The notes under the pieces: generated by a model
Database searches by the model: none
What the model saw: only the letters and a program-made list of their open reading frames with translations
Told to the model about the DNA's origin: nothing
In this document: positions 1 through 64,000 of the stretch, one piece after another
Numbering within the stretch: the stretch's first letter is position 1
Layout: the number at the start of each line of letters is the position of its first letter
Position numbers and translations under genes: made by a program
Assembly: GCA_034113565.1 (NCBI GenBank)
Contig: JAXEXE010000031.1
Location: 14,885 to 78,884, forward strand
DNA length: 64,000 nucleotides
Direction: 5' to 3'
Origin: Faecousia sp.
GTDB lineage: Bacteria > Bacillota > Clostridia > Oscillospirales > Oscillospiraceae

Positions 1-1549
1 CGCGGTGGTTACCCGGATGGCTCCCTCTCCCACGGGTTTTGTCCATCTGGGCAATCTGGTGCAGGGTCTGACCGCCGAGCGGATGGCCCATCAGAGCGGC
101 GGCGTACTGTTCCTGCGGGTGGAGGACACCGATGCCAAGCGGGAGGTTCCCGGCGCGGTGGAGGTGCTGATCAACACCCTGAAGCACTACGGCATCCACT
201 TTGACGAGGGCGCAACTATGGATGGCGACAACGGCGCCTACGGCCCCTACCGCCAGCGTCAGCGGGCGGATATCTACCATGTCTACGCCAAAAAGCTGGT
301 CACCGAGGGCATGGCCTATCCCTGCTTCTGCACCGAGGAGCAGCTGGCCGCCATGCGGGAGCAGCAGGAGGCGAACAAGGAGACCACCGGCTACTATGGG
401 AAATATGCCATGTGGCGGGATCGCCCCATGGAGGACATTCAGGCCCAACTGGATGCCGGAATGCCCTGGGTTCTCCGGTTCCGTTCCACCGGCTCCATCG
501 AGAATCAATTTAAATTCGACGATCTGGTGAAGGGCAAGCTGACTATCACGGAAAACGACATTGACCATGTTCTGCTGAAATCCGACGGTATTCCCACCTA
601 CCATTTTGCCCACGCCGTAGACGATCACCTGATGCGCACCACCCACGTTGTCCGGGGCGACGAATGGCTGCCTACCCTGCCCTTCCATATTCAGCTGTTC
701 AAGGCGCTGGGCTTCAAGCTGCCAAAGTATGTGCACATCGGGCCGCTGATGAAGATGGACGGTACCTCCAAGCGCAAGCTCAGCAAGCGGAAAGACCCTG
801 AATTGGCGCTGACCTATTACAAGGCAGAGGGCTTCCCGGTGGAGGCGGTCTACGAATATATCATGACCCTGCTGAACTCCAACTTCGAGGACTGGCGGCG
901 GGCCAATCCCGATGCGCCGGCAGATACCTTCAAGTTCAGCCCAAAGAAGCTGAATCCCGCCGGTTCCCTCTTCGACTACGCCAAGCTGACGGATGTTTCC
1001 AAGAATGTCATTTCCCGGATGGATGCGGAGAAGGTTTACACCCTGCTGACCGAATGGGCACAGGAATTTGACCCGGACTTTGGCGCAAAGCTCACCGCCG
1101 ACCCGGATTACGCGAAGCGGATTCTCGCCATCGGACGGGGCGGCAAGAAGCCCCGGAAGGATTTGGCTGTCTGGAAGGATGCCAAGCCTTACATGGGCTT
1201 CTTCTATGACGAATACCTGCAAACGCCGGAGTTTGACTCCAGGTTTGACAAGGCTGTGATTGTGGATGTACTGAACCGGTTCCTGAACAGCTACGACCCT
1301 GCCGACGATTCCGGCACCTGGTTCGACAAGGTCAAGGGAATTACCACGGATATCGGCTTTACCACCGACATGAAGGCCTACAAGGCCAATCCTGAGGCCT
1401 TCCCCGGCACGGTAACGGACGTTTCCACCTTTATCCGTCTGGCAGTCACCGGGCAGACCAACTCCCCTGACCTGTACACAGTCATGCAGATTCTGGGACA
1501 GGAGCGGACAACCCAGCGGATCCGCGACGCCATTTCTACTCTTAGCTAA
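1..1549 (+). CDS. gltX: Glutamate--tRNA ligase (5' end lies upstream of the window)
   Basis: R(M)APSPTG, HIGH-like HLGN, LRVEDTD, DGIPTYHFAH, KMSKS-like KLSKR. The frame is open to the window edge. Confidence 0.93.
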   Translation, partial: AVVTRMAPSPTGFVHLGNLVQGLTAERMAHQSGGVLFLRVEDTDAKREVPGAVEVLINTLKHYGIHFDEGATMDGDNGAYGPYRQRQRADIYHVYAKKLVTEGMAYPCFCTEEQLAAMREQQEANKETTGYYGKYAMWRDRPMEDIQAQLDAGMPWVLRFRSTGSIENQFKFDDLVKGKLTITENDIDHVLLKSDGIPTYHFAHAVDDHLMRTTHVVRGDEWLPTLPFHIQLFKALGFKLPKYVHIGPLMKMDGTSKRKLSKRKDPELALTYYKAEGFPVEAVYEYIMTLLNSNFEDWRRANPDAPADTFKFSPKKLNPAGSLFDYAKLTDVSKNVISRMDAEKVYTLLTEWAQEFDPDFGAKLTADPDYAKRILAIGRGGKKPRKDLAVWKDAKPYMGFFYDEYLQTPEFDSRFDKAVIVDVLNRFLNSYDPADDSGTWFDKVKGITTDIGFTTDMKAYKANPEAFPGTVTDVSTFIRLAVTGQTNSPDLYTVMQILGQERTTQRIRDAISTLS

Positions 1550-1556
1550 ACAGTTT

Positions 1557-1582
1557 ACCCGGCGGTTTCATAACCGCCGGGT
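1557..1582. terminator. Bidirectional intrinsic terminator between gltX and mazF
   Basis: Inverted repeat acccggcggtt-tcat-aaccgccgggt between convergent genes. Confidence 0.75.
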
Positions 1583-1586
1583 ATTA

Positions 1587-1958
1587 TCATGTGGCCCGAT
1601 TGGTGCCAGGAAGGCCGAAGCTGACGGCGATGGCATCATCCACCTGTGCCATCTGCTGCTCGTCCAGATGACCCATGTGCTCCCGCAGCCGGCGTTTGTC
1701 AATCGTACGAATCTGCTCCAACAGAATGATGGAATCCTTGCTCAAGCCCACGCTGCCCCCCGCGATGTTGATGTGGGTGGGCAGCTTTGCCTTGCCGGTC
1801 TGGCTGGTGATGGCGGCGGCAATGACAGTGGGAGAATGGCGGTTGCCTGTGTCATTCTGGACGATCAGCACAGGGCGTGTGCCGCCCTGCTCGCTGCCCA
1901 CCACCGGGGACAGGTCCGCATAGAAAATATCGCCCCGTTTTACGGATGATTCGGTCAT
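1587..1958 (-). CDS. mazF: MazF/PemK (EndoA-type) endoribonuclease toxin
   Basis: [30 protein letters not shown]...[12 protein letters not shown] is the EndoA/MazF signature. Confidence 0.95.
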
Positions 1959-2098
1959 TTTTTCTCACGCTCCGTGCAAAATCTACTGCGCTACCGGAAA
2001 GCTCCATATGTAACGCGGTAACTGTATTGTCCCACGTCACAATGGTTTTTATACTTTACGCGCCTGCAAAATATCCTATGCACGGTTTCTCCGGAATG

Positions 2099-2659
2099 CT
2101 ACGAAATCTGCACATTTTCCAGCTTAAGCGACAGAATTCGTTTTCCCGCATAGCAGATATCGGCCCTTTGGGGAATGTCCCCGGCGTCCAGCCACACATC
2201 CAGATTCAGCGCGTCCTCCTCATAGCTGTCGTTTACACTCACACGAAGCTGCCCGTCTTCCATGCCGGCACTGGTGATATAGCCGCCCCGCAGGGCCTTC
2301 ATCAGCACCCAGGGAGCGCTGACGGGAGAGAGCTGTTCGTCAGCAAGCAGATTAAAATACAGTGCCGTATCGTCAAAGGTCAGCGCGCCGCCCTGTTTGG
2401 AAATTTCACCGGTGATTCCCGCAATGGATTCCGGTGCGGTTACCCGGAAGGAAACGCCTCCCTGAGCATCTGCGGTACAATTCATGTGAAAAACGTGCAG
2501 CGTATCCCCATAATCCGCTGTGATTTCCGCGTCAAAGGTGCAGGCGGAGGACTGCAAGAGCTTCGCCCGCAGGGACAACGCCCGTTCCATTTCCTTTGGC
2601 GTTTGGGAGCAGCCCGTAAGCAGCACAACAGCCAGCAGCAGCGGCAGAACCTTTTTCAA
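2099..2659 (-). CDS. Lipoprotein, possibly LolA-like fold
   Basis: Signal peptide ending in lipobox LLTG-C. Sits in the nnrD-lipoprotein-mazF context typical of Firmicutes. Confidence 0.7.
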   Translation of the reverse strand: MKKVLPLLLAVVLLTGCSQTPKEMERALSLRAKLLQSSACTFDAEITADYGDTLHVFHMNCTADAQGGVSFRVTAPESIAGITGEISKQGGALTFDDTALYFNLLADEQLSPVSAPWVLMKALRGGYITSAGMEDGQLRVSVNDSYEEDALNLDVWLDAGDIPQRADICYAGKRILSLKLENVQIS

Positions 2660-2671
2660 TCCGATCCCGTC

Positions 2672-3520
2672 CTATTTCAGTAGTCGCGGAAGGGCGTTCA
2701 GAAGATCCGTTGGCAGCATGGCATATTGCCCCAACTGGGCGGCACAGAGGTCTCCTGCCGCACCGTGAAGCCAGGCAGCGCAGGCCGCGGCCTTCAGCGG
2801 CTCCATGCCCTGCCCCAGCAACCCCGTGAGGATGCCTGCCAACACGTCACCGCTGCCGCCAACTGCCATGCCGGGATTGCCTGTCCGGTTGAGATAGCCG
2901 ACCTGTCCATCGGTGATGCAGCTGCGGTGTCCCTTCAGCAGCAGGATGCAGCCGTATTCTGCCGCGAATGCGGCGGCGCTGGCCATTCGGTCTTCGCTCA
3001 GAACGCCGCCGGCACGGAGAAATTCCCCGTCATGGGGCGTCAGGATGGTTTTGTTTTGCCTTCCACGCAGTACATCCATATGCCCGGACAGCAGATTTAT
3101 GCCATCCGCGTCCAAAACCACAGGACATTCCGCGTTTTCCAGCACCGCCCGGACCACCATCAGCGTCCCCTCGGAAACGCCCAGCCCGCAGCCCGACAGC
3201 ACCGCGTCCATGGCTGGCAGGCGCTCCAGAATCTGGGGGATTGCTTCCCCGCTCAGCTTCCCATCATTCTCCGGAAGGGGAAACACCACCGGTTCATTCA
3301 ACTTAGTCGCTTCTATGGCATAAATGCTCTCCGGGACACCCAGGTAAACCAGTCCCGCCCCAGCACGGAGCGCACCCATGGCTGCAAGGTAAGCCGCCCC
3401 GGTGAAGCCCCGGCTGCCGCACAGCAGCAATACCTTTCCAAAAGTGCCTTTATGCCCGAAGGGATCCCGATCCGGCAGCGTGTTCAGAACGCTCAGCCTG
3501 TCCAGTTCCAGAATTGTCAT
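2672..3520 (-). CDS. nnrD: ADP-dependent NAD(P)H-hydrate dehydratase (no epimerase domain)
   Basis: GHKGTFG, GAAYLAA..ALRAGAG, VLDADG, ILTPHDGEF, GNPGMAVGGSGDVLAG. Start placed at the ATG at 3520. Confidence 0.9.
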   Translation of the reverse strand: MTILELDRLSVLNTLPDRDPFGHKGTFGKVLLLCGSRGFTGAAYLAAMGALRAGAGLVYLGVPESIYAIEATKLNEPVVFPLPENDGKLSGEAIPQILERLPAMDAVLSGCGLGVSEGTLMVVRAVLENAECPVVLDADGINLLSGHMDVLRGRQNKTILTPHDGEFLRAGGVLSEDRMASAAAFAAEYGCILLLKGHRSCITDGQVGYLNRTGNPGMAVGGSGDVLAGILTGLLGQGMEPLKAAACAAWLHGAAGDLCAAQLGQYAMLPTDLLNALPRLLK

Positions 3521-3603
3521 AGCATCACCCGCTTTTTCAGATAGGATAACCATACCACGCCAGACTTTTTTCGTCAAGAAGCGGAAATCATTGTAAAAAA
3601 TAC

Positions 3604-3632
3604 TTGCAAATTTTATTGCATTGTGCTAAGAT
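3604..3632 (+). promoter_or_regulatory. SigA promoter of the pheST leader
   Basis: TTGCAA-N17-TAAGAT with TG before the -10. Confidence 0.7.
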
Positions 3633-3639
3633 AGCCATT

Positions 3640-3900
3640 GATATAGAAAAGCGAAGATCGGGCTGCCGGATACCGGAACTGCCGCACAAGCGAGAGCGGG
3701 ATGGTGTAAGCCGCTTGGGCATGGTATTCAGGCTTTCTCCCGGGAGCTGCCCTCTGAAATAACAGTAGGTTGGGCCGCGTGACTGCGTTATGGGTCTTGG
3801 ATGTGTCTGCATCCGAAAAGCGCGCCGTTACGGCGAATTGCGGGTGGTACCGCGGAAGCTGGCCTTTCGTCCCGAATTGTGGGAGGAAAGGTTTATTTTT
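3640..3900 (+). promoter_or_regulatory. T-box riboswitch (Phe) upstream of pheST
   Basis: AG-box/GGTG apical motifs, candidate UUC specifier at 3727-3729, T-box AATTGCGGGTGGTACCGCG at 3836-3854, terminator hairpin plus U-tract at 3862-3900. Confidence 0.9.
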
Positions 3901-3930
3901 TTGTATATCGCCCTTTCAGGAGGAAGAAAC

Positions 3931-4974
3931 ATGAAAAATCAATTGGAACAAATTCGCGTCAGCGCCCTGAAAGCGCTGGAAGCCGCCGCGACCCCTGCCG
4001 CTCTGGAAGAGCTGCGGGTGAAGCTGCTGGGCAAGAAAGGTGAACTGACCGCCGTTCTGAAGCAGATGGGCAAGCTGTCCGCTGAGGAGCGTCCCGTCAT
4101 GGGTCAGCTGGCAAACACCGTCCGTGCCCAGATTGAGGAAAAGCTGGAAAGCCGCAAGGCCGAACTCCACGCCGCCGCGCTGGAAGCTAAGCTGGCTGCC
4201 GAGTCCATCGACGTGACCATTCCCGGCGAAGCGGTCGCCATCGGTCATCAGCACCCCATGAATCAGGTGCTGCAGCAGATTAAGGACATTTTCGTTGGCC
4301 TTGGCTATCAGGTGGTGGAAGGCCCCGAGGTGGAGCTGGCAAGCTACAACTTCACCCGGCTGAACATCGAAGAGGGCCACCCCTCCCGGGACCGCAGCGA
4401 CACCTTCTACTTCACCGATGATGACAGCGTTTTGCTGCGCACCCAGACCAGCCCCATGCAGATTCGGTTCATGGAAAACCACAAGCCTCCCTTCTGTATG
4501 CTGGCTCCCGGACGGGTGTTCCGGAAGGACGAAGCCGATGCCACCCACTCCCCCATGTTCCATCAGATCGAGGGTCTGGTGGTGGACGAGCACATCACCA
4601 TGGGCGACCTGAAGGGCGCACTGATTACTATGATGCGCAAAATCTACGGTGAGGAATCCGTCATGCGGTTCCGTCCTCACCACTTCCCCTTCACCGAGCC
4701 CAGCTGTGAAATGGATATGCAGTGCCACAAGTGCCACGGCACCGGTGAGATTGACGGTCAGGTGTGCTCCACCTGCCACGGCGAGGGCTGGATTGAGCTG
4801 CTGGGTGCGGGCATGGTGCATCCCAAGGTTCTGGAAAACTGCGGCATTGACCCGGAGAAGTATTCCGGCTTCGCCTTCGGCATGGGCCTGGAGCGCATGG
4901 CCATGGGCCGCATGAAGATCAACGACCTGCGGCTGATTTTCGACAACGATATTCGGTTCCTGAACCAGTTCTAA
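3931..4974 (+). CDS. pheS: Phenylalanine--tRNA ligase alpha subunit
   Basis: GHQHP, HPSRDRSDTFY, LRTQTSPMQ, THSPMFHQIEG, FRPHHFPFTEPS, FAFGMGLER. RBS AGGAGG before the ATG at 3931. Confidence 0.97.
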   Translation: MKNQLEQIRVSALKALEAAATPAALEELRVKLLGKKGELTAVLKQMGKLSAEERPVMGQLANTVRAQIEEKLESRKAELHAAALEAKLAAESIDVTIPGEAVAIGHQHPMNQVLQQIKDIFVGLGYQVVEGPEVELASYNFTRLNIEEGHPSRDRSDTFYFTDDDSVLLRTQTSPMQIRFMENHKPPFCMLAPGRVFRKDEADATHSPMFHQIEGLVVDEHITMGDLKGALITMMRKIYGEESVMRFRPHHFPFTEPSCEMDMQCHKCHGTGEIDGQVCSTCHGEGWIELLGAGMVHPKVLENCGIDPEKYSGFAFGMGLERMAMGRMKINDLRLIFDNDIRFLNQF

Positions 4975-4987
4975 GGAGGTAAGCAGA

Positions 4988-7375
4988 ATGAAACTCAACA
5001 GAAAATGGCTCAATGAAGAATTCGTTGACCTGTCCAATGTGTCCGATAAGGAATTTGTGGAAACCATGACCGTGTTCGGTCAGAAGGTGGAAACCTATGA
5101 GCGGATGGACGCTGAAATTAAAAATGTGGTGGTCGGCAAGGTGCTGTCCATGGTTCGCCACCCCAACTCCGACCATATGTGGATTTGTCAGGTGGACGTG
5201 GGACAGGGGGAGCCTGTTCAGATCGTCACCGGCGCACAGAATGTCCACGAGGGCGATCTGGTGCCCGCCGCACTGCACAACTCCTGGCTTCCCGGCGGCG
5301 TGCACATCACCAAGGGCAAGCTCCGGGGCGAAGTTTCCAACGGTATGCTCTGCTCCTTTGCCGAGCTGGGCCTGACCCAGAATGACCTGCCCGGTGCCTA
5401 TGCCGACGGCATCTGGATTCTGAATGACGAGGACTGCAAGATCGGCGAGGACATCAATCTGGTCATCGGCAACGATGATACGATTGTGGATTTCGAGATC
5501 ACCAACAACCGCCCTGACTGCTACTCCATCATTGGCCTTGCCCGGGAAGCGGCTGCCGCTTTTGGAAAGACCATGCGCCACCATGAACCTGTGGTTCACG
5601 GCAGCGACGCAGGCTCCATCTTCGAGCATCTGGATGTGGAGGTTCCCGCCGCCAATCTGTGCAACCGCTACTCCTCCCGGATGGTTGCCAACGTGAAGAT
5701 CGGCCCCTCTCCCAAGTGGCTGCGGCAGCGGCTCCGGGCCAACGGCGTCCGGCCCATCAACAACATCGTGGACATCACCAACTACGTCATGCTGGAGTAT
5801 GGTCAGCCCATGCACGCCTTTGACTACCGCTATGTTTCCTCCGGCAAGATTGTCGTGCGGGAAGCGGAAGAGGGGGAAACCCTCACCACACTGGACGGCA
5901 CCGTCCGGCAGCTGAAGGCCGGTATGCTGGTGATTGCAGATGACACCAAGCCCATCGGTCTTGCCGGTATCATGGGCGGCGAGAATTCCGAGATTGTGGA
6001 TGACACCACCATGGTGGTCTTCGAGTCCGCCAACTTCAACGGCACCTCCATCCGGCAGACCGCGCTGGCGCTGGGTATGCGTACCGAGGCATCCGGCAAA
6101 TTCGAAAAGAGCCTTGACCCCATGATGACCATTCCCGCCGTACAGCGGGCCTGTGAGCTGGTGGAGCTGCTCCAGTGCGGCGATGTTCTGGACGGCGTTA
6201 TTGATATCGTGAACTACGTCCCCCAGCCCAAGACGCTGCCTTTGGAAGTGGACAAGATCAACCGTCTGCTGGGTACGGAGATTTCCAAAGAGGAAATGGT
6301 TCGCTACCTGAATCTGCTGGAAATCCCCGTGGAGGGCGATACCATTTTGGTTCCCTCCTTCCGTCCCGACCTGAACCTGATGGCGGATATTGCCGAGGAA
6401 GTGGGCCGTGCCTACGGCTACAATGAAATTCCCACCACCGCATTCAAGAACTCCACCCAGGGCGGCTACACCGAGGAAATGAAGCTGGAAGCCAAGACCG
6501 GTACCCTGTGCCGCGCGATGGGCTACAATGAGATTATCACCTATTCCTTCACCTCCCCCACTGTCTTCGACCAGATTCGCCTGAGCGCGGACAGCCCCCT
6601 GCGCAATGCCCTGCGGATTCAGAATCCCCTGGGTGAGGATACCTCCATCATGCGTACCATCGCCCTGCCCTCCATGCTGGAAATTCTGTCCCGGAACAAC
6701 GCCTACCACAACAAGTCCGTGAAGCTGTACGAAATTGCCAAGATTTACCTGCCAGTTGCCGGTCAGCCCCTGCCGGAGGAACCGAAAATGCTGGTACTGG
6801 GCACCTACGGCGCAAATGAGACTTTCTTCACCCTGAAGGGCGAGCTGGAAGGTATCTTCGCCGGTCTGCGTCTGAAGAAGGCCAGCTATCACGCCGTGAA
6901 GGACAACCCCAGCTACCACCCCGGACGGTGCGCGGCTGTGGTCATCGATGGCATGGAAGTTGGCGTCATGGGTCAGGTGCATCCGCTGGTTGCCAAGAAT
7001 TATGGCATCGACACGGATGTGTACTGTGCGGAAATCAGCTTCACCAAGCTGCTGCAGTGCCGTCTGCCTGACGCCACCTATTCCCCCCTGCCCAAGTACC
7101 CCGCCGTCACCCGTGACCTGGCGCTGATTTGTGATGAAGCCGTCACCGTGGCACAGGCCGAGGAGGTCATCACCGCCGCCGCCGGAAAGCTGCTGCGGGA
7201 TGTGAAGCTGTTCGACATCTACCGGGGCGTGGGCGTACCCGAAGGCAAGAAGAGTATGGCTTTCTCGCTGGAGCTGCGGGCCGACGACCGCACCCTGACG
7301 GATACCGACTCCGAGGGCGTCGTAGCCAAGGTTCTGAACAGTCTGAAGGAAAAGCTGAACGCAACTCTGCGGTAA
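4988..7375 (+). CDS. pheT: Phenylalanine--tRNA ligase beta subunit
   Basis: tRNA-binding OB domain, ITNNRPDCYS, RPINNIVDITNY, C-terminal FDX-ACB domain (KYPAVTRDLA). Confidence 0.97.
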   Translation: MKLNRKWLNEEFVDLSNVSDKEFVETMTVFGQKVETYERMDAEIKNVVVGKVLSMVRHPNSDHMWICQVDVGQGEPVQIVTGAQNVHEGDLVPAALHNSWLPGGVHITKGKLRGEVSNGMLCSFAELGLTQNDLPGAYADGIWILNDEDCKIGEDINLVIGNDDTIVDFEITNNRPDCYSIIGLAREAAAAFGKTMRHHEPVVHGSDAGSIFEHLDVEVPAANLCNRYSSRMVANVKIGPSPKWLRQRLRANGVRPINNIVDITNYVMLEYGQPMHAFDYRYVSSGKIVVREAEEGETLTTLDGTVRQLKAGMLVIADDTKPIGLAGIMGGENSEIVDDTTMVVFESANFNGTSIRQTALALGMRTEASGKFEKSLDPMMTIPAVQRACELVELLQCGDVLDGVIDIVNYVPQPKTLPLEVDKINRLLGTEISKEEMVRYLNLLEIPVEGDTILVPSFRPDLNLMADIAEEVGRAYGYNEIPTTAFKNSTQGGYTEEMKLEAKTGTLCRAMGYNEIITYSFTSPTVFDQIRLSADSPLRNALRIQNPLGEDTSIMRTIALPSMLEILSRNNAYHNKSVKLYEIAKIYLPVAGQPLPEEPKMLVLGTYGANETFFTLKGELEGIFAGLRLKKASYHAVKDNPSYHPGRCAAVVIDGMEVGVMGQVHPLVAKNYGIDTDVYCAEISFTKLLQCRLPDATYSPLPKYPAVTRDLALICDEAVTVAQAEEVITAAAGKLLRDVKLFDIYRGVGVPEGKKSMAFSLELRADDRTLTDTDSEGVVAKVLNSLKEKLNATLR

Positions 7376-7472
7376 AGCCTGAAAATTCACAGATAATTCG
7401 GATTTCAGGGCTTTACAGTTTCCTCTGTTTGCTGTATAATGATTGCATTCTTTTTGAAGGAGGCTGAATACC

Positions 7473-7727
7473 ATGACCGAACAGGATACGCAAAAATTCA
7501 CAGTGCCAAATGACGACCGGGAGAATATGCGCAGGATTCTTCGGACTGTGTATGAGGCTCTGACGGAAAAAGGCTATAATCCCATCAATCAGATCGTCGG
7601 CTACCTGCTGACCGAGGATCCCACCTATATCACGAATTACAACAACGCCCGGAGCATGATCTGCAAGATCGACCGGGACGAGCTGATGCAGGTGCTGGTT
7701 CGCGAGTACCTGTTCGAGCAGGAATGA
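7473..7727 (+). CDS. reoM: IreB/ReoM family (UPF0297) regulatory phosphoprotein
   Basis: [34 protein letters not shown]-terminal DTQKF resembles the Thr phosphosite. Confidence 0.88.
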
Positions 7728-7735
7728 CCCAAAGC

Positions 7736-7772
7736 CAAGAGGCTTTTGCATCCGCAAAGGCCTCTTGTTTTG
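7736..7772 (+). terminator. Intrinsic terminator after reoM
   Basis: caagaggcttttgc-atcc-gcaaaggcctcttg followed by tttt. Confidence 0.7.
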
Positions 7773-7879
7773 TACCTTGAAAATCTCATACTTTTCCCTC
7801 CGTTCTGCAAAAACGTAACATTTTATTCGCATAATATTACGTAAACCGCGCAATATATCGGTATTTTCCAATGATTTAC

Positions 7880-7908
7880 TTGACATTTATGTAACAATAT
7901 GTTACAAT
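7880..7908 (+). promoter_or_regulatory. SigA promoter overlapped by a palindromic operator
   Basis: TTGACA-N17-TACAAT. Palindrome TGTAAC-AATAT-GTTACA at 7890-7906 covers the spacer and part of the -10. Confidence 0.75.
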
Positions 7909-7938
7909 CCGATTACATTTCCCAAGGAGGTACGTTTC

Positions 7939-8229
7939 ATGGCTGATGAAAATGCAGTTCTCATGTATAAGGGCCGTCCGCTGATGCGCAAGGACAACCT
8001 CGTTTATTATGGTTCCATGGCCGACAGCCACATCGTGATGCTCCAGGTTCTGGAGACGAAAAAGGTCGGTGACCTGGATGTGGCTACCCGGGTTTCCGTT
8101 CAGCTGCAGCTCACCGATCCCGCCGCGAGAAGCCGAGACCGTATTGTGAAAAAGAGCGAAAAGGACGGTTTCTACACCGCGCTGGACGTTGGCTGCGTCT
8201 GGCTGGAACGGGCGCTGGCCGGCAAATAA
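7939..8229 (+). CDS. Small hypothetical protein (96 aa)
   Basis: Strong RBS AAGGAGG, consensus promoter, codon usage like the neighbours. Family not recognised. Confidence 0.75.
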   Translation: MADENAVLMYKGRPLMRKDNLVYYGSMADSHIVMLQVLETKKVGDLDVATRVSVQLQLTDPAARSRDRIVKKSEKDGFYTALDVGCVWLERALAGK

Positions 8230-8297
8230 TCCCGCCTGATTTCCCCGCGTTTTCCCGCTCCGCAGTTGGAGCACGTTACCCTGCACGGAGGCAAAGT

Positions 8298-9257
8298 ATG
8301 AAGATCATTCGCAACCTACTCACCCTGACGCTGGCACTGGTGCTGGCGGCAGGCTGTATTCCCCTTTCCGCATCCGCTGCCGACAACCTGATGTACGGCA
8401 TTGGATTTGTAAACGCCACCTCATTAAGGCTTCGCAGCAGCGCCGCGACTACGGCGTCCACGCTGGATACCGCTGTTCGCGGCGAATGCGTTGCCGTCAT
8501 CGCCAGGGAGGGCGACTGGTACAAAGTGAATTATAACCTTCAGGAAGGCTATATGCACAAAGACTACCTGTCTGTCAGCACCAGGGAAAATGCCGAGCTG
8601 GGCTATGGAAAAATACGCGGCACCGGCGTAAATCTGCGCACCGGCCCGGCCACCTCCCACCCTGTCGCCGCTGTTTCCGGCAGCGAAGACCAGTGCTATA
8701 TTGTGGGGATCAACGAGGGCTGGTACAAGGTTCTGTTTAAAGAAAAAGTCTGCTACATACGCAGCGACTTTGTGGAGCTGACGGAAATTCCCTATGAAAA
8801 CCCGGATTCTCCAAATTCTCCCAAGTATTATCGGGGCGGTAAATCCATTGGGACTATCCTCGGCAGTTCTGCCAGCGCAACCCCGGTCAGCGTCACCGGC
8901 AGTCAGATTCTGGAAGAAGCACAGAAGTATCTCGGCTGTCCCTACCGGGCAGGCGGCGCTTCCCCCAGCGGTTTCGACTGCTCCGGATTTGTTTACTATG
9001 TGCTCAAGCAGTTGGGTCTGTCCCCTTACCGTACGCCCGTCGAGCAGTACAAAATGGGAACCTCCGTGGAAAAGTCCGCATTGCAAATGGGCGATCTGGT
9101 TTTCTTCGGTTCCGGCAGCATCACCCATGCGGGTATCTACGCCGGCGGCGGACAGTTCATCCACGCCCCGAACTCCCGTTCCACCGTTTCTTACTCCGAT
9201 CTCACCAGCGGCTACTGGGCGGAGCACTACTTCGGTGCCTGCCGGGTCGCGCAATAA
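8298..9257 (+). CDS. Secreted SH3b-SH3b-NlpC/P60 peptidoglycan endopeptidase
   Basis: Signal peptide, two SH3b-like repeats (VNATSLRLR, TGVNLRTGP), NlpC/P60 motifs GFDCSG and ITHAGIY. Confidence 0.9.
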   Translation: MKIIRNLLTLTLALVLAAGCIPLSASAADNLMYGIGFVNATSLRLRSSAATTASTLDTAVRGECVAVIAREGDWYKVNYNLQEGYMHKDYLSVSTRENAELGYGKIRGTGVNLRTGPATSHPVAAVSGSEDQCYIVGINEGWYKVLFKEKVCYIRSDFVELTEIPYENPDSPNSPKYYRGGKSIGTILGSSASATPVSVTGSQILEEAQKYLGCPYRAGGASPSGFDCSGFVYYVLKQLGLSPYRTPVEQYKMGTSVEKSALQMGDLVFFGSGSITHAGIYAGGGQFIHAPNSRSTVSYSDLTSGYWAEHYFGACRVAQ

Positions 9258-9261
9258 ACAA

Positions 9262-9312
9262 AAATGTCATTGAGAGCCAATGTGTGCACTGGTTCGCAAT
9301 GACATTTCTTTT
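9262..9312. terminator. Long hairpin acting as a bidirectional terminator
   Basis: aaatgtcattg...caatgacattt arms with an imperfect inner stem, flanked by A- and T-tracts between convergent genes. Confidence 0.65.
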
Positions 9313-9756
9313 TTACCTCTGCATCCACAGCAGACGTTGGGTGGTGCCCTCTTCGTATTTCCAGATGCCGCTTTTATGAAAGTCATGGCGCTCATAAAAA
9401 GCGATGGCACGGGGATTGCTTTCCAGCACCCATAAATTCTTGACGGAAAAACGTTTCACAGCAAAGTCCAGAAGTGTTCCTCCGATGCCCTGTCCGGCGA
9501 AAAAGGAGTCCACGTACAGCTGAACCACTTCCTGCCCCCGAATGCGGATCATTCCCTTCACAAAATCCTCCTCATAGACCCAGATCTCCCTCAACTCCCC
9601 GGGATTTTGCTGCAATTCACCAGCAACCGTCATGACCTGTAGTTCTCCAAAGGAATACCGGTCATTGTGAAAAATCCTGCGGTAATTCACCCGCTTGGTA
9701 AAAACCAGAATTTCCGCAATCCGGGAAATATCCCCGGTCTCCGCCTGCCTGATCAT
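9313..9756 (-). CDS. GNAT family N-acetyltransferase
   Basis: LYVDSFFAGQGIGGTLL (motif A) and LWVLESNPRAIAFYERHDF. Confidence 0.85.
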   Translation of the reverse strand: MIRQAETGDISRIAEILVFTKRVNYRRIFHNDRYSFGELQVMTVAGELQQNPGELREIWVYEEDFVKGMIRIRGQEVVQLYVDSFFAGQGIGGTLLDFAVKRFSVKNLWVLESNPRAIAFYERHDFHKSGIWKYEEGTTQRLLWMQR

Positions 9757-9759
9757 TTT

Positions 9760-10257
9760 CTATTTCTCCCATTCCAGATAATCGTACGCAATTCTCGGGG
9801 AGCCATCCGCAATATAGATGATTCCGCGGCGCTGAAAGCCCAGCTTTTTGACCGCGCCCTGCATCACATGGTTATCCTCGTGGGTATCGATCCGCAGATG
9901 ACCGATTTTTCCTGTCGCAAAGGCGACAGCCGTTTTCAGAATCCCTCCGGAACCGTCTCCCGCAATGCGATGGATGGTACCGTATGGCGTATCCGAGCGC
10001 CAAGCGCCGCCGTCGACTCGTTGGTAGGTTGGGTCTTCTCCCACCCAGAAGAAGAAAACACCGTGTATGCTCTCCCCGTCAGATATGACAAACAGCCGGT
10101 TTTGCGCAATGTCCTGCCGAAGCTGCGCCGTGGGCGGATTGGTTTTGCCCCACTGATTTGGATTTCCGTTTTTTTCCATGAAATCTCTGGCATAGCTGTA
10201 AATTTCCTCAATTCTCCCCAAATCCGACAGCTTTGCCGGACGAACCGTATAATTCAT
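9760..10257 (-). CDS. GNAT family N-acetyltransferase
   Basis: TIHRIAG..G.G and LRIDTHEDNHVMQ..VKKLGF. Start placed at MNYTVR. Confidence 0.82.
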   Translation of the reverse strand: MNYTVRPAKLSDLGRIEEIYSYARDFMEKNGNPNQWGKTNPPTAQLRQDIAQNRLFVISDGESIHGVFFFWVGEDPTYQRVDGGAWRSDTPYGTIHRIAGDGSGGILKTAVAFATGKIGHLRIDTHEDNHVMQGAVKKLGFQRRGIIYIADGSPRIAYDYLEWEK

Positions 10258-10292
10258 AAATCTTCCCCCTTTCTTTCGATTATACATCATTT

Positions 10293-10322
10293 GAATGGTT
10301 CACGCAAGAACCGCGCATACTA
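10293..10322 (+). promoter_or_regulatory. SigG-type forespore promoter of spoVAD-spoVAE
   Basis: GAATG-N18-CATACTA matches the SigG consensus GNATR-N18-CATNNTA. spoVA is SigG-dependent in Bacillus and Clostridium. Confidence 0.75.
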
Positions 10323-10350
10323 GGAAAAACAAATTGAGGAAGGTGCTGTC

Positions 10351-11367
10351 ATGGCAAGTCAAAAACGGGGGCGGCAGAGCTTCGTGCTGGCCCAGCCGCC
10401 GGTCATTACCACATGGGCCAATGTCGCCGGAAAAAAAGAAGTGGAAGGGCCGCTGTCCCATACCTTCGATGTTAAGTGCCGGGATACCTATTTTGGGCAG
10501 AAAACCTGGGAGCAGGCAGAAAAACAGATGCAGCAGCTGGCTCTGCGGAAGCTGGCGGAAAAAGCGGGAATGACCATGTCGGATTTTGACGTGGTCTTCT
10601 CCGGCGACCTGCTGAACCAGTGTATCGGCTCCTCCTTTACCCTGCGAAACACCGGGGTTCCCCATTTGGGACTGTACGGCGCCTGCTCCACCATGGCGGA
10701 AAGTCTGCTTTTGGCCTCCATGACAGTGGGCGGTGGGTTTGCGGATACGGTGGTTGCCATGACCTCCTCTCATTTTGCGTCCTCGGAACGGCAGTACCGT
10801 TTCCCGCTGGGCTATGGCGGGCAGCGGACACCCACCTCACAGTGGACTGTCACCGGTTCAGGAGCCGCATTGGTACGCTCTCAGGGCAAAGGGCCAAAAA
10901 TCACCGCCTGCACCATCGGCACCGTCACCGATTTAGGAATCAAGGATGCCAACAACATGGGCGCAGCCATGGCCCCTGCGGCGCTGGCGACCATCAAGGC
11001 CCATTTTGCCGACCTGAATACCGGGCCCGAGGACTTTGACCGGATCGTCACCGGTGATTTGGGCCAGCTGGGTATGGAAATGCTGCTGGAGCTGGCCCGG
11101 CTGGACGGGCTGTCCCTTGGGGGCAAGCTCATGGACTGCGGCACCACTGTGTTTGACAACACCTCGCAGGATGTCCACGCCGGCGGCTCCGGCTGCGGGT
11201 GCAGTGCCATCACCCTGTGCGGGTATCTTCTGGACCAGCTGAACACCGGGAAGCTGAAAAAAATCCTGTTCTGCGGCACCGGGGCACTGCTGTCCCCCAC
11301 CTCCACCCAGCAGGGACTTCCCATTCCCGGCGTATGTCACGCAGTCAGCATTACAGGAGGGCGGTAA
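10351..11367 (+). CDS. spoVAD: Stage V sporulation protein AD (DPA uptake)
   Basis: GDLLNQC, GLYGACSTMAESL, SSHFASSERQYRFPLGYG, GGSGCGCS. Confidence 0.95.
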   Translation: MASQKRGRQSFVLAQPPVITTWANVAGKKEVEGPLSHTFDVKCRDTYFGQKTWEQAEKQMQQLALRKLAEKAGMTMSDFDVVFSGDLLNQCIGSSFTLRNTGVPHLGLYGACSTMAESLLLASMTVGGGFADTVVAMTSSHFASSERQYRFPLGYGGQRTPTSQWTVTGSGAALVRSQGKGPKITACTIGTVTDLGIKDANNMGAAMAPAALATIKAHFADLNTGPEDFDRIVTGDLGQLGMEMLLELARLDGLSLGGKLMDCGTTVFDNTSQDVHAGGSGCGCSAITLCGYLLDQLNTGKLKKILFCGTGALLSPTSTQQGLPIPGVCHAVSITGGR

Positions 11368-11368
11368 T

Positions 11369-11725
11369 ATGGACTATGTCAAGGCATTTCTGGTGGGCGG
11401 CGCGCTGTGCCTCATCGGACAGATTCTGATTGACAAAACCAAGCTGACGCCGGCTCGAATTCTGGTGAGCTATGTGATCGCCGGTGTCCTTTTAGGGGCA
11501 GTCGGATTATACCCGAAGCTCATTGAATTCGCCGGAGCGGGCGCATCCGTGCCTTTGACAGGCTTCGGCAGTCTTCTGGCCAAAGGAGTTAAGGAAGCTG
11601 TAATGAAGGACGGATTTCTGGGCATTTTCACCGGCGGACTGAAGGCCGCTGCCGGCGGCATTACCGCCGCGATTATCGCGGGACTTGTGGCAAGCTTCCT
11701 GTTTAAAGCAAGGGATAAATCCTGA
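11369..11725 (+). CDS. spoVAE: Stage V sporulation protein AE (SpoVAEb type)
   Basis: MDYVKAFLVGGALCLIGQILIDKTKLTPARILV and FAGAGASVPLTGFG. Confidence 0.88.
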   Translation: MDYVKAFLVGGALCLIGQILIDKTKLTPARILVSYVIAGVLLGAVGLYPKLIEFAGAGASVPLTGFGSLLAKGVKEAVMKDGFLGIFTGGLKAAAGGITAAIIAGLVASFLFKARDKS

Positions 11726-11784
11726 AAAACAGGTTATCCTAGGTAGGCGGCTATGCCGCCAGATCGTTTTGGGAGGAACAAAGC

Positions 11785-11895
11785 ATGAACAACCAGAATA
11801 AGAATCAGAACCAGAATAACAACAACCAGAATCAGAACAACAATCAGAACCAGAACAGCAACCAGAATCAGAACCAGAACAGAAACAGCCGCTGA
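11785..11895 (+). CDS. Unannotated 36-aa Asn/Gln-rich peptide (MNNQNKNQNQNNNNQNQNNNQNQNSNQNQNQNRNSR)
   Basis: RBS GGGAGG at 11771-11776, 8 nt before the ATG. Repeat variation falls mostly at synonymous positions (AAC/AAT). A terminator follows. Confidence 0.65.
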   Translation: MNNQNKNQNQNNNNQNQNNNQNQNSNQNQNQNRNSR

Positions 11896-11900
11896 CGGCA

Positions 11901-11930
11901 ATGTGGGCCACCGTATCCGGTGACCCACAT
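11901..11930. terminator. Terminator between the N/Q peptide and addA
   Basis: atgtgggccaccg-tatc-cggtgacccacat hairpin with one mismatch. Confidence 0.7.
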
Positions 11931-11933
11931 CCT

Positions 11934-14900
11934 TTATAGTTCAATGAAAGCATCCAGACTGAAAAAGTACAGCATTTTCCGTTTTACGGGCATTTCATAG
12001 ATTCGGCACAGAGCATCCGCGTAGGTCTGCACCTGTAGGCGGTAGCGGTCGGCAGCTGCGCTGACGGTCTCTTCCGTCACCCGGTCGGTTTTGAAATCAA
12101 TCACGGTGATTCCGTCCGGCTCCAGAAGCGCGCAGTCCACAACGCCCTGCAAAAGCACCTGCTCCCCTTCCAGCCCTTCGCCGTAATGTCTGCCGTCGTC
12201 CAAAATTGAAAATTTGAACTCCCGCAGGCAGGGCGCGCCGTAGCGCAGCTTTCTTCCGGGCTCCGTCTGGAAAAAGCGGGCCAGCTTTTCTGTATTTACC
12301 AGCATTCCCTGCTCCCGGGTCAGGAATCCTTCCGTGGCCAGCCGCTGAATTTCCGCTGCTGCCGCCTGAACATCCCCGCAGTTTTCATATTTCAGGTATT
12401 GCAGGGCCGCGTGCATGGCGCTGCCGTAGCTTTTTCCTTCTGCCTGCGCGGTCAAGAATTCCGGCTGACGCCAGTTTCGTTCCGGTTTTTTGGGTGGCTC
12501 CGCGTTTTCCGCCGCTTCCGCGTCCTTGGCACGGCCCTTCCGTCCGGTGGCTGTCTGCTTGGACGGTGTACAGGTTGCCGGAATGTGGGCATACCGGAAG
12601 GCCAGGGAACGGCGCAGCTGTGTCTCCAACTCTGGGGGCAGTGTGGGTGTCTCCTCCTCAGCAGCAGCGGCGGTTTGCGTCTGCCCCTGAACCGCCGGGG
12701 TTTCAATCCGCCAGGGATGGTCGGTCAGAATGGTTTCTGCCGGTCTGCCGCCCAAAGCGTGCAGGGCGCCCGCTTCCCCCCTGCCCACCGCCGCAAGGAG
12801 CACCCAGTCGCCCATGCAGGTGGCGTCCTGTCCCAGCAGCCGCCCGCCGTCAAAGTCACAGCGCTGGGCGATCTCCTTCAGGTCTGAGGGGAGGGTCTGA
12901 GAGGCATAGGTCATCACAAGCCGGTCCTTTGCCCGGGTCATGGCAACGTACAGCACCCGCATCTCCTCGGAAACACTCTCCGATGCCATTTTCACCGCAA
13001 CGGCCCGCTTGGCAAGAGACGGATAGCGAACGCGGTTTTCCGTATCCGCGCTGGACAGGCCCAATCCCAGCGTTCTGTCGCAGAGAATCTGGGCCCGCAG
13101 GTCCTCCTGATTGAACCGTCGGGACAGATTGCACAGAAACACCACCGGGAATTCCAATCCCTTGGACTTGTGGATGCTCATAATATTCACGCAGTCCGTT
13201 CCGGCAGCACCCGGGGCAACCAGGCCCCGCTCCTCCATCCTGTCCAGCTGCTCTAGAAACTGGGAAAGCTCCCGCATGGTTCCCTTTTCAAAATCACAGG
13301 CGTATTGGTAAAAGGTCTGAATGTTCGCTGTTTTCGCTTCGCCGCCGGGCATGGCTGCAAAAATACTGTCCATGCGGGTCAGCAGCAGACATTTCTCCAT
13401 CAGCCCGGTCAGGGTGCTGCGTTTTGCCTCAGAGCGGAGGGTATTCAGCGTCAGGAGAAACGCTTCTGCCTTTGGGTGTCCGCTGGACACAAGGGCGTCA
13501 TAGAAGGCGCCTTTTTTCTGCTTCGCCCGGACTTGGGCCAAGTCCTCCGCCGTGAAGCCAAATACCGGGCATGCCAGCACGCTGAGCAGAGGAATATCCT
13601 GCCGGGGGTTCATTACCGTTTGCAGCAGGCTGCGGAAGGTGCCGATTTCCTGAGTTTGCAGCAGGTCCGTGCCGCCTCCGGTGGAGCAATGGATGCCAAG
13701 TCCCTCCAGCGCCCGCTGGAAGTTTCCCCCGGCGCTGCCGGGAGACCGGAGCAAAATCACAATGTCTCCGGGCTTTACCGGACGCAGCGTGTCCCCGTCC
13801 CGAACCAGTGTGCCGGAAGTCAGCATATCACGGATTCTTTCGGCAACAAAGGCCGCTTCCTCCGCGTAAGTATCCGTCACGGTTTCCAGCGCGTACAGCT
13901 CTACGCCGGGGTCCGGCAGTGGGATGTGGGGCACGCCCTCCCGGAGGGCTTCCGCGTCCGTATAGTAGAGTCCTCCGACTTTCGGGGTCATACAGGTGGT
14001 AAACACATGATTGACGCCTTCGATCACCTCCGCACCGGAACGGAAATTATGGCTGAGCAGCACCTTTCGGCCCTGCACCGGCTGGGCGTCTTCGGCGGGT
14101 GCGTAGGCTTCGTACTTTTCAAGGAAAATCCCCGGGTCTGCCAGCCGAAACTGATAGATGGACTGCTTTACATCGCCTACCAGAAAACAGTTCTGCTTTT
14201 CCCGGCTCAGCGCGGTAAAGATTGCGTCCTGCACGCCGTTGGAATCCTGATACTCGTCCACCAATATTTCTCTGTATCTGCCGCCGATTTCCGCCGCAGC
14301 GGCAGTGGGATTGGTTCGGGATTTGCCCAGCAGCAGGTCCAGCGTGTTGTGCTCCAGATCGCTGAAATCCAGAATCCGGCGGCTTCGCTTGGCGGCGCGG
14401 TAATCCCGGTCGAACTGCTCCACAAGCTTGGCAAGTCCCCGCGCGCCGGAGGCCGACTGGGTCAAATCTACGAGCACCTGTGCAGATTCGTCAGAGAAAT
14501 TTTTCAGTTTTCGTTCCAGTCCGGTCTTGCAGCCTTTCCGGGCTGCTTTGACACGGTCTGCCAGATCCTGATCCACATTTTTCTTGGGAAATACCAGCCT
14601 TCCGTAATCAATGACGCGGTTTTTGACAATTCCGTCCCAAGTTTCCTCCGCCCGCAGAGCCTGAAGCTGGTACAGGGTGTCCCGCAGGTTGACGGCTGCC
14701 TTCTCCATCCCTTCGCTGGCAGAAAGCTGAATGGCGCATTGCTCGATTACATGAATCTGACAGTCCAGATAGTCGTGGAGGTCATCGATCAAAAACTGAC
14801 CCCAAATGGTTTCCGAAGCATCGGTAACGTCCTGCGCGTCCAGCAGGGTCAGGCAGGTATCCAGCCACTGCTTCGGGTTCAGGTGGCATCTGGCGCTGTC

Positions 14901-15440
14901 GTAGACCTTTTCAATGATCTGGGGCACCAGACGGTCATCCCTGCCCAGTCCCTGCGTATCCACAAAGGCCCGGAAATCCGGGTCATCTTCACTCGCATAG
15001 GCCTTGTCCAATAAATCCGTGAGTACCTGCTCCCGGATTTCCCGGCATTCATTGTCGTCCGCCACCCGAAAATCCGCCGGAATATCCAATCGGTAGGCGT
15101 ATTCCCGGAGGATATCCCCGCAAAATCCGTGAACAGTGGAGATTTTTGCCAGAAACAGCCGCTGCATCTGCTTTTGCAAATGCTTATTTTCCGGCTCCTC
15201 CGCAATGCGCTGGCTCAGCTTCGCCGCGATTTTCCCCCGAAGCTCCGCCGCTGCCGCTTTGGTATAGGTAATGATCAGAAAGTCATCCAGATTGGCAGGA
15301 TCGTGCTCATCCGTAAGATAGGCCATCAGCCTGTCAACCAGCACCTTGGTTTTCCCGGAGCCGGCGGCAGCGGAAACCAGCAGCTTCCCGCCCCGGTTAT
15401 GTACTGCCTGCTCCTGCTGGGGCGTCAGCTTATCTGCCAT
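11934..15440 (-). CDS. addA: AddAB helicase/nuclease subunit A
   Basis: VSAAAGSGKT, TYTKAAA, VDEYQD, VGDVKQSIYQFR, SIHKSKGLEF, RVLYVAMTRA, C-terminal nuclease GVVD..IDFKT. Confidence 0.95.
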   Translation of the reverse strand: MADKLTPQQEQAVHNRGGKLLVSAAAGSGKTKVLVDRLMAYLTDEHDPANLDDFLIITYTKAAAAELRGKIAAKLSQRIAEEPENKHLQKQMQRLFLAKISTVHGFCGDILREYAYRLDIPADFRVADDNECREIREQVLTDLLDKAYASEDDPDFRAFVDTQGLGRDDRLVPQIIEKVYDSARCHLNPKQWLDTCLTLLDAQDVTDASETIWGQFLIDDLHDYLDCQIHVIEQCAIQLSASEGMEKAAVNLRDTLYQLQALRAEETWDGIVKNRVIDYGRLVFPKKNVDQDLADRVKAARKGCKTGLERKLKNFSDESAQVLVDLTQSASGARGLAKLVEQFDRDYRAAKRSRRILDFSDLEHNTLDLLLGKSRTNPTAAAAEIGGRYREILVDEYQDSNGVQDAIFTALSREKQNCFLVGDVKQSIYQFRLADPGIFLEKYEAYAPAEDAQPVQGRKVLLSHNFRSGAEVIEGVNHVFTTCMTPKVGGLYYTDAEALREGVPHIPLPDPGVELYALETVTDTYAEEAAFVAERIRDMLTSGTLVRDGDTLRPVKPGDIVILLRSPGSAGGNFQRALEGLGIHCSTGGGTDLLQTQEIGTFRSLLQTVMNPRQDIPLLSVLACPVFGFTAEDLAQVRAKQKKGAFYDALVSSGHPKAEAFLLTLNTLRSEAKRSTLTGLMEKCLLLTRMDSIFAAMPGGEAKTANIQTFYQYACDFEKGTMRELSQFLEQLDRMEERGLVAPGAAGTDCVNIMSIHKSKGLEFPVVFLCNLSRRFNQEDLRAQILCDRTLGLGLSSADTENRVRYPSLAKRAVAVKMASESVSEEMRVLYVAMTRAKDRLVMTYASQTLPSDLKEIAQRCDFDGGRLLGQDATCMGDWVLLAAVGRGEAGALHALGGRPAETILTDHPWRIETPAVQGQTQTAAAAEEETPTLPPELETQLRRSLAFRYAHIPATCTPSKQTATGRKGRAKDAEAAENAEPPKKPERNWRQPEFLTAQAEGKSYGSAMHAALQYLKYENCGDVQAAAAEIQRLATEGFLTREQGMLVNTEKLARFFQTEPGRKLRYGAPCLREFKFSILDDGRHYGEGLEGEQVLLQGVVDCALLEPDGITVIDFKTDRVTEETVSAAADRYRLQVQTYADALCRIYEMPVKRKMLYFFSLDAFIEL

Positions 15441-18400
15441 GGGTTTTCCCCTCCTTTTCGATTTCCTCCCAGAACCGCTGGGCGCTCATCGCTTTATAGC
15501 TGCGCCGTCCGGCGACCTCCGCTTCATGGCAGATTGCGCCATAGGCGCAGAAAGCGCAGGCGTTGTGGCTTGTGCCCCGGGTATAGGGATTCGGCTCCAC
15601 ATTGCCGGAGGCGATGTCCTCCACCATGCCGGACAGAACGCGGAAGATAAATTCCTTCAGTTTTTTCAGCTGTTCTCTGTCTGCCAGATCTCCCGCGATG
15701 GTGCCGTCCTTTTTCCGGGTGTAGCTCCGGCAGGGGTTGTCCCCCGGCTCCATGGCTTGCAGGACGGCCTCATCGTTCAGCAGCAGTCCCTTGCGTTTCC
15801 ACTGGGCAGCCCGCTCCTTCTGCGCCGCTTCCGCGTCCAGCTTTCCTTCCGCACTCAGGTAGGGCGCCCGGGCCGGGAAATACTGCACACCCGCCGGAAT
15901 CGGATGGCCGCCCAGCAGGTCTTCCCCATTTTCTCCAAGGGCGAACAGGTACAGCAGCATTTGCAGTCCTACCCCGTTATAAACGTCGCAGTAGTCGAAA
16001 TCCTTCTTTCCGGTCTTATAATCCACCACCCGGAAGTACCGGGAAGCACCGTTATCCCACACATCTACCCGGTCCACAAATCCCCGAAGCACCGCGTTCA
16101 TGGCGTGGTTCGGGATGGCAATGGGCGGCAGGGCTTCTCCGCTGCCGAAGCCAAGCTCAAATTCCACCGGTTCAAAACCCGACGCCTTCAGCTCCTGCCA
16201 CAGCTCCCGCACTACCATGTCCAGCTCCTGCACGTTGCGCCGGAACAGGTAGGTCATGCGCTGACTGTCCAGCTGGCTGAAACGTTCCTCAGCATACTCC
16301 TGACTGAAGCGGTGGGCTATCTCCATCGTCTGCTCCAGCGTGACCTTGTGGAAGCCTCCCATCTCCCGGATGCACCGGGCGGTGTTTTCCAGCACCGCAT
16401 GGACATAGGTTCCAAATTCTGCCGGATCGATAGCCGCTTCCTTCCGCTCCTTTGCCCGCAGGCCATATTTCAGGAAATAGGACAGGCGACACTCTGCCTG
16501 CCGGTCGATCTGGGAAGCGGACAGGTTCAGGGTGCTGCCATAGAGGGCCTGCACGGATTTCCGCTGAACCTCGCCCAGACAATAGTTCCTTTTTTGAACC
16601 GTGTCTTCAAAGCTGGGCAGAACATCCAGTTTTTTTGCGACTTTTTTTGCGTCCCACCGGGCGAGGCAGGCCCCGGCTTCGTAGGCATCCGCCTGGGCAT
16701 AGCCCTGAAGCGTTTCCGCCCGTTCCTCCTTGCCCGCCATCTGAGACAGTCTCCGGAAGAGAAAGGAGGGCTGGTCACCGGAACAGCAGACCGCGATCGT
16801 CTCCTCCGCCCCGCAGAATACGCCGTAAATTTCCGCGAATTCCGCCTGAATGCCCTCCATGGAGCCGCCGGTCAGGGGAACGCCCAGCTGTCGCAGGATG
16901 ACCCGCTCCTGATCCGTCAGCACGCCGGCAGAACCGCTGTAGCCCGGCAGCTTGCCTTCCTCCGCGCCCAGCACGATCAGGTGTTTCTGGCGGTGGCAGC
17001 GCATGGCGCTGACCGTACCCATCTGCACGGCATCCAGCACCGGCGGGATGGTGCCCACATCGTACTGGCTCAGCAGCAGCCGGAACAGTCTGGAAAAATG
17101 CTCCGGTTCCCAGACGGTATCGCCAAGCACCGCGTACATCTGCTCCAATGCGGACAAGAGAATTTCCCACAGCTGGTTTAGTATCTGTGCTTCTCTCGGA
17201 GAACCGGTTTCATCCAGCTCCTGTGCCATTCGGGTCAGCTGCTGCTGAAGCCGGATGTCCTCCAGAAACGCCGTCAGCGCAAGCACCTGACCGCGCAGAT
17301 TTTTCGCGTCCCGGAAGCCGCTTTGCAGGCGCTGCAACGGCGCAACCACCTGATACCGTACCTCATTCAGCCATGTCAGCGTCTTCCGGGCGTCGTCATC
17401 CCATTGCCCGCCGAGGCCCTCGGGATGGCCGGTCCAGCTCTGCGTCCATTTGCTGCCGCGGATGCCCCAGATCACCGCGTAATTTTCCAACTGATCGCAG
17501 GTGTCGGAATCCACCGGCGACAGGGCCGAACGCAGATAGCGCAGCGTCTCCCGCTGGTCAAAGCCGCCGACGGCGGCATCCAGCGCCGACAAAACCGTGT
17601 TGATGACGCTGTTTTGCAGGATTTCCTCCGTGCCGGAGCGGTAGAGCGGAATATGGAACCGGTGAAATACCAGATCCATCAGCGGCTGGTAGGCGGGCAG
17701 ATCTGTGCAGACCACCGTAATATCCCGGTAGCGGCAGCCCTCTTCCACCAGCTGCCTGACCCGTTGGGCGGCATACATACACTCCTGCCAGGGCGACTGC
17801 GCCTGTACCGTGTGCAGGATATCCGGAAGCTCGCCGGTTCGGATAGCACCCTGAAACAGGCTTTCCCGCACAGGATTCAAAAGCAGCTCATAGGGGGGAA
17901 TCACTTCCATTTGGATCTCCACCCCGGCGCGGCTTGCCAGCCGGTAAAGCTCTCCGGCGGTGTCCCCCGCCTTTTCAAAGGCCAGCAGGCCGGATTTCAG
18001 GCTGTCGCAGTTCATGCTGATGGTGACCTCCGGGGATGCCTGCATGAGGTAGTCGAGAATTGCCAGATTCTGCCGGGTAAAATCCGGGAAACCGTCTATG
18101 TAAAATACGTGTTCCTGGGCAAAGGTGCCGTCCTCCAGCTGCTCTAACAGCCAGGTCATCTGGTCTCTGGGGTCCCGCTTGCCCCGCCGGCACAGGCCGT
18201 CGTAGCCGTCCATCAGCAGCGACAGCTCCTCCAGCTTCTGGGCAAGACTTCCCTCCGTCTGCCGGGAGGCGTCCATCAGGTCCTGAGGGGTAATGCAGCA
18301 GCGCTTGAACTCGTCCACCGCGTCAATGAGTCCCGACAGAAACTCCGGCTTTGTTTCCACGGCGGCATAGGCCTTCAGGCGGCTGCTGAGCTGTCTGGCA

Positions 18401-18687
18401 GCCGCCGCCATGGCGACCACCCGGCCGCCGTTATCCAGACATTCTGCCGCCGCGCTGCCCATGGTGTCGGAAACCCGCCGCGCCAGCCGGGTAAAGGACA
18501 GCACCTCCGCGTAACGGCTGGCAGTATCCCCGGCAAATGCGCACAGCCGCCGCTCTGTCTCATGGCTGATAAGCTCCGGAACCATGAGAATTCTGTTTCC
18601 CTTCCGTTCCCTGACATCACGGGCTATTCTTCTGAGCACCTCATCCGAATTGGCGGTCCAGTCCCGCCCCAGCAGCAAATGCACCAT
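15430..18687 (-). CDS. addB: AddAB subunit B
   Basis: Inactive helicase N-terminus, LSASQID, RGFVDRVD, VVDYKTG, Fe-S motif CAFCAYGAIC. Overlaps the addA start. Start placed at MVHLLLG. Confidence 0.92.
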   Translation of the reverse strand: MVHLLLGRDWTANSDEVLRRIARDVRERKGNRILMVPELISHETERRLCAFAGDTASRYAEVLSFTRLARRVSDTMGSAAAECLDNGGRVVAMAAAARQLSSRLKAYAAVETKPEFLSGLIDAVDEFKRCCITPQDLMDASRQTEGSLAQKLEELSLLMDGYDGLCRRGKRDPRDQMTWLLEQLEDGTFAQEHVFYIDGFPDFTRQNLAILDYLMQASPEVTISMNCDSLKSGLLAFEKAGDTAGELYRLASRAGVEIQMEVIPPYELLLNPVRESLFQGAIRTGELPDILHTVQAQSPWQECMYAAQRVRQLVEEGCRYRDITVVCTDLPAYQPLMDLVFHRFHIPLYRSGTEEILQNSVINTVLSALDAAVGGFDQRETLRYLRSALSPVDSDTCDQLENYAVIWGIRGSKWTQSWTGHPEGLGGQWDDDARKTLTWLNEVRYQVVAPLQRLQSGFRDAKNLRGQVLALTAFLEDIRLQQQLTRMAQELDETGSPREAQILNQLWEILLSALEQMYAVLGDTVWEPEHFSRLFRLLLSQYDVGTIPPVLDAVQMGTVSAMRCHRQKHLIVLGAEEGKLPGYSGSAGVLTDQERVILRQLGVPLTGGSMEGIQAEFAEIYGVFCGAEETIAVCCSGDQPSFLFRRLSQMAGKEERAETLQGYAQADAYEAGACLARWDAKKVAKKLDVLPSFEDTVQKRNYCLGEVQRKSVQALYGSTLNLSASQIDRQAECRLSYFLKYGLRAKERKEAAIDPAEFGTYVHAVLENTARCIREMGGFHKVTLEQTMEIAHRFSQEYAEERFSQLDSQRMTYLFRRNVQELDMVVRELWQELKASGFEPVEFELGFGSGEALPPIAIPNHAMNAVLRGFVDRVDVWDNGASRYFRVVDYKTGKKDFDYCDVYNGVGLQMLLYLFALGENGEDLLGGHPIPAGVQYFPARAPYLSAEGKLDAEAAQKERAAQWKRKGLLLNDEAVLQAMEPGDNPCRSYTRKKDGTIAGDLADREQLKKLKEFIFRVLSGMVEDIASGNVEPNPYTRGTSHNACAFCAYGAICHEAEVAGRRSYKAMSAQRFWEEIEKEGKTHGR

Positions 18688-18748
18688 AGTCTCGCCTTCT
18701 CTCTGTTTTTTTGCATTATACCACAGAATCTGTCCAAAATATAGGGTA

Positions 18749-19363
18749 TCATTTTTTGCGGAAGCAGAAATTTTCCGCCCGGCCCAGCGCGTCCAGCAGG
18801 TAGAACCGGAGCTGATAATCCGGCTCGCCGGACAGGGTTTCCGACAGGGTATCATCCATCCCCGCAGTCTGGGCCGCTGCTTCAAATTCCTCCGTTGTGG
18901 CGCTCATACACAGAGTCGGGAAGGCAACGCACCACCAGTTTTTTCCCTGTCCCTCCCCAATAACGACACGCAGTGACTCATAAACCCCGGCCGGGAGCGT
19001 AAAGGTGTCGTACTTTCGGATATCAAACGCTTCCCTGCACAATGTAACCACCGCCCGGCTGTCCACCCCTGCGGCTTCCAGCGTCTTATTTGCAACAGTC
19101 TCAATTTTCGACAGGTTCTCCTGCAGGTAATCCTTTGCCGCCTGCACATCCCCGATATCCGCCATTCCTTCGGAGAGACTGGCAACGATGGCGTCCCGGA
19201 CCTGAAGCTTTATGTTCTGGTCCTGTTCACTGTCCGAGTTGGCAACGACGTGCAGCCGGATCAACTCCTCATTCAGATACTGCCGATCCCGCAGCAGGCC
19301 CCAGGTCCAGACCGACACCGCCAGCAGCAGGCAAATGGCGAGGCACGTTCCTTTCTTTCCCAT
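18749..19363 (-). CDS. spoIIR: Stage II sporulation protein R
   Basis: LIRLHVVANSDSEQDQNIKLQVRD, YDTFTLPAGVYESLRVVIGEGQGKNWWCV.FP.LC. Confidence 0.93.
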   Translation of the reverse strand: MGKKGTCLAICLLLAVSVWTWGLLRDRQYLNEELIRLHVVANSDSEQDQNIKLQVRDAIVASLSEGMADIGDVQAAKDYLQENLSKIETVANKTLEAAGVDSRAVVTLCREAFDIRKYDTFTLPAGVYESLRVVIGEGQGKNWWCVAFPTLCMSATTEEFEAAAQTAGMDDTLSETLSGEPDYQLRFYLLDALGRAENFCFRKK

Positions 19364-19371
19364 AAAAAACA

Positions 19372-19404
19372 CCGTCCATACTGAAATACCTCCAGTATGG
19401 ACGG
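19372..19404 (-). terminator. ispE terminator overlapping the spoIIR promoter and RBS
   Basis: Perfect 12-bp stem ccgtccatactg/cagtatggacgg followed by TGTTTTTT on the minus strand. Confidence 0.7.
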
Positions 19405-19422
19405 CAAGAGTCAAAATTATAC
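19393..19422 (-). promoter_or_regulatory. SigF-type promoter of spoIIR
   Basis: GTATA-N15-GTCCATACTG versus the SigF consensus GYATA-N15-GGNNANANTR. spoIIR is SigF-dependent in B. subtilis. Confidence 0.65.
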
Positions 19423-20274
19423 GGGTTTGGCAATAAAAACCTGGGGATAGTTGTCTTTCAGCATATTGCAAGCCACAGCGGCATATTCAAAGTTTTCCAT
19501 GATGGCGAATACCGCCGAACCGGAGCCGGTCATCTGCTGGGCCAGCGCACCGTAGGTGTGGAAAATGGACTTGATGTAGTTCAGTTCCAGATGTTCCGAG
19601 GTCACCACCGGGTCAAAGACATTGCAGATATTCTCCGCCACCCTGCCCAGATCCCCGGCAAGCAGCGCCGTTTCCATGGCTCGGTTGTCGGGGTGGTCGG
19701 CGATTGCCACGGTGTCGATTTTCCGGTAAAGCTCCGGGGTGGATACGGAGAAGTCCGGCTTGCAGATCACAAATACGCAGTCCGGCATATCCGGCAGCTT
19801 TCGAAGCCGCTCCCCTCTGCCCTCCACCATGGCGGTACCGCACAGAACGCAGAACGGGACATCGCTTCCAATCTCCGCGCCCAGCTCCGCCAGAGCCATT
19901 ACAGACAGCGGTTCGCCGTAATGCCGGTTCAGCGCCCGCAGTACCGCCGCGGCATCCGCGCTGCCGCCGCCAAGGCCCGCACCGGAGGGAATTCGTTTGT
20001 TAATTCGAATTTCCAGGCCCTCAGGGTCCTTATGCAGGGTATCGCAGTAGACCTTCGCGGCTTTCCATGCCAGATTATTTTCATCCGTTGGAATGTCCTC
20101 CGCCGTGCACAGCAGCTTCCAGGGCTTTCCGGTGCCGATGTCAATTTCAATATCGTCCCGGATGGAGATGCCCTGCATTACGCTCTGCAGATCGTGATAG
20201 CCGTCCTCACGCTTGCCCAGCACATCCAGTGTCAGGTTCAGCTTGGCAAAGGCGCCTTCATAAAGTGTCGTCAT
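19417..20274 (-). CDS. ispE: 4-diphosphocytidyl-2-C-methyl-D-erythritol kinase
   Basis: AKLNLTLDV, KRIPSGAGLGGGSADAAA, GSDVPF, MTGSGSAVF. Confidence 0.96.
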   Translation of the reverse strand: MTTLYEGAFAKLNLTLDVLGKREDGYHDLQSVMQGISIRDDIEIDIGTGKPWKLLCTAEDIPTDENNLAWKAAKVYCDTLHKDPEGLEIRINKRIPSGAGLGGGSADAAAVLRALNRHYGEPLSVMALAELGAEIGSDVPFCVLCGTAMVEGRGERLRKLPDMPDCVFVICKPDFSVSTPELYRKIDTVAIADHPDNRAMETALLAGDLGRVAENICNVFDPVVTSEHLELNYIKSIFHTYGALAQQMTGSGSAVFAIMENFEYAAVACNMLKDNYPQVFIAKPV

Positions 20275-20405
20275 ACGCGTTTCCTTTCTGTTATGTGATT
20301 GCTGTCATTATAACGGAAAAGCCCTGATATTTCAATCTGTATTCTGATAAAATTACAGATTCTGCGCACCCTATCCATATCCGCATGAGAAAGGGAGGTT
20401 ATTTC

Positions 20406-20609
20406 ATGGATACCATTGCGCTGATTCTGTCCATTATCGGCTGCCTCAACTGGGGTCTGGTGGGTATTTTTCGGTTTGATATGGTGGCGTGGCTGTTTGG
20501 CGGAGCGGGCTCCCTGTTCAGCCGGGTGGTGTATACCATCGTCGGACTGGCCGGGCTGTGGTGCATCTCCTTCCTGTTCCGCAGAAAGGACCTTGTGGAA
20601 GGTGAATAA
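20406..20609 (+). CDS. DUF378 small membrane protein
   Basis: LILSIIGCLNWGLVGIF.FD.VA.LFG...VYTIVGLAGLW. RBS GGGAGG. Confidence 0.85.
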   Translation: MDTIALILSIIGCLNWGLVGIFRFDMVAWLFGGAGSLFSRVVYTIVGLAGLWCISFLFRRKDLVEGE

Positions 20610-20613
20610 AAAA

Positions 20614-20640
20614 TGGCAGCTCCCTTTCGGGAGCTGCCGG
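20614..20640. terminator. Bidirectional terminator
   Basis: ggcagctccc-tttc-gggagctgcc between convergent genes. Confidence 0.75.
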
Positions 20641-20646
20641 AATCTT

Positions 20647-21735
20647 TTAGCTGCAGCGAACAATGCACTGAACCTTCTGATCACCATAGGTGGCGGTGAT
20701 GGCCGTAGTGCCGGACTTGATCGCCTTGACTACGCCGTTTTCATCGACCGAGGCAATGTAGGGATGCTCAGAGCTCCACTGAACCTCGTTCTGCTCCAGA
20801 TCGCAGTCCAGCAAAAGCTTATACTCATAGTACACGCCCAGACGGATATCCGTCTTCTTCAGCTTCAGTGTCACATTCTTCAGGCCAGCCTGGGTGGGAG
20901 CCGCTGTGGCCTCCGTCTGTCCGGCATCGGCGGGCGCTTCCGTCTCGTCACTCTGGGGCTCGGCAGAGCCTTCCTCTGTCTGAACGGGGACTGTCTCCGG
21001 CGATTCCGTTGTGGGCGGAACCGTTTCTTCAACGTACTTAACGGTTACCGGGCACTCCATGGTGCTGACGCCGCAGCGGATGGTAATGACTGCCTCGCCC
21101 TCCGACACAGCGGTAATCCTGCCGTCCTCCGTCACCACCGCCACGGACTCATCGCTGGATGTAAACAGGATTTTGTCGGTAGTGTTTTCCGGGCTGGCCT
21201 TCACATGCAGAAGGAACATCTGCCCCTCCTCATTCAGTTCCACAGTCTTACCGCTGATGACGTACAGCTCCTGACAGGGAATGCTCAGTTCCGTCGTTTC
21301 CGTGGCCGCTGCCTGCGTTTCCTGCGTCGTCTGCAGGGCCGCGTCAGATTTTCCGCCCATATTCGGCAGGAAGTACCGGACAAAAATGAAGCCGGCAGCC
21401 ATCAGGAGCAGGGCGATCAGAACCGTCAGCACGATCACGACCAGCGTATTTGGCCGGGACTCCTCCCCGTCCTCGTCCTCGTCCTCTTCCTCCTCATCGT
21501 AATCCGTCTCCGCATAGGTAACCTCCCCCTCTTCGGATTCGGAATTCACCTCGTCAAAGTCAAAAATCTCCTTGCGCTTTCTGGGATATTCCTGAGCGTC
21601 TGTACCCTCTGCCTGCTCCAAAAGGTCCTCCCCCAGCCGGCTGCCCGCGCCATCCCTGGGACAGCCGCAGATCGGACAGCAGTCCGCAGTATCCGGATAC
21701 GAAGTCCCGCAAACGTCACAAATTATCTTACTCAT
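20647..21735 (-). CDS. Single-pass membrane protein: N-terminal Zn ribbon, acidic linker, TM, two Ig-like (Big_2) domains
   Basis: CDVCG..CPICG, poly-E/D tract, hydrophobic segment, two F/WxSxxxxxAxVxExG repeats. Confidence 0.75.
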   Translation of the reverse strand: MSKIICDVCGTSYPDTADCCPICGCPRDGAGSRLGEDLLEQAEGTDAQEYPRKRKEIFDFDEVNSESEEGEVTYAETDYDEEEEDEDEDGEESRPNTLVVIVLTVLIALLLMAAGFIFVRYFLPNMGGKSDAALQTTQETQAAATETTELSIPCQELYVISGKTVELNEEGQMFLLHVKASPENTTDKILFTSSDESVAVVTEDGRITAVSEGEAVITIRCGVSTMECPVTVKYVEETVPPTTESPETVPVQTEEGSAEPQSDETEAPADAGQTEATAAPTQAGLKNVTLKLKKTDIRLGVYYEYKLLLDCDLEQNEVQWSSEHPYIASVDENGVVKAIKSGTTAITATYGDQKVQCIVRCS

Positions 21736-21876
21736 TCTGATGCCTCCAGTTGTCCAACGACTCTGTGTCAATACTGCGTGACATTATACCACGTTTTTCT
21801 GGGAATTACAACAACAAAAGTATTGCTTTTTTCCGCCTTTTCCATTATGATATGGGGGTAAGAGGAGGCGATAGCA

Positions 21877-24800
21877 TTGTCAGAACCCACGTTGATCTCC
21901 CCCTTGCTGGACGGCTTCACCATGGGCCAGCCCATCAGCGAGCATGACGGCGTAAGCTGCTGCCCAGCCATCAAGGAAGACACAGACAAAAAATACATCG
22001 TGAAAATCATCACCATACCGGCAACACAGACCCAGATGGACGCTCTGCTGCTGGCAGGTGCCTATAAAGATCCCGCCGATGCCATGGAATACTACCGCAT
22101 GATCGGCGAGGATGTTCAGAAGGAAGCGGAGCTGCTGAAGCAACTGTCCCAGCAGGAAGGCTTCTTGCCCTATGAGGGCTGGCAAATGGCCCCCATTACC
22201 CGCAAGCGGCTGGGCTATCAGGTCTATCTGGTGGGCAGCTACAAGCGTTCCTTGGAAAAGCACCTGCGCCGCAGCCCTGTGACCCAGCTGGAGGCCATGA
22301 ATCTGGGGCTGGATCTGTGCGCGGCACTGACCGCCTGCCGAGAAGCCGGTTCGCTGTATGTGGCGCTGAAACCGGCAAATATCTTTGTATCCGAAAAGAA
22401 GCAATACCGCATCGGTGATCTCGGCTTTATTTCTCTGGACGCGCTGAGCTATACGGCGCTTCCGAAAAAATATCAAAGCCCCTACACGCCGCCGGAGCTG
22501 TTTGACCCCATGGCGGCGCTGAATCTGACGGCGGATACCTATGCCGTCGGCATGATTCTGTACCAGCTCTACAATGACGGACAGCTGCCCTCCCGGGAGA
22601 AAGCCGCCGAAGAAGCCCTGCCCTCGCCGGTGAACGCGGATTATGAACTGGCGGAGATCATCATGAAGGCCATTGACCCGGATCCCGCCGCACGCTGGGA
22701 CGACCCGGCGGAATTGGGCAAGGCGCTGGCGTCTTATATGCAGCGCAACGCTGTGAACGACGTGCCCATTACCCATATGATACCGTTGGACGCTGTGGCT
22801 GCTGCCGCACCTGAGACTGCTCCCACGACGGAACCGGCAGAAGCAGCGCCTGCCGCGCAGCCCGAGTCCGGAGATGAAGCGGTTTCCGCTGAATCCGTTT
22901 CTGAGCCGGAGACGGAGGAAGACAAAAGCCCGGAGGTAACACCGGAGGCTGAGGAGTTGGAACCGCCCGGGGAGATTTCCGGGGAAGCAATTTCCGAAAA
23001 TGACGATGTGACCTCCCAGGCGCCAGTGCCGGAGTCCCCGGAATCGCCAGAATCTCCGGCGCAGCCGGAAGAACTGCCCACAGAAACGGAGGAAGATGTC
23101 TCGCCTTCCGAATCAGAGCTGCCGGCACCGGAAGGCCCCTACGATGATTTCACCGGCATTCTTGCCAAGGCGGAGGATCTGATTCAGCATGAGACCCCCG
23201 AGGGCGTGGTGCTGCCGGATGTCCCCGAACCGCCGGATCCCTTTGCTTTCGCGAAAGAAGATTCCGACGACATTGACGACTCTGACATTCCCCTTGACCC
23301 CGTTATGGAAGAGGAAGCAGCGCCTGCTCCCAAAAAGAAGAAAAAAAGTCAGAAAAAGTACGCCGACCCCAAGTATAAGCGCAGAACCAGGCGGCTGATT
23401 TCCACATTGACTTTCCTTCTTGCCCTGTGCCTTGCCGGGCTGGCCGGATTCTGGTACTATCAGAACATTTACTTACAGGCCATCAACCGCATTTTGATTA
23501 ACGGTACCCGGGATCAGCTGACGGTCATTGTCGATACCGACGCGCAGGAATCGCTGCTGTCCGTTACCTGCTCTGACAACTACGGCAACAGCCAGAGCCA
23601 GCCTCTCAGCGGCGGCACCGCCGTATTTACCGACCTTCAGCCCAGCACGCTGTACACCATTCAGCTGGATATTGACGGCTTCCATAAGCTGGTGGGTAAA
23701 ACCTCCGACATTTTCACCACGGATGCTACCACCAATATTCTCTCCTTCACCTCCGTAGCGGGCACCGAGGACGGCTCGGTGGTGCTGAACTTTGCGGTGG
23801 AAGGGGAAGAACCGGATCAGTGGTCCCTCCACTATGCCGCGGACGATGAGGAAGCCCGGGAGGAGACCTTCGAAGGCCACTCCGTTTCCATCTCCGGTCT
23901 GACCGTGGGAAAGCTGTACACCTTTACCCTGGATGCCGGCGACAAGCTGACGCTGGGCGGCGAAAAGTCCCTGCAATTCGTGGCTACCCGGCTGATTGTC
24001 GCCGACAACCTGACCCTCACCTCCTCCAGTGACGGTGAAATCACGGTTCACTGGAACACCCCCGGCGATGTTCTTGTGGACAGCTGGACGGTACGCTGCT
24101 ACAGCGAAAATGGCTATGATGAAAAGCAGACTGTGACGGATACCGAAGCCGTCTTTATCGGCATCGACCCTGCCGCCAGTTATACCGTCGAGGTCGTTGC
24201 CTCCGGTATGACCCAGCCTGCCCGGGCCAGCATTACCGCCAACCCCATCCGTGTCTCTGAGCTGTCTGTGGATGATTCCCAGCCCCGAGAGCTCACAGTC
24301 AGCTGGGATTACGCCGGAGAGAAACCCGACGGCGGCTGGCTGCTCATATACACCGTTGACGGCGGCGGCAGAAGCATCAAAAAATGCGATCAACCGCAAG
24401 TCGCGATCGCGCCCAGGATTCCCGGCGCAAAATACGCCATGACCGTACAGGCAGCAGACGGAACCACCGTACTCGGCGGTACGCTCACCTATTCCTGCCC
24501 GGAGGCGTCTGCCTTCAATCAGTTCGAGTTCTCCGCCGAAAACGCGGAGGCAAAGCTGCTGCGGACGCCGGATCAGACAAAGTGGTACTGTGAAAATGTG
24601 GACGACAGCGAGTATACGGACACCTTTGTCTCCGGCGAGAGCATCTCCGTCGCGGTTCGCAACAGCAAGAGCTTCTATCTGCCCGGCACAGAGGTTGAGG
24701 TTCTCTATGTGATCCGGGACGCCTACGGCAACGTTCTGCCGGACTATGTTGCAGTGCAAAAGGTATTCTGGAAGAATCTCTGGGCCGGCGGCGACGCCAG

Positions 24801-24909
24801 ATGCGGTGAGTTTACGATCCCCAATGTTCCAGAAAGTGCCGGAAGCTATGAGCTCAGCCTGATCATTGACGGCATGGAAATGGCAAAGCTGCCCTTTACC
24901 ATCCAGTAA
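21877..24909 (+). CDS. Membrane-anchored Hanks-type kinase-fold protein (probable pseudokinase) with extracellular FN3/Ig-like repeats
   Basis: IVK, alphaC Glu, LKPANI, GDLG, TPPE, ADTYAVG motifs, then a Pro/Glu linker, a TM segment and beta-rich repeats. TTG start with RBS GAGGAGG. Confidence 0.78.
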   Translation: MSEPTLISPLLDGFTMGQPISEHDGVSCCPAIKEDTDKKYIVKIITIPATQTQMDALLLAGAYKDPADAMEYYRMIGEDVQKEAELLKQLSQQEGFLPYEGWQMAPITRKRLGYQVYLVGSYKRSLEKHLRRSPVTQLEAMNLGLDLCAALTACREAGSLYVALKPANIFVSEKKQYRIGDLGFISLDALSYTALPKKYQSPYTPPELFDPMAALNLTADTYAVGMILYQLYNDGQLPSREKAAEEALPSPVNADYELAEIIMKAIDPDPAARWDDPAELGKALASYMQRNAVNDVPITHMIPLDAVAAAAPETAPTTEPAEAAPAAQPESGDEAVSAESVSEPETEEDKSPEVTPEAEELEPPGEISGEAISENDDVTSQAPVPESPESPESPAQPEELPTETEEDVSPSESELPAPEGPYDDFTGILAKAEDLIQHETPEGVVLPDVPEPPDPFAFAKEDSDDIDDSDIPLDPVMEEEAAPAPKKKKKSQKKYADPKYKRRTRRLISTLTFLLALCLAGLAGFWYYQNIYLQAINRILINGTRDQLTVIVDTDAQESLLSVTCSDNYGNSQSQPLSGGTAVFTDLQPSTLYTIQLDIDGFHKLVGKTSDIFTTDATTNILSFTSVAGTEDGSVVLNFAVEGEEPDQWSLHYAADDEEAREETFEGHSVSISGLTVGKLYTFTLDAGDKLTLGGEKSLQFVATRLIVADNLTLTSSSDGEITVHWNTPGDVLVDSWTVRCYSENGYDEKQTVTDTEAVFIGIDPAASYTVEVVASGMTQPARASITANPIRVSELSVDDSQPRELTVSWDYAGEKPDGGWLLIYTVDGGGRSIKKCDQPQVAIAPRIPGAKYAMTVQAADGTTVLGGTLTYSCPEASAFNQFEFSAENAEAKLLRTPDQTKWYCENVDDSEYTDTFVSGESISVAVRNSKSFYLPGTEVEVLYVIRDAYGNVLPDYVAVQKVFWKNLWAGGDARCGEFTIPNVPESAGSYELSLIIDGMEMAKLPFTIQ

Positions 24910-24923
24910 TTTCCATATGCAGC

Positions 24924-24953
24924 GCAAGCCGCCCCGAAATCCGGGGCGGCTTC
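24924..24953 (+). terminator. Terminator after the kinase-like gene
   Basis: agccgccccg-aaatc-cggggcggct hairpin followed by a T-rich tract. Confidence 0.7.
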
Positions 24954-25021
24954 GTTATTTGGCACAAAGGCCCGACATCATGTCGCCAAAAAGTTATGAA
25001 ATCCTATGAAATTCTGAAATA

Positions 25022-25052
25022 TTCACAATTTATCCGATAAATATGCTATAAT
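25022..25052 (+). promoter_or_regulatory. Extended -10 SigA promoter
   Basis: TGcTATAAT at 25044-25052, with TTCACA upstream at a long (19-nt) spacing. Confidence 0.6.
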
Positions 25053-25058
25053 TGCGGC

Positions 25059-25230
25059 AGACTAAGGAAGCTCTGATTAAATCGATAAGAGCTGACAGCG
25101 AGAGATTTTTCCATAGCCGAAAGTCTCAAAAGCGGAGGAATACTGTATGTATTTCCCGCTTTTGGAACTGAACGGATAGGGGAAAAGATCCGCTGTCATC
25201 CGCAGGCGATTTACTCAGAGGTTCCCTAAG
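25059..25230 (+). ncRNA. Rod-shaped structured RNA, 6S-like candidate
   Basis: End-to-end pairing: ctctgattaaatcg/cgatttactcagag, a 9x9 bubble, gacagcg/cgctgtc, further imperfect helix, aaaagcgg/ccgctttt, terminal loop. Confidence 0.45.
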
Positions 25231-25247
25231 ATTCAAGAGGTAATACT

Positions 25248-25799
25248 ATGCGTGGAAAAAGTCACCTTCGCATTGCGCAGTATCTGCTGGAAAACTATAT
25301 GCCGGACGTACCAAAGCACTGCCAGACCGCGTTCCGAATCGGCTGCATCGAACCGGACCGAAACCCGGCTACATATCTGAAAGGCTCCATCCGCTGCCAG
25401 TGGCTGCGGGGACACAATTATCAGAACGCCCGGCGGTTCATGCGTTCCATTGCAGCCCGGCTGGAACGGAAGGAAAAGCTGAACCTGTATGATTATTACA
25501 CACTGGGCAAGCTGATCCACTACACTACGGACGCTTTTACCTACGCCCACAATGATACCTTCCCTGTGCAGCTGAAACAGCATAAGGAATATGAGGATGC
25601 CCTTCAGGAGCATTTTCTGCGGTTCATGGAGCGAAATCCCCAGGTGGAAATTCCCTCGGCGCACACCATTATGGAAGCCATTTCCAGCTATCACGAAGAA
25701 TATGAGCGTGTGGAATCCAATATCCATACCGATTCCCGTTTTGCCCTGAACGCCTGCTGCTGTGTGCTGGCGATTCTGTGCCTGAAGCCCATTTTTTAA
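25248..25799 (+). CDS. Zinc-dependent phospholipase C-like family protein
   Basis: SH near the N-terminus, GCIEPD, LGKLIHYTTDAFTYAHN, HKEYE metal-ligand pattern. No signal peptide. Confidence 0.78.
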   Translation: MRGKSHLRIAQYLLENYMPDVPKHCQTAFRIGCIEPDRNPATYLKGSIRCQWLRGHNYQNARRFMRSIAARLERKEKLNLYDYYTLGKLIHYTTDAFTYAHNDTFPVQLKQHKEYEDALQEHFLRFMERNPQVEIPSAHTIMEAISSYHEEYERVESNIHTDSRFALNACCCVLAILCLKPIF

Positions 25800-25813
25800 T
25801 CCCGGAGGTAGCC

Positions 25814-26407
25814 ATGTATCGTGTGTTTGCCATGTGTCTGGAAGCGGGAATCGCAGCGGTCATTCTGATTCCGGTGTTCTGGGTACTGAACCGGTACTGC
25901 TTCCGTAATTCCCGCCGGGCAGCCTGCTATCTGATACTGTCGCTCTACCTTGCCGCTGTGGACGCCGTAGTGGGGCTTCCCAGCCTGCTGTATATCCGCT
26001 TTGTTCGGAATATCAATTTGGTTCCGTTTGCCTATATGTTTTCCGACTACCGGAACAGTCTGCTCAATGTGCTGCTGTTTGTGCCGCTGGGCTTTTTTCT
26101 GCCGGTACTGTGGAAGTGGTTCCGCTCTTTTGGGCGGACTGCACTGTTTGGCTTCGGCTTTTCGCTGTCCATTGAGCTTTTGCAGCTGATGACCCCCCGT
26201 GCCACGGATATCAACGACCTGATGACCAACACGCTGGGTGCGGCGCTCGGCTGGTGCCTTGGACGGGTGATGCTGAAGCCGTTTCCTTCCATCCGGCCCA
26301 GTTGGAAAACCAAGGAGCTTGCGGTTGTGTTCGGTGTGACCTTCGGCGCTATGTTCCTGGCACAGCCCTTTTTGGCTGAAATTGTGTGGAAACTGGTTCG
26401 AAATTGA
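25814..26407 (+). CDS. vanZ: VanZ family membrane protein
   Basis: INLVPF, LLNVLLFVPLGFFLP, SLSIELLQL, RATDINDLMTNTLG. Confidence 0.85.
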   Translation: MYRVFAMCLEAGIAAVILIPVFWVLNRYCFRNSRRAACYLILSLYLAAVDAVVGLPSLLYIRFVRNINLVPFAYMFSDYRNSLLNVLLFVPLGFFLPVLWKWFRSFGRTALFGFGFSLSIELLQLMTPRATDINDLMTNTLGAALGWCLGRVMLKPFPSIRPSWKTKELAVVFGVTFGAMFLAQPFLAEIVWKLVRN

Positions 26408-26410
26408 CGC

Positions 26411-26443
26411 AAAAGCGGCATCCGCCATGGATGCCGCCTTTTC
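26411..26443. terminator. Bidirectional terminator between vanZ and pcrA
   Basis: gcggcatcc-gccat-ggatgccgc with flanking A- and T-tracts. Confidence 0.7.
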
Positions 26444-28581
26444 TATACCGATACATAGCACAGCTTTGCCCCGGGGGCAAAGGTTCTTGGAGTCACAATG
26501 GTGTCAAACTGGACGATGACGCCCTCCCGGTCTCTGGGGACACCAATCACGGTGCCCTGGCCGAAAATCGGATGACTTACCCGTTTGCCTGCGGGATTTT
26601 CCGCCGCCTGTTTCTCCGGCACCTCCGACGTGGCAATCTGCCGCTGTGTCCGTTCCATCAGCTCGGGGTCTATAGGCGTTACATATTCCACATTTTCCGG
26701 TTCCGCATTGAACAGGAACCTGCTGGGACTGCGGAAGGAGCCATCATAATTGCTGCCGGAAGCATCGGACAGGAACAGTCTGTCCCGGGCGCGGGTGAAG
26801 GCTACATAGCACAGCCGCCGTTCCTCCTCCAGCTTTTCCCGGGTATTCGCCCGCTTGCCGGGGAAAATCCCCTCGGAAAAGCCGCATAGAAATACCACCG
26901 GAAACTCAAGGCCCTTTGCCGCGTGAATGGTCATCAGCTTCACCGCCTGAGCTTTTTCCGTCTGGTCCATGTTGGTAAACAGCGCCGCATGGTCAAGGTA
27001 GTTGCCCAGCGTTACCTCCTCCCCGGCTTTTCCCGCAAAGTCATAGATTGCCTGCTTCAGCTCCGCCAGATTGTCAAGCCGCTCTTCTTCCCCGCTGGCA
27101 CGGAGCATATCTTCATAACCGCTCTCATGTAAGATACCTGCCAGCAGGTCTGTCAAATCCATTCCGTCATAAATCGCGCGGTACTTTTCAATCAGCCGAA
27201 CATATTCCCGTGCCCGGCTCCGGCGGAACAGTTCCGTGTCCAGATTGGCTGTCAGCGCTTCGTACAGGCTGCATCCGTTCAGCTGGGCGAATTCCTTCAG
27301 AGCGGAAATTCTGGTGCGGCCCACCCCCCGGCGGGGCTCGTTCACCGTGCGGAGAAAACTGATATCATCGCCGCTGTAGACCATGCGAAGATAACACAGA
27401 ACATCCTTAATCTCCTTGCGCTTGTAGAACTCCACGCCGGAGTAGAGTACATAGGGAATCTTGCTGCGGATCAGGGATTCCTCCACGGCGCGGGACACAT
27501 AATGTGCCCGGTACAGCACACCCATGGCGGAATAGGGCATTCCGCCATCATGCAGAGCGCGCATATTCGCCGTGATCCAGTCTGCCTCCAATTGACCGGT
27601 CTTCCCGTGAAAATAAAGGGGTTTCCTGCCATCCGGGCGGACGGAGGTCAGCTGCTTTTTCAGCCGGTTTCTGTTTTTGTCAATGAGCGCGTTGGCAGCC
27701 GTCAGTATCTGGGGAACGGAACGGTAGTTGGTGTTCAGATAGATGGTTTTGGCCTGAGGGTGGCGGCTTTCAAATTCCAGAATAAAGTTCACGTCCGCAC
27801 CCCGCCAGGTGTAGATGGTCTGGTCCGGGTCCCCTACCACGAACAGATTTTTGTGGTAACCGGACAGAATTTCCGCCAAAGCATACTGGTCTTTGTCGAT
27901 ATCCTGAAATTCGTCTACCATGATGTATTCCAGCCGCTGCTGCCACTTCTCCCGAACCATCTTATCCCGCTCCAGAATGTACAGGGCAAAATACACCAGA
28001 TCGTCAAAATCCAGCCCGTAGCATTTGCGCTGCTCATAGAAATAGCGGTACAGAACTTTGTCCTTCAGCGTATTGGCAGAATCGGACAGCGTGCGAAGCT
28101 GCTCCGGGTCGCCGATCAGGGTTTTCACATATCCCCTGCCGCCCTTGCGCCAGCCGATGTGATCTACCGCTTCCTTGATGGTCAGCTCCCGGCTGGTAAT
28201 GCCCAGGTCTTCGAATACCCGGCGGAGAATGGATTCCTTGTCTTCCTCGTCCAGGACAATAAACGTGGTGGGGTACTGGACAACGTGGCAGTCCTCCTTC
28301 AGAAGCCCCACGCAGAAGCCGTGAAATGTCGTAATTCTCCCCAAGTCCTGATCCGGCAGCTGACGCCGGATACGCTTTTTCATTTCCGCCGCCGCCTTGT
28401 TGGTAAAGGTCACGCACAGAATGTTGGCTGTAGAGATGCCCAGCATTTCTACCAGATACAGATACCGTGCTGTCAGGGTTTTGGTTTTGCCGGAACCGGC
28501 TCCGGCTACCACCCGGATGTAGCCCTCGGTCGTAATCGCTGCCTCCCTCTGCTGGGGGTTCAGTTCTTCCAAATACGTCAT
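26443..28581 (-). CDS. pcrA: UvrD/PcrA family ATP-dependent DNA helicase
   Basis: VVAGAGSGKT, TFTNKAA, VDEFQD, VGDPDQTIYTWRGA, TIHAAKGLEF, EERRLCYVAFTRA, C-terminal VSHPIFGQG. Confidence 0.9.
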   Translation of the reverse strand: MTYLEELNPQQREAAITTEGYIRVVAGAGSGKTKTLTARYLYLVEMLGISTANILCVTFTNKAAAEMKKRIRRQLPDQDLGRITTFHGFCVGLLKEDCHVVQYPTTFIVLDEEDKESILRRVFEDLGITSRELTIKEAVDHIGWRKGGRGYVKTLIGDPEQLRTLSDSANTLKDKVLYRYFYEQRKCYGLDFDDLVYFALYILERDKMVREKWQQRLEYIMVDEFQDIDKDQYALAEILSGYHKNLFVVGDPDQTIYTWRGADVNFILEFESRHPQAKTIYLNTNYRSVPQILTAANALIDKNRNRLKKQLTSVRPDGRKPLYFHGKTGQLEADWITANMRALHDGGMPYSAMGVLYRAHYVSRAVEESLIRSKIPYVLYSGVEFYKRKEIKDVLCYLRMVYSGDDISFLRTVNEPRRGVGRTRISALKEFAQLNGCSLYEALTANLDTELFRRSRAREYVRLIEKYRAIYDGMDLTDLLAGILHESGYEDMLRASGEEERLDNLAELKQAIYDFAGKAGEEVTLGNYLDHAALFTNMDQTEKAQAVKLMTIHAAKGLEFPVVFLCGFSEGIFPGKRANTREKLEEERRLCYVAFTRARDRLFLSDASGSNYDGSFRSPSRFLFNAEPENVEYVTPIDPELMERTQRQIATSEVPEKQAAENPAGKRVSHPIFGQGTVIGVPRDREGVIVQFDTIVTPRTFAPGAKLCYVSV

Positions 28582-28685
28582 TTATGCAGCGCCTCCTTTG
28601 GAGGAAGGATAGCATCCTTCCAGTCCAATAAACCGGGCACGATTGAAACATCTGTCAAAATCCATGGATTCTCAACATTTTTCTC

Positions 28686-28714
28686 TTGCATTATTCCGTG
28701 CAGCGTGGTATAAT
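28686..28714 (+). promoter_or_regulatory. SigA promoter of the aro operon leader
   Basis: TTGCAT-N17-TATAAT with an extended -10 TG. Confidence 0.8.
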
Positions 28715-28746
28715 GTCCGCAGCTAAAGGACTTGGAGGTACTTTCC

Positions 28747-28815
28747 ATGGTTCGGGATTGTACGGTCAGCGCTTTCTTTTATCGCTACTATTACTTTTTT
28801 CACCTGAAAAAGTAA
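28747..28815 (+). CDS. Phe/Tyr attenuator leader peptide, MVRDCTVSAFFYRYYYFFHLKK
   Basis: RBS GGAGG at 28734-28738. Eight of nine consecutive codons are Phe or Tyr, directly upstream of an aromatic biosynthesis operon. Confidence 0.85.
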   Translation: MVRDCTVSAFFYRYYYFFHLKK

Positions 28816-28898
28816 TAGCGATTTGTGCTGCAAAGAATCCCAAGGCTGAATCAAGTATTTGAGCGCCGCACGAATTGCCCGTGCGGCGCTTATTTTTT
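28781..28898 (+). promoter_or_regulatory. Transcription attenuator with 1:2, 2:3 and 3:4 hairpins
   Basis: 1:2 atcgcta..ttacttttt/aaaaagtaatagcgat. 2:3 pairs 28818-28831 with 28865-28878 (13 of 14 positions). 3:4 is an 11-bp stem at 28862-28890 plus a U-tract. Confidence 0.85.
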
Positions 28899-28914
28899 AG
28901 GAGATGTGTAAATT

Positions 28915-29916
28915 ATGATCGCGATTCTGAAACCCGGCACCACCCCCGAGCAGACCCAGCATCTTGTAAGCTGGCTGAAAACCATGAATCTGGATGTCCA
29001 TATTTCTCAGGGCGCGGAAGTCACCGTTCTGGGACTGATTGGAGACACCAGCCGCGTGGATATGGACCTTCTGAAAAGTCTGGAAATGGTAGAAACGGTC
29101 AAGCGGGTCTCTGAACCCTTCAAGCAGGCAAACCGAAAATTTCATCCTCAGGACACCATTGTTGAGGCGGGCAGCGCCAGAATCGGCGGCGGCTACTTTG
29201 CCATGATCGCCGGTCCCTGCTCCGTGGAATCCGAGGAGCAGATCATTGAAGTGGCCCAGGCGGTGAAAGCCTCCGGCGCAACCATGCTTCGCGGCGGCGC
29301 CTTCAAGCCCCGCACCTCCCCCTACGCCTTCCAGGGCATGAAGGGCGAGGGTATCCAGCTGCTGCTGAAGGCCAAGGAAGCCACCGGCCTTCCCATCGTG
29401 ACAGAGCTGATGAACATTTCCACCCTGGATCTGTTTGCGGATGTGGACGTCATTCAGGTGGGTGCGCGGAATATGCAGAATTTTGACCTTCTGAAGGAGC
29501 TGGGCAAAACCAAGAAGCCCATCCTGCTGAAGCGGGGCCTTGCCAACACCATTCAGGAGCTGCTCATGAGCGCGGAGTACATCATGAGCGAGGGCAATGA
29601 GAACGTCATTCTCTGCGAGCGGGGCATCCGTACCTTTGAGACCGCCACCCGCAATACCCTGGACCTGTCCGCCGTAGCTGTGCTGCACCACCTGACCCAC
29701 CTGCCTGTGGTGGTCGATCCCAGCCATGCCACCGGCAAGGCTGATCTGGTTGCACCCATGGCCTATGCGGCAACCGCCGCCGGTGCCGACGGCATCATGG
29801 TGGAGGTGCACAACAATCCTGCCTGCGCTCTGTGCGACGGTGCCCAGTCCCTGACCCCGCCCCAGTTTGACGAGCTGAGCCGGAAGGTGCAGAAGATTCG
29901 TGAGGTTCTGGTATGA
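28915..29916 (+). CDS. aroF: DAHP synthase (type I-beta, N-terminal regulatory domain)
   Basis: [52 protein letters not shown]. Confidence 0.95.
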
Positions 29917-30743
29917 ATGTTGGTATTCTGGGTCTCGGCCTGATCGGCGGTTCCCTTGCCCAGGCCTATGCGCTGGAAGGGCACACCGTTTACGCGATTC
30001 AGAGAAACGAGGCCATGCTGTCCTTTGCCATGCTGGCGGGCGCGGTGCATGGCAAGCTGAATGAAGAGACCATTCCCAAGTGCGACCTGATTCTGCTGGC
30101 AATCTACCCCGACGGCAGCGCCTCCTGGCTGGAAAAGAACGCCCCTCTGATTTCCAAAAACGCACTGGTGCTTGACTGCTGCGGAGTGAAGCGGGAAATC
30201 TGCACCCGGTGTTTCCCTGTGGCAAAGCAGTACGGGTTTACCTTTGTAGGCGGGCATCCTATGGCCGGTTCCCAGTTCTCCGGCTTCAAATACAGCCGGG
30301 CTGATTTGTTTGCCGGCGCACCCATGGTGCTGGTGCCCGCGGTGTTTGACGATATTGCCCTGCTTCAGCGGGTCAAGGACGCCCTGAAGCCCTGTCATTT
30401 CGGCTTCTTTTCCGTCACCACCGCGGAAGATCACGACAAGATGATTGCCTTCACCTCCCAGATGCCCCACATTCTGAGCAACGCCTTTATCAAATCCCCC
30501 ACCGCCCTGAAGCACAAGGGCTTCTCGGCAGGCAGCTATAAGGATTTGACGAGAGTCGCGTGGCTGAATCCGCAAATGTGGGCGGAGCTGTTTCTGGAAA
30601 ACCGGGACAACGTTCTGTTTGAACTGGACTACTATATTGAAAGCTTGAAGCAATACCAGCAGGCCATCCGGGATGAGGATATGGATGCTCTGGTGCAGCT
30701 GCTGGACGAGGGCAGGAAGCGAAAGGAAGAGGTGGACGGATGA
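29913..30743 (+). CDS. tyrA: Prephenate dehydrogenase
   Basis: GLGLIGGS, GGHPMAGS, HDKMIAFTSQMPH, GSYKDLTRVA. Confidence 0.92.
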   Translation: MNVGILGLGLIGGSLAQAYALEGHTVYAIQRNEAMLSFAMLAGAVHGKLNEETIPKCDLILLAIYPDGSASWLEKNAPLISKNALVLDCCGVKREICTRCFPVAKQYGFTFVGGHPMAGSQFSGFKYSRADLFAGAPMVLVPAVFDDIALLQRVKDALKPCHFGFFSVTTAEDHDKMIAFTSQMPHILSNAFIKSPTALKHKGFSAGSYKDLTRVAWLNPQMWAELFLENRDNVLFELDYYIESLKQYQQAIRDEDMDALVQLLDEGRKRKEEVDG

Positions 30744-31774
30744 ATACCGTAACCGTCAGCGCATCCAAAACCTATGACATTCTCATTGGCAGCGGTCTGC
30801 TGCCTCAGCTGGGAGCACAGGTAAAAAAGCTTGGCAAGGCCTCGAAAATCTGCGTGGTCAGCGAGACTACCGTCTTTCCTCTCTACGGGAAAACAGTGAC
30901 GGAAAGTCTGGAAGACGCCGGGTTTTCTGTGGTGAATTTCGTTTTCCCCGCCGGAGAGGAAAGCAAAAACGGCTCTGTTTTTCTGGAACTTCTGAATTTT
31001 CTGGCGCAGAGCGGGCTGACACGTACAGATATCGTCGTTGCCTTGGGCGGCGGCGTGACCGGCGACCTTGCCGGGTTCGCGGCGGCAAGCTTCCTGCGGG
31101 GTATTCGCTTTGTTCAGGTCCCCACTACCCTGCTGGCAGCGGTGGATTCCTCGGTAGGCGGCAAAACCGCCATCGATCTGCCCGCAGGCAAGAATCTGGC
31201 AGGTGCTTTCTGCCAGCCCAGTCTGGTGCTGTGTGATACCGACACCCTGGATACCCTGCCCACCGATATTTTCCGGGACGGCTGCGCCGAAGTCATCAAG
31301 TACGGTATTCTGTACGACCCCGTGCTGTTCGCCCACTTGGAAGAAAAAGGGCTGGACTTTGACCGGGAGGCCGTTATCACCCGGTGCGTGGAATTAAAAC
31401 GGGATGTTGTCATGGAGGACGAATTCGACACCGGGGCAAGAATGAAGCTGAATCTGGGCCACACCATCGGGCATGGTGTGGAAGCTAAGAGCAATTTCAC
31501 CCTGTCCCACGGGAAATCCGTTGCCATCGGCATGGCAATCGTCAGCCGGGCCTGCGGCTGTGTGGATACCCCCCGGATACTGGCAATTCTACGCCAGTTT
31601 GGCCTTCCAACCACCACGGAAGACACCGCCGACGAAATTCTCTCCTACGCCTTGTCCGATAAGAAGCGCTCCGGCGATTTGGTAAAGCTGATTCTTCCCA
31701 ATGCCATCGGCGACTGCGCCATCGTTCCGACACCGGTTAGTAAACTGAAATCCTTCATTCAGGCGGGGCTGTAA
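30740..31774 (+). CDS. aroB: 3-dehydroquinate synthase
   Basis: GGGVTGDLAGF, PTTLLAAVDSSVGGKT, LNLGHTIGH. Confidence 0.95.
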   Translation: MNTVTVSASKTYDILIGSGLLPQLGAQVKKLGKASKICVVSETTVFPLYGKTVTESLEDAGFSVVNFVFPAGEESKNGSVFLELLNFLAQSGLTRTDIVVALGGGVTGDLAGFAAASFLRGIRFVQVPTTLLAAVDSSVGGKTAIDLPAGKNLAGAFCQPSLVLCDTDTLDTLPTDIFRDGCAEVIKYGILYDPVLFAHLEEKGLDFDREAVITRCVELKRDVVMEDEFDTGARMKLNLGHTIGHGVEAKSNFTLSHGKSVAIGMAIVSRACGCVDTPRILAILRQFGLPTTTEDTADEILSYALSDKKRSGDLVKLILPNAIGDCAIVPTPVSKLKSFIQAGL

Positions 31775-31776
31775 TT

Positions 31777-32967
31777 ATGGATATTACCATTCAACCCCGA
31801 AGCTTGCGGGGAGACATCACAATCATTCCTTCCAAGTCTCAGGCCCACCGGCTGCTGATCTGCGCTGCCTTTGCGGATGCGCCAACCATTCTTCACTGCC
31901 CGGAAACCAACCGGGATATGGATGCTACCGCCGGATGCCTGAACGCGCTGGGTGCGCAAATTGAAAAAACGAAGACAGGCTACACCGTCGCTCCCGTGCG
32001 GCATACTCCTGATAAGGCGGAGCTGAACTGCCACGACAGCGGCTCTACCCTGCGGTTTCTGCTGCCGGTTGCCGGTGCGCTGGGTGTGGACACTACTTTT
32101 CACATGGAGGGAAGGCTCCCGCAGCGGCCCCTGTCTCCCATGTGGGAGGAAATGGAACGGATGGGCTGCATTCTGACCCGTCCCACTACCGACACCATTC
32201 GCTGCACCGGAAAGCTGAAAGCCGGACACTACCGCATTGACGGCAGCGTATCCAGCCAGTATATTACCGGCCTGCTGCTGGCACTTTCCCTGCTGGATGC
32301 CCCCAGCGCGCTGGAAATCACCGGAAAGGTCGAGTCCAAGCCGTATATTCAAATGACGAAGGACGCCGTTTCCCTGTTTGGCGCGGACCCGGAGCATCCC
32401 GGCGCGGTGCGGTTCCATTCCCCGGGAAGCCTGACCGTGGAGGGAGACTGGAGCAACGGCGCGTTCTTCCTTGCCGCCAACGCTTTGGGAAGTCAACTCA
32501 ATATCCACGGGCTGAAACCGGATTCTTCTCAGGGGGATCGGGCAGCGGCAGAACTGCTGCCGAGGCTGTTGGAAGGTGTGCAGGTGATCGAAGCCGGAGA
32601 TATTCCGGATCTGGTACCGATCCTGTCCGTGGTTGCAGCCTGCTGCCACGGCGCGGAATTTGCGAACATCCGGCGGCTGCGGCTGAAGGAATCCGATCGG
32701 GTAGCTTCCGTTATCGCCATGATTACGGCTCTTGGCGGCAGGGCGAAAGCAGACGAGAATACGCTTCGCGTTTTCGGCACCGGACTGACCGGCGGAACGG
32801 TGGACAGCGTCAACGATCACCGCATCGCCATGTCCGCCGCGATTGCCGCTACCGTCTGTAGGGAGCCGGTGACGATTCTCGGCGCGGATTGTGTCAAAAA
32901 ATCGTATCCCAAGTTTTTTGAGGAATACCGCCGGTTAGGAGGAAATTATGAGCAGCACCTACGGTGA
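31777..32967 (+). CDS. aroA: EPSP synthase
   Basis: PSKSQAHR, SGSTLRF, SSQYITG, EGDWS, RLKESDR, DHRIAM, KSYPKF. Confidence 0.95.
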   Translation: MDITIQPRSLRGDITIIPSKSQAHRLLICAAFADAPTILHCPETNRDMDATAGCLNALGAQIEKTKTGYTVAPVRHTPDKAELNCHDSGSTLRFLLPVAGALGVDTTFHMEGRLPQRPLSPMWEEMERMGCILTRPTTDTIRCTGKLKAGHYRIDGSVSSQYITGLLLALSLLDAPSALEITGKVESKPYIQMTKDAVSLFGADPEHPGAVRFHSPGSLTVEGDWSNGAFFLAANALGSQLNIHGLKPDSSQGDRAAAELLPRLLEGVQVIEAGDIPDLVPILSVVAACCHGAEFANIRRLRLKESDRVASVIAMITALGGRAKADENTLRVFGTGLTGGTVDSVNDHRIAMSAAIAATVCREPVTILGADCVKKSYPKFFEEYRRLGGNYEQHLR

Positions 32968-34039
32968 AAATTTGAAACTGACCATTTTCGGGCAGTCCCA
33001 CGGAGCCGCCGTCGGCATGACGCTGGACGGAATACCGGCGGGGCTTCCCGTGGATTTTGAGGAATTACAGGCATTTCTGAACAGAAGAGCCCCGGGGCAG
33101 AATTGCTGGTCTACCCCCCGGAAGGAGGAGGACCGCCCGGATTTCCTGGCGGGGATTCTGGATGGCTTTACCTGCGGCGCGCCCATTGCCGCCGTCATTC
33201 ACAACACAAACACCCGCTCCGGTGACTACACCAACCTGCGCGACTGCCCCCGCCCGGGACACGCGGACTACACTGCTCAGGTCAAGTATGGCGGCTTTCA
33301 GGACGCGGCAGGCGGCGGGCATTTCTCCGGGCGGCTGACGGCGCCCCTGTGCATCGCGGGAGGGCTGTGCAAACAGTGGCTGGCGGAACGGGGCATTCGC
33401 GTTGCCGCGCGGATTGCAGCCATTGCCGGAGTAGAGGATAATTTCGAGGTGAATCCCCTGAACCCCCAGTTAGATTTGATCGGAAACGATTTTCCCGTTT
33501 TCTCCCCGGATGCCGGGGCGCGGATGCGGGAGAAAATTGCCGAGGCAAGGTCGGATTGTGACAGTGTCGGCGGCATCATCGAGTGCTACATCATCGGAGT
33601 GCCTGCCGGATTGGGAGAGCCGATGTTCGGCGGTGTGGAAAGCCGGATTGCCCAGATTGTTTACGGCGTGCCTGCCGTGAAATCCGTGGAATTTGGCGTT
33701 GGCTGTGAAGCCGCCAATTTGCGCGGCAGCCAGTGCAACGATGCCTTTACCATTGACGATGGGCAAATCTGCACGATGACCAACAACGCGGGCGGTATTC
33801 TTGGCGGCATTACCAATGGAATGCCCGTGATTTTCCGGGCCGCCATCAAGCCCACGCCGTCCATCTCCCGGCCCCAGCAGAGCGTCTGCCTGAGCAAGGG
33901 AGCGGTGCAGGAGCTGGTGGTAAAAGGCCGTCACGATCCCTGCATTGTCCCCAGAGCGGTTCCCGTGATTGAGGCGGCTGCGGCTATCGCCATGTTTGAC
34001 CTGATTCTTGGGAATACACAGACAGACAGGAGGAAGTAA
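32948..34039 (+). CDS. aroC: Chorismate synthase
   Basis: FGQSHG, PRPGHADY, GGHFSGRLTA, GGILGGIT, KPTPSI, GRHDPCI. Confidence 0.95.
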   Translation: MSSTYGENLKLTIFGQSHGAAVGMTLDGIPAGLPVDFEELQAFLNRRAPGQNCWSTPRKEEDRPDFLAGILDGFTCGAPIAAVIHNTNTRSGDYTNLRDCPRPGHADYTAQVKYGGFQDAAGGGHFSGRLTAPLCIAGGLCKQWLAERGIRVAARIAAIAGVEDNFEVNPLNPQLDLIGNDFPVFSPDAGARMREKIAEARSDCDSVGGIIECYIIGVPAGLGEPMFGGVESRIAQIVYGVPAVKSVEFGVGCEAANLRGSQCNDAFTIDDGQICTMTNNAGGILGGITNGMPVIFRAAIKPTPSISRPQQSVCLSKGAVQELVVKGRHDPCIVPRAVPVIEAAAAIAMFDLILGNTQTDRRK

Positions 34040-34043
34040 AGCC

Positions 34044-35186
34044 ATGGATTTGTCAGAAATCCGTCAGCAAATTGACGAAATCGATCAGGAGCTGGTGGAG
34101 CTGTTCTGCCGGCGGATGAGCCTGTCCGCACAGGTTGCCGACTACAAAAAAGCCAACAATCTGCCGATTTTTGTTCCCGCCCGGGAGCGGGCAATCCTAC
34201 AGAAGGTGGCGGAACTGGCAGGCCCGGAGATGGAAAACTATACCCGGGTACTGTACTCCATGCTCTTCGAGCTGAGCCGCAGCTACCAGAGCAAGCGCAA
34301 CGGTGAAATCAGCCCGCTGTACCAGTCCATTTCCAAGGCCATTGAGGAAACACCAAAGCTATTCCCTCAGGCGCCTACCGTCGCCTGTCAGGGTGTGGAG
34401 GGAGCCTACTCCCAGATTGCCTGTGAGAAAATCTTCAAAAGTCCCTTCATTATGTATTTCAAAAACTTTGAGGGAGTATTCAACGCCATTGAGCAGGGTA
34501 TGTGCCAATACGGCGTTCTGCCCATTGAGAATTCCACGGCAGGCTCCGTCACCAAGGTTTACGACCTGATGATCCGGCACAATTTCTCCATCGTCCGCAC
34601 TTTCCGACTGAAGGTGGACCACAATCTGCTGGCAAATCCTGGCGCTTCCCTTGCCAACATCAAGACCATCTATTCCCACGAACAGGCCATTAATCAATGC
34701 AGCGACTTCCTTCGCGGTCTGCCCGGTGTCAACGTGGTCGCCGTGGAAAACACCGCAATGGCGGCGGAAATGGTAGCGAAATCCGGTGAGAAGGACGTGG
34801 CCGCCCTGTCCAGCCGCTCCTGTGCGGAGCTGTACGGGCTGAGCTGCCTTGCCGCCTCCGTGCAGGACAAGGGCAACAACCGCACCCGGTTTATCTGCAT
34901 CAGTAAAAATCTGGAAATCTACCCCGGCTCCGACAAAACCAGCATCATGATGGTTCTCCCCCATAAACCCGGCGCCCTGTATAAGGTGCTGGCGCGGCTT
35001 TACACTCTGGGCATCAACGTGACCAAGCTGGAATCCCGGCCCATTCCCGACCGGGAGTTTGAGTTCATGTTCTACTTTGATCTGGATACTTCTATTTATT
35101 CGGAGGAATACGTGCAGCTCATGTGTGAGCTGAACGAATTGTGCGAGGAATTTAAGTATCTGGGCAGCTATACCGAGGTGATTTGA
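34044..35186 (+). CDS. pheA: Chorismate mutase / prephenate dehydratase
   Basis: AroQ-type CM N-terminus (IRQQIDEIDQ), QGVEGAYS, PIENSTAG, NRTRF, ACT domain (TKLESRP). Confidence 0.93.
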   Translation: MDLSEIRQQIDEIDQELVELFCRRMSLSAQVADYKKANNLPIFVPARERAILQKVAELAGPEMENYTRVLYSMLFELSRSYQSKRNGEISPLYQSISKAIEETPKLFPQAPTVACQGVEGAYSQIACEKIFKSPFIMYFKNFEGVFNAIEQGMCQYGVLPIENSTAGSVTKVYDLMIRHNFSIVRTFRLKVDHNLLANPGASLANIKTIYSHEQAINQCSDFLRGLPGVNVVAVENTAMAAEMVAKSGEKDVAALSSRSCAELYGLSCLAASVQDKGNNRTRFICISKNLEIYPGSDKTSIMMVLPHKPGALYKVLARLYTLGINVTKLESRPIPDREFEFMFYFDLDTSIYSEEYVQLMCELNELCEEFKYLGSYTEVI

Positions 35187-36412
35187 TGAAATGCGGCTTA
35201 TTGGGGCGGAAGCTGGGACACAGCTATTCCCCCCAGATTCACGGGATGCTGGGCGATTATTCCTATGCGCTTTTTGAAAAAGAGCCGGAACAGCTGGCTT
35301 CTTTTCTCAAGGATGGGGATTTTACCGGAATCAATGTGACCATTCCCTACAAAAAAGATGTGATTCCCTACCTGGAGGAGCTGTCCCCCGCCGCCCGGAA
35401 AATCGGTTCCGTGAATACCATCGTCCGCAGAGCAGATGGTACGCTCTATGGGCACAACTCCGATTATTTTGGCTTTGTCTCACTGGTAAGGCACTGCGGT
35501 ATCGCTGTGGATGGGAAAAAGGCTCTGGTTCTGGGCAGCGGCGGCACCTCCAATATGGTGGTGACAGCGCTGACGGATTTGGGCGCTGCGCCCGTTGTGA
35601 TTTCCCGCTCCGGGGAAAACAACTACGACAATCTGCACCTGCACGCCGATGCGTCCGTGATCGTCAATGCAACACCCGTAGGTATGTACCCAAATACCGG
35701 CGTCTCCCCCATTGACCTGAACCGCTTTCCCAAATTGGAGGGCGTGCTGGATGTGATCTACAATCCCGCGAAAACCAAATTGCTGCTGGATGCCGAAGCT
35801 TTGGGTATCCCCCACGAAAACGGCCTGTGGATGCTGGTTGCCCAGGCAAAGGAAGCATCGGAATGCTTTACGGGAAAGAAGCTGCCGGACAGCTGCATTG
35901 GAAAAATCCATCACATTTTGTCCTGTCAGATGAAAAACATCGTCCTCATTGGGATGCCCGGCTGCGGAAAAAGCACCGTAGGCAAACTATTGGCGGAGAA
36001 ACTGGGACGGTCATTCGTGGATGCCGATGAAAAAATCATCCAATTGGCAGGAAAGTCCATTCCCGAGATTTTCGCCCAGGACGGAGAAGAAGTCTTCCGC
36101 AAATGGGAGACGGCAGCGCTGGAGAATTTGGGCAAGCAATCCGGTTTGGTGATCGCCACCGGCGGCGGCTGTGTCACCCGGATGCGCAACTACCCTGCCC
36201 TTCATCAGAACGGTAACATGATCTGGCTGGAGCGGGACTCGTCCCTGCTGCCAACAGACGGGCGGCCTTTGTCTCAGGCCAACCGTTTGGAGGAAATGTA
36301 TGCTGTTCGAAAGCCCATGTACGAATCCTTCGCGGATGTTCGGGTGGAAAACGCCGGAAGTCCGGAGCAGACTGTGGGCGAAATTTTGTCACAGCTGGAG
36401 GAATTGTCATGA
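35183..36412 (+). CDS. aroE: Shikimate dehydrogenase-shikimate kinase fusion (AroE-AroK)
   Basis: HSYSPQIH, NVTIPYK, SVNT, NSDYFG, LGSGG, followed by the kinase P-loop IGMPGCGKS and ATGGG. Confidence 0.9.
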   Translation: MMKCGLLGRKLGHSYSPQIHGMLGDYSYALFEKEPEQLASFLKDGDFTGINVTIPYKKDVIPYLEELSPAARKIGSVNTIVRRADGTLYGHNSDYFGFVSLVRHCGIAVDGKKALVLGSGGTSNMVVTALTDLGAAPVVISRSGENNYDNLHLHADASVIVNATPVGMYPNTGVSPIDLNRFPKLEGVLDVIYNPAKTKLLLDAEALGIPHENGLWMLVAQAKEASECFTGKKLPDSCIGKIHHILSCQMKNIVLIGMPGCGKSTVGKLLAEKLGRSFVDADEKIIQLAGKSIPEIFAQDGEEVFRKWETAALENLGKQSGLVIATGGGCVTRMRNYPALHQNGNMIWLERDSSLLPTDGRPLSQANRLEEMYAVRKPMYESFADVRVENAGSPEQTVGEILSQLEELS

Positions 36413-36840
36413 AAATTCTGGTAATCAACGGCCCGAATCTCAATATGCTGGGCATCCGGGAGCCGGGAATCTACGGCAAAAATACCTTTGCCGATCTTCT
36501 TACCCTGCTGGAGGATACCGCAAAGGAGCAGGGTGTGGAAGTCGAACAGTATCAGTCCAACCATGAGGGAGATATTGTGGACAAAATTCAGTGGGCCTAC
36601 GGAAAAATTGACGGAATCGTTATCAATCCTGCCGCCTACACCCACACCTCCGTGGCAATTCTGGACGCCCTGAAAGCGGTTTCTATTCCCACTGTGGAGG
36701 TACATATCTCCGATGTGGACGCCCGGGAACCCTTCCGGCAGATTTCCTACGCCGGGATGGCCTGCTGCAAAACCATCAAGGGTCACGGCTTTCAGGGCTA
36801 CCGGGAAGCGATACAGTACCTTGTGGAACAATATGGATGA
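36409..36840 (+). CDS. aroQ: Type II 3-dehydroquinate dehydratase
   Basis: NGPNLNMLGIREPGIYG, QSNHEG, INPAAYTHTS, EVHISD. Confidence 0.95.
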   Translation: MKILVINGPNLNMLGIREPGIYGKNTFADLLTLLEDTAKEQGVEVEQYQSNHEGDIVDKIQWAYGKIDGIVINPAAYTHTSVAILDALKAVSIPTVEVHISDVDAREPFRQISYAGMACCKTIKGHGFQGYREAIQYLVEQYG

Positions 36841-36844
36841 AAAA

Positions 36845-36882
36845 TGCGGCTATCGCCTCGCTTGAGACGATAGCCGTTCTTT
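36845..36882. terminator. Bidirectional terminator
   Basis: cggctatcg..cgatagccg hairpin between convergent genes. Confidence 0.65.
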
Positions 36883-39800
36883 TATTCGACCGATTTTAGC
36901 GCTTCCGCCATGTTAATCTTGTCCAGCCGGAAGTAGAACACAAAGTCCACAACCAGTGCGGACAGCAGCGTCAGGCTGATGGACCAAACGTAGGAAATCG
37001 GCTCTGCCAGTACCGTAAACCAGACCATGTCAATCTTGATCTGGCTCATGACGAAAATCAACAGCAGCTTGCCAAACACCAGCCCCAGCAGCGCGCCGAC
37101 CACCGTCAGCGCCAGATTCTCCTTGAACACGTAGGCAGCTGTTTCCGAGGCGTTGAAGCCAAGAACCTTGATGGTGGCAATCTCCCGAATTCGCTCGTTG
37201 ATGTTGATGTTGGTCAGGTTGTAAAGAACCGTCACCGCCAGAAGTCCCGCGCAGAAGACGATAACCCAGACCACCAGATCCATCGCTTCCATCATTCTGC
37301 TTACCGTTGCCGCCAGGTCCTCGCTGACCGACACATTCATCACATAGCTTAAGTCGCTGATTGCAGCGCCGAGGGCGTGGACATCGGCACCGTCCTTCAT
37401 TCGGACAAAGGCCATCTGGTATTCCGGTTCCTTCCCCCACTGGCCGGCAATGGTTTCCGTTGAAACAATGGCGTAATTGTATATGTGATTGTCATAGACG
37501 CCGGACACCGTCAGGTGCAGCTCCTCCAGATCGCCACTGCGCAGAATCAGCTCGTCCCCTTCCCGGATGCCCAGATTCTCCGCAACTCCGGAGGACAGGA
37601 GCACCTGATCCTTTCCGGGCATGGAGAGCCGGTTATCCCCCTTGTGGAAATCAATGAATCCGGCAAGCTCGTCACCGCCGGAAAGCAGATAGATTTCCTT
37701 TACCCGGTTGTCAAAGTCCAGTTCTACACTGCTCTGGTGATAGAACATCATGTTTTCGGCATCCCGCTCTACCGTTTGTCTGAACTTTTCCTGCTGCCGT
37801 TCAGAAGGCTCCTCCCGAAAATAGACGGAAATATCATACTTTGTAACATTTTCAAATTGATAGTTCACAATATTGGAAATGGAATCCCGCAGGCCAAAGC
37901 CTGTCAGCAGCAGCGCCGTACAGCCGCCGATGCCAATGAGCATCATGGCCAGCCGCTGCCGGTAGCGGAAGATGTTTCGGATGGTCACCTTATTCAGGAA
38001 GCTGATTTTCTTCCAGAAAGGCAACCTTTCCACAAAGATCTGCTTTCCCGCCTCCGGCGCCTTGGGGCGGATCAATTCTGCCGGATTCTCTGCCAGAGTC
38101 TTATGGCAGCACCACCAGGTGACAAAGAGCATGACCGCCGTATAGATTACCAGCACCGCTATGGAAAGAGGCCAGTTGAAGGTTAAAACCACATTGGGCT
38201 GAATATTCAGCATGATGCAGTAGGCTTTCCAGAGAATCTGGGGAAAAACAGTACAGCCCGCCGCAATGCCCAGAGCGCAACCCAGCACCGCGCCGCTGCC
38301 GGAATAGATGAGGTATTTGCTCATGATCTCCCGGTCGGTGTAGCCCAGCGCTTTCAGTGTGCCGATCTGTGTGCGCTCCTCATCGATCATCCGGGTCATT
38401 GTGGTAATGCAGACCAGCGCCGCAATCAGGATGAAAAACACCGGGAACACCCGGGAGACGCCCGCCACAATATCCGAAGAACTGTCCAGATTGTTATAGC
38501 CCACGTTGCTGTTCCGGTCCAGAATCATCAGATCCGGCGTGTCCATGGAATCAATCTCGTCACGGGCATCCAGCAGTTCTTCCTCCGCGTCCTTCAGCTC
38601 CGCTTCGGCATCCGCCAGTTCTTTTTCGGCGTCCTGCTTTGCCTGCTCATAATCCTGCCAGCCGTCCTCCAGCTCATCTTTTCCTTTCTTCCACTCGCCC
38701 CAGCCGACAGCCAGTTTCTTTTCGGCATTGTTCAGCTTGATTTCATTGTCCCACATCTTCTGCTCGCCCTGATCGATTTGGGCGCCGGCATCGGCAAGCT
38801 GCTTCTGCACGGCAGCCTTTTGATTTTCCAGCGCGGAATACTGGGCTTGTACCGATGCCATCGCATTGGCGACTTCCAAAATATGATTCGCCGTGTCAAG
38901 CGGCAAACCGGCGCCGCTCAAACGATCACTCAGGGTCTTCTTTTCCTGCTGCAAATCGTCTATCTGTTTTTGAATCGACGCAATTTCACTGTCCTGCGCC
39001 GACTGAAGCTTCTCGGTAAGTCTTGGAAGCTCATCATCAATCGCATCGATTCTGTCATTCCACTCAACCACAGACTGGGCGGCTGAAACCTGATCCTTTA
39101 CCTGATTATAGGCCTCTTTGACGGGTGCGCTCTGGGTATCCAGCTCCTGCTTCATGGCCGCAAACTGCGCTTCCGCCTCCGCCTTCTTCTGTGCCAGTTC
39201 TTTTCGCCCGGCTTCAATCTGCCCACGGGCTTCTTCGATTTTCTCTCTGCCGTCCTTGATTTCCTTCCCGCCATCGATCAGCTTTTTTCGGTTCTTCTCC
39301 AGTTCCTCCTCGCCGTCTTTCAGCTTCTTTTCCGCATCGGCAAGTTCCTTCTCCGCGTCTTTCTTCGCGTCCTCATATTCCTTGACGCCGTCCTGATACT
39401 CCCGATAGCCCTTATCGTATTCTTCCTCCGCCTCTGCCTTGACATCGGAAAAACGTTCTTCACACAGCTGCTCTGCCCGCGAGTTCAGCCGGTCAGCTTC
39501 CGCATCCAGAAAATCGTTGTATTCCTCGGTGTAGATTTTGTGACTGCCGTCAAGCCGAAGATGAATCTCCGTATAATAATCGTTGTCCAGCGCTGCCTTG
39601 GGCACATAGAAACAGTCAGAAAGAGAGCCGCTGCCCACGGAAGTGGTCCCCCGGTTCATATCCATATAAAGCGGCGAGGACACATAGCCCACAATGGTGA
39701 AGGTCTTCTGAACCACCTTGTCAAGGGAATCCGGGTCATTGCTGTCGGAAATCGTGATCGTAGTGCCGAGAACACTGTCGTCATTGCGATAGCCGTCGAC

Positions 39801-40202
39801 AAGGCATTCGTCGTCCTTCTGGGGCATTCTTCCGCCCCGGAGGGCCACCTTGTCCACGCTGTCCGGGATGGTATAGAACCGATACACCGACTCCTGCGTA
39901 CTATCCTCCCGATTCGCAATCAGGTCAATGCAGTACACGCCCTCCGCGGCGGTTACTCCCGCAAGCTCTGAGAATTTCTGCACATATTTGTTCGTCCAGC
40001 CGTAGTTGCTGATCATTCGCAGGTCGAACATATCCTGCTGATCCATAAAGGTCTGGCCCGTGGCAACCATGTCTGTTTTCGTCATCAGAAGGCCTACGAA
40101 TAATCCGGCACCCAGCGCAATAATCATGGTAATCGCCAGATACCGCCCTATGGATTTGATAATGGATTGGCGCAGATTTCTGCGCATGGCATTCTTGCTC
40201 AT
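36882..40202 (-). CDS. FtsX-like ABC transporter permease with a long coiled-coil insert
   Basis: Two FtsX C-terminal repeats (EERTQIGTLKALG, ERIREIATIKVLGF) and a heptad-rich extracellular region. Confidence 0.9.
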   Translation of the reverse strand: MSKNAMRRNLRQSIIKSIGRYLAITMIIALGAGLFVGLLMTKTDMVATGQTFMDQQDMFDLRMISNYGWTNKYVQKFSELAGVTAAEGVYCIDLIANREDSTQESVYRFYTIPDSVDKVALRGGRMPQKDDECLVDGYRNDDSVLGTTITISDSNDPDSLDKVVQKTFTIVGYVSSPLYMDMNRGTTSVGSGSLSDCFYVPKAALDNDYYTEIHLRLDGSHKIYTEEYNDFLDAEADRLNSRAEQLCEERFSDVKAEAEEEYDKGYREYQDGVKEYEDAKKDAEKELADAEKKLKDGEEELEKNRKKLIDGGKEIKDGREKIEEARGQIEAGRKELAQKKAEAEAQFAAMKQELDTQSAPVKEAYNQVKDQVSAAQSVVEWNDRIDAIDDELPRLTEKLQSAQDSEIASIQKQIDDLQQEKKTLSDRLSGAGLPLDTANHILEVANAMASVQAQYSALENQKAAVQKQLADAGAQIDQGEQKMWDNEIKLNNAEKKLAVGWGEWKKGKDELEDGWQDYEQAKQDAEKELADAEAELKDAEEELLDARDEIDSMDTPDLMILDRNSNVGYNNLDSSSDIVAGVSRVFPVFFILIAALVCITTMTRMIDEERTQIGTLKALGYTDREIMSKYLIYSGSGAVLGCALGIAAGCTVFPQILWKAYCIMLNIQPNVVLTFNWPLSIAVLVIYTAVMLFVTWWCCHKTLAENPAELIRPKAPEAGKQIFVERLPFWKKISFLNKVTIRNIFRYRQRLAMMLIGIGGCTALLLTGFGLRDSISNIVNYQFENVTKYDISVYFREEPSERQQEKFRQTVERDAENMMFYHQSSVELDFDNRVKEIYLLSGGDELAGFIDFHKGDNRLSMPGKDQVLLSSGVAENLGIREGDELILRSGDLEELHLTVSGVYDNHIYNYAIVSTETIAGQWGKEPEYQMAFVRMKDGADVHALGAAISDLSYVMNVSVSEDLAATVSRMMEAMDLVVWVIVFCAGLLAVTVLYNLTNININERIREIATIKVLGFNASETAAYVFKENLALTVVGALLGLVFGKLLLIFVMSQIKIDMVWFTVLAEPISYVWSISLTLLSALVVDFVFYFRLDKINMAEALKSVE

Positions 40203-40204
40203 GA

Positions 40205-40906
40205 TTACCACTCAATCTCCGATATGTTCTGGGGATGCTCGTTCTTTGTCACCGAAGCAACCGTGCCGTTCTTCACCCGGATGACCCGGTCTGCCATGGC
40301 GGTGAGCGCGCCGTTGTGGGTGATGATAATGACGGTCATACCGGTTCTGCGTCCGGTATCCTGCAGCAGCTGCAAAATCGCCTTGCCGGTCTGGTAATCC
40401 AGCGCGCCGGTGGGTTCGTCGCACAGCAGCAGTTTGGGGTTCTTTGCCAGTGCCCGGGCAATGGCAACCCGCTGCTGCTCGCCGCCGGACAGCTGGCTGG
40501 GGAAGTTCTTCTTTCGCTCCTCCAACCCAACTTCCTTTAGAATCTCATCTGCGTCCAGCGGATTTTTGCAGATCTGATTCGCCAGCTCCACATTCTCCAA
40601 CGCGGTCAGATTGCCGATCAGGTTATAAAACTGGAACACAAACCCCACGTCATGACGGCGGTATTCCGTCAGCTCCTTCTTGCTGAGGGCGGAAATCTCC
40701 CGTCCATCCAGCAACACCCGGCCGGTTGTCAGGGTGTCCATACCGCCCAGAATATTCAAAAGCGTCGTCTTGCCCGCGCCGGAGGGGCCGACAATCACCA
40801 CCAGCTCCCCCTTCTCCACTTCAAAGGAGGTATCGTGAAGGGCATGAATCTCCACCTCTCCCATGTGATAGGTCTTGCCCACATTTTCGAATTCCACAAA
40901 CGCCAT
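40205..40906 (-). CDS. ABC transporter ATP-binding protein (LolD/MacB type)
   Basis: [27 protein letters not shown]. Confidence 0.93.
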
Positions 40907-41023
40907 AATCCGCACCTCGATGAATTTTTCTTTGATTATACCACAATTCAGCCAGTTAATTTTAACGATTTGTGAATAAAAACCGCAGTTTCTGGCAAAA
41001 AGCCGAAACTGCGGAGGCCATGT

Positions 41024-41440
41024 TTATTTCTTTCTGAATACCAGCAGTTTGCTGCCGACATAATTGATAATGATAACCAGCACCTGGGTCACCAGTTTCC
41101 AGAGATTTCCGTTCCAGTGCAGGCAATCCACCGTCAGCAGCAGAATCCCTGTCTCCAGCACGCCGGAAGCCAGACGGCAGCTGACAAATTTTGTAAACTC
41201 CGGAACAACCGTCTTGGCGGACCAGTCGTGGCTGCGGAACACAAAGGGTTTGTTGGTCAAAAAGGCAAACACCACCGCGCCTACCCAGGCGATCATATTG
41301 CTGACAGCGGCGGATAGTCCGCAGAGATTATATGCAGGCAAATAAATGAGATAGTTCACTACGGTTGTCAATACACCGAAGAATAGATAAGACAGGACAT
41401 CCCAGTATTTGAGGATCAGGGAACGAAGCTTTTGAATCAT
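41024..41440 (-). CDS. GtrA family flippase-like membrane protein
   Basis: YLFFGVLTTVVN, AFLTNK.FVF, INYVGSKLLVF. Confidence 0.85.
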   Translation of the reverse strand: MIQKLRSLILKYWDVLSYLFFGVLTTVVNYLIYLPAYNLCGLSAAVSNMIAWVGAVVFAFLTNKPFVFRSHDWSAKTVVPEFTKFVSCRLASGVLETGILLLTVDCLHWNGNLWKLVTQVLVIIINYVGSKLLVFRKK

Positions 41441-41519
41441 AAGGCGCCTCCAATCAATTTCCGACTGATTATACCACAGAACTTCCAAAATTTGCAACAG
41501 AAATTTTACAAAGAGGGTG

Positions 41520-41548
41520 TTGACAAACCGCGCCATTATCAGTATAAT
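41520..41548 (+). promoter_or_regulatory. Consensus SigA promoter of ldhA
   Basis: TTGACA-N17-TATAAT. Confidence 0.85.
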
Positions 41549-41577
41549 GCTATCGATATTAAAAGGAGGAATAAATT

Positions 41578-42567
41578 ATGAAACTTGCTTTTTTTGATAC
41601 CAAGTCCTATGACGTTCCCGGCTTTGACCGCTACGCGGTTCCCGCCGGAATTGAGATCAAATACTATGAGCCGAACCTGAACCGGGACACCGTCACCCTT
41701 GCCAATGGATTTGATGCGGTGTGCGTGTTCGTCAATGACACCGTGGATGCCGAGGTGGTGGAAAAGCTCTATCATATGGGTGTGAAGGCCATTGCTCTGC
41801 GCTGCGCCGGTTTCAACAATGTGGATATCAAGGCCTGTGAAGGAAAGCTGCGGGTTTTCCGGGTGCCCGCCTACTCCCCCCATGCCGTGGCTGAGCACGC
41901 AATGGCGCTGCTGCTGACCATCAACCGCCGCACCCACAAGGCCTATATCCGTACCCGGGACTTCAATTTCAGCCTTCAGGGTCTGGCAGGCTTTGACCTG
42001 TACGGAAAAACGGTAGGCGTTATTGGCACCGGCAAAATCGGACGGGTATTTGCGGATATCTGCAAGGGCTTTGGTATGAATATTCTGGCCTACGACAAAT
42101 TCCCTGCTGCGGATTCCGGCCTGAATTATGTGGAGCTGCCGGAGCTGTTTGCCAAATCCGACATCATCTCCCTGCATTGCCCGCTGACCGACGAGACGCG
42201 GCACATCATCAACGACGACTCCATCGCGCAGATGAAAAAAGGCGTGACCATCATCAACACCTCTCGGGGCGCGCTGGTCAACACTGAGGACCTGATCAAC
42301 GGCATCAAGGAAAAGCAGGTGGGCGCAGCGTGTCTCGACGTGTATGAGGAGGAGGGCGACCTGTTCTATGAGGACTACTCCGGCCACATCGTGCAGGATG
42401 ACAAACTGGTGCGGCTGATTGCCATGCCCAACGTCATCGTCACTTCCCACCAGGCCTTCCTGACCAACGAGGCGCTGGACAACATTGCCGCCACCACGGT
42501 GAACAATCTGACCCGCTTCTTCAGCGGCGACCCCGATACCACCACCGAGGTCTGCTGCCACAAGTAA
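41578..42567 (+). CDS. ldhA: D-lactate / D-2-hydroxyacid dehydrogenase
   Basis: CVFVND, RCAGFNNVD, VPAYSPHAVAE, GTGKIG, INTSRG, DVYEEE, TSHQAFLT. Confidence 0.9.
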   Translation: MKLAFFDTKSYDVPGFDRYAVPAGIEIKYYEPNLNRDTVTLANGFDAVCVFVNDTVDAEVVEKLYHMGVKAIALRCAGFNNVDIKACEGKLRVFRVPAYSPHAVAEHAMALLLTINRRTHKAYIRTRDFNFSLQGLAGFDLYGKTVGVIGTGKIGRVFADICKGFGMNILAYDKFPAADSGLNYVELPELFAKSDIISLHCPLTDETRHIINDDSIAQMKKGVTIINTSRGALVNTEDLINGIKEKQVGAACLDVYEEEGDLFYEDYSGHIVQDDKLVRLIAMPNVIVTSHQAFLTNEALDNIAATTVNNLTRFFSGDPDTTTEVCCHK

Positions 42568-42580
42568 CGCCATACAGCAC

Positions 42581-42616
42581 AAGAGGCCTGCCGGTTATCC
42601 GGCAGACCTCTTTTTT
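42581..42616. terminator. Bidirectional terminator
   Basis: agaggcctgccgg-ttat-ccggcagacctct plus a T-tract. Confidence 0.75.
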
Positions 42617-43254
42617 CAAAAGCCCAGCTCCTCCCCTACCAGAACAAATTTGATGCGTCCGGCAGGGCGGCAGTTGCGGGTAATCAGAATCTGATTGCAG
42701 ATGCTCTCCTCGCTCTTACAGTCGGCGCAGGCACCCGTGACCTCGCAGGGAGTCTTGAAGGGGAAGCGCTGCTTGTTCATGGGGGCGGCAACGGTTCTGG
42801 CACGGGTCACGGCATCGTCCAGCGTATCGCAGACCTTGTTCATGCCCGCGATCACCAGAATCGTATCCGGGCCGTAAGCAATGGCAGCGACCCGGTTGCC
42901 GGTGCCGTCGATGTTGACCATCTGCCCGTCCAGACTCAGCGCGTTGGCGCCGCAGAGGAACACATCTGCCGTCAGGCAGCGTTTCAGAGCCTGGGTTCGC
43001 TCTTCCGGGGTGGTGGCGGCATCCCGGTCAATGGCAGCAAAGTTGCCGGACTTGACTGCATCGATCAAGCCGATCTGCTGGGCGGACAGCGCGCCGCCCC
43101 AGCCCACGCTGGCTCCCTCGGGAATCAGCTTCAGCGCTTTTGCCAGAGCAGAAGCACTGTCCGGGCAGTAGTAGGCCTCAAAATGACGGCTTTTCAGGTT
43201 CTTGACCAGCACCTGCGCCCGTTTTTCGTAATAGGTTTTCATTTGTTCCGTCAT
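42616..43254 (-). CDS. LUD-domain (LutC/YkgG-like) protein
   Basis: VGWGG, ADVFLCGANA.S.DG..VNIDG.GNRVAA, GMNK, Cys cluster PCEVTGACADC...IC. Confidence 0.8.
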   Translation of the reverse strand: MTEQMKTYYEKRAQVLVKNLKSRHFEAYYCPDSASALAKALKLIPEGASVGWGGALSAQQIGLIDAVKSGNFAAIDRDAATTPEERTQALKRCLTADVFLCGANALSLDGQMVNIDGTGNRVAAIAYGPDTILVIAGMNKVCDTLDDAVTRARTVAAPMNKQRFPFKTPCEVTGACADCKSEESICNQILITRNCRPAGRIKFVLVGEELGF

Positions 43255-43269
43255 AGAAATCCCTCCAAA

Positions 43270-44532
43270 TCAGAATATTTTTCCGGCACACTCGACAATC
43301 TTTTCCATCTCCCCGTCGGTATGGGCATTGCACAGGAACATGGCTTCAAACTGGCTGGGTGCCGCGTAGATGCCCTGTTCCAACAGTCCCAGATACCAGC
43401 GGCGGAAGGCGTCCAAATCGGAGGAACGGGCCGCGTCGTAGCCTGTCACCGGTTTGTCCGTAAAGAAAACAGTCAGCAGGGAGCCGACGCGATTCACCTG
43501 CACGGGAATCCCGGCGAGGGCTTCTCTCAGCCCCTTTTCCAGCATGGCGCCCCTGCGCTCCAGATTTGTGTAAATTTCCGGTGTGGACTTCAGAATCCGC
43601 AGTTGGGCAAGACCCGCCGCCATGGCAACCGGGTTTCCGGACAGGGTGCCCGCCTGATAGACAGGGCCGAGAGGGGCCACCTGCTCCATCAGCTTCCGGC
43701 TGCCGCCGTAGGCGCCAACGGGCATACCGCCGCCGATAATTTTGCCGTAGGTCACGAGATCGGCACGGACGTCATAGTATTCCTGGGCGCCGCCGGGTGC
43801 CAGACGGAAGCCGGTAATCACCTCGTCAAAGACGAGAAGTGCGCCGCTTTCATCGCACAGCCTGCGCAATCCCTGCAGGAAACCGGGCTGGGGCGGAACA
43901 ACGCCCATGTTTGCGGCAACCGGCTCCACAATCACTGCCGCCACCTGACCGGGATTGGCTTTCAGCAGGGCTTCCACGCTACTCAGGTCATTGTAATTCG
44001 CCGTCAGGGTATCCCCGGCGATTTCCGCCGGAACGCCCGCAGAGTCGGGAGCGCCGCCGGTCAGCGCGCCGGAGCCGGCTTTCACCAGCATGGCATCGGT
44101 GTGCCCGTGGTAGCAGCCCGCGAACTTGATGATCTTGCTTCTTCCCGTCGCGCCACGGGCAAGCCGCAGGGCGGACATCACCGCTTCAGTGCCGGAATTG
44201 ACCATGCGCACCATTTGGGTGCCGGTCATTTCGCACACCAGCTGGGCCATTTCAACCTCCACCGCCGTAGGCGCGCCGAAGCTCAAGCCTTTGCGGATGG
44301 CCTCGCTGACCGCCCGCTCCACCGCTTCATTGCAGTGTCCCAGAATCAGCGGGCCCCAGGAGCCGATGAGATCGATGTATTCCTTTCCGTCCACGTCCCA
44401 CACGTGGCTGCCAAGGCCCCGGTCCAGAAACCGGGGATAGGTGCCCACGCTGCGGCAGGCCCGCACCGGGGAATTGACGCCGCCGGGCATGACCTTCTGA
44501 GCCGCTTCAAATAAGCTTTCCGAACGCGTCAT
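43270..44532 (-). CDS. hemL: Glutamate-1-semialdehyde 2,1-aminomutase
   Basis: MPGGVNSPVRA, NSGTEA, YHGH, FDEVITGFR, GKIIGGG, YQAGTLSGNP. Start overlaps the hemB stop (TGATG). Confidence 0.95.
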   Translation of the reverse strand: MTRSESLFEAAQKVMPGGVNSPVRACRSVGTYPRFLDRGLGSHVWDVDGKEYIDLIGSWGPLILGHCNEAVERAVSEAIRKGLSFGAPTAVEVEMAQLVCEMTGTQMVRMVNSGTEAVMSALRLARGATGRSKIIKFAGCYHGHTDAMLVKAGSGALTGGAPDSAGVPAEIAGDTLTANYNDLSSVEALLKANPGQVAAVIVEPVAANMGVVPPQPGFLQGLRRLCDESGALLVFDEVITGFRLAPGGAQEYYDVRADLVTYGKIIGGGMPVGAYGGSRKLMEQVAPLGPVYQAGTLSGNPVAMAAGLAQLRILKSTPEIYTNLERRGAMLEKGLREALAGIPVQVNRVGSLLTVFFTDKPVTGYDAARSSDLDAFRRWYLGLLEQGIYAAPSQFEAMFLCNAHTDGEMEKIVECAGKIF

Positions 44533-45515
44533 CAGCCCAGCTCCCCCTGCTTCATGGCCTGGGCCAGCTCCTTGGCGTAGTAGGTAATGAGGATGTCCGC
44601 GCCCGCCCGGAAAATGGACAGAGCGCTTTCGCACATGACCCGGTGCTCGTCAATCAGTCCGGCCTTGCCCGCCGCTTTTATCATGGCGTACTCGCCGCTG
44701 ACGGAATACGCCGCCATAGGAAGATCAAAGGCATCGGAGCACTCACGGATAATGTCGAGGTAGCTCAGCGCGGGCTTGACCATCAGAATATCCGCGCCCT
44801 CTTCCACATCCAAAGCACACTCCTTCAGGGCCTCCCGGCGGTTGTGGGGATCCATCTGATATCCCCGCCGGTCGCCGAAGGCCGGGGCGGAACCGGCGGC
44901 ATCCCGGAAGGGGCCGTAGAAGGCGGAAGCATACTTTGCGGAATAGGACATAATCGGCACATTTTGATAGCCGTTATCATCCAGCACCTGACGTATGGCA
45001 GCAATTCGTCCATCCATCATGTCAGAGGGCGCTACCATATCGGCACCCGCCTGTGCGTGAGAAAGGGCGGTTTTTGCCAGCACCCGCAGGGTCTCGTCAT
45101 TGTCCACCTCATGGTCGTGGAGGATGCCGCAGTGTCCGTGGTCGGTGTACTCGCACATACACACATCGGTGATCACATAGCAGTCGGGGAACTTTGCCTT
45201 GATGGCACGGATGCCCTGCTGGACAACGCCGTTGGGGTCCCAGGCGGAGGAACCGCAGGCGTCCTTATGGGCAGGAATGCCAAACAGCAGCACCCGCTTG
45301 ACACCCGCTGCCATACATTCCTCAATTTCCTCGCAGACCCGGTCGGGAGAATACCGCCACTGACCGTCCAGAGACGGGATTGGCTCCCGGATGTTCTCCC
45401 CCTCGATTAAAAACAGGGGGTAGATCAGGCTGTCTGGGGAGACCCGGGTCTCCCGCACCATGCGCCGCAGAGTGTCGCTGCTGCGCAGCCTGCGGGGACG
45501 AATGGTTAAATCCAT
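44532..45515 (-). CDS. hemB: Porphobilinogen synthase
   Basis: RPRRLR, DVCMCEYTDHGHCG, APSDMMDGR, YSAKYASAFYGPFRDA, MVKPA. Confidence 0.96.
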   Translation of the reverse strand: MDLTIRPRRLRSSDTLRRMVRETRVSPDSLIYPLFLIEGENIREPIPSLDGQWRYSPDRVCEEIEECMAAGVKRVLLFGIPAHKDACGSSAWDPNGVVQQGIRAIKAKFPDCYVITDVCMCEYTDHGHCGILHDHEVDNDETLRVLAKTALSHAQAGADMVAPSDMMDGRIAAIRQVLDDNGYQNVPIMSYSAKYASAFYGPFRDAAGSAPAFGDRRGYQMDPHNRREALKECALDVEEGADILMVKPALSYLDIIRECSDAFDLPMAAYSVSGEYAMIKAAGKAGLIDEHRVMCESALSIFRAGADILITYYAKELAQAMKQGELG

Positions 45516-45516
45516 A

Positions 45517-47004
45517 TTAGCACACTCCTTTGATACACGCTATCAGGGATTCCATGGTGGCCTTCCGGGCAACGCGAATGGGAATCCCGTATTTTTCGGC
45601 TTCCGCTGCGGTCTGTCTGCCGATGCAGCAGCCAACCATTCCGGAAAAGTCCGTGTCCGGCAGGCTCTGCACAAACCCCCGAACCGTGGAAGCGCTGGTA
45701 AAGGTGACGATGGCGCCGGATTCCACCAATTCCTTCACAGGCTCGGAATTGGGCGCTTCATAAACGGTATCATAACAAGCAATATCCGCAAAGGAAATGC
45801 CCTTTTCCGCAAACAGTTTCGGCAGCGCGTCGCTTCCTTCGCTGGCGCGGCACAGAAGCACCGGGCCTTCCACGCTCGCCATGGCCTGGGCCAGGTGATC
45901 AGAGTCATAGGTTTCGGGCACCAGATCGGCAAAGACGCCGTTTTTTTCCACTTCCCCGGCGGTTTTGGGGCCGATAGCGGCGATTTTCAGCCCGGCAAGG
46001 GCGCGGGCATCCTTGTGCTGCTGACGCAGCCGGCGGAAGAAAATCTCCGCCCCGGCAGGGCTGGTGAATACCAGCCAGCGGTATTGGGACAGGTTTTCCA
46101 TGGCATCATCCAATTCAGGATTGCTCTCCCGTTCCGCAGTGCGGATGCAGGGAAATGCCGTCACATTTGCGCCCAGAGCGCTGAGCTTCCCGCAAAGGGA
46201 ACCGCTTCGCTCTGCCGGGCGGGTGACGATCACCTCACGGCCTTTCAGGGGCAGGCTGTCAAACCAGTCGAAGCTGTCGGACAGACTGCACACCCTGCCC
46301 ACCACGATGATGGCAGGACTGACGATGTTTGCTTCTTCCGCTGCCCGGGGCAGCTTTTCCAGCGTGGATACCACCTTCCGCTGCCGGGGCAGGGTTCCCC
46401 GCTCGATGACGGCGGCGGGCATGTTTCCTTCCATACCGGCATCCAGCAGGCCCTTGCAGATCATTGGCAGCGCTGTGACGCCCATGAGAAACACCAGCGT
46501 GCCATTTGTCCGCCGCAGAGCGTCAAAATCGATTTTCAGCTCCGCTCCGGCCTTGGCGTGGCCGGTGATGATATGGACGGAGGAACAGTAGTCCCGGTGG
46601 GTCACTGGGATTCCCGCATAGGCAGGCACCGACAGGGCCGAGGTCACGCCGGGCACCTCCTGAAAGGGAATCCCATTTTCCTTCAGCAGTTCCAGCTCCT
46701 CGCCGCCCCTGCCGAACAGGAAGGGGTCACCGCCCTTCAGGCGCACCACCCGCTTGCCCTCCTGTGCCTTTTCCAGCAGAATCTGATTAATCCGATCCTG
46801 CGGAACGGGGTGGTTGCTGGCCTGCTTGCCCACATCGATTTTTTCTGCGGTCTCCGGGATCAAGCTTAAAATTTCTGGGCCAACCAGACGGTCATAGACC
46901 ACGACCTCTGCCTGGCGCAGCGCTTCCAGCCCCTTTCGGGTCAGAAGGCCCGGGTCGCCGGGGCCAGCGCCCACCAAAATCACATTGCCTGCGTTCATTG
47001 GCAT
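45517..47004 (-). CDS. cobA: Uroporphyrinogen-III methyltransferase / synthase fusion (CobA-HemD)
   Basis: GAGPGDPGLLT, RLKGGDPFLFGRGGEE, then the HemD half VIVTRP, LVFTS, AIGPKT. Confidence 0.93.
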   Translation of the reverse strand: MPMNAGNVILVGAGPGDPGLLTRKGLEALRQAEVVVYDRLVGPEILSLIPETAEKIDVGKQASNHPVPQDRINQILLEKAQEGKRVVRLKGGDPFLFGRGGEELELLKENGIPFQEVPGVTSALSVPAYAGIPVTHRDYCSSVHIITGHAKAGAELKIDFDALRRTNGTLVFLMGVTALPMICKGLLDAGMEGNMPAAVIERGTLPRQRKVVSTLEKLPRAAEEANIVSPAIIVVGRVCSLSDSFDWFDSLPLKGREVIVTRPAERSGSLCGKLSALGANVTAFPCIRTAERESNPELDDAMENLSQYRWLVFTSPAGAEIFFRRLRQQHKDARALAGLKIAAIGPKTAGEVEKNGVFADLVPETYDSDHLAQAMASVEGPVLLCRASEGSDALPKLFAEKGISFADIACYDTVYEAPNSEPVKELVESGAIVTFTSASTVRGFVQSLPDTDFSGMVGCCIGRQTAAEAEKYGIPIRVARKATMESLIACIKGVC

Positions 47005-47876
47005 TCCCCCTCTTTTAACTGGCGGGCAAGGGCTTTGCCCAGCATTTCCGCGTCCGCCGCGCTGCCGCGAATGCTGCCCTTGCGCTGAATACGTTCGTCA
47101 GCACTGACGTAGAAGCCTGTCAGCGTCAGCAGCGTTCTTTCCACCACGGCGTGGGCCGCGACCGGAGAACTGCATCCGCCGTTCAGCGCACGCACGAAGG
47201 CGCGCTCGGCCCTTGCGCAGCAGGCAGATTCTTTATCCTGCACAAGCCGCAGGCAGTCCGTGTTCATCCCCTTTCGGGTCTGTACCGCCAAAATGCCCTG
47301 TCCGGCGGCAGGCAGAATTTCCTCCACCGAAAAATAACGGCTGATCCGCTCTTCCAGTCCCAGCCGCTTGAGGCCTGCAGCCGCCAGCACCAGAGCAGAA
47401 AACTGCCCCGCTTCCAGTTTGGCAAGGCGGGTCTGGACATTGCCCCGAACCGGTTCGATCGCCATGTCCGGGAACAATTTCCTTAACTGTAATTGTCTGC
47501 GCCGGGACGAACAGCCAATGGGCTTTGAGCGGTCAATTTCCGTCGTGCCTTCCGGCAGCACCAGCACATCCCGGGGGTCTTCCCGGCTGGAAAAGGCCGC
47601 CAGCGGCAAATCCTCCGGCACCTCCATAGGCATATCTTTCAGAGAATGGACGGTAAAATCCACCTTTTCCTCCCGGAGGGCCTGATCCAATTCCCGCACA
47701 AACAGGCCCTTCCCGCCGATTTTGTCCAGCGTTTTGTCAAGTATTTTATCGCCGGTGGTCTTCATGGTCACCAACTCCAGCTCTGCCGCCGGTTCCGCCT
47801 TTGCGATTGCTTCCATCACCATTCGGCTCTGAATGACCGCCAGACGGCTTTCCCGGCTTCCGATACGCAGTTTCAT
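46995..47876 (-). CDS. hemC: Porphobilinogen deaminase
   Basis: IGSRESRLA, KTTGDK, GGKGLFVREL, VHSLKD, RGNVQTRL, GGCSSP. Confidence 0.95.
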   Translation of the reverse strand: MKLRIGSRESRLAVIQSRMVMEAIAKAEPAAELELVTMKTTGDKILDKTLDKIGGKGLFVRELDQALREEKVDFTVHSLKDMPMEVPEDLPLAAFSSREDPRDVLVLPEGTTEIDRSKPIGCSSRRRQLQLRKLFPDMAIEPVRGNVQTRLAKLEAGQFSALVLAAAGLKRLGLEERISRYFSVEEILPAAGQGILAVQTRKGMNTDCLRLVQDKESACCARAERAFVRALNGGCSSPVAAHAVVERTLLTLTGFYVSADERIQRKGSIRGSAADAEMLGKALARQLKEGECQ

Positions 47877-49291
47877 TCCAATTCCTCCAGCGCCCGGCGA
47901 ATAGCCTTGGCGGCCCGGGCGGTTCTGTGGTGGTCTTTTCCGCCGGACACCACTCCGGCAATCAGGTTCTCCCCGGTACAGACCGCCGGAAAATAGAAGG
48001 TGCATTCTGACTCGCAATCCGCAACGGAAACGGGGATACCAAGTTCTCCCGCATCCATGCCGACCTGATGATTCACACTGCGGCTGTCAGTGGCGGCAAT
48101 CGCCAGACAGGCTCCCTCCAAATCCCCGGAGGTATACGCCCGCTGCTTCCATAGCAGCCCCTCCGGACTGCATTTCAGCTCCGGAGCCACGACTTCGATT
48201 TCACAGCCAAACAGGCGCAAGGTTGCTATTCTACGGGCGGCGATGGTTCCGCCGCCCACCAAAACCACCTTTTTCCCGGTCAAATCCACAAACAGCGGGA
48301 ATCTGGGTGATTTCTGTGCAATTTCCTGCCGCCGCTGCCACTGGGAAAAGCGTTCCTGCTCCTGCGCCGCAATGGCGCGCATGGCTTCCAGCTCTTCCGG
48401 GCTTCCGGGGCCTGCTGATCCAAGAGAGTCTGTATCGTACAGTGTTATCCGTTGACCGCACTCTGGATCAATGTCCCGGGGTACTGCCAAATCTACGGCC
48501 ACCTTCGGTGGATTCTGAACCTGCCGCAATTGCTGGGCAGTCAAGGTATAGTGGGGACTGGTGGTTGCGGAAACCAGTGCATCCATATTTTCCAGCGCCG
48601 CTGCCCGGTCTTCGTAGTTGACCGTTTTGCACCCGGCAGGAACCAGCGTTTCCCCATGACGATAGGTTCGCAGAGTCACGCTGACGCTGGCCCCAGCCTC
48701 CTGCAAAAGCTGTGCCGCAAGGCGGCCCATCTGCCCGTTTCCGATGACCAGAATCTTCTTCCCTTCCAGCGTACCCAACTCCCGCAGAAGAATGTCCCGG
48801 CAGCGGGTTCCCATGGAGGGGCTGCTCCTGCTGACGGACACTTCCGTTCTCGCCCGCTTGCCCGCCGTCACCGCGCCGCGAAACAGAGCGGACAGTGTGG
48901 GATCGGCGGTTTTTTCTTTCTGGGCCAGTTCCATGGCTTTGCGCACCTGGGTGATGATCTGGTCTTCCCCCAGAATCTGAGAGTGCAAGCCGCAGGTCAC
49001 CTCCATCAGGTGCCGGGCGGCATCCACACCACAGCGGGTGGTGAAATAGTCCTCCATCTCCCCTTCCGGCACGCCTGCACCACGGCACAGGAGTCGCCAC
49101 GGCGTTTCCGCGCTGCCGCTGATATACAGCTCCGTCCGGTTGCAGGTGGAGAGCAGCACGCACCCTTCCACGCCGGGCCGGTTATGAAGCCAGTGCAGGA
49201 GTTCTTCCGCCTGAGATGTGGAAAAGGCCAGTCGCTGACGCTGATTCAGGGGGGTCCTTTGATAATCCAGGCCTGACATCATGAGCGTCAT
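47873..49291 (-). CDS. hemA: Glutamyl-tRNA reductase fused to a precorrin-2 dehydrogenase (SirC/CysG-N) domain
   Basis: LSTCNRTE, GEDQIITQV, IGNGQMG, DLAVPRDID, then FPLFVDL.GKKVVLVGGG.IAARR. Start codon uncertain. Confidence 0.88.
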   Translation of the reverse strand: MTLMMSGLDYQRTPLNQRQRLAFSTSQAEELLHWLHNRPGVEGCVLLSTCNRTELYISGSAETPWRLLCRGAGVPEGEMEDYFTTRCGVDAARHLMEVTCGLHSQILGEDQIITQVRKAMELAQKEKTADPTLSALFRGAVTAGKRARTEVSVSRSSPSMGTRCRDILLRELGTLEGKKILVIGNGQMGRLAAQLLQEAGASVSVTLRTYRHGETLVPAGCKTVNYEDRAAALENMDALVSATTSPHYTLTAQQLRQVQNPPKVAVDLAVPRDIDPECGQRITLYDTDSLGSAGPGSPEELEAMRAIAAQEQERFSQWQRRQEIAQKSPRFPLFVDLTGKKVVLVGGGTIAARRIATLRLFGCEIEVVAPELKCSPEGLLWKQRAYTSGDLEGACLAIAATDSRSVNHQVGMDAGELGIPVSVADCESECTFYFPAVCTGENLIAGVVSGGKDHHRTARAAKAIRRALEELE

Positions 49292-50751
49292 TTCCCGCCC
49301 TCCTTCACAATGACCAGCGAAAAATAACCGGAGGGTTCTTCCAAATCCGCAAAGTGGGGGTAAACGCGCTCATTTTCCATGCTGCAATTTTCAACCATAG
49401 ACGCGCCCTCCAGAAGCCCCCGGTCTGCCAGAGCCTGCTGCAATTCCAGAATGGAACGGCCCGCCTTCATGAAGACCTTATTGCCGGGAACGTCCATCAG
49501 TTCCTCCTGATCGTGGGACGCCGGAATAATCAGCAGCGGCTCCGCGCCGAGACAGAGGGACTGGTTCAGCCGTGCCGCCGCCGCGCAGAAGGAAGGGATG
49601 CCCGGCACTACCTCCACCGCGTAGCCCCGGCGCAGCACCTTCTGGTGAATATACATATACGTCGAGTAGATGGCAGGATCGCCCAGCGTCAGGAAGGCCA
49701 CCTGCTTCCCCTGATCCAGCAGGCCGCAGATGGTGTCCGCCGCCTGCTCGTGAGCCGCATCCATGGCGGTCTTATCCCGCACCATGGGGGTTTTTACGAA
49801 CTGAATCTGCTTGTCCTTCAGATAGTCCATCGCAATATTCAGGGCCACCTTGTCCCCGCTGCTGGCGTCCGGCACGATGACTACGTCCGCTTCCCGCAGA
49901 ACCCGGACAGCCTTCACCGTCAGCAGCTCCGGGTCACCGGGGCCAACACCCACACCCCAGAGCTTTCCGCCTGTCGCCAGCGCTTCCACCGCACTGCGGC
50001 AGTGCTCCACGAACAGCGCCCGGATTGCGGGACACTCGCCCAGTCCCTGCAGGATGCAGCGCACGGGATACCCAGCCTTTTTCAACTGCTCCGCCCAGGA
50101 ATCCTCATCCCCGGACATATCGTTTCTGGCATGATCTCCCGCCACCAGCATAAAGGGGGCCAGCATCAGGCGGCGGATCTCCGGACGTTTGGCAAGCTGC
50201 CGTTCCACACTTTCCAGCGTGGGATAGCCCTCCACCGTGGCAAGATACACCCGGTCACAGGAGCTTTGCAGCATATGCTCCATCTGCGCGTAGGCGGAAT
50301 TGGCAAAGTGGGTGGTTCCGTGACCCATGAGTACCAGCGCTTCATCCTCCGCCAGCGGCGGCAGCCAGTTCAGCAGGGCCTGCGCCACGGCGGCGTAGTC
50401 TTCCTCCCCGTGAAGCAAAGGCATCCCCACGGAAACCTTCATCCGCAGACGGTACGGTTCCAGCTGGGACAGCATTTTTTCATATTCCTCGCCGTGCATG
50501 ACGTGGGTGGACTGGACGGCAATGTGAGTGAAGCCTTCCTCCTCCAGCCGCTGCATGGCCTGAGCAACATTTTCAATCTCCACCCCGTCCCGCTCTTTTA
50601 GTTTCCGAATGATCATTCCGCTGGTAAAGGCACGGCGAACCTCCCAGTCCGGGAAGGCTTCCGCCAGCGCCTGCTCCGTAGCGGCAATGGTCTTGCGCAG
50701 GGTATCGGGGTAAGACGTTCCAAAGGACACTGCCAAAATTGCTTTTTTCAT
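49288..50751 (-). CDS. cbiK: Anaerobic cobaltochelatase CbiK fused to C20-methyltransferase CbiL
   Basis: SFGTSY, LMGHGT, PFMLVAGDHARND, then GVGVGPGDPELLTVKA, LTLGDP.IYST, VPGIPS. Confidence 0.9.
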   Translation of the reverse strand: MKKAILAVSFGTSYPDTLRKTIAATEQALAEAFPDWEVRRAFTSGMIIRKLKERDGVEIENVAQAMQRLEEEGFTHIAVQSTHVMHGEEYEKMLSQLEPYRLRMKVSVGMPLLHGEEDYAAVAQALLNWLPPLAEDEALVLMGHGTTHFANSAYAQMEHMLQSSCDRVYLATVEGYPTLESVERQLAKRPEIRRLMLAPFMLVAGDHARNDMSGDEDSWAEQLKKAGYPVRCILQGLGECPAIRALFVEHCRSAVEALATGGKLWGVGVGPGDPELLTVKAVRVLREADVVIVPDASSGDKVALNIAMDYLKDKQIQFVKTPMVRDKTAMDAAHEQAADTICGLLDQGKQVAFLTLGDPAIYSTYMYIHQKVLRRGYAVEVVPGIPSFCAAAARLNQSLCLGAEPLLIIPASHDQEELMDVPGNKVFMKAGRSILELQQALADRGLLEGASMVENCSMENERVYPHFADLEEPSGYFSLVIVKEGGK

Positions 50752-50796
50752 TGCATTCTCTCCTATGCGCGCATCCGCGTTTTTTTGCGGCTGTCC

Positions 50797-50822
50797 AAAA
50801 AAGGACAGCCCAACGGCTGCCC
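50797..50822 (-). terminator. Expression-platform terminator of the cobalamin riboswitch
   Basis: gggcagcc-gttg-ggctgtcc followed by U6 on the minus strand. Confidence 0.7.
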
Positions 50823-50879
50823 GGCGAAAGGACGGTTCGTCCCATTCCCGGAGACTGATCACCGCAGCCCGGAAAAAGT

Positions 50880-51032
50880 AGATTCTGGCAGGTCTCCTGA
50901 CTTCAGATCACGGCTCGCACGCCTTCTCAGGATCGCTCCCAATGGCTTTTGTGCGCTGCTCCCTGTTACAGTGACGGGTTCGTTCCGGACTTGCACCGGA
51001 TTCCCTTTTCTCCTTGCGGATACCAGAATCTT
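50880..51032 (-). promoter_or_regulatory. Cobalamin riboswitch
   Basis: GGGAATCCGGTGCAAGTCCGG, CCCGTCACTGTAA, GCCATTGGG..GAGAAGG, AGTCAGGAGACCTGCC. P1 is gattctgg/ccagaatc. TTGACA-N17-TAAACT promoter at ~51051-51079. Confidence 0.93.
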
Positions 51033-51139
51033 TCCTGTTTTACGCGTATAGTTTATCCTTTTTTTCCTCGTATGTCAATGCCTATTCCGGCGGGCAAAAT
51101 ATGGGATACACGCATAGACTGGGCTGGAGGTATCAGTCT

Positions 51140-52015
51140 ATGAAAAAGCCACTGTTTACAGGCGTATGCACCGCCCTGGTCACACCGTTTCTGGGCGGAA
51201 ATGTCAACTATCCCATGATGGATCTGCTGCTGCGGCGGCAGGTGGATGCAGGAATCGAAGCCGTGGTGCTGTGCGGCACCACCGGGGAATCCCCCACCCT
51301 GTCCGACCTGGAAAAGCTGGAAATGTTCCGCAGAGGGAAACGTTATGTGGGAGATTCCTGCAAAATCATCGCGGGAACCGGCTCCAATGATACATCCCAC
51401 GCCATTGCCCTGAGCAAAGCCGCAGAAGAAACTGGGGTCGACGCGCTTCTTGTGGTCAGCCCCTACTACAATAAGGTAACCCCCGACGGGCTGCTGACCC
51501 ACTATTCCGCCATCGCCGGTGCGGTACATATTCCGGTGATTGTGTACAACGTCCCTTCCCGAACGGGGGTGGATATCCCCGTCAGCGTTTACCAGAAACT
51601 GGCCCGGATTCCGAATATCGCCGGAGTTAAGGAGGCCAGCGGGGATATCACGAAAATTGCGAAAACCCGTGCCCTGTGTCCGGAGGAATTCGCCGTGTGG
51701 AGCGGCAACGACGACCTTGCCGCCGCCGTCATGGCGCTGGGCGGCAGCGGCGTGATTTCCGTGCTGTCCAACGTATTGCCGGAGCAGACCCAGTCTATGG
51801 CTCGGGCAGCATTGGACGGGGACTTTGACACGGCGGCGGATTTACAGATTCGGCTGCTGCCGCTGATCGAGGCTCTGTTCAGCGAAGTCAACCCCATTCC
51901 CGTGAAGGCGGCCATGAAGCTTATTGGCTACGACTGCGGCGAATGCCGTCTGCCCCTGACCCCCATTGCTCAGGAAAACCTGAAAAAGCTGAAAAGCATC
52001 CTGCTTCCCAGCTAA
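51140..52015 (+). CDS. dapA: 4-hydroxy-tetrahydrodipicolinate synthase
   Basis: TALVTPF, GTTGESPTL, SPYYNK, YNVPSRTG, GVKEASG, GVISV, EVNPIPVKAA. Confidence 0.93.
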   Translation: MKKPLFTGVCTALVTPFLGGNVNYPMMDLLLRRQVDAGIEAVVLCGTTGESPTLSDLEKLEMFRRGKRYVGDSCKIIAGTGSNDTSHAIALSKAAEETGVDALLVVSPYYNKVTPDGLLTHYSAIAGAVHIPVIVYNVPSRTGVDIPVSVYQKLARIPNIAGVKEASGDITKIAKTRALCPEEFAVWSGNDDLAAAVMALGGSGVISVLSNVLPEQTQSMARAALDGDFDTAADLQIRLLPLIEALFSEVNPIPVKAAMKLIGYDCGECRLPLTPIAQENLKKLKSILLPS

Positions 52016-52020
52016 AAGAA

Positions 52021-52047
52021 CGCGCTCTCCCGATTGGGAGAGCGCAA
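52021..52047. terminator. Bidirectional terminator between dapA and tyrS
   Basis: gcgctctccc-gatt-gggagagcgc. Confidence 0.75.
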
Positions 52048-52056
52048 TTGCTATGA

Positions 52057-53280
52057 TTAAGCCAAAACCGCCTTGTGGAAGACCTTTTTCCCCTTGCGAA
52101 TTTTCACGCCTTCTTTCAGCATTTCTTCCGTCACAGAGAACTGGGCCGAGGGAACCTTCTCGTCGTTGACCAGCACGCCGCCCTGCTCTACCAGTTGGCG
52201 CGCCTGCTTGTTGGAGGGAGCCAGACCACAGGCAACCATCAGATTCAGAATGCCGATTCTGCCGTCGGTGAGCTTGTCGGCGGTAATCTCGGTGGTGGGC
52301 ATATTGGCGTCGTCACCGCCGCCCACGAACAAAGCCTTGGATGCGGCCTTTGCCTTGTCCGCCTCTTCCTCGCCGTGCACCAGCTTGGTCAGCTCGTAAG
52401 CGAGGATTTCCTTGGCCTCGTTCAGCTTGGCGTCCTTCCAGTCGGACATGGCGTCGATTTCCTCCAGGGGCAGGAAGGTCAGCATCCGCAGGCACTTAAG
52501 CACGTCCGCGTCATCCACATTCCGCCAGTACTGGAAGAATTCAAAGGGAGAGGTCTTGTTGGGGTCCAGCCAGACAGCGCCCTTGGCGGTCTTGCCCATC
52601 TTCTTGCCCTCGGAATTGAGAAGCAGGGTGATGGTCATGGCGTGGGCATCCTTGCCCAGCTTGCGGCGGATCAGCTCGGTGCCGCCCAGCATATTGCTCC
52701 ACTGGTCGTTGCCGCCGAACTGCATGTTGCAGCCGTAGGTCTGGAACAGGTGGTAGAAATCGTAGGACTGCATAATCATGTAGTTGAATTCCAGGAAGGA
52801 AAGGCCCTTTTCCATGCGCTGCTTGTAGCACTCGGCCCGGAGCATATTGTTCACGGAGAAGCAGGCGCCTACCTCCCGCAGAACGTCCACATAGTTAAGG
52901 TCCAGCAGCCAGTCGGCGTTGTTGACCATCATCGCCTTGCCCTCGCCGAACTCGATAAACCGCTCCATCTGCTTTTTGAAGCAGTTGCAGTTGTGCTGGA
53001 TGGTCTCCCGGGTCATCATGGAGCGCATATCCGTACGGCCGGAGGGGTCGCCGATCATGGCAGTGCCGCCGCCGATCAGGGCGATGGGGCGGTTACCCGC
53101 CATTTGCAGCCGCTTCATCAGGCACAGGGCCATGAAGTGGCCCACATGGAGGGAATCGGCAGTGGGATCAAAGCCAATGTAGAAGGTGGCCTTGCCGTTG
53201 TCGATCAGGTCGCGGATCTCTTCTTCGTTGGTCACCTGGGCAATCAGGCCCCGGGCAACCAGTTCATCATACAGTTTCAT
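52057..53280 (-). CDS. tyrS: Tyrosine--tRNA ligase
   Basis: [30 protein letters not shown]-terminal S4 domain. Confidence 0.97.
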
Positions 53281-53297
53281 ATTCGTTTCCTTTCTTC

Positions 53298-54230
53298 TTA
53301 TTGCGCTGCGTCCCGGCAGATGTAGGTAATGATCGCCGCACGCAGAAGATTGACGTTGGTTCGTTCCAGAATGGTATCCTTATTTGTGTGGATTCTTCCC
53401 AGATACAGGGTCTTTCCCCGCTTTTTCAGCGCGCAGATGCCGACGCCCCAGGGAAAATTCGCCTGATCGGAGGGATAGAAGGAAAAGCCCTTCTCCCGGA
53501 GCAAAATGCTCTTTTTCCCGAAATATCCGCAGGCTTTGTACAGGGAGGTCAGGCGCTTTCTGTCCTTTTTCAGCTTCTTCGTGGGAAACAGCAGCAGATT
53601 GTCTCCATCGCCCACACAGTCCAGATTCAGCACCATTTGCCGGTCGGTCCGGGCTTTATGGGCTTTTCGGTAGGAAGCCGAACCAATCAGGCCCGCTTCC
53701 TCTAGATCAAACAGCACAAAGCAGACACGCTTTTGCTGGTTTTCCGGCATGCTTTTGGCGATTTCCAGCAGGGTAATTACGCCGGAGGTATTGTCGTTGG
53801 CGTTGCTGGGGTTCGCCGGGCCAATCAGCATCAGGGCAAGGAGAATCCAGACCAGAAGATACCCGACCAACACGCCGGCGAAAACGCTGCCGGTGAGCAA
53901 ACCCACCGCAAGGCCGCCAAGAATACACACGCCCAGAATCAGCAGCATCAGCGCAAGCTGCCAGAGCAGAAACAGCCAAAAATTGCAGGGTGTAAGGAAA
54001 TTGGGGATGGGCAGCCGGGCGCAGGTGTCGTAGTGGGCCGTCACCAGATAGTCTGCCTGCTCGGGGTTTCCGAGTATCAGGTTCTGACTGCCAAAGCTTC
54101 CCTTCTCCACCCGGCTTTCATATCCAATGGAAGCGGCATATGCCTGCACCGCGTCCCGAAAGGCCTGCTTCTGCCGCTTCGTCTTCCGCAGGGGAAAGGC
54201 TGTCAGAACATCCATAGGCTTTTCAAGCAT
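53298..54230 (-). CDS. M28 family metallopeptidase with two internal TM segments
   Basis: [35 protein letters not shown] zinc-ligand motifs. Confidence 0.85.
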
Positions 54231-54600
54231 GGCCTTCCTCCCCTGCCAGCAGCTCGGCCTGCTTCTTTTTGCTGAAGGAATGCAGAATCAGACCATATGC
54301 TTCGTCCAACATATCCCGCAGAACTGTGTCCGGCACCTCGCCGTCCGCCCGGATGGAATTCCAGTGGGCCTTATTCATATAGTACCCCGGCAGAACATCG
54401 GGATACTGCCGGCGGTAGAAATCTCCGTCCGCCGGTTCCAGCTTCAGGGTGATATAGTAGGGCTTTCCCGCTTCATCCAGGCAGACGGCGGCAAACAGCT
54501 TGCCCCCAATCTGATAGCGGTACCAGCCCCACTCTTCCTTGAAATTCTTCTGTACCGCCGGCTTTTGAAGCAAATATTCATCAATCCACGGATATTTCAT
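54223..54600 (-). CDS. MmcQ/YjbR family protein
   Basis: YQIGGKLFA, ITLKLEP, VLPGYYMNKAHWNSI, MLDEAYGLI. Confidence 0.87.
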   Translation of the reverse strand: MKYPWIDEYLLQKPAVQKNFKEEWGWYRYQIGGKLFAAVCLDEAGKPYYITLKLEPADGDFYRRQYPDVLPGYYMNKAHWNSIRADGEVPDTVLRDMLDEAYGLILHSFSKKKQAELLAGEEGHA

Positions 54601-54619
54601 CGCATTCTCTCCTTTTCCA

Positions 54620-54880
54620 TGCAAAAACGCCCTCTATCCCAATGGGATAGAGGGCGCAGTGATGCGCGGTACCACCTCTGATTCGGCATTTTCTCGCAAA
54701 AATGCCCTCACGGCGTCAAATAACGCCATTCGCGGTATCGGGCGAACCCGTCTTTCCCTACTGTGCCCTTCAGGAAAGCCACTCAGGGAGGTATTTGGGC
54801 GCGTTTTCCCGCCGCCTCGCACCAGCCGGCAGCTCTCTGGGGGAAAGGTAAGCGCTTACTTCATCCCTTCACTGTGTTTA
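54620..54880 (-). promoter_or_regulatory. T-box riboswitch (Tyr)
   Basis: Promoter TTGACA-N17-TAGGAT (54888-54916), AG-box/GGTG, UAC specifier at 54791-54793, T-box AATCAGAGGTGGTACCGCG (54665-54683), 13-bp terminator at 54628-54656. Confidence 0.92.
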
Positions 54881-54930
54881 CCCGGCTATCCTAGCAAAGA
54901 TAGCCGATTTTGTCAAGTTTTTTGTGGTTT

Positions 54931-56577
54931 TTATCGGAGCATTTCCTCCGCGCTCTTCAGCGTCGTCTCCGTAATATTCGTGCCGCCGATGATACGGGCC
55001 AGCTCCCGTTTCCGGCCCTCCCTGTCCAAGGGTATGACAGAAGTAAATGTACGTCCGTCCCGCTCAGACTTGGTAATCAGCAGATGTGTGTCCGCAAGGG
55101 CCGCCAACTGGGGCAGGTGGGTCACGCAGAGTACCTGCTTGTGAGCGGCGACGCTTCTCAGCTTCTCCGCCACCTTCTGGGCCGCCCTGCCGGACACGCC
55201 GGTATCCACCTCGTCAAAAATCAGGGTGCCAATCTGGTCCTTTTCCGCCAGTACATTTTTCATTGCCAGCATAATGCGGGCCAGCTCACCGCCGGAAGCA
55301 ACCTTGCTCAGAGGCTTCAATGCTTCGCCGGCATTGGCGGACATATAGAAGGCCACAGCGTCCGCGCCGTTGGCAGTCAGTTCCGTTTCCGTAAATTCAC
55401 AGGAGAACTGCACCCGGGGCATATCCAGCTGGGCAAGCTCCGTCAGAATCCGTGCCGACATGGTTTTTGCCGTTTCCTGTCGGTTTTCCCGCAAAGCCTT
55501 TGCCGCATTCCAGGCCGCCTTTTCCGCCTTTTTCAGGTTCTTTTTCAGGCGCTCTAGGTGGTCGTCCGCAAATTCGATTTCATCCAGTTCCGCCTTTGCC
55601 TTTTCGAGATAGGCAAGAATGTCCTCACAGGTCGTTCCGTATTTCCGGCGCAGCTTATGAATCACGTCCAGTCGGGACTCGATCTGCTCCAGCTCGTCGG
55701 CGGAATAGCTCAGGCTGTCCCGGGCGTCCCGGACCTCCTCCGCCGCGTCCTGCACCTGATACATAAGGTCGGATACCCGATCATGAAGCTCCGAAAAGGT
55801 GTCGCTGAACTTCGCCAGCCTTGCAAGGGCGTATTCCGCCTGAGCCAGCAGCCCTGCCGCGCCGTCGGATTCATCGCCGCCGTAGAGACATTCCACAGCG
55901 GTTTCCATACCGTTACTCAGCTTCTCCGCGTTCTGGAGCACCTTGCGGCGTTCTTCCAGAACCTCGTCCTCTCCGGCCTCCAGTTCCGCCTTCTCAATTT
56001 CGGCAATCTGATATTTCAGCGTCTCCATACGGCGGAGCTTTTCGCCTTCGTCCATGGTGAGCGCGTTGATTTCCCGGCGAAGCTTGGCAACCGCCTCGTA
56101 TTTTTCGCTGTAACCCTGACGCAGGGCGGCATTATCCGCAAAGCTGTCCAGAAAGGTCAGATGGTTTTCCTCGTCAAACAGGGCGGCGGAATCGTGCTGG
56201 CCGTGGATGTTGATGAGCTGAATGCCCAGCTTACGCAGAATGGTCACGTTGACTAAACTGCCGTTGACCCGGCAGATGTTCTTGCCGTCCAGATGAATCT
56301 CCCGGGAAATCACGGTTTCCGGGTCGTACTCCACACCGTTCTCGGCAAACCACGCAAGCTCCGGTACGTCCGTAAACACCGCCCGGACGGAGGCCCGCTC
56401 GGTGCCGGTACGAATCATGTCCCGGTAGGCCCGTTCGCCCAAAATAGCGGAGATGGCGTCGATCACAATGGATTTGCCGGCGCCGGTTTCGCCGGTCAGC
56501 ACGTTAAAGCCCCGGTCAAAAGATATGTCCGCGCTCTCAATGACCGCGATATTTTCGATATGCAGCAAACTCAGCAC
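54931..56577 (-). CDS. recN: DNA repair protein RecN
   Basis: LTGETGAGKS, IHGQHD, ASGGELAR, IFDEVDTGVSG, VTHLPQLA. Confidence 0.96.
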   Translation of the reverse strand: MLSLLHIENIAVIESADISFDRGFNVLTGETGAGKSIVIDAISAILGERAYRDMIRTGTERASVRAVFTDVPELAWFAENGVEYDPETVISREIHLDGKNICRVNGSLVNVTILRKLGIQLINIHGQHDSAALFDEENHLTFLDSFADNAALRQGYSEKYEAVAKLRREINALTMDEGEKLRRMETLKYQIAEIEKAELEAGEDEVLEERRKVLQNAEKLSNGMETAVECLYGGDESDGAAGLLAQAEYALARLAKFSDTFSELHDRVSDLMYQVQDAAEEVRDARDSLSYSADELEQIESRLDVIHKLRRKYGTTCEDILAYLEKAKAELDEIEFADDHLERLKKNLKKAEKAAWNAAKALRENRQETAKTMSARILTELAQLDMPRVQFSCEFTETELTANGADAVAFYMSANAGEALKPLSKVASGGELARIMLAMKNVLAEKDQIGTLIFDEVDTGVSGRAAQKVAEKLRSVAAHKQVLCVTHLPQLAALADTHLLITKSERDGRTFTSVIPLDREGRKRELARIIGGTNITETTLKSAEEMLR

Positions 56578-56595
56578 GGCGATTCTCCTCTTTTT

Positions 56596-57048
56596 TCAGC
56601 TCAGCAGATTCTTGATTTCCCCGCAGAAGGCCGCGGCGGCATTGGTATCGCGCATGACGATAAACACGGTGTCATCGCCGGCGATACTGCCCAGCACCAC
56701 GCTGCGGCTCATGGTGTCCAGCGCCGAAGCGGCGGCATTGGCAAGGCCGGGCAGGGTGTGAATGACAATGATGTTCTGGGCGTAGTCAAAGCTGGTGACA
56801 CACTCCCGGAAAATGGTATTGAGTCGTCCCGTGAAGGTGCCGGGCACCTCTCTTGCCGCGGCGGTATAGTGATAGGTGCCGAAGCTGGTCAGCTCCTTGA
56901 TAATGCGCAGTTCCTTAATGTCCCGGGAAATGGTTGCCTGGGTGCTGTTAAAGCCGGCTTCCCGCAATGCGTCCAGCAGCTGCTCCTGGGTCTCCACATT
57001 GGTGGTGGAGATGATCTCCATGATCTTTGCCTGTCGTTTCGATTTCAA
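56596..57048 (-). CDS. argR: Arginine repressor
   Basis: TQEQL, TQATISRDIKEL, TLPGLA, GSIAGDDT. Confidence 0.93.
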   Translation of the reverse strand: MKSKRQAKIMEIISTTNVETQEQLLDALREAGFNSTQATISRDIKELRIIKELTSFGTYHYTAAAREVPGTFTGRLNTIFRECVTSFDYAQNIIVIHTLPGLANAAASALDTMSRSVVLGSIAGDDTVFIVMRDTNAAAAFCGEIKNLLS

Positions 57049-57064
57049 TGCCCTTCCCCCTCTA

Positions 57065-57925
57065 CTACCTGTTGAATTTTGAGCTTACCACATCGTAAAA
57101 ACTGCGGTCCTTCAGCCGGACCAGCCGAGTTTCCAGATGGGATTTCTTGATGGTCGCCACATCGCCCATATTCATCCGAATCGCCCTGCCGCCGTCCACG
57201 GACAGGTAGGCATTGCGCCGGGCGTTCAGAATCTGTTCCACGCTGACAATGCGCTTATCCGACGCCACGATACAGCGGCTTCCGATCTCATGGGCGCAGA
57301 TCGGCGTAATGATGATATTTTTCGCCTCCGGCTCCACAATGGGGCCGCCGGCGGAATAGCTGTAGGCCGTGGAACCGGTGGGCGTGGAAATAATTACGCC
57401 GTCGCCGCCGAACTCCATGGCTTTCACGCCGTCGCATTTGACGCACAGGTGTACAATGCGGGCAACCGCGCCCTTCGTGACCACCACGTCATTCAGACAG
57501 ATGTCGTGGAACAGAATGTCCCGGTCCCGCTGAACGGTCACGTCCAGCATCATGCGGCTGTCAAGGGAATACTCCCCCCGGGCCACCTGCGTCAGCTTAT
57601 CCAGTTCCGTGCTCTCCAGCTCCGCCATAAAGCCCATGGTTCCGATATTGACCCCCAGAATGGGGATGCCCTTCCGGGTCGCCGCCTTCGCCATGTGCAG
57701 AATGGTGCCGTCGCCGCCGAAGCAGATCACCATTTCCGCGTTGGGCAGCTCCCGGTCCAGCCGGGAAAAGCGCAGATCCTTGGGCAGCTCGTAGGAACGC
57801 TCCACCTCAAAGGGCAGGCACAGGCGGGTGCTGATGCCCGCGTCCTTCAAAATGCGCATGGCTTCCCGCACCGTCTGGAAATTCTTGTCCCGGTAGGGAT
57901 TGGGAGTAAGGATCACATTTTTCAC
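57065..57925 (-). CDS. nadK: NAD+ kinase
   Basis: GGDGTIL, GVNIGTMGF, LND, GDGVIISTPTGSTAYSYSAGGP. Confidence 0.95.
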   Translation of the reverse strand: MKNVILTPNPYRDKNFQTVREAMRILKDAGISTRLCLPFEVERSYELPKDLRFSRLDRELPNAEMVICFGGDGTILHMAKAATRKGIPILGVNIGTMGFMAELESTELDKLTQVARGEYSLDSRMMLDVTVQRDRDILFHDICLNDVVVTKGAVARIVHLCVKCDGVKAMEFGGDGVIISTPTGSTAYSYSAGGPIVEPEAKNIIITPICAHEIGSRCIVASDKRIVSVEQILNARRNAYLSVDGGRAIRMNMGDVATIKKSHLETRLVRLKDRSFYDVVSSKFNR

Positions 57926-57928
57926 CGG

Positions 57929-58738
57929 TTACTCCCCCTTATCCAGCGCGGCATGGGCCTGTTCCACCACGTCCGCGGTGTCAGGGCAGATGCCCTCTGC
58001 CGCATCCAGGCTCAGGTGCGCCAAAAATTCAATGTTGCCCTCCGGCCCCTTGACGGGGGAGAAGGTCAGGCCGAGGATTTGAAATTGCAGCTCTCTGGCG
58101 AGCGCCACGAAATTGTCCAGCACGTCCTTATGGGTACTTTTTTCCCGGACGACGCCTTTTTTCCCCACTTTTTCCTTGCCCGCCTCAAACTGGGGCTTAA
58201 TCAGGCACAAAACCTGACCTGTGGGCTTCAACAGGGCCTTGATGGCAGGCAGCACGATTTTCAGGGAAATAAAGCTGACATCAATGACGGACAAGTCCAG
58301 CGGCTCCCCCAGCTGCTCCGGGGTGACGTAACGGATATTCGTCCGCTCCATGACCACCACCCGGGGGTCGCTGCGAATCTTCCAGTCCAGCTGACCGTAG
58401 CCCACGTCAATGGCAAAGACTTTTTTCGCGCCCTGCTGAAGAAGACAATCCGTAAAGCCGCCGGTGGACGCGCCGGAATCGCTGCACACATAGCCCACCG
58501 GCTTCACGCCGAAATCCCGCAGTGCCTTTTCCAGTTTCAGGCCGCCCCGGCTGACGTAGGGACAGACCGCCCCCCGAACCTCCAGCTCCACAGTTTCCTC
58601 ATAAGCCACACCGGGCTTATCCGCCTTCTGTCCGTTCACATAGACCAGACCGCTCATGATGATGGCCTGGGCCTTGGAACGGGTGTCCGCGTAGCCCTGC
58701 TCGGTGAGCAGGACATCCAGTCTCTTTTTTACCTTCAC
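57929..58738 (-). CDS. tlyA: TlyA family rRNA methyltransferase
   Basis: S4 domain RLDVLL, YVSRGGLKL, GASTGGFTD, IDVSFISL, LIKPQFEA. Confidence 0.93.
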   Translation of the reverse strand: MKVKKRLDVLLTEQGYADTRSKAQAIIMSGLVYVNGQKADKPGVAYEETVELEVRGAVCPYVSRGGLKLEKALRDFGVKPVGYVCSDSGASTGGFTDCLLQQGAKKVFAIDVGYGQLDWKIRSDPRVVVMERTNIRYVTPEQLGEPLDLSVIDVSFISLKIVLPAIKALLKPTGQVLCLIKPQFEAGKEKVGKKGVVREKSTHKDVLDNFVALARELQFQILGLTFSPVKGPEGNIEFLAHLSLDAAEGICPDTADVVEQAHAALDKGE

Positions 58739-60606
58739 CGGGCAAGCACCTCCCTGACATGCGCGGCAATGGATGCGGCATCCAGCCCGCAGCGCTCATA
58801 CAGTTCCTTCAAAGAACCGTGGGGCACAAAATCCCGTCCCAGATCGATGCCGTCTGCCCGGCAGTTCGGGCACAGCTTCGCCAGATCCCAGGCCACAGCC
58901 TCACGAATGCCGGAGCCAGCCGCCGTTTCTTCCACGACAACCGCATGGCTGATCGACTGTAAGTAGGCAGCAACCTGCATTGATGGCAGGGGGCAGACGC
59001 TCAAAAGCCGCAAAACCGTGGCTTCAATCCCCTGTTTTGCCAGTTCTTCCGCCGCGTCCAGAACTGTTTGCAGCGTAGAACCATAGGTAATCAGCGCCAC
59101 ATCGCCGCCGGTGCGGTGGCATTTTACCATCGGGCCTTCCAGTCCCTTCCAATCACAGGCGGTATAGCTGCCCTCAGAGCCTCTGGGGTAGCGGATGGCG
59201 ATGGGGCCATCATAATCCTCCACCGCCCAGCGAAGCATCTGCCGCTGCTCAGACAGACTCGCCGGATTCAAAATCCGCATTCCCGGAATCAGGCGCAGGA
59301 AGCCCACATCAAATACGCCGTGATGCGTGGGGCCGTCGTCGCCCACCAGACCGGCCCGGTCAATGGCCAGCACAACGTGCAGATGCAGCAGCCCGATGTC
59401 CTGCAGGATCTGGTCAAACCCCCGCTGGAGGAAGGTGGAGTAAATCGCCACCACCGGCACCATTCCCTGCTTGGCAAGTCCGCCAGCCATGGACACAGCG
59501 TGTTCCTCCGCGATGCCTACGTCGAAGGTTCGATTTGGGAACCGGTTCTGGAATTCCAGCAGGCCGGTGCCGCCGGGCATCGCCGCGGTAATGGCGCAGA
59601 CCTTTTCGTTGTTCTCCGCCAGCAAAATCATGGTTTCTCCAAAGGAATCGGAGTAAGTCGTAACCTTGGCCCCCAGCTTTTTGCCGGTCACGGGGTCAAA
59701 TTTGCCGATACCGTGGAATTTGGCGGGGTCCGCCTCCGCGAAGGGATAGCCCTTGCCCTTTTTCGTCACCACATGAACCACTACCGGCTCCCGCAGTTCC
59801 TTTGCCGCCGTAAGCAGAGAAATGAGATTGGGCAGGTCGTGCCCGTCCGCCGGCCCCAGATAGGTAAAGCCCATGTTTTCAAAAATCGTAGCGGGCAGCA
59901 GCAGCCGCTTCAGCTTATTTTTGATATGGCTGCTGAAAGCGTAGATTCTGTCGCCGCCGGGAAGGGCCTTCACCACCTTGCGGTAGGTCCGCTTGGCGTC
60001 CAGATAATTGTCACTGGAGCGCAGCCGGGACAGGTGGCTGGACAGGCCGCCCACATTTCTGCCAATGGACATTTTATTGTCGTTGACAATGATGACCATG
60101 GGTTCGCCGCTGACGGCGGCATCGTTCAGACCCTCGTAGGCCATGCCGCCGGTGAGGGCGCCGTCGCCGATCACGGCAACCACATCATAATTCTCATGCA
60201 GCAGCGTTCTTGCCCGGGCCATGCCCAGTGCGATAGACACAGAGCTGGAAGCGTGGCCCGCGACAAAAGCGTCTGTGCCGCTCTCCTCCGGCTTGGGGAA
60301 GCCGGAAATACCGCCATACTGCCGAAGATGCGCAAAGCCCGCCCCGCGGCCTGTCAGCAGCTTATGCACATAAGACTGGTGACCGACGTCGAATATCAGG
60401 CGGTCAGTATTCGTATCAAATACGGTTTCGATGGCGACGCTCAGTTCCACCACGCCTAAGTTCCCTGCCAGGTGTCCGCCGGTTTTGGCGACACTGGAAA
60501 TGAGGAACTGACGAATCTCGTCACAAAGCTGGCTGCGCTGACCGTCATCCAGGTTCACAAGATCCTCATGACCGTTTATTCTCTGTAAAATGTCCACATC
60601 TGACAC
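58735..60606 (-). CDS. dxs: 1-deoxy-D-xylulose-5-phosphate synthase
   Basis: GGHLAGNLG, DVGHQSY, GHASSS, IGDGALTGGMAYE, DVGIAEEHA, GDDGPTHHG. Confidence 0.96.
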   Translation of the reverse strand: MSDVDILQRINGHEDLVNLDDGQRSQLCDEIRQFLISSVAKTGGHLAGNLGVVELSVAIETVFDTNTDRLIFDVGHQSYVHKLLTGRGAGFAHLRQYGGISGFPKPEESGTDAFVAGHASSSVSIALGMARARTLLHENYDVVAVIGDGALTGGMAYEGLNDAAVSGEPMVIIVNDNKMSIGRNVGGLSSHLSRLRSSDNYLDAKRTYRKVVKALPGGDRIYAFSSHIKNKLKRLLLPATIFENMGFTYLGPADGHDLPNLISLLTAAKELREPVVVHVVTKKGKGYPFAEADPAKFHGIGKFDPVTGKKLGAKVTTYSDSFGETMILLAENNEKVCAITAAMPGGTGLLEFQNRFPNRTFDVGIAEEHAVSMAGGLAKQGMVPVVAIYSTFLQRGFDQILQDIGLLHLHVVLAIDRAGLVGDDGPTHHGVFDVGFLRLIPGMRILNPASLSEQRQMLRWAVEDYDGPIAIRYPRGSEGSYTACDWKGLEGPMVKCHRTGGDVALITYGSTLQTVLDAAEELAKQGIEATVLRLLSVCPLPSMQVAAYLQSISHAVVVEETAAGSGIREAVAWDLAKLCPNCRADGIDLGRDFVPHGSLKELYERCGLDAASIAAHVREVLAR

Positions 60607-60609
60607 GAC

Positions 60610-61191
60610 CTAACGTATTGATTTCTTTTTTTTGAACCGGTTCAGCGTATGCAGAACCCGGCCCACCAAATGCACGATCTGCGTGCAGGAATTGACCGCG
60701 ATGGTCTTGCCGATGGCCTTTCCGCCCACCGTCAGTCCCGCCACCAGAGCGGACATTGCCAGACTCACCGCCCGGGGCCAGCCAAGGTCCACATGGGTCA
60801 GAATCAAGGCAGCGATGGTTGCCGAGGCGCTGCCGGAAACCACGCCGCAGATATCGCCCACCACGTCATTGCAGATGGAGCTGACCCGCTCCGCGTTGCG
60901 CAGCAGCCGAATGGCCTCCTGAGCGCCGGGCACCTTCCGGGCCGCCATGGAGTGAAAGGGCTTTTCGCTGGCGGTTGCCACCGCCATGCCGATAATGTCG
61001 AAGATGATTCCTAAAAAAACGATGCCCAGCAGAATCGCGAACGCTGCCAAAAGTCCGCTGCGCGCCATGACCTCATCGGAGATCAGGCTAATCATGCCGG
61101 AAACAACTAAGGTGACGAAGAATACGGTGACGACCCAGCGGATCGTCCGGGAACGTTCCTTTTTGGAAGCGTCCGAATGGGTTTTTGCCAC
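60610..61191 (-). CDS. oapA: OLE-associated protein A (membrane protein)
   Basis: GIIFDIIG.A..A.EKPFHSMA, RNAE.V..ICNDVVGDICG.VSG match OapA as recalled. Lies directly downstream of the OLE-like RNA and upstream of dxs. GTG start with RBS AAAGGAG. Confidence 0.85.
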   Translation of the reverse strand: MAKTHSDASKKERSRTIRWVVTVFFVTLVVSGMISLISDEVMARSGLLAAFAILLGIVFLGIIFDIIGMAVATASEKPFHSMAARKVPGAQEAIRLLRNAERVSSICNDVVGDICGVVSGSASATIAALILTHVDLGWPRAVSLAMSALVAGLTVGGKAIGKTIAVNSCTQIVHLVGRVLHTLNRFKKKKSIR

Positions 61192-61223
61192 GAACAATTC
61201 TCCTTTTGAGAATAATAAAAGGT

Positions 61224-61836
61224 GACGGCAGCAGGCAGGATAAATCTTACGGCTTAGGTCGGGTTGTTTTTCACCGGTGGGAACCTGCCGTTGCCGCACA
61301 GGCCGTTTCCATTTGATCCCTCCGCCCAAGTGTCGCCATGATAATGGGTACCCGATTGCCACTGAGTCCGTACTGCAATCCCCTGCCTGCCCTTTTCAGA
61401 CAGCCTAGGTGTTTTCCACAGCGGAATGTTCCGCAATCTTAGCCTCTTTTGCAAGCATGGTTTCCGGGAGCGATAGTCGAGCCGCCGTGGCCACAGCGGC
61501 ATCCGGCCTGGTCTCCCTTCCCCGCATGTTCACTTCAAGGCAGGCTACGCTGCACGCAGCACACGATTCTGTGCACCGCCTTGCAGGTTCATACCTGATT
61601 CGTACGCGATCGGACCCCTCCCGGGGCTCTACCCGTCGTCGCACAAGGTTCAAGTCTCCACGGAAACCGGGTCGTATGCTCCATGCCATTGGAGCGCGCC
61701 CTGGATCCTTAACCCCCAGCATCCACCCAAAACTGGGCGTAATAAGCAGACACCAGGGACTTCATCGATGTGCCCTTCAAAGGATTTTTAGGCCCTTCCT
61801 GGAAAGCGGTCACTCCGACTAGGATACTGCACCGTC
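61224..61836 (-). ncRNA. ole: OLE (ornate, large, extremophilic) RNA
   Basis: ~613 nt with no credible ORF. The 5' and 3' ends pair (gacg-gcagta/tgctgc-cgtc), many internal hairpins are present, and the ole-oapA-dxs-tlyA-nadK-argR-recN order is canonical. Confidence 0.87.
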
Positions 61837-61843
61837 AAATTTT

Positions 61844-61872
61844 ATTTTAGCATACTATTTCCGAATATACAA
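61844..61872 (-). promoter_or_regulatory. SigA promoter of ole
   Basis: TTGTAT-N17-TAAAAT with an extended TG, predicting a start near 61837, at the 5' arm of the closing stem. Confidence 0.75.
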
Positions 61873-61897
61873 GTATTTATTTACTATTTGTATATTC

Positions 61898-62377
61898 TTA
61901 CAGCAAATCCAGATGGTTTACAAACCAGTCCTCTACAATGTCCCGGTGAGTTACGGCAATTTCGATGTTCGGGATTTCCTCCCGGGTGAAAAAGCGCAGC
62001 TCCTTGGACTCGCTGCTGATGCGCATTTGCGGCACTTCCGGCAGGTCAAGGCCGTAGACCACAATCACCATGCGCCAAATGCTGCCATCCCGGAAGGCGG
62101 CGATGCGGCCCGGGTTGTCGTACACAGCCAGCTTGTGAAACCGCTCTTTGGGAATCCGCAGGCCCAGCTCTTCGTAGGTTTCCCGGACAATGGCTTCCAG
62201 ACCGGTTTCCGTTTTTTTACAGCCGCCGCCGATGAGTCCCCAGATGTCGGAGTCCCGGCGCTTTTCCAGCAGCAGCTTTCCCTGACAGGTAATGATGGCG
62301 TTGGCGCCCAGGTGGGCGGGCATGGTGGTTTTCGGCGCGTCCTTGGGGTCGCAGTTATAAAATGTTACGATTGCCAT
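61898..62377 (-). CDS. NUDIX hydrolase
   Basis: Nudix box GGGCKKTETGLEAIVRETYEELG. RBS GGGAGG. Confidence 0.88.
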   Translation of the reverse strand: MAIVTFYNCDPKDAPKTTMPAHLGANAIITCQGKLLLEKRRDSDIWGLIGGGCKKTETGLEAIVRETYEELGLRIPKERFHKLAVYDNPGRIAAFRDGSIWRMVIVVYGLDLPEVPQMRISSESKELRFFTREEIPNIEIAVTHRDIVEDWFVNHLDLL

Positions 62378-62402
62378 ATGGATTCCTCCCATTGCGTGAA
62401 AT

Positions 62403-62503
62403 AATGCGAAATGCAGATGGTATATCCCTCAGAAACAGAGAATCGTATATTTCAATTTGTCCGCAAAGCGGACACCACAATTTTTCATTTTGCATTCTGC
62501 ATT
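62403..62503. repeat. ~100-bp palindromic element with 7-nt periodic arms
   Basis: Left arm aatgcga-aatgcag-atgg, right arm cca-caatttt-tcatttt-gcattct-gcatt, internal hairpin tgtccgc-aaa-gcggaca. Confidence 0.5.
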
Positions 62504-62539
62504 GTATTATACTACACCAGATTTTCGCACTTTTCCACC

Positions 62540-63817
62540 CTAAAATTCCTTCGGTACAGGTTTTGTGACACCAGTTCTGCGCTCCTTGCTCAGGCCGCCG
62601 GCCATATGGGGTTCGGTTCCACCCGCAAACTTCGCCCGGCGGATGATGTCCTCGCCGTATTTATCCCGGAGGGCATCCACGGTTTCGTCCAGCCGGAGTT
62701 TTCGCTCAAACTGCACCGGGCTGAGTCCGGAGAAAAAGTCGAATTGCTGGTATGGCTCCCCGGACAGGCGGGTGATCTGCACGCCCAGCTGCCGCATTGG
62801 GGTGATGCCGTCCCACGCTTCATCGAACAATCGGCAGGCGGCTTCAAAAATCTCGGAAGTGATATTTGTGGCCCCGTGGAGCACGCACTGGTGGGAAAAA
62901 TGGCGGAATTCGTTGGTGCGCAGATGGATGCTGACACAGCTGCCGCACTTTCCATCCTTACGCAGGCGGGTCGCCACGGTTTCGCACAGACTCAGCAGTA
63001 CCTGATAGGCTTCCTCGCTGGTCACCACATCGTGAGAAGTGGTAGTGGCGTTGCCGTAGCCCTTGTTCTCCGCCGGTTCCGGTGTCACCGCGTCGGCGTT
63101 GCGGCCATTGGCAAAGTGCCACAATAGCTCCCCCTGCTTGCCCAGCCGCTTTTTCAGAACCCGCACATCTGCCGCCGCCAGCGCACCGATGGTGTAGATT
63201 CCCAGCCTTTGCAGCTTCCGCTCCGTTGCCGCGCCTACGAGAAACAGATCCCGCACGGGAAGTGGGAAGAATTTTTCCCCCATTTCCTCCGGGAACAGGG
63301 TGTGCACCTTATTGGGCTTTTCAAAGTCCCCCGCCATTTTTGCCAGCAGCTTATTGGAGGAAATGCCAATATTCACGGTAAAGCCCAGTTCTTCGTTAAT
63401 TCTGCGCCGCATCAGCTCTGCCGCCAGTCTCGGCGGCCCCCAGAGCCGCTGGGTGCCCGTCATGTCCACCCAGGCCTCGTCAATGGAATACTGCTCCACC
63501 GCCGGGCTGAACTGCCTGAGCATATCCACAAAATGCCGGGAAGCCTGCACATATAAATCATAGTCCGGTGGAATCACCACCAGCTCCGGGCACTTTTCCA
63601 GCGCCTGAAACAGAGGCTCTCCCGTCTGGATGCCGTATTTTTTCGCCGGAATGGATTTGGCCAGAATAATGCTGTGCCGGGAGGCCTTGTCCCCCGCCAC
63701 AACGGAAGGCACCTCCCGCAGGTCAGTCTCCTCCCCCAGCACCTTCACCCGATAGGCAGCGCTCCAGCTTAAAAACGCCGAGTTGGCGTCCACATGAAAA
63801 ATTACCCGCTCCGCCAT
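62540..63817 (-). CDS. dinB: Y-family DNA polymerase (DinB/UmuC type)
   Basis: FHVDANSAF, YSIDEAWVD, IGISSNKLLAKMA, LFLVGAAT, little-finger C-terminus. Confidence 0.92.
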   Translation of the reverse strand: MAERVIFHVDANSAFLSWSAAYRVKVLGEETDLREVPSVVAGDKASRHSIILAKSIPAKKYGIQTGEPLFQALEKCPELVVIPPDYDLYVQASRHFVDMLRQFSPAVEQYSIDEAWVDMTGTQRLWGPPRLAAELMRRRINEELGFTVNIGISSNKLLAKMAGDFEKPNKVHTLFPEEMGEKFFPLPVRDLFLVGAATERKLQRLGIYTIGALAAADVRVLKKRLGKQGELLWHFANGRNADAVTPEPAENKGYGNATTTSHDVVTSEEAYQVLLSLCETVATRLRKDGKCGSCVSIHLRTNEFRHFSHQCVLHGATNITSEIFEAACRLFDEAWDGITPMRQLGVQITRLSGEPYQQFDFFSGLSPVQFERKLRLDETVDALRDKYGEDIIRRAKFAGGTEPHMAGGLSKERRTGVTKPVPKEF

Positions 63818-63818
63818 G

Positions 63819-64000
63819 TCAGCACACCTTCCGCTGTAGGCTCCAGGTATGGGTGCGGATGGTATACTTCAGTTCAAACAGCCACCGCTTCTGACGAACC
63901 GTAGCACGGCAGAGGTAGACTGTGGCCTCAATACCCACATACTGCACCTGACGAACATTCACAATTTCCTCGATATCCACCCGCATGAGCTGGTGTTCTT
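63819..64000 (-). CDS. Small protein upstream of dinB (5'-truncated by the window end)
   Basis: Open frame EHQLMRVDIEEIV...LFELKYTIRTHTWSLQRKVC, with its stop 1 nt from the dinB ATG. Confidence 0.6.
   Translation of the reverse strand, partial: EHQLMRVDIEEIVNVRQVQYVGIEATVYLCRATVRQKRWLFELKYTIRTHTWSLQRKVC

Follow-up and report, generated by a model that had tools for sequence, protein, structure and literature searches.

Immediately downstream of spoVAE in a Faecousia sp. genome lies a short tract built almost entirely of Asn and Gln codons, and the question raised by the locus is whether the tract is a gene or a repeat in an intergenic spacer and, if it is a gene, what its product may do in the spore. 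The original prediction had described it as an undescribed forespore peptide, overlooked by gene callers, that would store nitrogen or form amyloid. Here, the window is the whole stretch of 64,000 nucleotides that was analysed, to which all coordinates refer.

The open reading frame downstream of spoVAE

The genes that precede the small open reading frame (sORF) on the plus strand are spoVAD (10351-11367; Pfam SpoVAD, 4e-139) and spoVAE (11369-11725, with the stop codon at 11723-11725; Pfam SpoVAC_SpoVAEB, 1.9e-36, and NCBIfam spore_V_AE over the cut-off). The sORF is found at 11785-11895 on the same strand, from the ATG to the TGA stop codon included, and encodes the 36-residue peptide MNNQNKNQNQNNNNQNQNNNQNQNSNQNQNQNRNSR, which contains 20 Asn, 10 Gln, 2 Ser, 2 Arg and 1 Lys residues, with Asn and Gln making up 83% of the total (30/36). 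The ribosome-binding site (RBS) GGGAGG is located at 11771-11776 (plus strand), 8 nt 5' of the ATG. Thus, the reading frame, its 20 Asn and 10 Gln residues and the strong RBS are all present as originally described. The same applies to the largely synonymous variation between repeat units: Asn is encoded by 14 AAC and 6 AAT codons and Gln by 10 CAG and no CAA codons, so that the units differ mostly by synonymous C/T exchanges.

The terminator that had been attributed to the sORF corresponds to a terminator-like hairpin at 11901-11930 (plus strand; RNAfold, −20.4 kcal/mol), which lies 3 nt away from the stop codon of the convergent addA gene and is common to both genes. It escaped the terminator scan because only a weak U tract (CCUUUAU) is found 3' of the stem. 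Orthologues and unrelated family members mostly exhibit clear hairpin-plus-T-run terminators directly past the stop codon. The possibility of a ribosomal leader peptide or attenuator was rejected by taking into account the terminator hairpin and the convergent addA directly 3' of the sORF, and the terminators that also follow the family members found elsewhere. A RiPP precursor was discarded as well, no modifying enzymes being encoded nearby.

From the calculated properties of the peptide (4.3 kDa; pI, about 12; GRAVY, −3.27; 2.03 N atoms per residue) and from the AlphaFold2 model (pLDDT 59, pTM 0.13, no secondary structure), the product is predicted to be strongly basic, extremely hydrophilic and intrinsically disordered. 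Its composition is exceptional within the genome (3.03 Mb, 55.6% GC), in which the codon shares of Asn and Gln are 3.7% and 4.8%, respectively: in a six-frame scan of the whole sequence for 20-residue windows containing at least 11 Asn or Gln residues, strong enrichment was observed solely at the sORF, the five remaining matches being weak and located in ordinary sequence.

In agreement with the proposal that the gene is undescribed and overlooked, Pfam-A and NCBIfam returned no family for the peptide and 13 relatives even at E values up to 10, and none of 21 peptides was present on exact look-up in a collection of 15 billion proteins. When a profile of this low-complexity query was compared with 5.8 billion clusters, 8000 candidates were scored, none of them with E ≤ 0.01, and no relevant paper on such Asn/Gln-rich (N/Q) micro-ORFs emerged from literature searches.

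Conservation of frame and composition

Orthologues were gathered by positional orthology via spoVAE and with degenerate DNA patterns. An N/Q sORF is found at the same position in 30/30 Faecousia genomes examined (24/24, then 6/6) and in 52/80 of the closest spoVAE loci from named metagenome-assembled genomes and isolates; a cultured carrier is Pseudoflavonifractor sp. MSJ-30 (L081). The resulting set consists of 74 distinct loci encoding peptides of 25-60 residues (2852 residues in total), with a length that varies greatly between species (25-60 codons). It had been suggested that relatives should be inspected downstream of spoVAE, and that a repeat kept in the DNA with loss of the ATG, RBS or frame would speak against a gene. 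The orthologous loci were found to retain all three across the large changes in length, and both the RBS and the N/Q composition are mostly kept: GGAGG is present in at least 59/74 orthologues, the spacing is 7-10 nt in 69/74, and Asn and Gln account for 78% of the residues overall.

Pairwise dN/dS values are uninformative in this set, which contains only one close pair of the same length, so phase-specific composition was used instead. T occurs at codon positions 1, 2 and 3 with frequencies of 1.9, 0.4 and 16.5%, respectively, across the 74 orthologues; no locus has a stop codon within the N/Q frame, whereas stop codons interrupt the two remaining sense frames in 64/74 and 63/74 loci, and insertions and deletions are always in frame. 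Leu, Val, Pro and Trp are never found among the 2852 residues, whereas Lys, Ser, Thr, Arg and Glu, which can be equally reached through single mutations, are common; Phe, Ile and Ala are essentially missing. The net charge is between +2 and +4 in 72/74 loci, whatever the length, the C-terminal residue is Arg or Lys (usually Arg) in 71/74, and the amino acid class is maintained in loci spanning 36-59% GC. In the one close pair (L033/L035), 6 non-synonymous and 1 synonymous differences are found, with pN about equal to pS; therefore, the constraint is on composition only, which is also compatible with functions other than storage. Taken at the level of the sequences, selection appears to keep composition rather than sequence, namely, an amide-rich and hydrophobic-free peptide with a charge of +2 to +4 and a basic C-terminus. 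Some positional orthologues (e.g. L002, L033, L038, L072 and L225) have drifted to T/K/E/G-rich sequences with little Asn or Gln.

These data allow one to weigh the readings in which the peptide is not the product of the locus. One of them takes the tract for a neutral microsatellite of hexanucleotide units, (AACCAG)n, which lies in the spacer between two genes and happens to contain an open frame, as the imperfect periods of 6, 12 and 18 nt (69-78% matches with Tandem Repeats Finder) and the strong length variation between species would suggest. It is, however, contradicted by the maintenance of one locus throughout the genus with promoter, hairpin, RBS, ATG, in-frame stop and basic C-terminus, by the phase-specific composition with full avoidance of hydrophobic codons and internal stops, and by the finding of no second such repeat in the genome, so that its probability is now negligible. 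Equally contradicted, and with as little remaining credit, is the reading of the locus in antisense: the reverse complement of the N/Q codons (CTG GTT) specifies Leu-Val, and the frame open at 11734-11928 on the minus strand could encode a 64-residue, Leu/Val/Ile-rich membrane peptide resembling type I toxins. Yet antisense frames of such a repeat are open by construction, the Leu/Val frame lacks a start codon before the repeat in 25/74 loci and is preceded by an RBS-like motif in just 6/74, and conserved promoter or terminator signals are found on the sense strand, none of them on the minus strand.

A third possibility is that the functional product is an RNA, either derived from the spoVA 3' untranslated region or independently transcribed, in which repeats of the CAGAAC type bind a protein or another RNA while the frame is incidental or weakly translated. 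The shortness of the unit, its conserved 5' and 3' hairpins and the A/C-rich repeat RNA, which is predicted to be unstructured, would fit such a role. It must nevertheless be regarded as very improbable, given the conserved ATG, the near-consensus RBS at optimal spacing, the confinement of T almost exclusively to the third codon position, the N/Q frame that alone is always open with in-frame length changes, and a residue class and codon bias that persist over the whole range of GC content. Indeed, AAC represents 69% of the Asn codons of the sORFs versus 52% in flanking genes, and CAG 81% of the Gln codons versus 62% (paired Wilcoxon P = 0.002 in both cases); together with the strong RBS and the 5' hairpin described below, this bias may hint at high expression. 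Thus, the original argument for selection at the protein level over a neutral microsatellite is borne out by phase-specific composition and by the conserved ATG, RBS and frame, and the sORF, as far as comparison of sequences can tell, looks like a real, conserved and unannotated protein-coding gene rather than a neutral repeat.

Putative promoter, predicted transcript and related loci

The sigma-F/sigma-G-like motif that had been placed at 11713-11741 is indeed found there on the plus strand, with a −35-like GGATA (11713-11717) inside the last codons of spoVAE, followed after 14 nt by a −10-like GGTTATCCTA (11732-11741), for which the genus consensus is GGGCAWRCTA. In 69/74 orthologous loci, exactly 14 nt separate GGATA from the GG with which the −10 element opens, GGATA-N14-GGGCAWRCTA being the promoter shared by them. 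G1, G2, A5, T9 and A10 of the −10 element are invariant or nearly so, C8 is found in 63/74 loci, and the window's own element is among the weaker matches to the consensus. In L060, L093 and L227-L229, in which the promoter has moved away from spoVAE into intergenic DNA, a GGATA, GCATA, GAATG or GAATA still precedes the −10 element at a distance of 14-15 nt, L093 being the locus with 15 nt. The −10 element of the sORF resembles that of the alpha/beta-type small acid-soluble spore protein (SASP) gene of the same genome (GGAAAAGCTA) and that of spoVAD (GCGCATACTA), whose sigma-G-type promoter, GAATG-N18-CATACTA, can be read directly at 10293-10322 (plus strand). In Bacillus subtilis, spoVAD is sigma-G-dependent, so that its promoter provides an example of the −10 element used in this organism for a gene of the sigma-G type. 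By these similarities of motif, the sORF is assigned a putative forespore promoter.

Between the −10 element and the RBS, the GC hairpin GGCGGC-TAT-GCCGCC (11746-11760, plus strand) is predicted to form the extreme 5' end of the sORF mRNA; this element was absent from the original description. A 5' stem with a minimum of 4 bp, 3 or more of them GC pairs, can be formed in 67/74 orthologues versus 12% of shuffled sequences, and in 41 of the 67 stem-bearing orthologues it begins 5 nt past the −10 element. Compensatory changes are observed, with C-G, T-A, A-T and G-C as the inner pair and with exchange of whole stems (GGGG/CCCC, ACAGC/GCTGT). The hairpin was flagged as terminator-like in the window, but the absence of a T tract in most orthologues led to rejection of a general function as spoVAE terminator. 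A pairing between the −35 and −10 elements (11713-11739, −12.7 kcal/mol in the window) was also rejected as a feature because the complementarity it needs is confined to the window and L031.

In RNA data examined as unstranded Logan assembled contigs, coverage was roughly flat across the sORF and its neighbours in some runs; in others it rose 2-4 times over the sORF, values that are confounded by repeats of other species' sORFs. In a run that possibly derives from a single organism, a contig covers only the sORF region of L216, but its first nucleotide precedes the predicted start site by approximately 85 nt. No weight was given to these contigs in the argument for expression. Read-through from the upstream spoVAD-spoVAE unit can also reach the sORF.

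In the search for related genes beyond this neighbourhood, a strict N-terminal pattern, ATGRAYRAYCARAAYMRNAAY, matched only 3/301 genomes of the family and missed even genomes of the same genus. Being too narrow, it was replaced by the core pattern AAYCARAAYMRNAAYCARAAY, which has a sensitivity of 76% on the 74 known loci. The N-Q-N-x-N-Q-N coding pattern was found in 48/401 genomes of the order and in 51/251 of the class, far over the reversed-pattern control, and about 30 inspected loci elsewhere turned out to be monocistronic small N/Q ORFs with RBS and terminator. A promoter of the form G-N-ATA N16-19 xAxxxTA precedes 15 of the first 20 of these loci, versus a 3.6% background (P = 2e-18). 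None of the 29 pattern loci inspected outside the class Clostridia was of the N/Q micro-ORF type. On this evidence, the product of the sORF is rather probably a member of an unannotated class of N/Q-rich forespore micro-proteins of 25-75 residues that is widespread in Oscillospirales and other Clostridia and the distant members of which, at such low complexity, may be either homologous or convergent. The extension of the class beyond Faecousia had not been visible from the single locus.

The contexts of the distant members are unrelated to spoVA, as exemplified by L114, which is found between upp and nrdR. Therefore, the link of the sORF to spoVA, which it adjoins in every Faecousia genome examined, is positional rather than obligatory. 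This distribution bears on a reading in which the peptide would serve the SpoVA dipicolinate channel as a plug, a chaperone or a regulator of SpoVAD/SpoVAE. The location of the gene directly 3' of spoVAE in the whole genus and in many relatives, a promoter that overlaps the last spoVAE codons and, in most species, the lack of a canonical terminator between the two genes are in its favour; micro-ORFs that stand alone elsewhere with their own promoter and terminator, near-neutral pairwise evolution at the residue level and the absence of any conserved motif such as a specific protein partner would need make it improbable.

Comparison with spore proteins and proposed role

SASPs account for much of the protein of spores and are the basis of both resistance and outgrowth. 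Among them, the gamma-type SspE of Bacillales offers the closest parallel with the N/Q peptide, both being small, hydrophilic, of low complexity, Gln/Asn-rich, monocistronic and forespore-specific (the last two putatively so in the present case); SspE is also a proposed amino acid reserve that needs no fold and varies greatly between species. The differences are equally clear: 36 residues versus about 60-100, a strongly basic character, no sequence or HMM similarity, and 83% Asn and Gln versus roughly 40% in SspE of B. subtilis. Membership of the SspE family was excluded on the basis of the lack of a Pfam match and of a site for the protease GPR. The GPR cleavage site is of the type E-[FIY]-[AG]-S-E, and the motif E[FIYL][AG]S[EQ] was found in 0/74 orthologues. 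GPR itself was detected in 4/24 good Faecousia genomes, so that, with no site in the peptide, mobilization in the manner of gamma-type SASPs cannot be assumed. As the original prediction had stated, SspE is reported to be absent from clostridial genomes (PMC3533761), and a functional analogue would therefore fill a known gap.

The minor SASPs of B. subtilis (SspG-SspP, Tlp) are about 35-70 residues long, hydrophilic, mostly basic and spore-specific, and are described as sigma-G/sigma-F-dependent, lineage-restricted, often monocistronic and of unknown function (PMC3533761). With 25-60 residues, high hydrophilicity and a composition expected to confer acid solubility, the orthologues fall within the size (below approximately 75 residues) and chemistry of this group, but Pfam and NCBIfam reveal no homology to it, and the minor SASPs exhibit neither a composition so strongly dominated by two residues nor a length variation driven by repeats. 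With the alpha/beta-type SASPs (PF00269), the peptide shares the promoter type (GGATT-N14-GGAAAAGCTA for the SASP gene of this genome), small size and probable abundance. However, those proteins are conserved, helical and DNA-binding and carry GPR sites, whereas the sORF gives no match to PF00269, a profile that does detect three further loci of this genome, and AlphaFold2 assigns no secondary structure to the peptide; thus, an alpha/beta-type identity was rejected.

By taking these comparisons into account, the reading we favour, with somewhat better than even confidence, is that of a real forespore-transcribed coding gene of a widespread class, the product of which has a SASP-like bulk role in the spore core. 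Transcription of the sORF would take place in the forespore and depend on a sigma-G/sigma-F-type promoter of its own that overlaps the end of spoVAE, with a probable contribution of read-through from the spoVAD promoter. The mRNA, with an expected length of about 180 nt, would start at or near the small GC hairpin (around 11746-11750), make use of the strong RBS and end at the hairpin shared with addA. The peptide, for which we infer forespore expression, abundance, location and function, would be an abundant, disordered and basic component of the spore core acting through its bulk properties. This kind of role is considered the most likely because selection preserves composition rather than sequence. 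The peptide might store amide nitrogen and amino acids compactly until outgrowth, provide the dehydrated core with a hydrophilic matrix that bears charge, or do both. This would be the role proposed for gamma-type SASPs in Bacilli, with no homology to them. As a reserve, a 36-residue peptide would be small unless very abundant.

The composition also brings to mind prion-like Q/N domains, such as the Sup35 N domain and the Clostridium botulinum Rho prion domain, with which the peptide shares the extreme Q/N content and the paucity of charged and hydrophobic residues; with 30 Asn or Gln residues out of 36, it is itself a Q/N-rich, low-complexity sequence. N/Q-rich tracts are known to form steric-zipper amyloids. 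The peptide might accordingly be an amyloid- or prion-like, polar-zipper or phase-separating element that self-associates in the dehydrating forespore, dissolves on germination and helps to set or lock the glassy state of the core. The alternating N-Q runs, the lack of Pro and Gly breakers, the conservation of composition rather than sequence and the disordered monomer model would all be consistent with assembly. On the other hand, prion-like domains usually comprise at least 60 residues within larger proteins and contain Tyr and Gly, whereas the sORFs specify free peptides of 25-60 residues that are devoid of aromatic residues and have basic ends, which, along with the maintained positive net charge, should oppose aggregation. 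Furthermore, the drift of some orthologues to T/K/E/G-rich sequences implies that hydrophilicity and charge weigh more than N/Q zippers. Assembly as the primary function is thus unlikely, although less so than a function at the SpoVA channel.

A broader and decidedly more speculative extension of the favoured SASP-like reading, to which we give well below even chances, is that Clostridia possess a class-wide set of N/Q-rich, basic forespore 'micro-SASPs' that are major components of the core, have been missed owing to the failure of gene callers, profile searches and tryptic proteomics to reveal them, and carry out either the job of gamma-type SASPs or a new one. In the present case, digestion with trypsin would give a single N/Q peptide of 27 residues, which escapes standard searches. 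As to a new function, the micro-SASPs, Ca-DPA and nucleic acids might together form a gel or glass that is reversibly held by amide hydrogen bonds, sets the dormancy of the core and is dismantled at germination.

A gene that is present in every genome examined of a genus, with no Pfam or NCBIfam match and with 21 peptides lacking an entry, reveals a systematic blind spot. The hypothesis lends itself to direct testing, given that a cultured carrier exists, that the peptide is accessible by synthesis and that model spore-formers allow promoter assays. Clostridia are reported to have no storage SASP of the gamma type, and very little is known about their minor SASPs (PMC3533761; bioRxiv 10.1101/2021.03.29.437554). 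If confirmed, the N/Q class would represent a missing, and probably abundant, component of the clostridial spore core, with a scope that would extend over the dominant, mostly uncultured Oscillospiraceae of the gut and other Clostridia, the transmission of which depends on spores.

An Asn/Gln-rich short gene behind spoVAE

The short open reading frame (sORF) lies at 11785-11895 on the forward strand and runs from ATG to TGA over 36 codons, encoding MNNQNKNQNQNNNNQNQNNNQNQNSNQNQNQNRNSR, in agreement with the original prediction. It is preceded by spoVAD (10351-11367; Pfam SpoVAD, 4e-139) and spoVAE (11369-11725, stop at 11723-11725; Pfam SpoVAC_SpoVAEB, 1.9e-36, and NCBIfam spore_V_AE above cut-off), and is followed by the convergent addA on the minus strand (11934-15440; TIGR02785, 6e-239). 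The strong ribosome-binding site that had been predicted is found as GGGAGG (11771-11776), 8 nt ahead of the ATG, as is the GGATA-N14-GGTTATCCTA motif at 11713-11741 (GGATA, 11713-11717; GGTTATCCTA, 11732-11741), and a GC hairpin, GGCGGC-TAT-GCCGCC, is present at 11746-11760 between the spoVAE stop and the sORF start. The proposed terminator of its own corresponds to a hairpin of −20.4 kcal/mol past the stop (11901-11930), with a weak U tract.

The source genome is a MAG of the genus Faecousia (Oscillospiraceae), a placement taken from the names of close spoVAE loci, and DNA runs show it to come from pig gut. In it, Asn and Gln make up 3.7% and 4.8% of the codons, and a six-frame scan of the whole 3.03 Mb (55.6% GC) did not find a second strongly N/Q-rich stretch. 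Tandem Repeats Finder describes the sORF repeat as imperfect periods of 6, 12 and 18 nt. At 11808-11833 (run X26) loose contig ends correspond to other N/Q sORF variants, e.g. ATGAACTTTAATCAGAATAACAAC (MNFNQNN...), so that the versions of several species share one sample and inflate the depth over the repeat.

As to the wider surroundings, spoVAD-spoVAE is a two-gene unit in Faecousia, with a spoVAC-like paralogue on another contig of the same genome (G000:C182:12139-12480), and in out-group genomes such as G033 spoVAC still adjoins the pair. Two neighbouring GNAT-type acetyltransferase genes (9313-10290, minus strand) diverge from spoVAD upstream of it, and an NlpC/P60-SH3 cell-wall hydrolase gene is found at 8298-9257.

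Conservation and coding constraint

By using SpoVAE as the anchor and reading the DNA past its stop, a small hydrophilic ORF was found 50-62 nt past spoVAE in 24/24 Faecousia genomes of a first set, and past spoVAE also in 6/6 of a second. When the 80 spoVAE loci nearest to it in named records were read in the same way, 52 had a counterpart, one cultured carrier being the isolate Pseudoflavonifractor sp. MSJ-30 (L081); other genera, among them Oscillibacter, Sporobacter, Limivicinus, a Ruminococcus sp. and Anaerotignum, lack one past spoVAE. Once duplicates were removed, 74 distinct loci were left (25-60 aa, median 39), in which the ATG and the ribosome-binding site are kept despite the range of lengths, GGAGG being placed 7-10 nt ahead of the ATG in nearly all. 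Already in the nearest relative (L031, SpoVAE 92% identical) the length has changed, with a nearly identical 59-nt leader, and drifted positional orthologues (L002, L033, L038, L072, L225) are T/K/E/G-rich, yet hydrophilic and basic. On the basis of these comparisons the sORF is a conserved gene.

The residues of the 74 loci, pooled without Met1, are N (47%), Q (31%), K+R (10%), S (5%), E (1.8%) and T (1.7%), and no Leu, Val, Pro or Trp is found among 2852 of them. The polar single-nucleotide neighbours of AAY/CAR codons are frequent (Lys, 143; Ser-AGY, 128; Glu, 52; Thr, 49), whereas the others are infrequent (Ile, 5; Leu, Pro and stop, 0). The T share at codon positions 1, 2 and 3 is 1.9%, 0.4% and 16.5%, and stops interrupt the other two sense frames in 64/74 and 63/74 loci. 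Beside such figures a neutral microsatellite, which the repeat periods might bring to mind, is hardly credible. An antisense Leu/Val-rich ORF (11734-11928) was rejected as being open only by construction: its start is absent in 25/74 loci and an RBS-like motif is present in 6/74, making an antisense toxin next to inconceivable.

The net charge is between +2 and +4 in 72/74 loci, independently of length; the peptides end in Arg in 65/74 and in Lys in 6/74, and the N-terminus is usually MNNQN[KQR]. The residue sequence itself is fast-evolving, the sole close orthologue pair of equal length having six non-synonymous changes and one synonymous change. Thus, what selection preserves is composition, charge and termini, a pattern that fits a disordered protein and agrees with the AlphaFold2 model of the window peptide (pLDDT 59, pTM 0.13, no secondary structure). 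Amyloid-like or phase-separating assembly, for which so N/Q-rich a peptide could be considered, is regarded as unlikely.

Promoter and leader

In 69/74 loci a spacer of exactly 14 nt separates GGATA from a downstream 10-mer whose consensus is GGGCAWRCTA, of which G1, G2, A5, T9 and A10 are (nearly) invariant and C8 is present in 63/74. By comparison with the consensus sequences of Bacillus subtilis, the motif, read as GNATA-N17-CATACTA, fits the sigma-G type and, with its GG, also the sigma-F type. The −35 element overlaps the final spoVAE codons (K-D-K-S-stop) in most loci, so that its conservation alone could stem from coding; however, where an insertion of 11-20 nt separates spoVAE from the −10, GGATA, GCATA, GAATG or GAATA is found at 14-15 nt, the displaced −35 now being intergenic (L060, L093 (15 nt), L227-L229). 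The alpha/beta SASP (small acid-soluble spore protein) gene of the same genome carries GGATT-N14-GGAAAAGCTA, and spoVAD a sigma-G-type promoter, GAATG (10293-10297)-N18-CATACTA (10316-10322), about 30 nt before its start. Thus, the sORF motif is of the type found in this organism at classical forespore genes. Transcription from the spoVAD promoter probably runs on into the sORF as well.

A sigma-70 scan near spoVAD flagged CCGACA-N18-TATAAT (10224-10253) instead of the clear sigma-G-type promoter of this gene. In the window (11713-11739) and in L031 the −35 and −10 are mutually complementary and could fold into a hairpin (−12.7 kcal/mol); most other orthologues have a GGGCA-type −10 that does not pair with the −35, and the complementarity is probably coincidental.

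A GC-rich hairpin of 4-9 bp is found past the −10 in 67/74 loci (5 nt past it in 41 of these), as opposed to 12% of shuffles, and its inner pair is compensatory (C-G, T-A, A-T, G-C), with some whole stems swapped. With the usual −10-to-start distance it is predicted at the very 5' terminus of the transcript, a position at which hairpins stabilize transcripts in Firmicutes, and by analogy it would stabilize the sORF mRNA. A general role as spoVAE terminator was discarded, most orthologues having no T tract behind it. A function of the unit at the RNA level, for which this hairpin would speak and the constrained reading frame would not, is considered very improbable.

A wider class and its relation to spore proteins

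In a different genus of the family a related sORF (L114; MNNQNNNQNNIENKKNN...NRNDNQSR) is flanked by upp and nrdR and has GAATA-N14-GAGCATACTG, a hairpin at equal offset and a terminator. The degenerate pattern AAYCARAAYMRNAAYCARAAY (76% sensitivity on the 74 known loci) matched 48/401 genomes of the order (37/177 genera, many families; reversed control, approximately 8 genomes) and 51/251 of the class (control, approximately 9), these counts being lower bounds. Among the subsets of matches inspected, 20/50 order-level loci, in diverse surroundings, are N- or N/Q-rich ORFs of 29-74 aa that possess both a ribosome-binding site and an intrinsic terminator, approximately 10/29 class-level loci are small ORFs of the same type, and 0/29 were found in a phylum-wide sample, mostly from outside the class. 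For such sequences homology and convergence are not separable, hence the term class. A specific SpoVA accessory, as the position beside spoVAE might suggest, is weakened by members unlinked to spoVA and is held to be quite unlikely.

At 20-50 nt ahead of the start, fifteen of the first 20 members carry G-N-ATA N16-19 xAxxxTA (background, 3.6%; binomial P 2e-18), e.g. GAATA-N17-CATAATA and GCATA-N17-CAAACTA. In 30 non-Faecousia members (GC of loci, 36 to 59%) N, Q and K+R amount to 52%, 21% and 11.5%, with a net charge mostly of +2 to +5. AAC and CAG are preferred over their use in flanking genes (69% versus 52% and 81% versus 62%; paired Wilcoxon P = 0.002 for each), a bias that would be expected of highly expressed genes.

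In two members (L134 in G357, L135 in G530) a leader CCTCCG can pair with CGGAGG, with the sigma-G-type −10 element (CATAATA) in the loop; the pairing would sequester the ribosome-binding site and may be a translational control element. Two class-level ORFs of 56-57 aa (L207 in G1281, L208 in G1328), MSKNQNRNQNENR...TEFAQEVNPNNEQQKKKNNNK, have N/Q/K-rich arms around a central TEFAQEV, which resembles the SASP cleavage motif of the germination protease (GPR), and may be gamma-SASP-like proteins in Clostridia.

No Pfam-A or NCBIfam match was obtained for the window peptide and 13 relatives, even at E = 10, a profile search gave none, and 21 N/Q peptides were all absent from a collection of 15 billion proteins. 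No relevant literature was found, the match to NQNQNQNQ being a kiwifruit paper. The window's genome, at 97.9% completeness, gave no match to GPR (PF03418), usually listed among core sporulation genes, and only 4/24 high-quality Faecousia genomes gave one, although alpha/beta SASP genes are present. Two contig ends of the window's genome (G000:C16:9961-10041 and G000:C69:31695-31766) carry an identical truncated alpha/beta SASP start, MSNNSNNQLNIPEAREAMDRFKMQAAQDHG..., probably a single gene that the assembly has split or duplicated.

According to the literature (PMC3533761), no clostridial genome contains the gamma-type SASP SspE, in line with the original prediction. The N/Q peptide resembles SspE in being small, Q/N-rich, of low complexity, variable and, judging from the promoter motif, forespore-specific, but it has no profile match and a GPR site is found in 0/74 orthologues, so that membership of the SspE family was rejected. 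Operationally it fits the heterogeneous category of minor SASPs, although the two-residue composition and the repeat-driven length variation are unprecedented. Whereas the anatomy, conservation, coding constraint, promoter motif and distribution of the sORF are established by the data, timing, compartment, abundance and function are inferred: most likely the product would be an abundant, disordered and basic N/Q micro-protein that is expressed in the forespore, resides in the spore core and works through bulk properties. With 2.03 N atoms per residue in the window peptide, it would serve as an amide-nitrogen/amino-acid reserve, as a hydrophilic matrix, or as both.

Follow-up and report, generated by a model that had tools for sequence, protein, structure and literature searches.

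The textbook example of an amino-acid switch in enterobacteria is leader-peptide attenuation. The usual picture of the Bacillota is one of T-boxes, TRAP, riboswitches and a polymerase outrunning the ribosome. In Corynebacterium glutamicum, the aroR leader (Phe-Tyr-Phe) is located before aroF, and stalling on it was found experimentally to raise transcription, according to PMC11802643, citing Neshat 2014. In the same account, only Phe limitation, and not Tyr limitation, affected read-through (PMC11802643). Furthermore, a uORF attenuator with Phe codons, uORFC-13-1, was predicted before aroF in Acholeplasma and environmental sequences (Brewer et al. 2021, PMC8632094); its description gives 24 sequences, Acholeplasma only, and 'at least one' Phe codon, with a Tyr run unmentioned. 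In addition, histidine leader peptides were predicted before hisS/hisZ paralogues in Bacillus (Naville and Gautheret 2010, PMC2965389).

The leader of Faecousia sp. analyzed in this study resembled aroR in placing Phe and Tyr codons before a DAHP-synthase operon, but aroR belongs to an actinobacterium and possesses three regulatory codons versus eight. Compared by the description of aroR in that source, the two leaders are likely of independent origin. The predicted uORFC-13-1, also compared by description, comes from a lineage related to the Bacillota and resembles the Faecousia leader, which had no Rfam match, in its association with aroF and in its general layout of promoter, RBS, start codon and intrinsic terminator. 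The Bacillus histidine leaders were similar in being 'regular' leader peptides in Firmicutes, where T-boxes are usual, but they concern another amino acid, other genes and the class Bacilli.

The window, the whole stretch of 64,000 nucleotides that was analyzed, carries this leader in front of an aromatic amino-acid operon. The element is very probably a ribosome-mediated leader-peptide transcription attenuator of aroF-tyrA-aroB-aroA-aroC-pheA-aroEK-aroQ, which would sense charged tRNA-Phe and tRNA-Tyr. An earlier note on this DNA had proposed such a Phe/Tyr attenuator, and the proposal was supported by the conservation of the small open reading frame (sORF) and its codon run, by covariation, by three-state folding and by Tyr-only re-coding before tyrA.

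Organization of the Leader and the aroF Operon

The features of the locus are listed in Table 1.

Table 1. Positions of the leader elements and operon genes in the window.
Feature	Position	Strand	Basis or remark
Sigma-A type promoter	28686-28714	+	Read directly; conserved consensus
Shine-Dalgarno GGAGG of leader	28734-28738	+	8 nt 5' of the ATG at 28747
Leader ORF MVRDCTVSAFFYRYYYFFHLKK, 22 codons	28747-28818 (including tandem stops)	+	Open frame; relatives
Codon run F-F-Y-R-Y-Y-Y-F-F (TTC TTT TAT CGC TAC TAT TAC TTT TTT)	28774-28800	+	Proposed stall zone
Segment 1, anti-antiterminator arm	28765-28800	+	MFE fold
Segment 2, switch segment	28806-28831	+	Conserved core GTAATAGCGATTTGTGCTGC; predicted to pair with segment 1 or, via 28818-28831, segment 3
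Segment 3	28860-28879	+	Terminator 5' arm 28860-28872 and loop 28873-28879
Segment 4 and U-tract	28880-28898	+	Terminator 3' arm 28880-28892; TTTTTT 28893-28898
aroF RBS AGGAG	28899-28903	+	
aroF, 3-deoxy-7-phosphoheptulonate (DAHP) synthase	28915-29916	+	NCBIfam NF006421, 497.8 bits, cut-off 335
tyrA	29913-30743	+	NCBIfam
aroB	30740-31774	+	NCBIfam
aroA	31777-32967	+	NCBIfam
aroC	32948-34039	+	NCBIfam
pheA, chorismate mutase/prephenate dehydratase (CM-PDT)	34008-35186	+	NCBIfam
aroE-aroK fusion	35183-36412	+	NCBIfam
aroQ	36409-36840	+	NCBIfam
Operon-end terminator 3' of aroQ	about 36845-36885	+	

The -35 element TTGCAT (28686-28691) and the extended -10 element TGGTATAAT (28706-28714) were separated by a 17-nt spacer including the TG (14 nt to the TGG), and transcription is predicted to start at about 28721. 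A generic promoter scan did not list this promoter, because its -35 element has only 3 of 6 positions in common with TTGACA. It was accepted since it is conserved in the genus: TTGCA(A/T) and the extended -10 element were kept genus-wide, with the consensus CTTGCAAT...GTGGTATAAT in an alignment of 41 sequences. The GGAGG and the ATG of the leader were invariant or nearly invariant columns in an alignment of 28 sequences. The leader stop codon TAA (28813-28815) was directly followed by a second in-frame stop, TAG (28816-28818).

Eight of the nine codons in the run encode Phe or Tyr (4 Phe and 4 Tyr). Among the 6.07 million six-frame positions of the organism's 3.03-Mb genome, at least eight F/Y in nine residues occurred in only two places, one of which was the leader, and the run is beyond chance. 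The leader peptide ended in a basic C-terminus (KK), and its aromatic core was conserved. In public RNA runs, the assembled contigs of which were broken at strain variants and yielded no usable 5' or 3' ends, aroF and the leader were transcribed. The earlier note had described the promoter, the GGAGG, the frame with its own RBS and ATG (28747-28815) and the F/Y run, and all of them were recovered, the promoter being conserved across the genus and the run being rare in the genome and conserved in relatives.

The neighboring ends of the eight operon genes overlap or abut, and the operon combines the common pathway with both terminal branches (tyrA and pheA). The gene identities, these ends and the terminator after aroQ bear out the eight-gene operon of the earlier note. 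The RF00230 model found 11 T-boxes in the genome, including before pheST and the tyrS operon inside the window. The contrast drawn in that note, in which Firmicutes mostly use T-boxes for aromatic pathways, was therefore too simple: with T-boxes before pheST/tyrS in the same window, the two systems coexist.

No second copy of the leader scaffold was found in the organism's genome. A crude scan of the genome for other leader-peptide attenuators gave noise, and its candidates on contigs C171, C167 and C164 were gene 3' ends or tRNA-adjacent terminators. TrpA was missing in the organism, and likewise in 30 of 31 good genomes of congeners. The idea that Trp codons are absent from the leader because Trp is not made was rejected as a general rule, as the W codon did not track TrpA in 12 other carriers.

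Predicted Helices of the Leader

The predicted fold of the whole leader had an energy of -69.3 kcal/mol and a z-score of -6.1 against 200 dinucleotide shuffles. Segment 1a (28765-28772) was predicted to pair with 28825-28831, and segment 1b (28781-28800) with 28806-28822, forming a 1:2 hairpin of -21.2 kcal/mol that spans codons 7-18; this is in agreement with the earlier proposal of a 1:2 helix over the regulatory codons. In most relatives, segment 1a was GCUGCACAG (Ala-Ala-Gln codons), a copy of the 5' arm of the terminator. Segment 2 was the most conserved stretch of the leader in both the 41- and 28-sequence alignments. The antiterminator between 28818-28831 and 28865-28878 comprised 13 of 14 pairs (-18.3 kcal/mol), with two G-U pairs and one U x C mismatch, as the note had counted. 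For the terminator, a scan tool counted 13 pairs, nine of them G-C, between 28860-28872 and 28880-28892, with a 7-nt loop and TTTTTT (-24.4 kcal/mol). The hairpin with a U-tract just before aroF had thus been placed correctly in the note, but the 11 bp given there correspond to the G+C-rich core.

Six of the 13 terminator pairs showed changes on both sides among the 28 sequences, for example C-G to U-A and G-C to A-U. The 1b:2a helix was 93% paired in the same sequences, with one compensatory change from A-U to C-G. The antiterminator was 84% paired, and a column-wise count gave 2 double changes, a weak signal because MAFFT mis-registers the variable terminator loops. For this helix, per-sequence duplex energies of cognate and non-cognate partners were used instead of column counts. 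The mean 2:3 duplex energies of cognate and non-cognate partners were -15.8 and -14.0 kcal/mol, respectively, in the 28 sequences, and -14.7 and -13.1 kcal/mol in a second set of 67 other distinct pairs. None of 10,000 permutations matched the observed value in either set, a test that overstates independence, as the sequences are phylogenetically related. The covariation asked for in the earlier note was hence seen as double changes in the terminator and as a preference of the antiterminator for its own partner.

At equilibrium, the full-length transcript always formed the terminator, also with a masked ribosome. Such folding was uninformative, since the terminator surpasses the competing helix in stability, as it does in E. 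coli. Ribosome-footprint folding was therefore carried out on the nascent transcript ending with segment 3. In the window sequence, the predicted 2:3 helix had 0 bp in the free state, 13 bp with the ribosome stalled at any of the eight F/Y codons and 0 bp with the ribosome at the stop. Among the 28 sequences, the antiterminator formed for most stall positions in 22 and at the stop codon in only one; in the free state, nine relatives folded 2:3, not 1:2. In these models, footprint folding reproduces the three classical attenuator states.

Conservation and Re-Coding of the Leader

The earlier note had suggested a search of relatives for F/Y-rich sORFs upstream of aroF, and such frames were present in 27 of 29 congeneric loci and in nine of 11 loci from other families of the order. 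In the 27 congeneric loci, the start codon, reading frame, F/Y run and all helices were retained; the sORF was ATG-started, preceded by an RBS and ended about 100 nt 5' of aroF, with runs such as QFYFSYYYFF. One or two congeners (G005, G033) had lost the F/Y run and kept aroF. The ATG-started frame was open to the same stop position in all 28 aligned relatives, visible gaps in the coding part were 3, 6 or 9 columns, and the N-terminal residues varied. Only two parts of the peptide were conserved, namely the F/Y run and the final residues, which are located within RNA helices, while the remainder varied freely. The nine loci of other families carried an sORF with at least six F/Y/W in nine residues, which control windows reached in 0.2-3.5% of cases, and these sORFs were unrelated in sequence to the Faecousia leader.

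Using segment 2 as a search pattern, 89 related loci were obtained from public genomes. Among the carriers of a homologous leader is a cultured organism, [Clostridium] viride DSM 6836. The F/Y run was kept in all 72 loci of the aroF type, where the runs were mixed (4.3 F and 3.9 Y). Five loci before a TrpX-like ABC transporter also had the scaffold with mixed F/Y runs. In Acutalibacteraceae, the same scaffold preceded a stand-alone tyrA (PDH_N and PDH_C) with a Tyr-only run (YYYYYY; mean of 6.0 Y and 1.4 F in 11 loci), and the predicted antiterminator of these Tyr-only leaders was weaker and only partly recovered. The aminotransferase-pheA operon of Acutalibacteraceae was preceded by another, unrelated F/Y-rich leader. 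A Phe-only leader before pheA in the genomes with the Tyr leader was considered and discarded, as the leader there was mixed F/Y.

When one mismatch in the pattern was allowed, an order-wide tally counted 23 of 401 genomes, but the control with the reversed pattern produced about 10 matches, and therefore only exact or near-exact matches were trusted. The scaffold sequence family was patchy within the order. On balance, we lean slightly towards the reading that the scaffold with segment 2 (GTAATAGNNWTTTGTGYTGC) is one of many re-codable leader attenuators, and that these form an uncatalogued aromatic amino-acid regulon of gut and rumen Oscillospirales, with Phe+Tyr leaders before aroF and the TrpX-like importer, Tyr leaders before tyrA, and unrelated F/Y leaders elsewhere (aroF in other families, aminotransferase-pheA in Acutalibacteraceae).

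Proposed Mechanism and Alternative Explanations

In the proposed mechanism, the transcript would begin near 28721, and a ribosome would load on the leader. With ample Phe-tRNA and Tyr-tRNA, the ribosome would reach the tandem stops (28813-28818), where its footprint would reach into segment 2 and mask the beginning of it, as far as about 28825-28828. Segment 3 would then be free to pair with segment 4, and the polymerase would terminate at the U-tract (about 28893-28898). Without translation, segment 1 (28765-28800) would sequester segment 2, and the terminator would likewise form. A stall anywhere in 28774-28800 would mask segment 1 and leave 28816-28831 free to pair with 28865-28878 once this is made; with the 5' arm of the terminator taken, read-through into aroF would follow. 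We infer leader translation, stalling, ribosome-polymerase timing and the Phe/Tyr response from the arrangement of the locus, and the mixed run suggests that both Phe and Tyr would be sensed. As the terminator wins at equilibrium, the model relies on control by kinetics, as is the case in E. coli, and it requires synchrony of ribosome and polymerase.

This synchrony bears on an alternative in which the leader is constitutive or degenerate: the terminator would damp aroF or shield it from the divergent pcrA promoter region, while transcription would outrun translation and so make stalling ineffective. Such a leader would fit the phylum-level classification of the Bacillota as 'runaway' transcription (PMC13323073, PMC7858274), the equilibrium fold, which is always the terminator, and the one or two congeners that keep aroF without the run. 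However, ribosome-dependent transcription attenuation operates in Bacillus subtilis for vmlR (PMC9226507), and leaders can therefore be coupled locally. Moreover, purifying selection on the start, the frame, the run and the three exclusive helices extends over dozens of species in several families, which is hard to explain without a function, and this alternative is very unlikely. Even less can be said for a functional hydrophobic micropeptide with a role at the membrane or in signaling, the hairpin then being the leaky terminator of a small gene without amino-acid sensing. The aromatic core and the basic KK C-terminus are as small membrane peptides can have them. Nevertheless, the peptide varies freely except at the F/Y run and its C-terminal end, the make-up of the run follows the regulated gene (Tyr-only before tyrA), the sORF is always joined to an antiterminator and terminator directly 5' of aromatic-pathway genes, and the genome holds no second copy; we regard such a peptide as extremely improbable.

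A trans-acting factor (an RNA-binding protein, a small RNA or a metabolite) might also bind the core of segment 2, with the terminator and antiterminator being real and the F/Y frame a by-product of the U/A-rich pairing partner. Segment 2 is conserved beyond the needs of a simple helix arm and is nearly unchanged across at least two named families, but its three constraints, namely pairing with segment 1, pairing with segment 3 and the stop codons, already explain this conservation. Pairing with segment 2 also fixes the nucleotides of the Tyr/Phe codons, so that coding and RNA constraints on them are not fully separable. Nevertheless, the ATG, RBS and frame are kept though the N-terminal residues vary, the run turns Tyr-only before tyrA, and sORFs that are rich in F/Y but unrelated in sequence stand before aroF in the other families (nine of 11 loci) and before aminotransferase-pheA in Acutalibacteraceae. 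Furthermore, the leader matched neither a riboswitch nor the T-box model, and it had no array of TRAP triplets. We therefore hold a trans-acting factor to be very improbable, and the ribosome-mediated attenuator is the preferred explanation.

Significance and Comparison with Known Systems

In a very abundant group of uncultured gut bacteria, transcription of the shikimate/Phe/Tyr pathway appears to be controlled mainly by a ribosome-dependent design that is conserved and shows covariation. The analysis fills an annotation gap, as these sORFs and RNAs were in no catalogue searched, and it may help to predict when gut Oscillospiraceae make or import aromatic amino acids. One scaffold is naturally re-coded for different amino acids, which may be useful for synthetic sensors. 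The leader also provides a concrete test case for transcription-translation coordination at leaders in Clostridia. If the predictions for these leaders are true, coordination of ribosome and polymerase at leaders would be functional and selected in a phylum classed wholesale as 'runaway', and these bacteria would have two readouts of the charging of tRNA-Phe and tRNA-Tyr: T-boxes at the synthetase genes, and ribosome stalling where biosynthesis and uptake are concerned.

A cmscan of 28400-29100 with all 4227 Rfam 15 models (E up to 10) returned only sub-threshold unrelated sRNAs resting on the terminator hairpin. The leader region had no match to the leader families of Rfam (Phe_leader RF01859, Leu/Phe leader RF01743 and the Trp/His/Thr/Leu leaders). 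It also had no match to the T-box model RF00230 at E up to 10, with which the 11 T-boxes elsewhere in the genome were detected. A TRAP site requires 9-11 (G/U)AG triplets that lie 2-3 nt apart and overlap the antiterminator; 28721-28900 held only four scattered triplets and no array. The locus had the features of a leader-peptide attenuator, that is, an sORF with its own RBS, a cluster of end-product codons, an intrinsic terminator, and an antiterminator with a shared arm together with a sequestering helix. The probable mechanism is of the textbook E. coli kind, but the widespread family itself is absent from the catalogues searched. The earlier note knew of no description of such a sensor in this lineage; the leader is without an Rfam match, but the idea has precedents in C. 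glutamicum aroR (PMC11802643) and in the predicted uORFC-13-1 of Acholeplasma (PMC8632094).

Like the T-box (RF00230), the Faecousia leader would read tRNA charging through a choice between terminator and antiterminator. The T-box, however, binds uncharged tRNA directly and does not need translation, whereas the Faecousia leader has an F/Y sORF. In design, the Faecousia leader also resembled E. coli pheL-pheA and trpL-trpEDCBA (RF01859, RF00513), with a short leader carrying a run of end-product codons, mutually exclusive 1:2, 2:3 and 3:4 helices and a terminator before the first biosynthetic gene. There was no sequence or covariance-model similarity between these proteobacterial leaders and that of Faecousia, a member of the Clostridia class of the Bacillota. 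Unlike pheL and trpL, the Faecousia leader mixes two amino acids, precedes the whole common pathway and both branches in one operon, and has its stop codons within the predicted 1:2 helix, directly 5' of the antiterminator arm.

Anatomy of the aroF leader and the regulated operon

Judged from its sequence and that of its relatives, the region upstream of aroF is very likely a real leader-peptide attenuator. The gap between pcrA and aroF, which starts at 28915, measures 333 nt and holds all the leader elements listed in the table. Eight genes follow the leader: aroF, tyrA, aroB, aroA, aroC, pheA (chorismate mutase-prephenate dehydratase), an aroE-aroK fusion and aroQ. Their ends overlap or abut, and a terminator lies after aroQ. 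The gene set therefore encodes the whole common pathway and both the Tyr and Phe branches, and a leader rich in Phe and Tyr codons fits an operon making exactly these two branches. In addition, a four-codon mini-frame (ATG TGT AAA TTA TGA, 28904-28918, +) lies directly 3' of the aroF Shine-Dalgarno, out of frame with aroF and overlapping its ATG; the stretch AGGAGATG at this place is common in the genus alignment.

Features of the aroF leader and of the T-box loci in the window
Feature	Position	Strand	Basis or remark
T-box before pheS-pheT	3645-3877	+	71.8 bits, below Rfam cut-off of 93
pheS	ATG ~3932, to 4974	+	directly after T-box
pheT	4988-7375	+	after pheS
pcrA helicase gene, divergent from aroF	26443-28581	-	sequence reading
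-35 TTGCAT	28686-28691	+	sequence reading
Extended -10 TGGTATAAT	28706-28714	+	sequence reading
GGAGG	28734-28738	+	sequence reading
Leader frame MVRDCTVSAFFYRYYYFFHLKK	ATG 28747; TAA 28813-28815, then in-frame TAG	+	sequence reading
G+C-rich hairpin, 13 bp, then TTTTTT	28860-28892	+	terminator scan
aroF RBS AGGAG	28899-28903	+	sequence reading
tyrS (tyrosine-tRNA ligase)	52057-53280	-	after 310-aa ORF
310-aa ORF between T-box and tyrS	53298-54230	-	NCBIfam: no match
T-box before operon ending in tyrS	54647-54881	-	120.7 bits, strong

RNA folding and the predicted effect of a stalled ribosome

The whole leader folded at -69.3 kcal/mol, 6.1 SD below dinucleotide shuffles. In this fold the Tyr/Phe codons at 28781-28800 pair with 28806-28822 and 28765-28772 with 28825-28831, and segment 2 (28806-28831) is therefore fully sequestered (1:2 helix, -21.2 kcal/mol). 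The alternative 2:3 antiterminator joins 28818-28831 to 28865-28878, with 13 of the 14 positions paired (-18.3 kcal/mol), and consumes most of the 5' arm of the terminator. The earlier note, made from the sequence alone, had listed the promoter, RBS, leader, helices and terminator, with a 1:2 helix over the regulatory codons, this same antiterminator and an eight-gene aro operon behind them; sequence reading, folding and the terminator scan bore it out throughout.

Equilibrium folding of the full transcript was uninformative because, as in E. coli, no helix is more stable than the terminator; instead, nascent RNA ending with segment 3 was folded, and positions -18 to +12 relative to the A-site codon were masked as the ribosome footprint. 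With no ribosome, the 1:2 helix formed in the window and 2:3 had 0 bp, and 2:3 formed in 9 of 28 sequences. A stall at any of the eight Phe/Tyr codons gave 13 bp of 2:3 in the window, and 22 of the 28 sequences formed 2:3 at most stall positions. With the ribosome at the stop codon, 2:3 again had 0 bp in the window and formed in a single sequence of the 28.

Conservation, chance expectation and covariation

The aroF gene was located in 47 of 61 related genomes, and the 400 nt upstream were aligned for 40 of these. At 27 of 29 congeneric loci, an ATG frame of 18-25 codons follows an RBS and ends about 100 nt before aroF (run, for example, QFYFSYYYFF). The columns of the start codon ATG and of GGAGG are conserved, N-terminal residues vary freely, and the visible gaps in the N-terminal part span 3, 6 or 9 columns. 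This pattern is the signature of a frame that would be translated, with the peptide sequence outside the run immaterial. Moreover, of 11 other families of the order, nine have an F/Y-rich sORF of different sequence before aroF. In two congeners, at loci L059 (genome G005) and L061 (G033), aroF has no F/Y-rich sORF before it. At L059, segment 2b is kept, the terminator is weakened and the sORF reads MNTSHVDELPAHGGLG; sensing could have been lost, or the MAG, which is 78% complete, could be misassembled here.

As for chance, six-frame translation of the source genome (3.03 Mb, 6.07 million positions) gave only two windows in which 8 or more of 9 residues are Phe/Tyr, and the aroF leader is one of them. 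The other (TFFKYYRYYFFYFL; contig C85, minus strand, ~15310, outside the window) lies in an AT-rich stretch and is probably due to chance; the start of a tet(M)/tet(W)-like gene lies on the same contig. At a threshold of 6 or more aromatics per nine residues, sORFs occurred in 0.2% of 405-nt windows drawn randomly from the source genome, at 1.0% of other loci and in 3.5% of AT-rich windows. The sORF scan also returned a 36-codon Asn/Gln-only ORF (MNNQNKNQNQNNNNQ..., 11785-11895, +), preceded by an RBS-like motif and closely followed by a 13-bp terminator-like hairpin.

Six of the 13 terminator pairs showed changes on both sides, as in CGCCGCACG/CGUGCGGCG vs CGCUGCACA/UGUGCAGCG. The core 1:2 helix was 93% paired; its compatible changes were U-A to U-G, with one compensatory A-U to C-G (locus L055), by which a Tyr codon becomes Ser. 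Codons 7-9 of most relatives (Ala-Ala-Gln, GCUGCACAG) repeat the sequence of the terminator 5' arm and pair with segment 2 at UGUGCUGC; the window achieves the equivalent pairing with another sequence, CAGCGC. For the antiterminator, the column-wise signal was weak (84% paired, two double changes) because the variable terminator loops were mis-aligned. Each sequence's segment 2 was therefore paired with its own terminator 5' arm and loop and with all non-cognate ones. The cognate mean was -15.8 vs -14.0 kcal/mol in 28 sequences, and -14.7 vs -13.1 kcal/mol in a second, independent set, 67 distinct pairs taken from public genomes; in neither set did any of 10,000 permutations attain the observed value, and since the permutations ignore phylogenetic relatedness, both tests are supportive, not proof. 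On visual inspection, changes in the variable segment-2 triplet (GCG, GCA, GAG, GAA, GUA) go along with changes in the loop (AAUUGC, AAUUUC, AGAUGC).

Wider family and codon content of the run

Scanning one genome per species with the segment-2 pattern gave at least 120 loci, at least 89 of them family members. Among the matches listed, most carriers were MAGs with the labels Faecousia sp., Oscillospiraceae or Acutalibacteraceae; there was one cultured carrier, [Clostridium] viride DSM 6836, and one MAG (CAMFBN010000005.1) whose leader is identical to that of the window. On this evidence the source organism belongs to the Oscillospiraceae and is Faecousia-like. Where aroF is the first downstream gene (at least 72 loci), leaders average 4.3 Phe and 3.9 Tyr codons. 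Before a stand-alone prephenate dehydrogenase (tyrA; PDH_N + PDH_C; at least 11 loci) the means are 1.4 and 6.0 (for example MKQFNAATYYYYYYL), and the predicted antiterminator is weaker. One scaffold whose run tracks the regulated gene would be hard to explain otherwise than by the codons being read.

At least five loci (L077, L094, L100, L124, L143) carry the segment-2 scaffold and an F/Y leader (means 5.6 Phe and 3.8 Tyr) upstream of an ABC importer with permease, ATPase and a binding protein (PF04392) closest to TrpX, at a sub-threshold 225.9 bits vs a cut-off of 390. In most of them the leader frame extends through segment 2 before its stop. This importer is a candidate Phe/Tyr uptake system. 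Furthermore, five Acutalibacteraceae genomes (G437-G441; loci L197-L201) have, besides a Tyr-only leader before tyrA, another F/Y leader that is unrelated in sequence (for example MFQSYGFYRFYYNSLDCLCSARNCK); it comes with a promoter, an RBS and a long terminator and lies upstream of an aminotransferase-pheA operon.

T-boxes and tryptophan

The source genome has 11 T-boxes, two of them in the window. Given their positions before pheS-pheT and the tyrS operon, it is proposed that the charging state of tRNA-Phe and tRNA-Tyr would be sensed in two ways: T-boxes would read it directly to control the synthetases, and the ribosome would read it to control biosynthesis. The source genome (97.9% complete) lacked tryptophan synthase alpha (PF00290), as did 30 of 31 high-quality congeneric genomes. 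This makes Trp auxotrophy of the genus probable, and Phe and Tyr are probably the operon's only amino-acid products. That leader Trp codons track TrpA was rejected as a rule; carriers elsewhere showed no such correlation.

Comparison with known systems

No Rfam 15 family matched the leader, and a TRAP triplet array was absent from it. Public metatranscriptome runs X2 and X3 showed aroF to be transcribed (assembled contigs); contigs from related strains cover the leader, one spanning the terminator (X12), as assemblies without readable transcript ends. The proposal of the earlier note, ribosome-mediated Phe+Tyr attenuation, is supported as a prediction by footprint folding, the run tracking the regulated gene, and the two checks that the note had suggested, the search of relatives for F/Y-rich sORFs and helix covariation, found in the terminator and as cognate preference in two sets. 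The note's impression that it was undescribed in this lineage agreed with a full-text literature search, which returned no description of this Oscillospirales family.

Bacillota are classed as a runaway transcription phylum (PMC13323073, PMC7858274), so a conserved ribosome-dependent switch there is somewhat unexpected, and testable. Published predictions in Bacillota comprise a Phe uORF before aroF in Acholeplasma (uORFC-13-1; PMC8632094) and His leaders in Bacillus (PMC2965389). The family is uncatalogued and widespread, and of a kind already known: it is related in logic to the experimentally known pheL and trpL of E. coli and to the aroR-aroF attenuator of C. glutamicum, whose Phe-Tyr-Phe leader is reported to respond to Phe, not Tyr, limitation (PMC11802643).

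Follow-up and report, generated by a model that had tools for sequence, protein, structure and literature searches.

The locus studied here lies on the minus strand of the window, i.e., the whole 64,000-nt stretch of DNA that was analyzed. It comprises a promoter, a structured RNA, the gene of a 193-aa membrane protein and a cluster of five further genes, listed here from upstream to downstream.

61844..61872, minus strand: ole promoter, with TTGTAT at 61872-61867, a 17-nt spacer and the extended -10 element TGcTAAAAT at 61852-61844; predicted start near G61836
61224..61836, minus strand: OLE RNA, ~613 nt from the first to the last base of helix P1; with flanks, the Rfam match covers 61209-61851
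61832..61836, minus strand: 5' strand of P1, GACGG, pairing with CCGUC at 61224-61228
61224..61228, minus strand: 3' strand of P1, CCGUC, to which RNA 3' ends map
60610..61191, minus strand: oapA, 193 aa, GTG start at 61191, Shine-Dalgarno sequence AAGGAG at 61205-61200
60844-60873, minus strand: CNDVVGDICG within oapA, residues 107-116, with DxxxD at D109 and D113
58735..60606, minus strand: dxs, 1-deoxy-D-xylulose-5-phosphate synthase (TIGR00204, 675.9 bits)
57929..58738, minus strand: tlyA, rRNA 2'-O-methyltransferase (TIGR00478, 276.5 bits)
57065..57925, minus strand: nadK, NAD kinase (PF20143 and PF01513)
56596..57048, minus strand: argR, arginine repressor (TIGR01529, 132.2 bits)
54931..56577, minus strand: recN-like SMC-family ATPase (PF02463), end of the conserved cluster

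An Rfam scan of the whole window assigned the RNA to the OLE family (RF01071) with 415.6 bits (E 1.2e-118), against a curated threshold of 50 bits. The match spans model positions 1-616 of 616 and is not truncated, no part of the model being absent. Three Rfam matches in the window exceeded their curated thresholds, and OLE scored by far the highest. The preliminary description of this DNA had proposed an OLE RNA in an ‘intergenic’ gap and had named the OLE covariance model as one way to check it; the comparison was run, and the full-length match on the minus strand bears the proposal out. The description had also reported a ~613-nt region whose ends pair, and indeed GACGG (61836-61832) and CCGUC (61228-61224) enclose 613 nt. 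The copy in the window is the only one in the 3.03-Mb draft genome.

The OapA protein and the gene neighborhood

The GTG codon of the 60610-61191 reading frame follows the end of P1 by 32 nt, in agreement with the earlier statement that a membrane-protein gene with the OapA motif CNDVVGDICG lies ~30 nt downstream of the RNA. The DxxxD within this motif is the distinctive hallmark of OapA (PMC11332333), and in Halalkalibacterium halodurans its two aspartates (D100, D104) are the target of the D100A/D104A ‘PM1’ mutant. The family is large, with 7,963 significant matches among 90%-identity clusters and 1,166 clusters at 50% identity. The residues without any variation in 48 diverse homologues are D65, D109, G112, D113, G120, K158 and K162, and the motif region has the consensus CNDVVGDICGI.

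The 193-aa protein has no match in Pfam or NCBIfam, neither of which holds a model for the family, and a profile of the 48 homologues gave no sequence match in the PDB even at E ≤ 10. An AlphaFold2 model built from the 48-member alignment (pLDDT 93.8) is all-helical, and its top six PDB fold matches are all CNNM membrane domains, including MtCorB (7m1t, 7m1u) and CorC (7cfg, 7cff), with probabilities of 0.95-1.0 and TM-scores up to 0.61 on the target. The link between OapA and CNNM proteins came from fold comparison only, and the CNNM-like predicted fold reproduces the published similarity of OapA to CorB. The gene at 60610-61191 is oapA, as identified by DxxxD, the CNNM-like predicted fold and the adjacency to OLE in 20/20 related loci, independently of an alignment with H. 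halodurans OapA. Like the latter, it encodes a small, predicted all-helical membrane protein after ole, with a CNNM-like fold and DxxxD (D109/D113 here; D100/D104 in H. halodurans).

The reading frames called in 61209-61851, and a 250-aa version of oapA extended to 61362, overlap the RNA, and the N-termini of homologues lend them no support; the earlier judgment that these frames are spurious was correct. In the annotation, an ncRNA feature and the 193-aa oapA should replace the ORFs in 61209-61851 and the long oapA.

Downstream of oapA, the TIGR models confirm the order oapA-dxs-tlyA that had been predicted, and dxs, tlyA, nadK, argR and recN constitute the classic ole neighborhood. The last of these is presumably recN, a name taken from its position after argR. 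Upstream of ole, a NUDIX hydrolase gene and dinB were found, and no ispA.

Further downstream, two other regulatory RNAs were noted. A T-box leader (RF00230, 54647-54881, minus strand, 120.7 bits) lies directly after recN and precedes genes for a YjbR-like protein (54223-54624), an M28 peptidase (53298-54230) and tyrS (52057-53280); it is presumably of the tyrosine type and controls this unusual three-gene unit. A cobalamin riboswitch (RF00174, 50870-51042, minus strand, 106.3 bits) is followed by genes for a fused CbiK cobalt-chelatase/tetrapyrrole-methylase (49288-50862) and a glutamyl-tRNA reductase/siroheme-synthase-like protein (47873-49291).

RNA structure, covariation and the protein-binding sites

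Related loci were collected as those encoding homologues of the downstream protein, one genome per species, and the first 20 with a full upstream flank were scanned. All of them (20/20) have OLE at full length (402-455 bits), which lies directly upstream of the OapA homologue and stops just short of its gene. The closest relatives are uncultured Oscillospiraceae and Faecousia bins from the guts of human, pig, ruminant, rabbit and chicken. The host had been described as a probable gut anaerobe, with which these gut genome bins agree, and it falls within the defining host range of OLE (Bacillota, anaerobic or extremophilic).

The 20 relatives and the window copy were aligned (21 sequences), and the Rfam structure was projected on the alignment together with helix P1, which has no annotation in the Rfam structure line, giving 158 pairs. 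Standard pairs occupy 90.8% of the cells, compared with 41-46% when the partners were slid by 1-3 columns. Double-sided changes occur at 71 of the 158 pairs, and none of 500 shuffles reached the observed covariation score. For P1 itself, pairing holds throughout the 21 sequences, and double changes were counted at three of the five base pairs (e.g., AU to GC and CG to UA). Four elements of the folded RNA deserve separate description.

61759..61777, minus strand: J4a/5 block AAGGGCACAUCGAUGAAGU, its letters matching the Rfam consensus; with GUUAAGG (61713-61707), the published OapC k-turn site
61612..61628, minus strand: 17-nt hairpin extension beyond the Rfam consensus, from the insert columns of the Rfam alignment
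61489..61492, minus strand: palindromic GGCC in the L9.3 hairpin loop (UGGCCA), from the Rfam alignment
61325..61348, minus strand: hairpin P13, at which OapB binds in H. halodurans, with the GNRA loop GCGA kept at 61336-61333

The two k-turn strands flanking P5, AAGGGCACAUCGAUGAAGU and GUUAAGG, are both identical to the consensus and form a putative OapC site; in the published system, the J4a/5 block and the GUUAAGG strand make up a k-turn bound by OapC (PMC9723947). In the published OLE dimer, the palindromic loop of L9.3 serves as the kissing-loop bridge (PMC12286853). One relative (L033) carries the alternative palindrome GUAC at this position, so that GGCC in the window and GUAC in L033 follow the pattern published for an intermolecular kissing loop. 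The 17-nt hairpin extension has equal length in 20/20 relatives, and its stem covaries. The departures from the Rfam consensus, i.e., the 17-nt longer hairpin and the enlarged P13 bulge, are clade-typical.

OLE has been reported in 2,822 Bacillota genomes by a GTDB-wide survey, whose authors define a ‘full-length’ class by at least 390 bits with their own model; the 415.6 bits of the window copy fall in this range, a comparison that is approximate given the different models. With such a score, and with peculiarities common to many relatives, the copy does not merit the label ‘divergent variant’ that it had been given. Oscillospiraceae names were looked for in the supplement of PMC11332333, with no match.

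Compared with the OLE RNAs of H. halodurans and Clostridium acetobutylicum, the window copy is alike in the match to the whole model, the k-turn strands, GGCC in L9.3 and the GNRA loops of P13 and P14.1. Shared as well are the adjoining oapA followed by dxs-tlyA-nadK-argR-recN, high abundance and an anaerobic Bacillota host. The differences are a promoter of its own immediately before the RNA, a preceding NUDIX gene in place of ispA, 17 additional nucleotides in the hairpin, a P13 bulge of 5-6 nt where theirs has 1 nt, and a host that lives as a mesophilic commensal in the gut and is no extremophile, as is already known for many OLE hosts. Gut bacteria with reduced genomes have OLE ‘variant 1’ (TANB77) and ‘variant 2’ (RF39), which resemble the window copy in their gut host and altered OapB site. 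The stems shortened in, or missing from, these variants are retained in the window copy, whose genome also keeps OapB-like and OapC-like genes. All defining features of OLE that can be read from sequence are present except the single-nucleotide bulge of P13.

In place of this canonical bulge, P13 of the window has a bulge or internal loop of 5-6 nt. The difference stems from a 3-nt insertion which, among the 21 sequences, is common to the window, L006, L029 and L033 only, while other relatives, e.g., L037 and L038, have the canonical P13 of 5 bp, 1-nt bulge, 3 bp and GNRA loop. The single-nucleotide bulge is also missing from the published variant OLE RNAs and is therefore not a requirement for membership in the family. 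It is, however, required for OapB binding in H. halodurans, which makes OapB binding doubtful here.

The preliminary description had suggested a search for oapB and oapC elsewhere, and a candidate for each was found in the genome. The OapB-like (YbzG) gene (C128:30479-30769, 96 aa) was detected by scanning all six frames for the GRD motif; the Pfam KOW model, run on the genome, matched NusG and L24 and not this gene. It lies between map and infA, which we take to be the position of ybzG in B. subtilis. The best PDB match of the protein is 7k9b_A, ‘OLE-associated protein B’ (E 6.1e-5, residues 12-88), and it keeps GRD (the Gly-Arg loop) and the His that are RNA contacts in the solved OapB.

The OapC-like (YbxF) gene (C1:6529-6810) is the only PF01248 (L7Ae-family) match in the genome and is located directly upstream of rpsL-rpsG-fusA-tuf. 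Its best PDB match is B. subtilis YbxF (3v7e, 1.7e-16), and H. halodurans BH2414 (3on1), which is presumably of the YlxQ type, reaches only 1.6e-3; the far better match to YbxF assigns the gene to the OapC type and not to the YlxQ type. Two membrane-protein-like ORFs (359 and 485 aa; C1:7042-9590, minus strand) are situated between rpoC and ybxF-rpsL and break the usual rpoC-ybxF-rpsL order.

The altered P13 raises the possibility of a working OLE particle minus the OapB clamp. P13 would have been remodeled in this subclade, and the YbzG-type protein would no longer bind and would be kept for other cellular roles. The insertion shared by the four loci, which turns the single bulge into 5-6 nt, reduces the stability of the hairpin to values from -4.5 to 0 kcal/mol, H. 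halodurans OapB needs the single bulge, and OapB is known from many OLE-negative genomes, with ~40% of OLE hosts lacking it. On the other hand, the GNRA loop and the lower stem of P13 are retained, and the OapB-like protein retains its Gly-Arg and His contact residues. On balance, we regard such a particle as conceivable but rather unlikely, and only tentatively suggest, from sequence comparison, that OapB docking at P13 may have been lost in the Faecousia-like subclade; sister lineages have the canonical P13, and an OapB-like gene is still present in the genome. Should binding indeed be lost, the gut OLE RNAs of these close relatives would form a natural pair with and without OapB, informative on what OapB contributes to the particle.

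Promoter and expression of the OLE RNA

The region had been said to begin where a SigA promoter predicts, and TTGTAT, the 17-nt spacer and TGcTAAAAT do place the start near G61836. The conserved promoter block CTTGTATATTC...TGnTAnnAT is shared by 21/21 loci and located 7-9 nt ahead of P1. A generic promoter scan did not return the ole promoter, since its -35 element matches at only 3/6 positions.

Across the 21 loci, CTTGTATATTC around the -35 element (61861-61873 on the minus strand of the window; loci L006-L038) is far better conserved than its flanks, and it takes the palindromic form TTGAATATTCAA in some of them. An interpretation as a regulon operator (e.g., an ArgR box) was considered and rejected. 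The genome contains CTTGTATATTC at just four sites, which follow no pattern, and other promoters likewise combine a TTGTAT-type -35 element with an extended -10, so that CTTGTATATTC is read as plain promoter sequence; it may also be the site of a dedicated regulator.

The OLE sequence of the window was traced in public sequencing runs, which include many gut metatranscriptomes. In four of these, the profile is box-shaped, with almost nothing upstream of ~61825, very high coverage at 61225-61824 and little or none across oapA and dxs. Run X4 has a contig covering 61237-61795 with one mismatch at a depth of 806 and a dxs-oapA contig reaching 61265 at a depth of 16.3, i.e., the OLE RNA exceeds the downstream mRNA of the same strain ~50x. 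This figure is semi-quantitative, as the depths are those of contigs made by an assembler, in which reads of related species are pooled over conserved blocks. Sequencing adapters are joined directly at 61227 (Nextera, X1) and 61229 (TruSeq, X11), and loose ends occur at 61224-61226; many molecules thus end at the 3' strand of P1. At the other side, the high-depth contigs reach 61805-61813, and coverage extends to 61824 at most, short of 61836, probably owing to a variable segment at 61805-61824 that breaks the contigs.

Many ‘joints’ were seen in the contig layout. They do not reflect splicing but chimeric contigs of conserved OLE blocks from different species, and disappear at 98% likeness. 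Runs X2 and X8, labeled as marine and sediment metatranscriptomes, contain 81-87% of the sampled words of the OLE of this gut organism, which suggests faecal input, mislabeling or very close relatives outside the gut.

A generic terminator scan found no terminator-like site in 60400-62500, and one continuous transcript contig spans part of OLE together with oapA and dxs. Part of the transcription thus continues past OLE, and with no intrinsic terminator between OLE and oapA the structured region could be imagined as a cis-acting leader (a 5' UTR or riboswitch-like element) of the oapA-dxs-tlyA operon and not as a free-standing RNA. We consider this very improbable, given the ~50-fold excess over the downstream message, the sharp boundaries of the RNA, the adapter-joined 3' ends at P1 and the published standing of the OLE family as an established trans-acting ribonucleoprotein RNA. 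That the copy is a decaying, non-functional relic, as the 13 of the 158 model pairs that are non-canonical in the window sequence might suggest, is practically ruled out by expression and covariation, with a full-length match, strong compensatory changes across the clade, a conserved promoter, very high expression and an intact oapA whose identical protein occurs on 87 contigs.

The locus is thus read as ole-oapA of a gut Oscillospiraceae (Faecousia-like) bacterium, with a probability of about 0.96; E-value, covariation and expression leave no room for a chance match. It is an already known system in its standard arrangement.

OLE and CNNM-type exporters in Oscillospiraceae

A search of the whole genome for CNNM proteins (PF01595) gave no match at E ≤ 0.01, its own OapA included, and OapA is accordingly not filed as MpfA. 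The distribution of both systems was surveyed in 81 Oscillospiraceae genomes (G000-G080), about one per genus. OLE is patchy and occurs in 17 of the 81. Strong CNNM (MpfA-type) matches were detected in 2 of these 17 genomes, compared with 57 of the 64 that lack OLE (Fisher p = 2.3e-9); the two genomes with both OLE and an MpfA-type gene are G022 and G057. In nine OLE-positive genomes, a weak, sub-threshold PF01595 match falls on the gene adjoining OLE, i.e., OapA itself. An anticorrelation between OLE/OapA and MpfA, as well as their remote homology, has been published for Bacillota as a whole, and the split between the genomes and the weak CNNM matches on OapA repeat both within one family. 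The window genome, with OLE and no CNNM gene, agrees with the published anticorrelation.

OapA shares its predicted membrane-domain fold with the MpfA/CorB/CorC exporters, and the mutually exclusive phyletic patterns of the two in Oscillospiraceae fit an overlapping function. It differs from these exporters by lacking the CBS and CorC_HlyC domains, by having DxxxD and by staying below the PF01595 cut-off. Genome G057, which has OLE together with a strong MpfA gene, belongs to the genus of the window genome; the two measure 1.65 Mb and 3.03 Mb, respectively, both being at least 97.9% complete.

The mechanism that we adopt is the published one of a membrane ribonucleoprotein. Behind its dedicated extended -10 promoter, the locus produces a discrete OLE RNA of ~600 nt, with part of the transcription continuing into oapA and dxs. 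At this locus, the excess of OLE would result from 3' trimming back to P1 and from the stability of the folded RNA, the two factors that account for OLE accumulation in H. halodurans. For the further steps, H. halodurans and C. acetobutylicum serve as the model. Dimerization of two OLE molecules would proceed partly via the palindromic GGCC loop, and the dimer would dock on dimers of OapA, a four-helix membrane protein with DxxxD. The YbxF-type OapC would bind the k-turn, and the YbzG-type OapB may bind P13. The resulting membrane particle would help against stress, chiefly that caused by excess Mg2+, cold, alcohols or poor carbon sources, and would overlap in function with the MpfA/CNNM Mg2+ exporters that are absent from this genome. 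Membrane localization, dimerization and the stress phenotypes are borrowed from other species and would apply here by analogy.

Together, the public gut metatranscriptomes show that OLE is one of this organism's very abundant transcripts and that its 3' ends lie at P1. The sharp exclusion between OLE/OapA and MpfA makes Oscillospiraceae a convenient family for testing whether the OLE particle and the CNNM Mg2+ exporters can substitute for each other.
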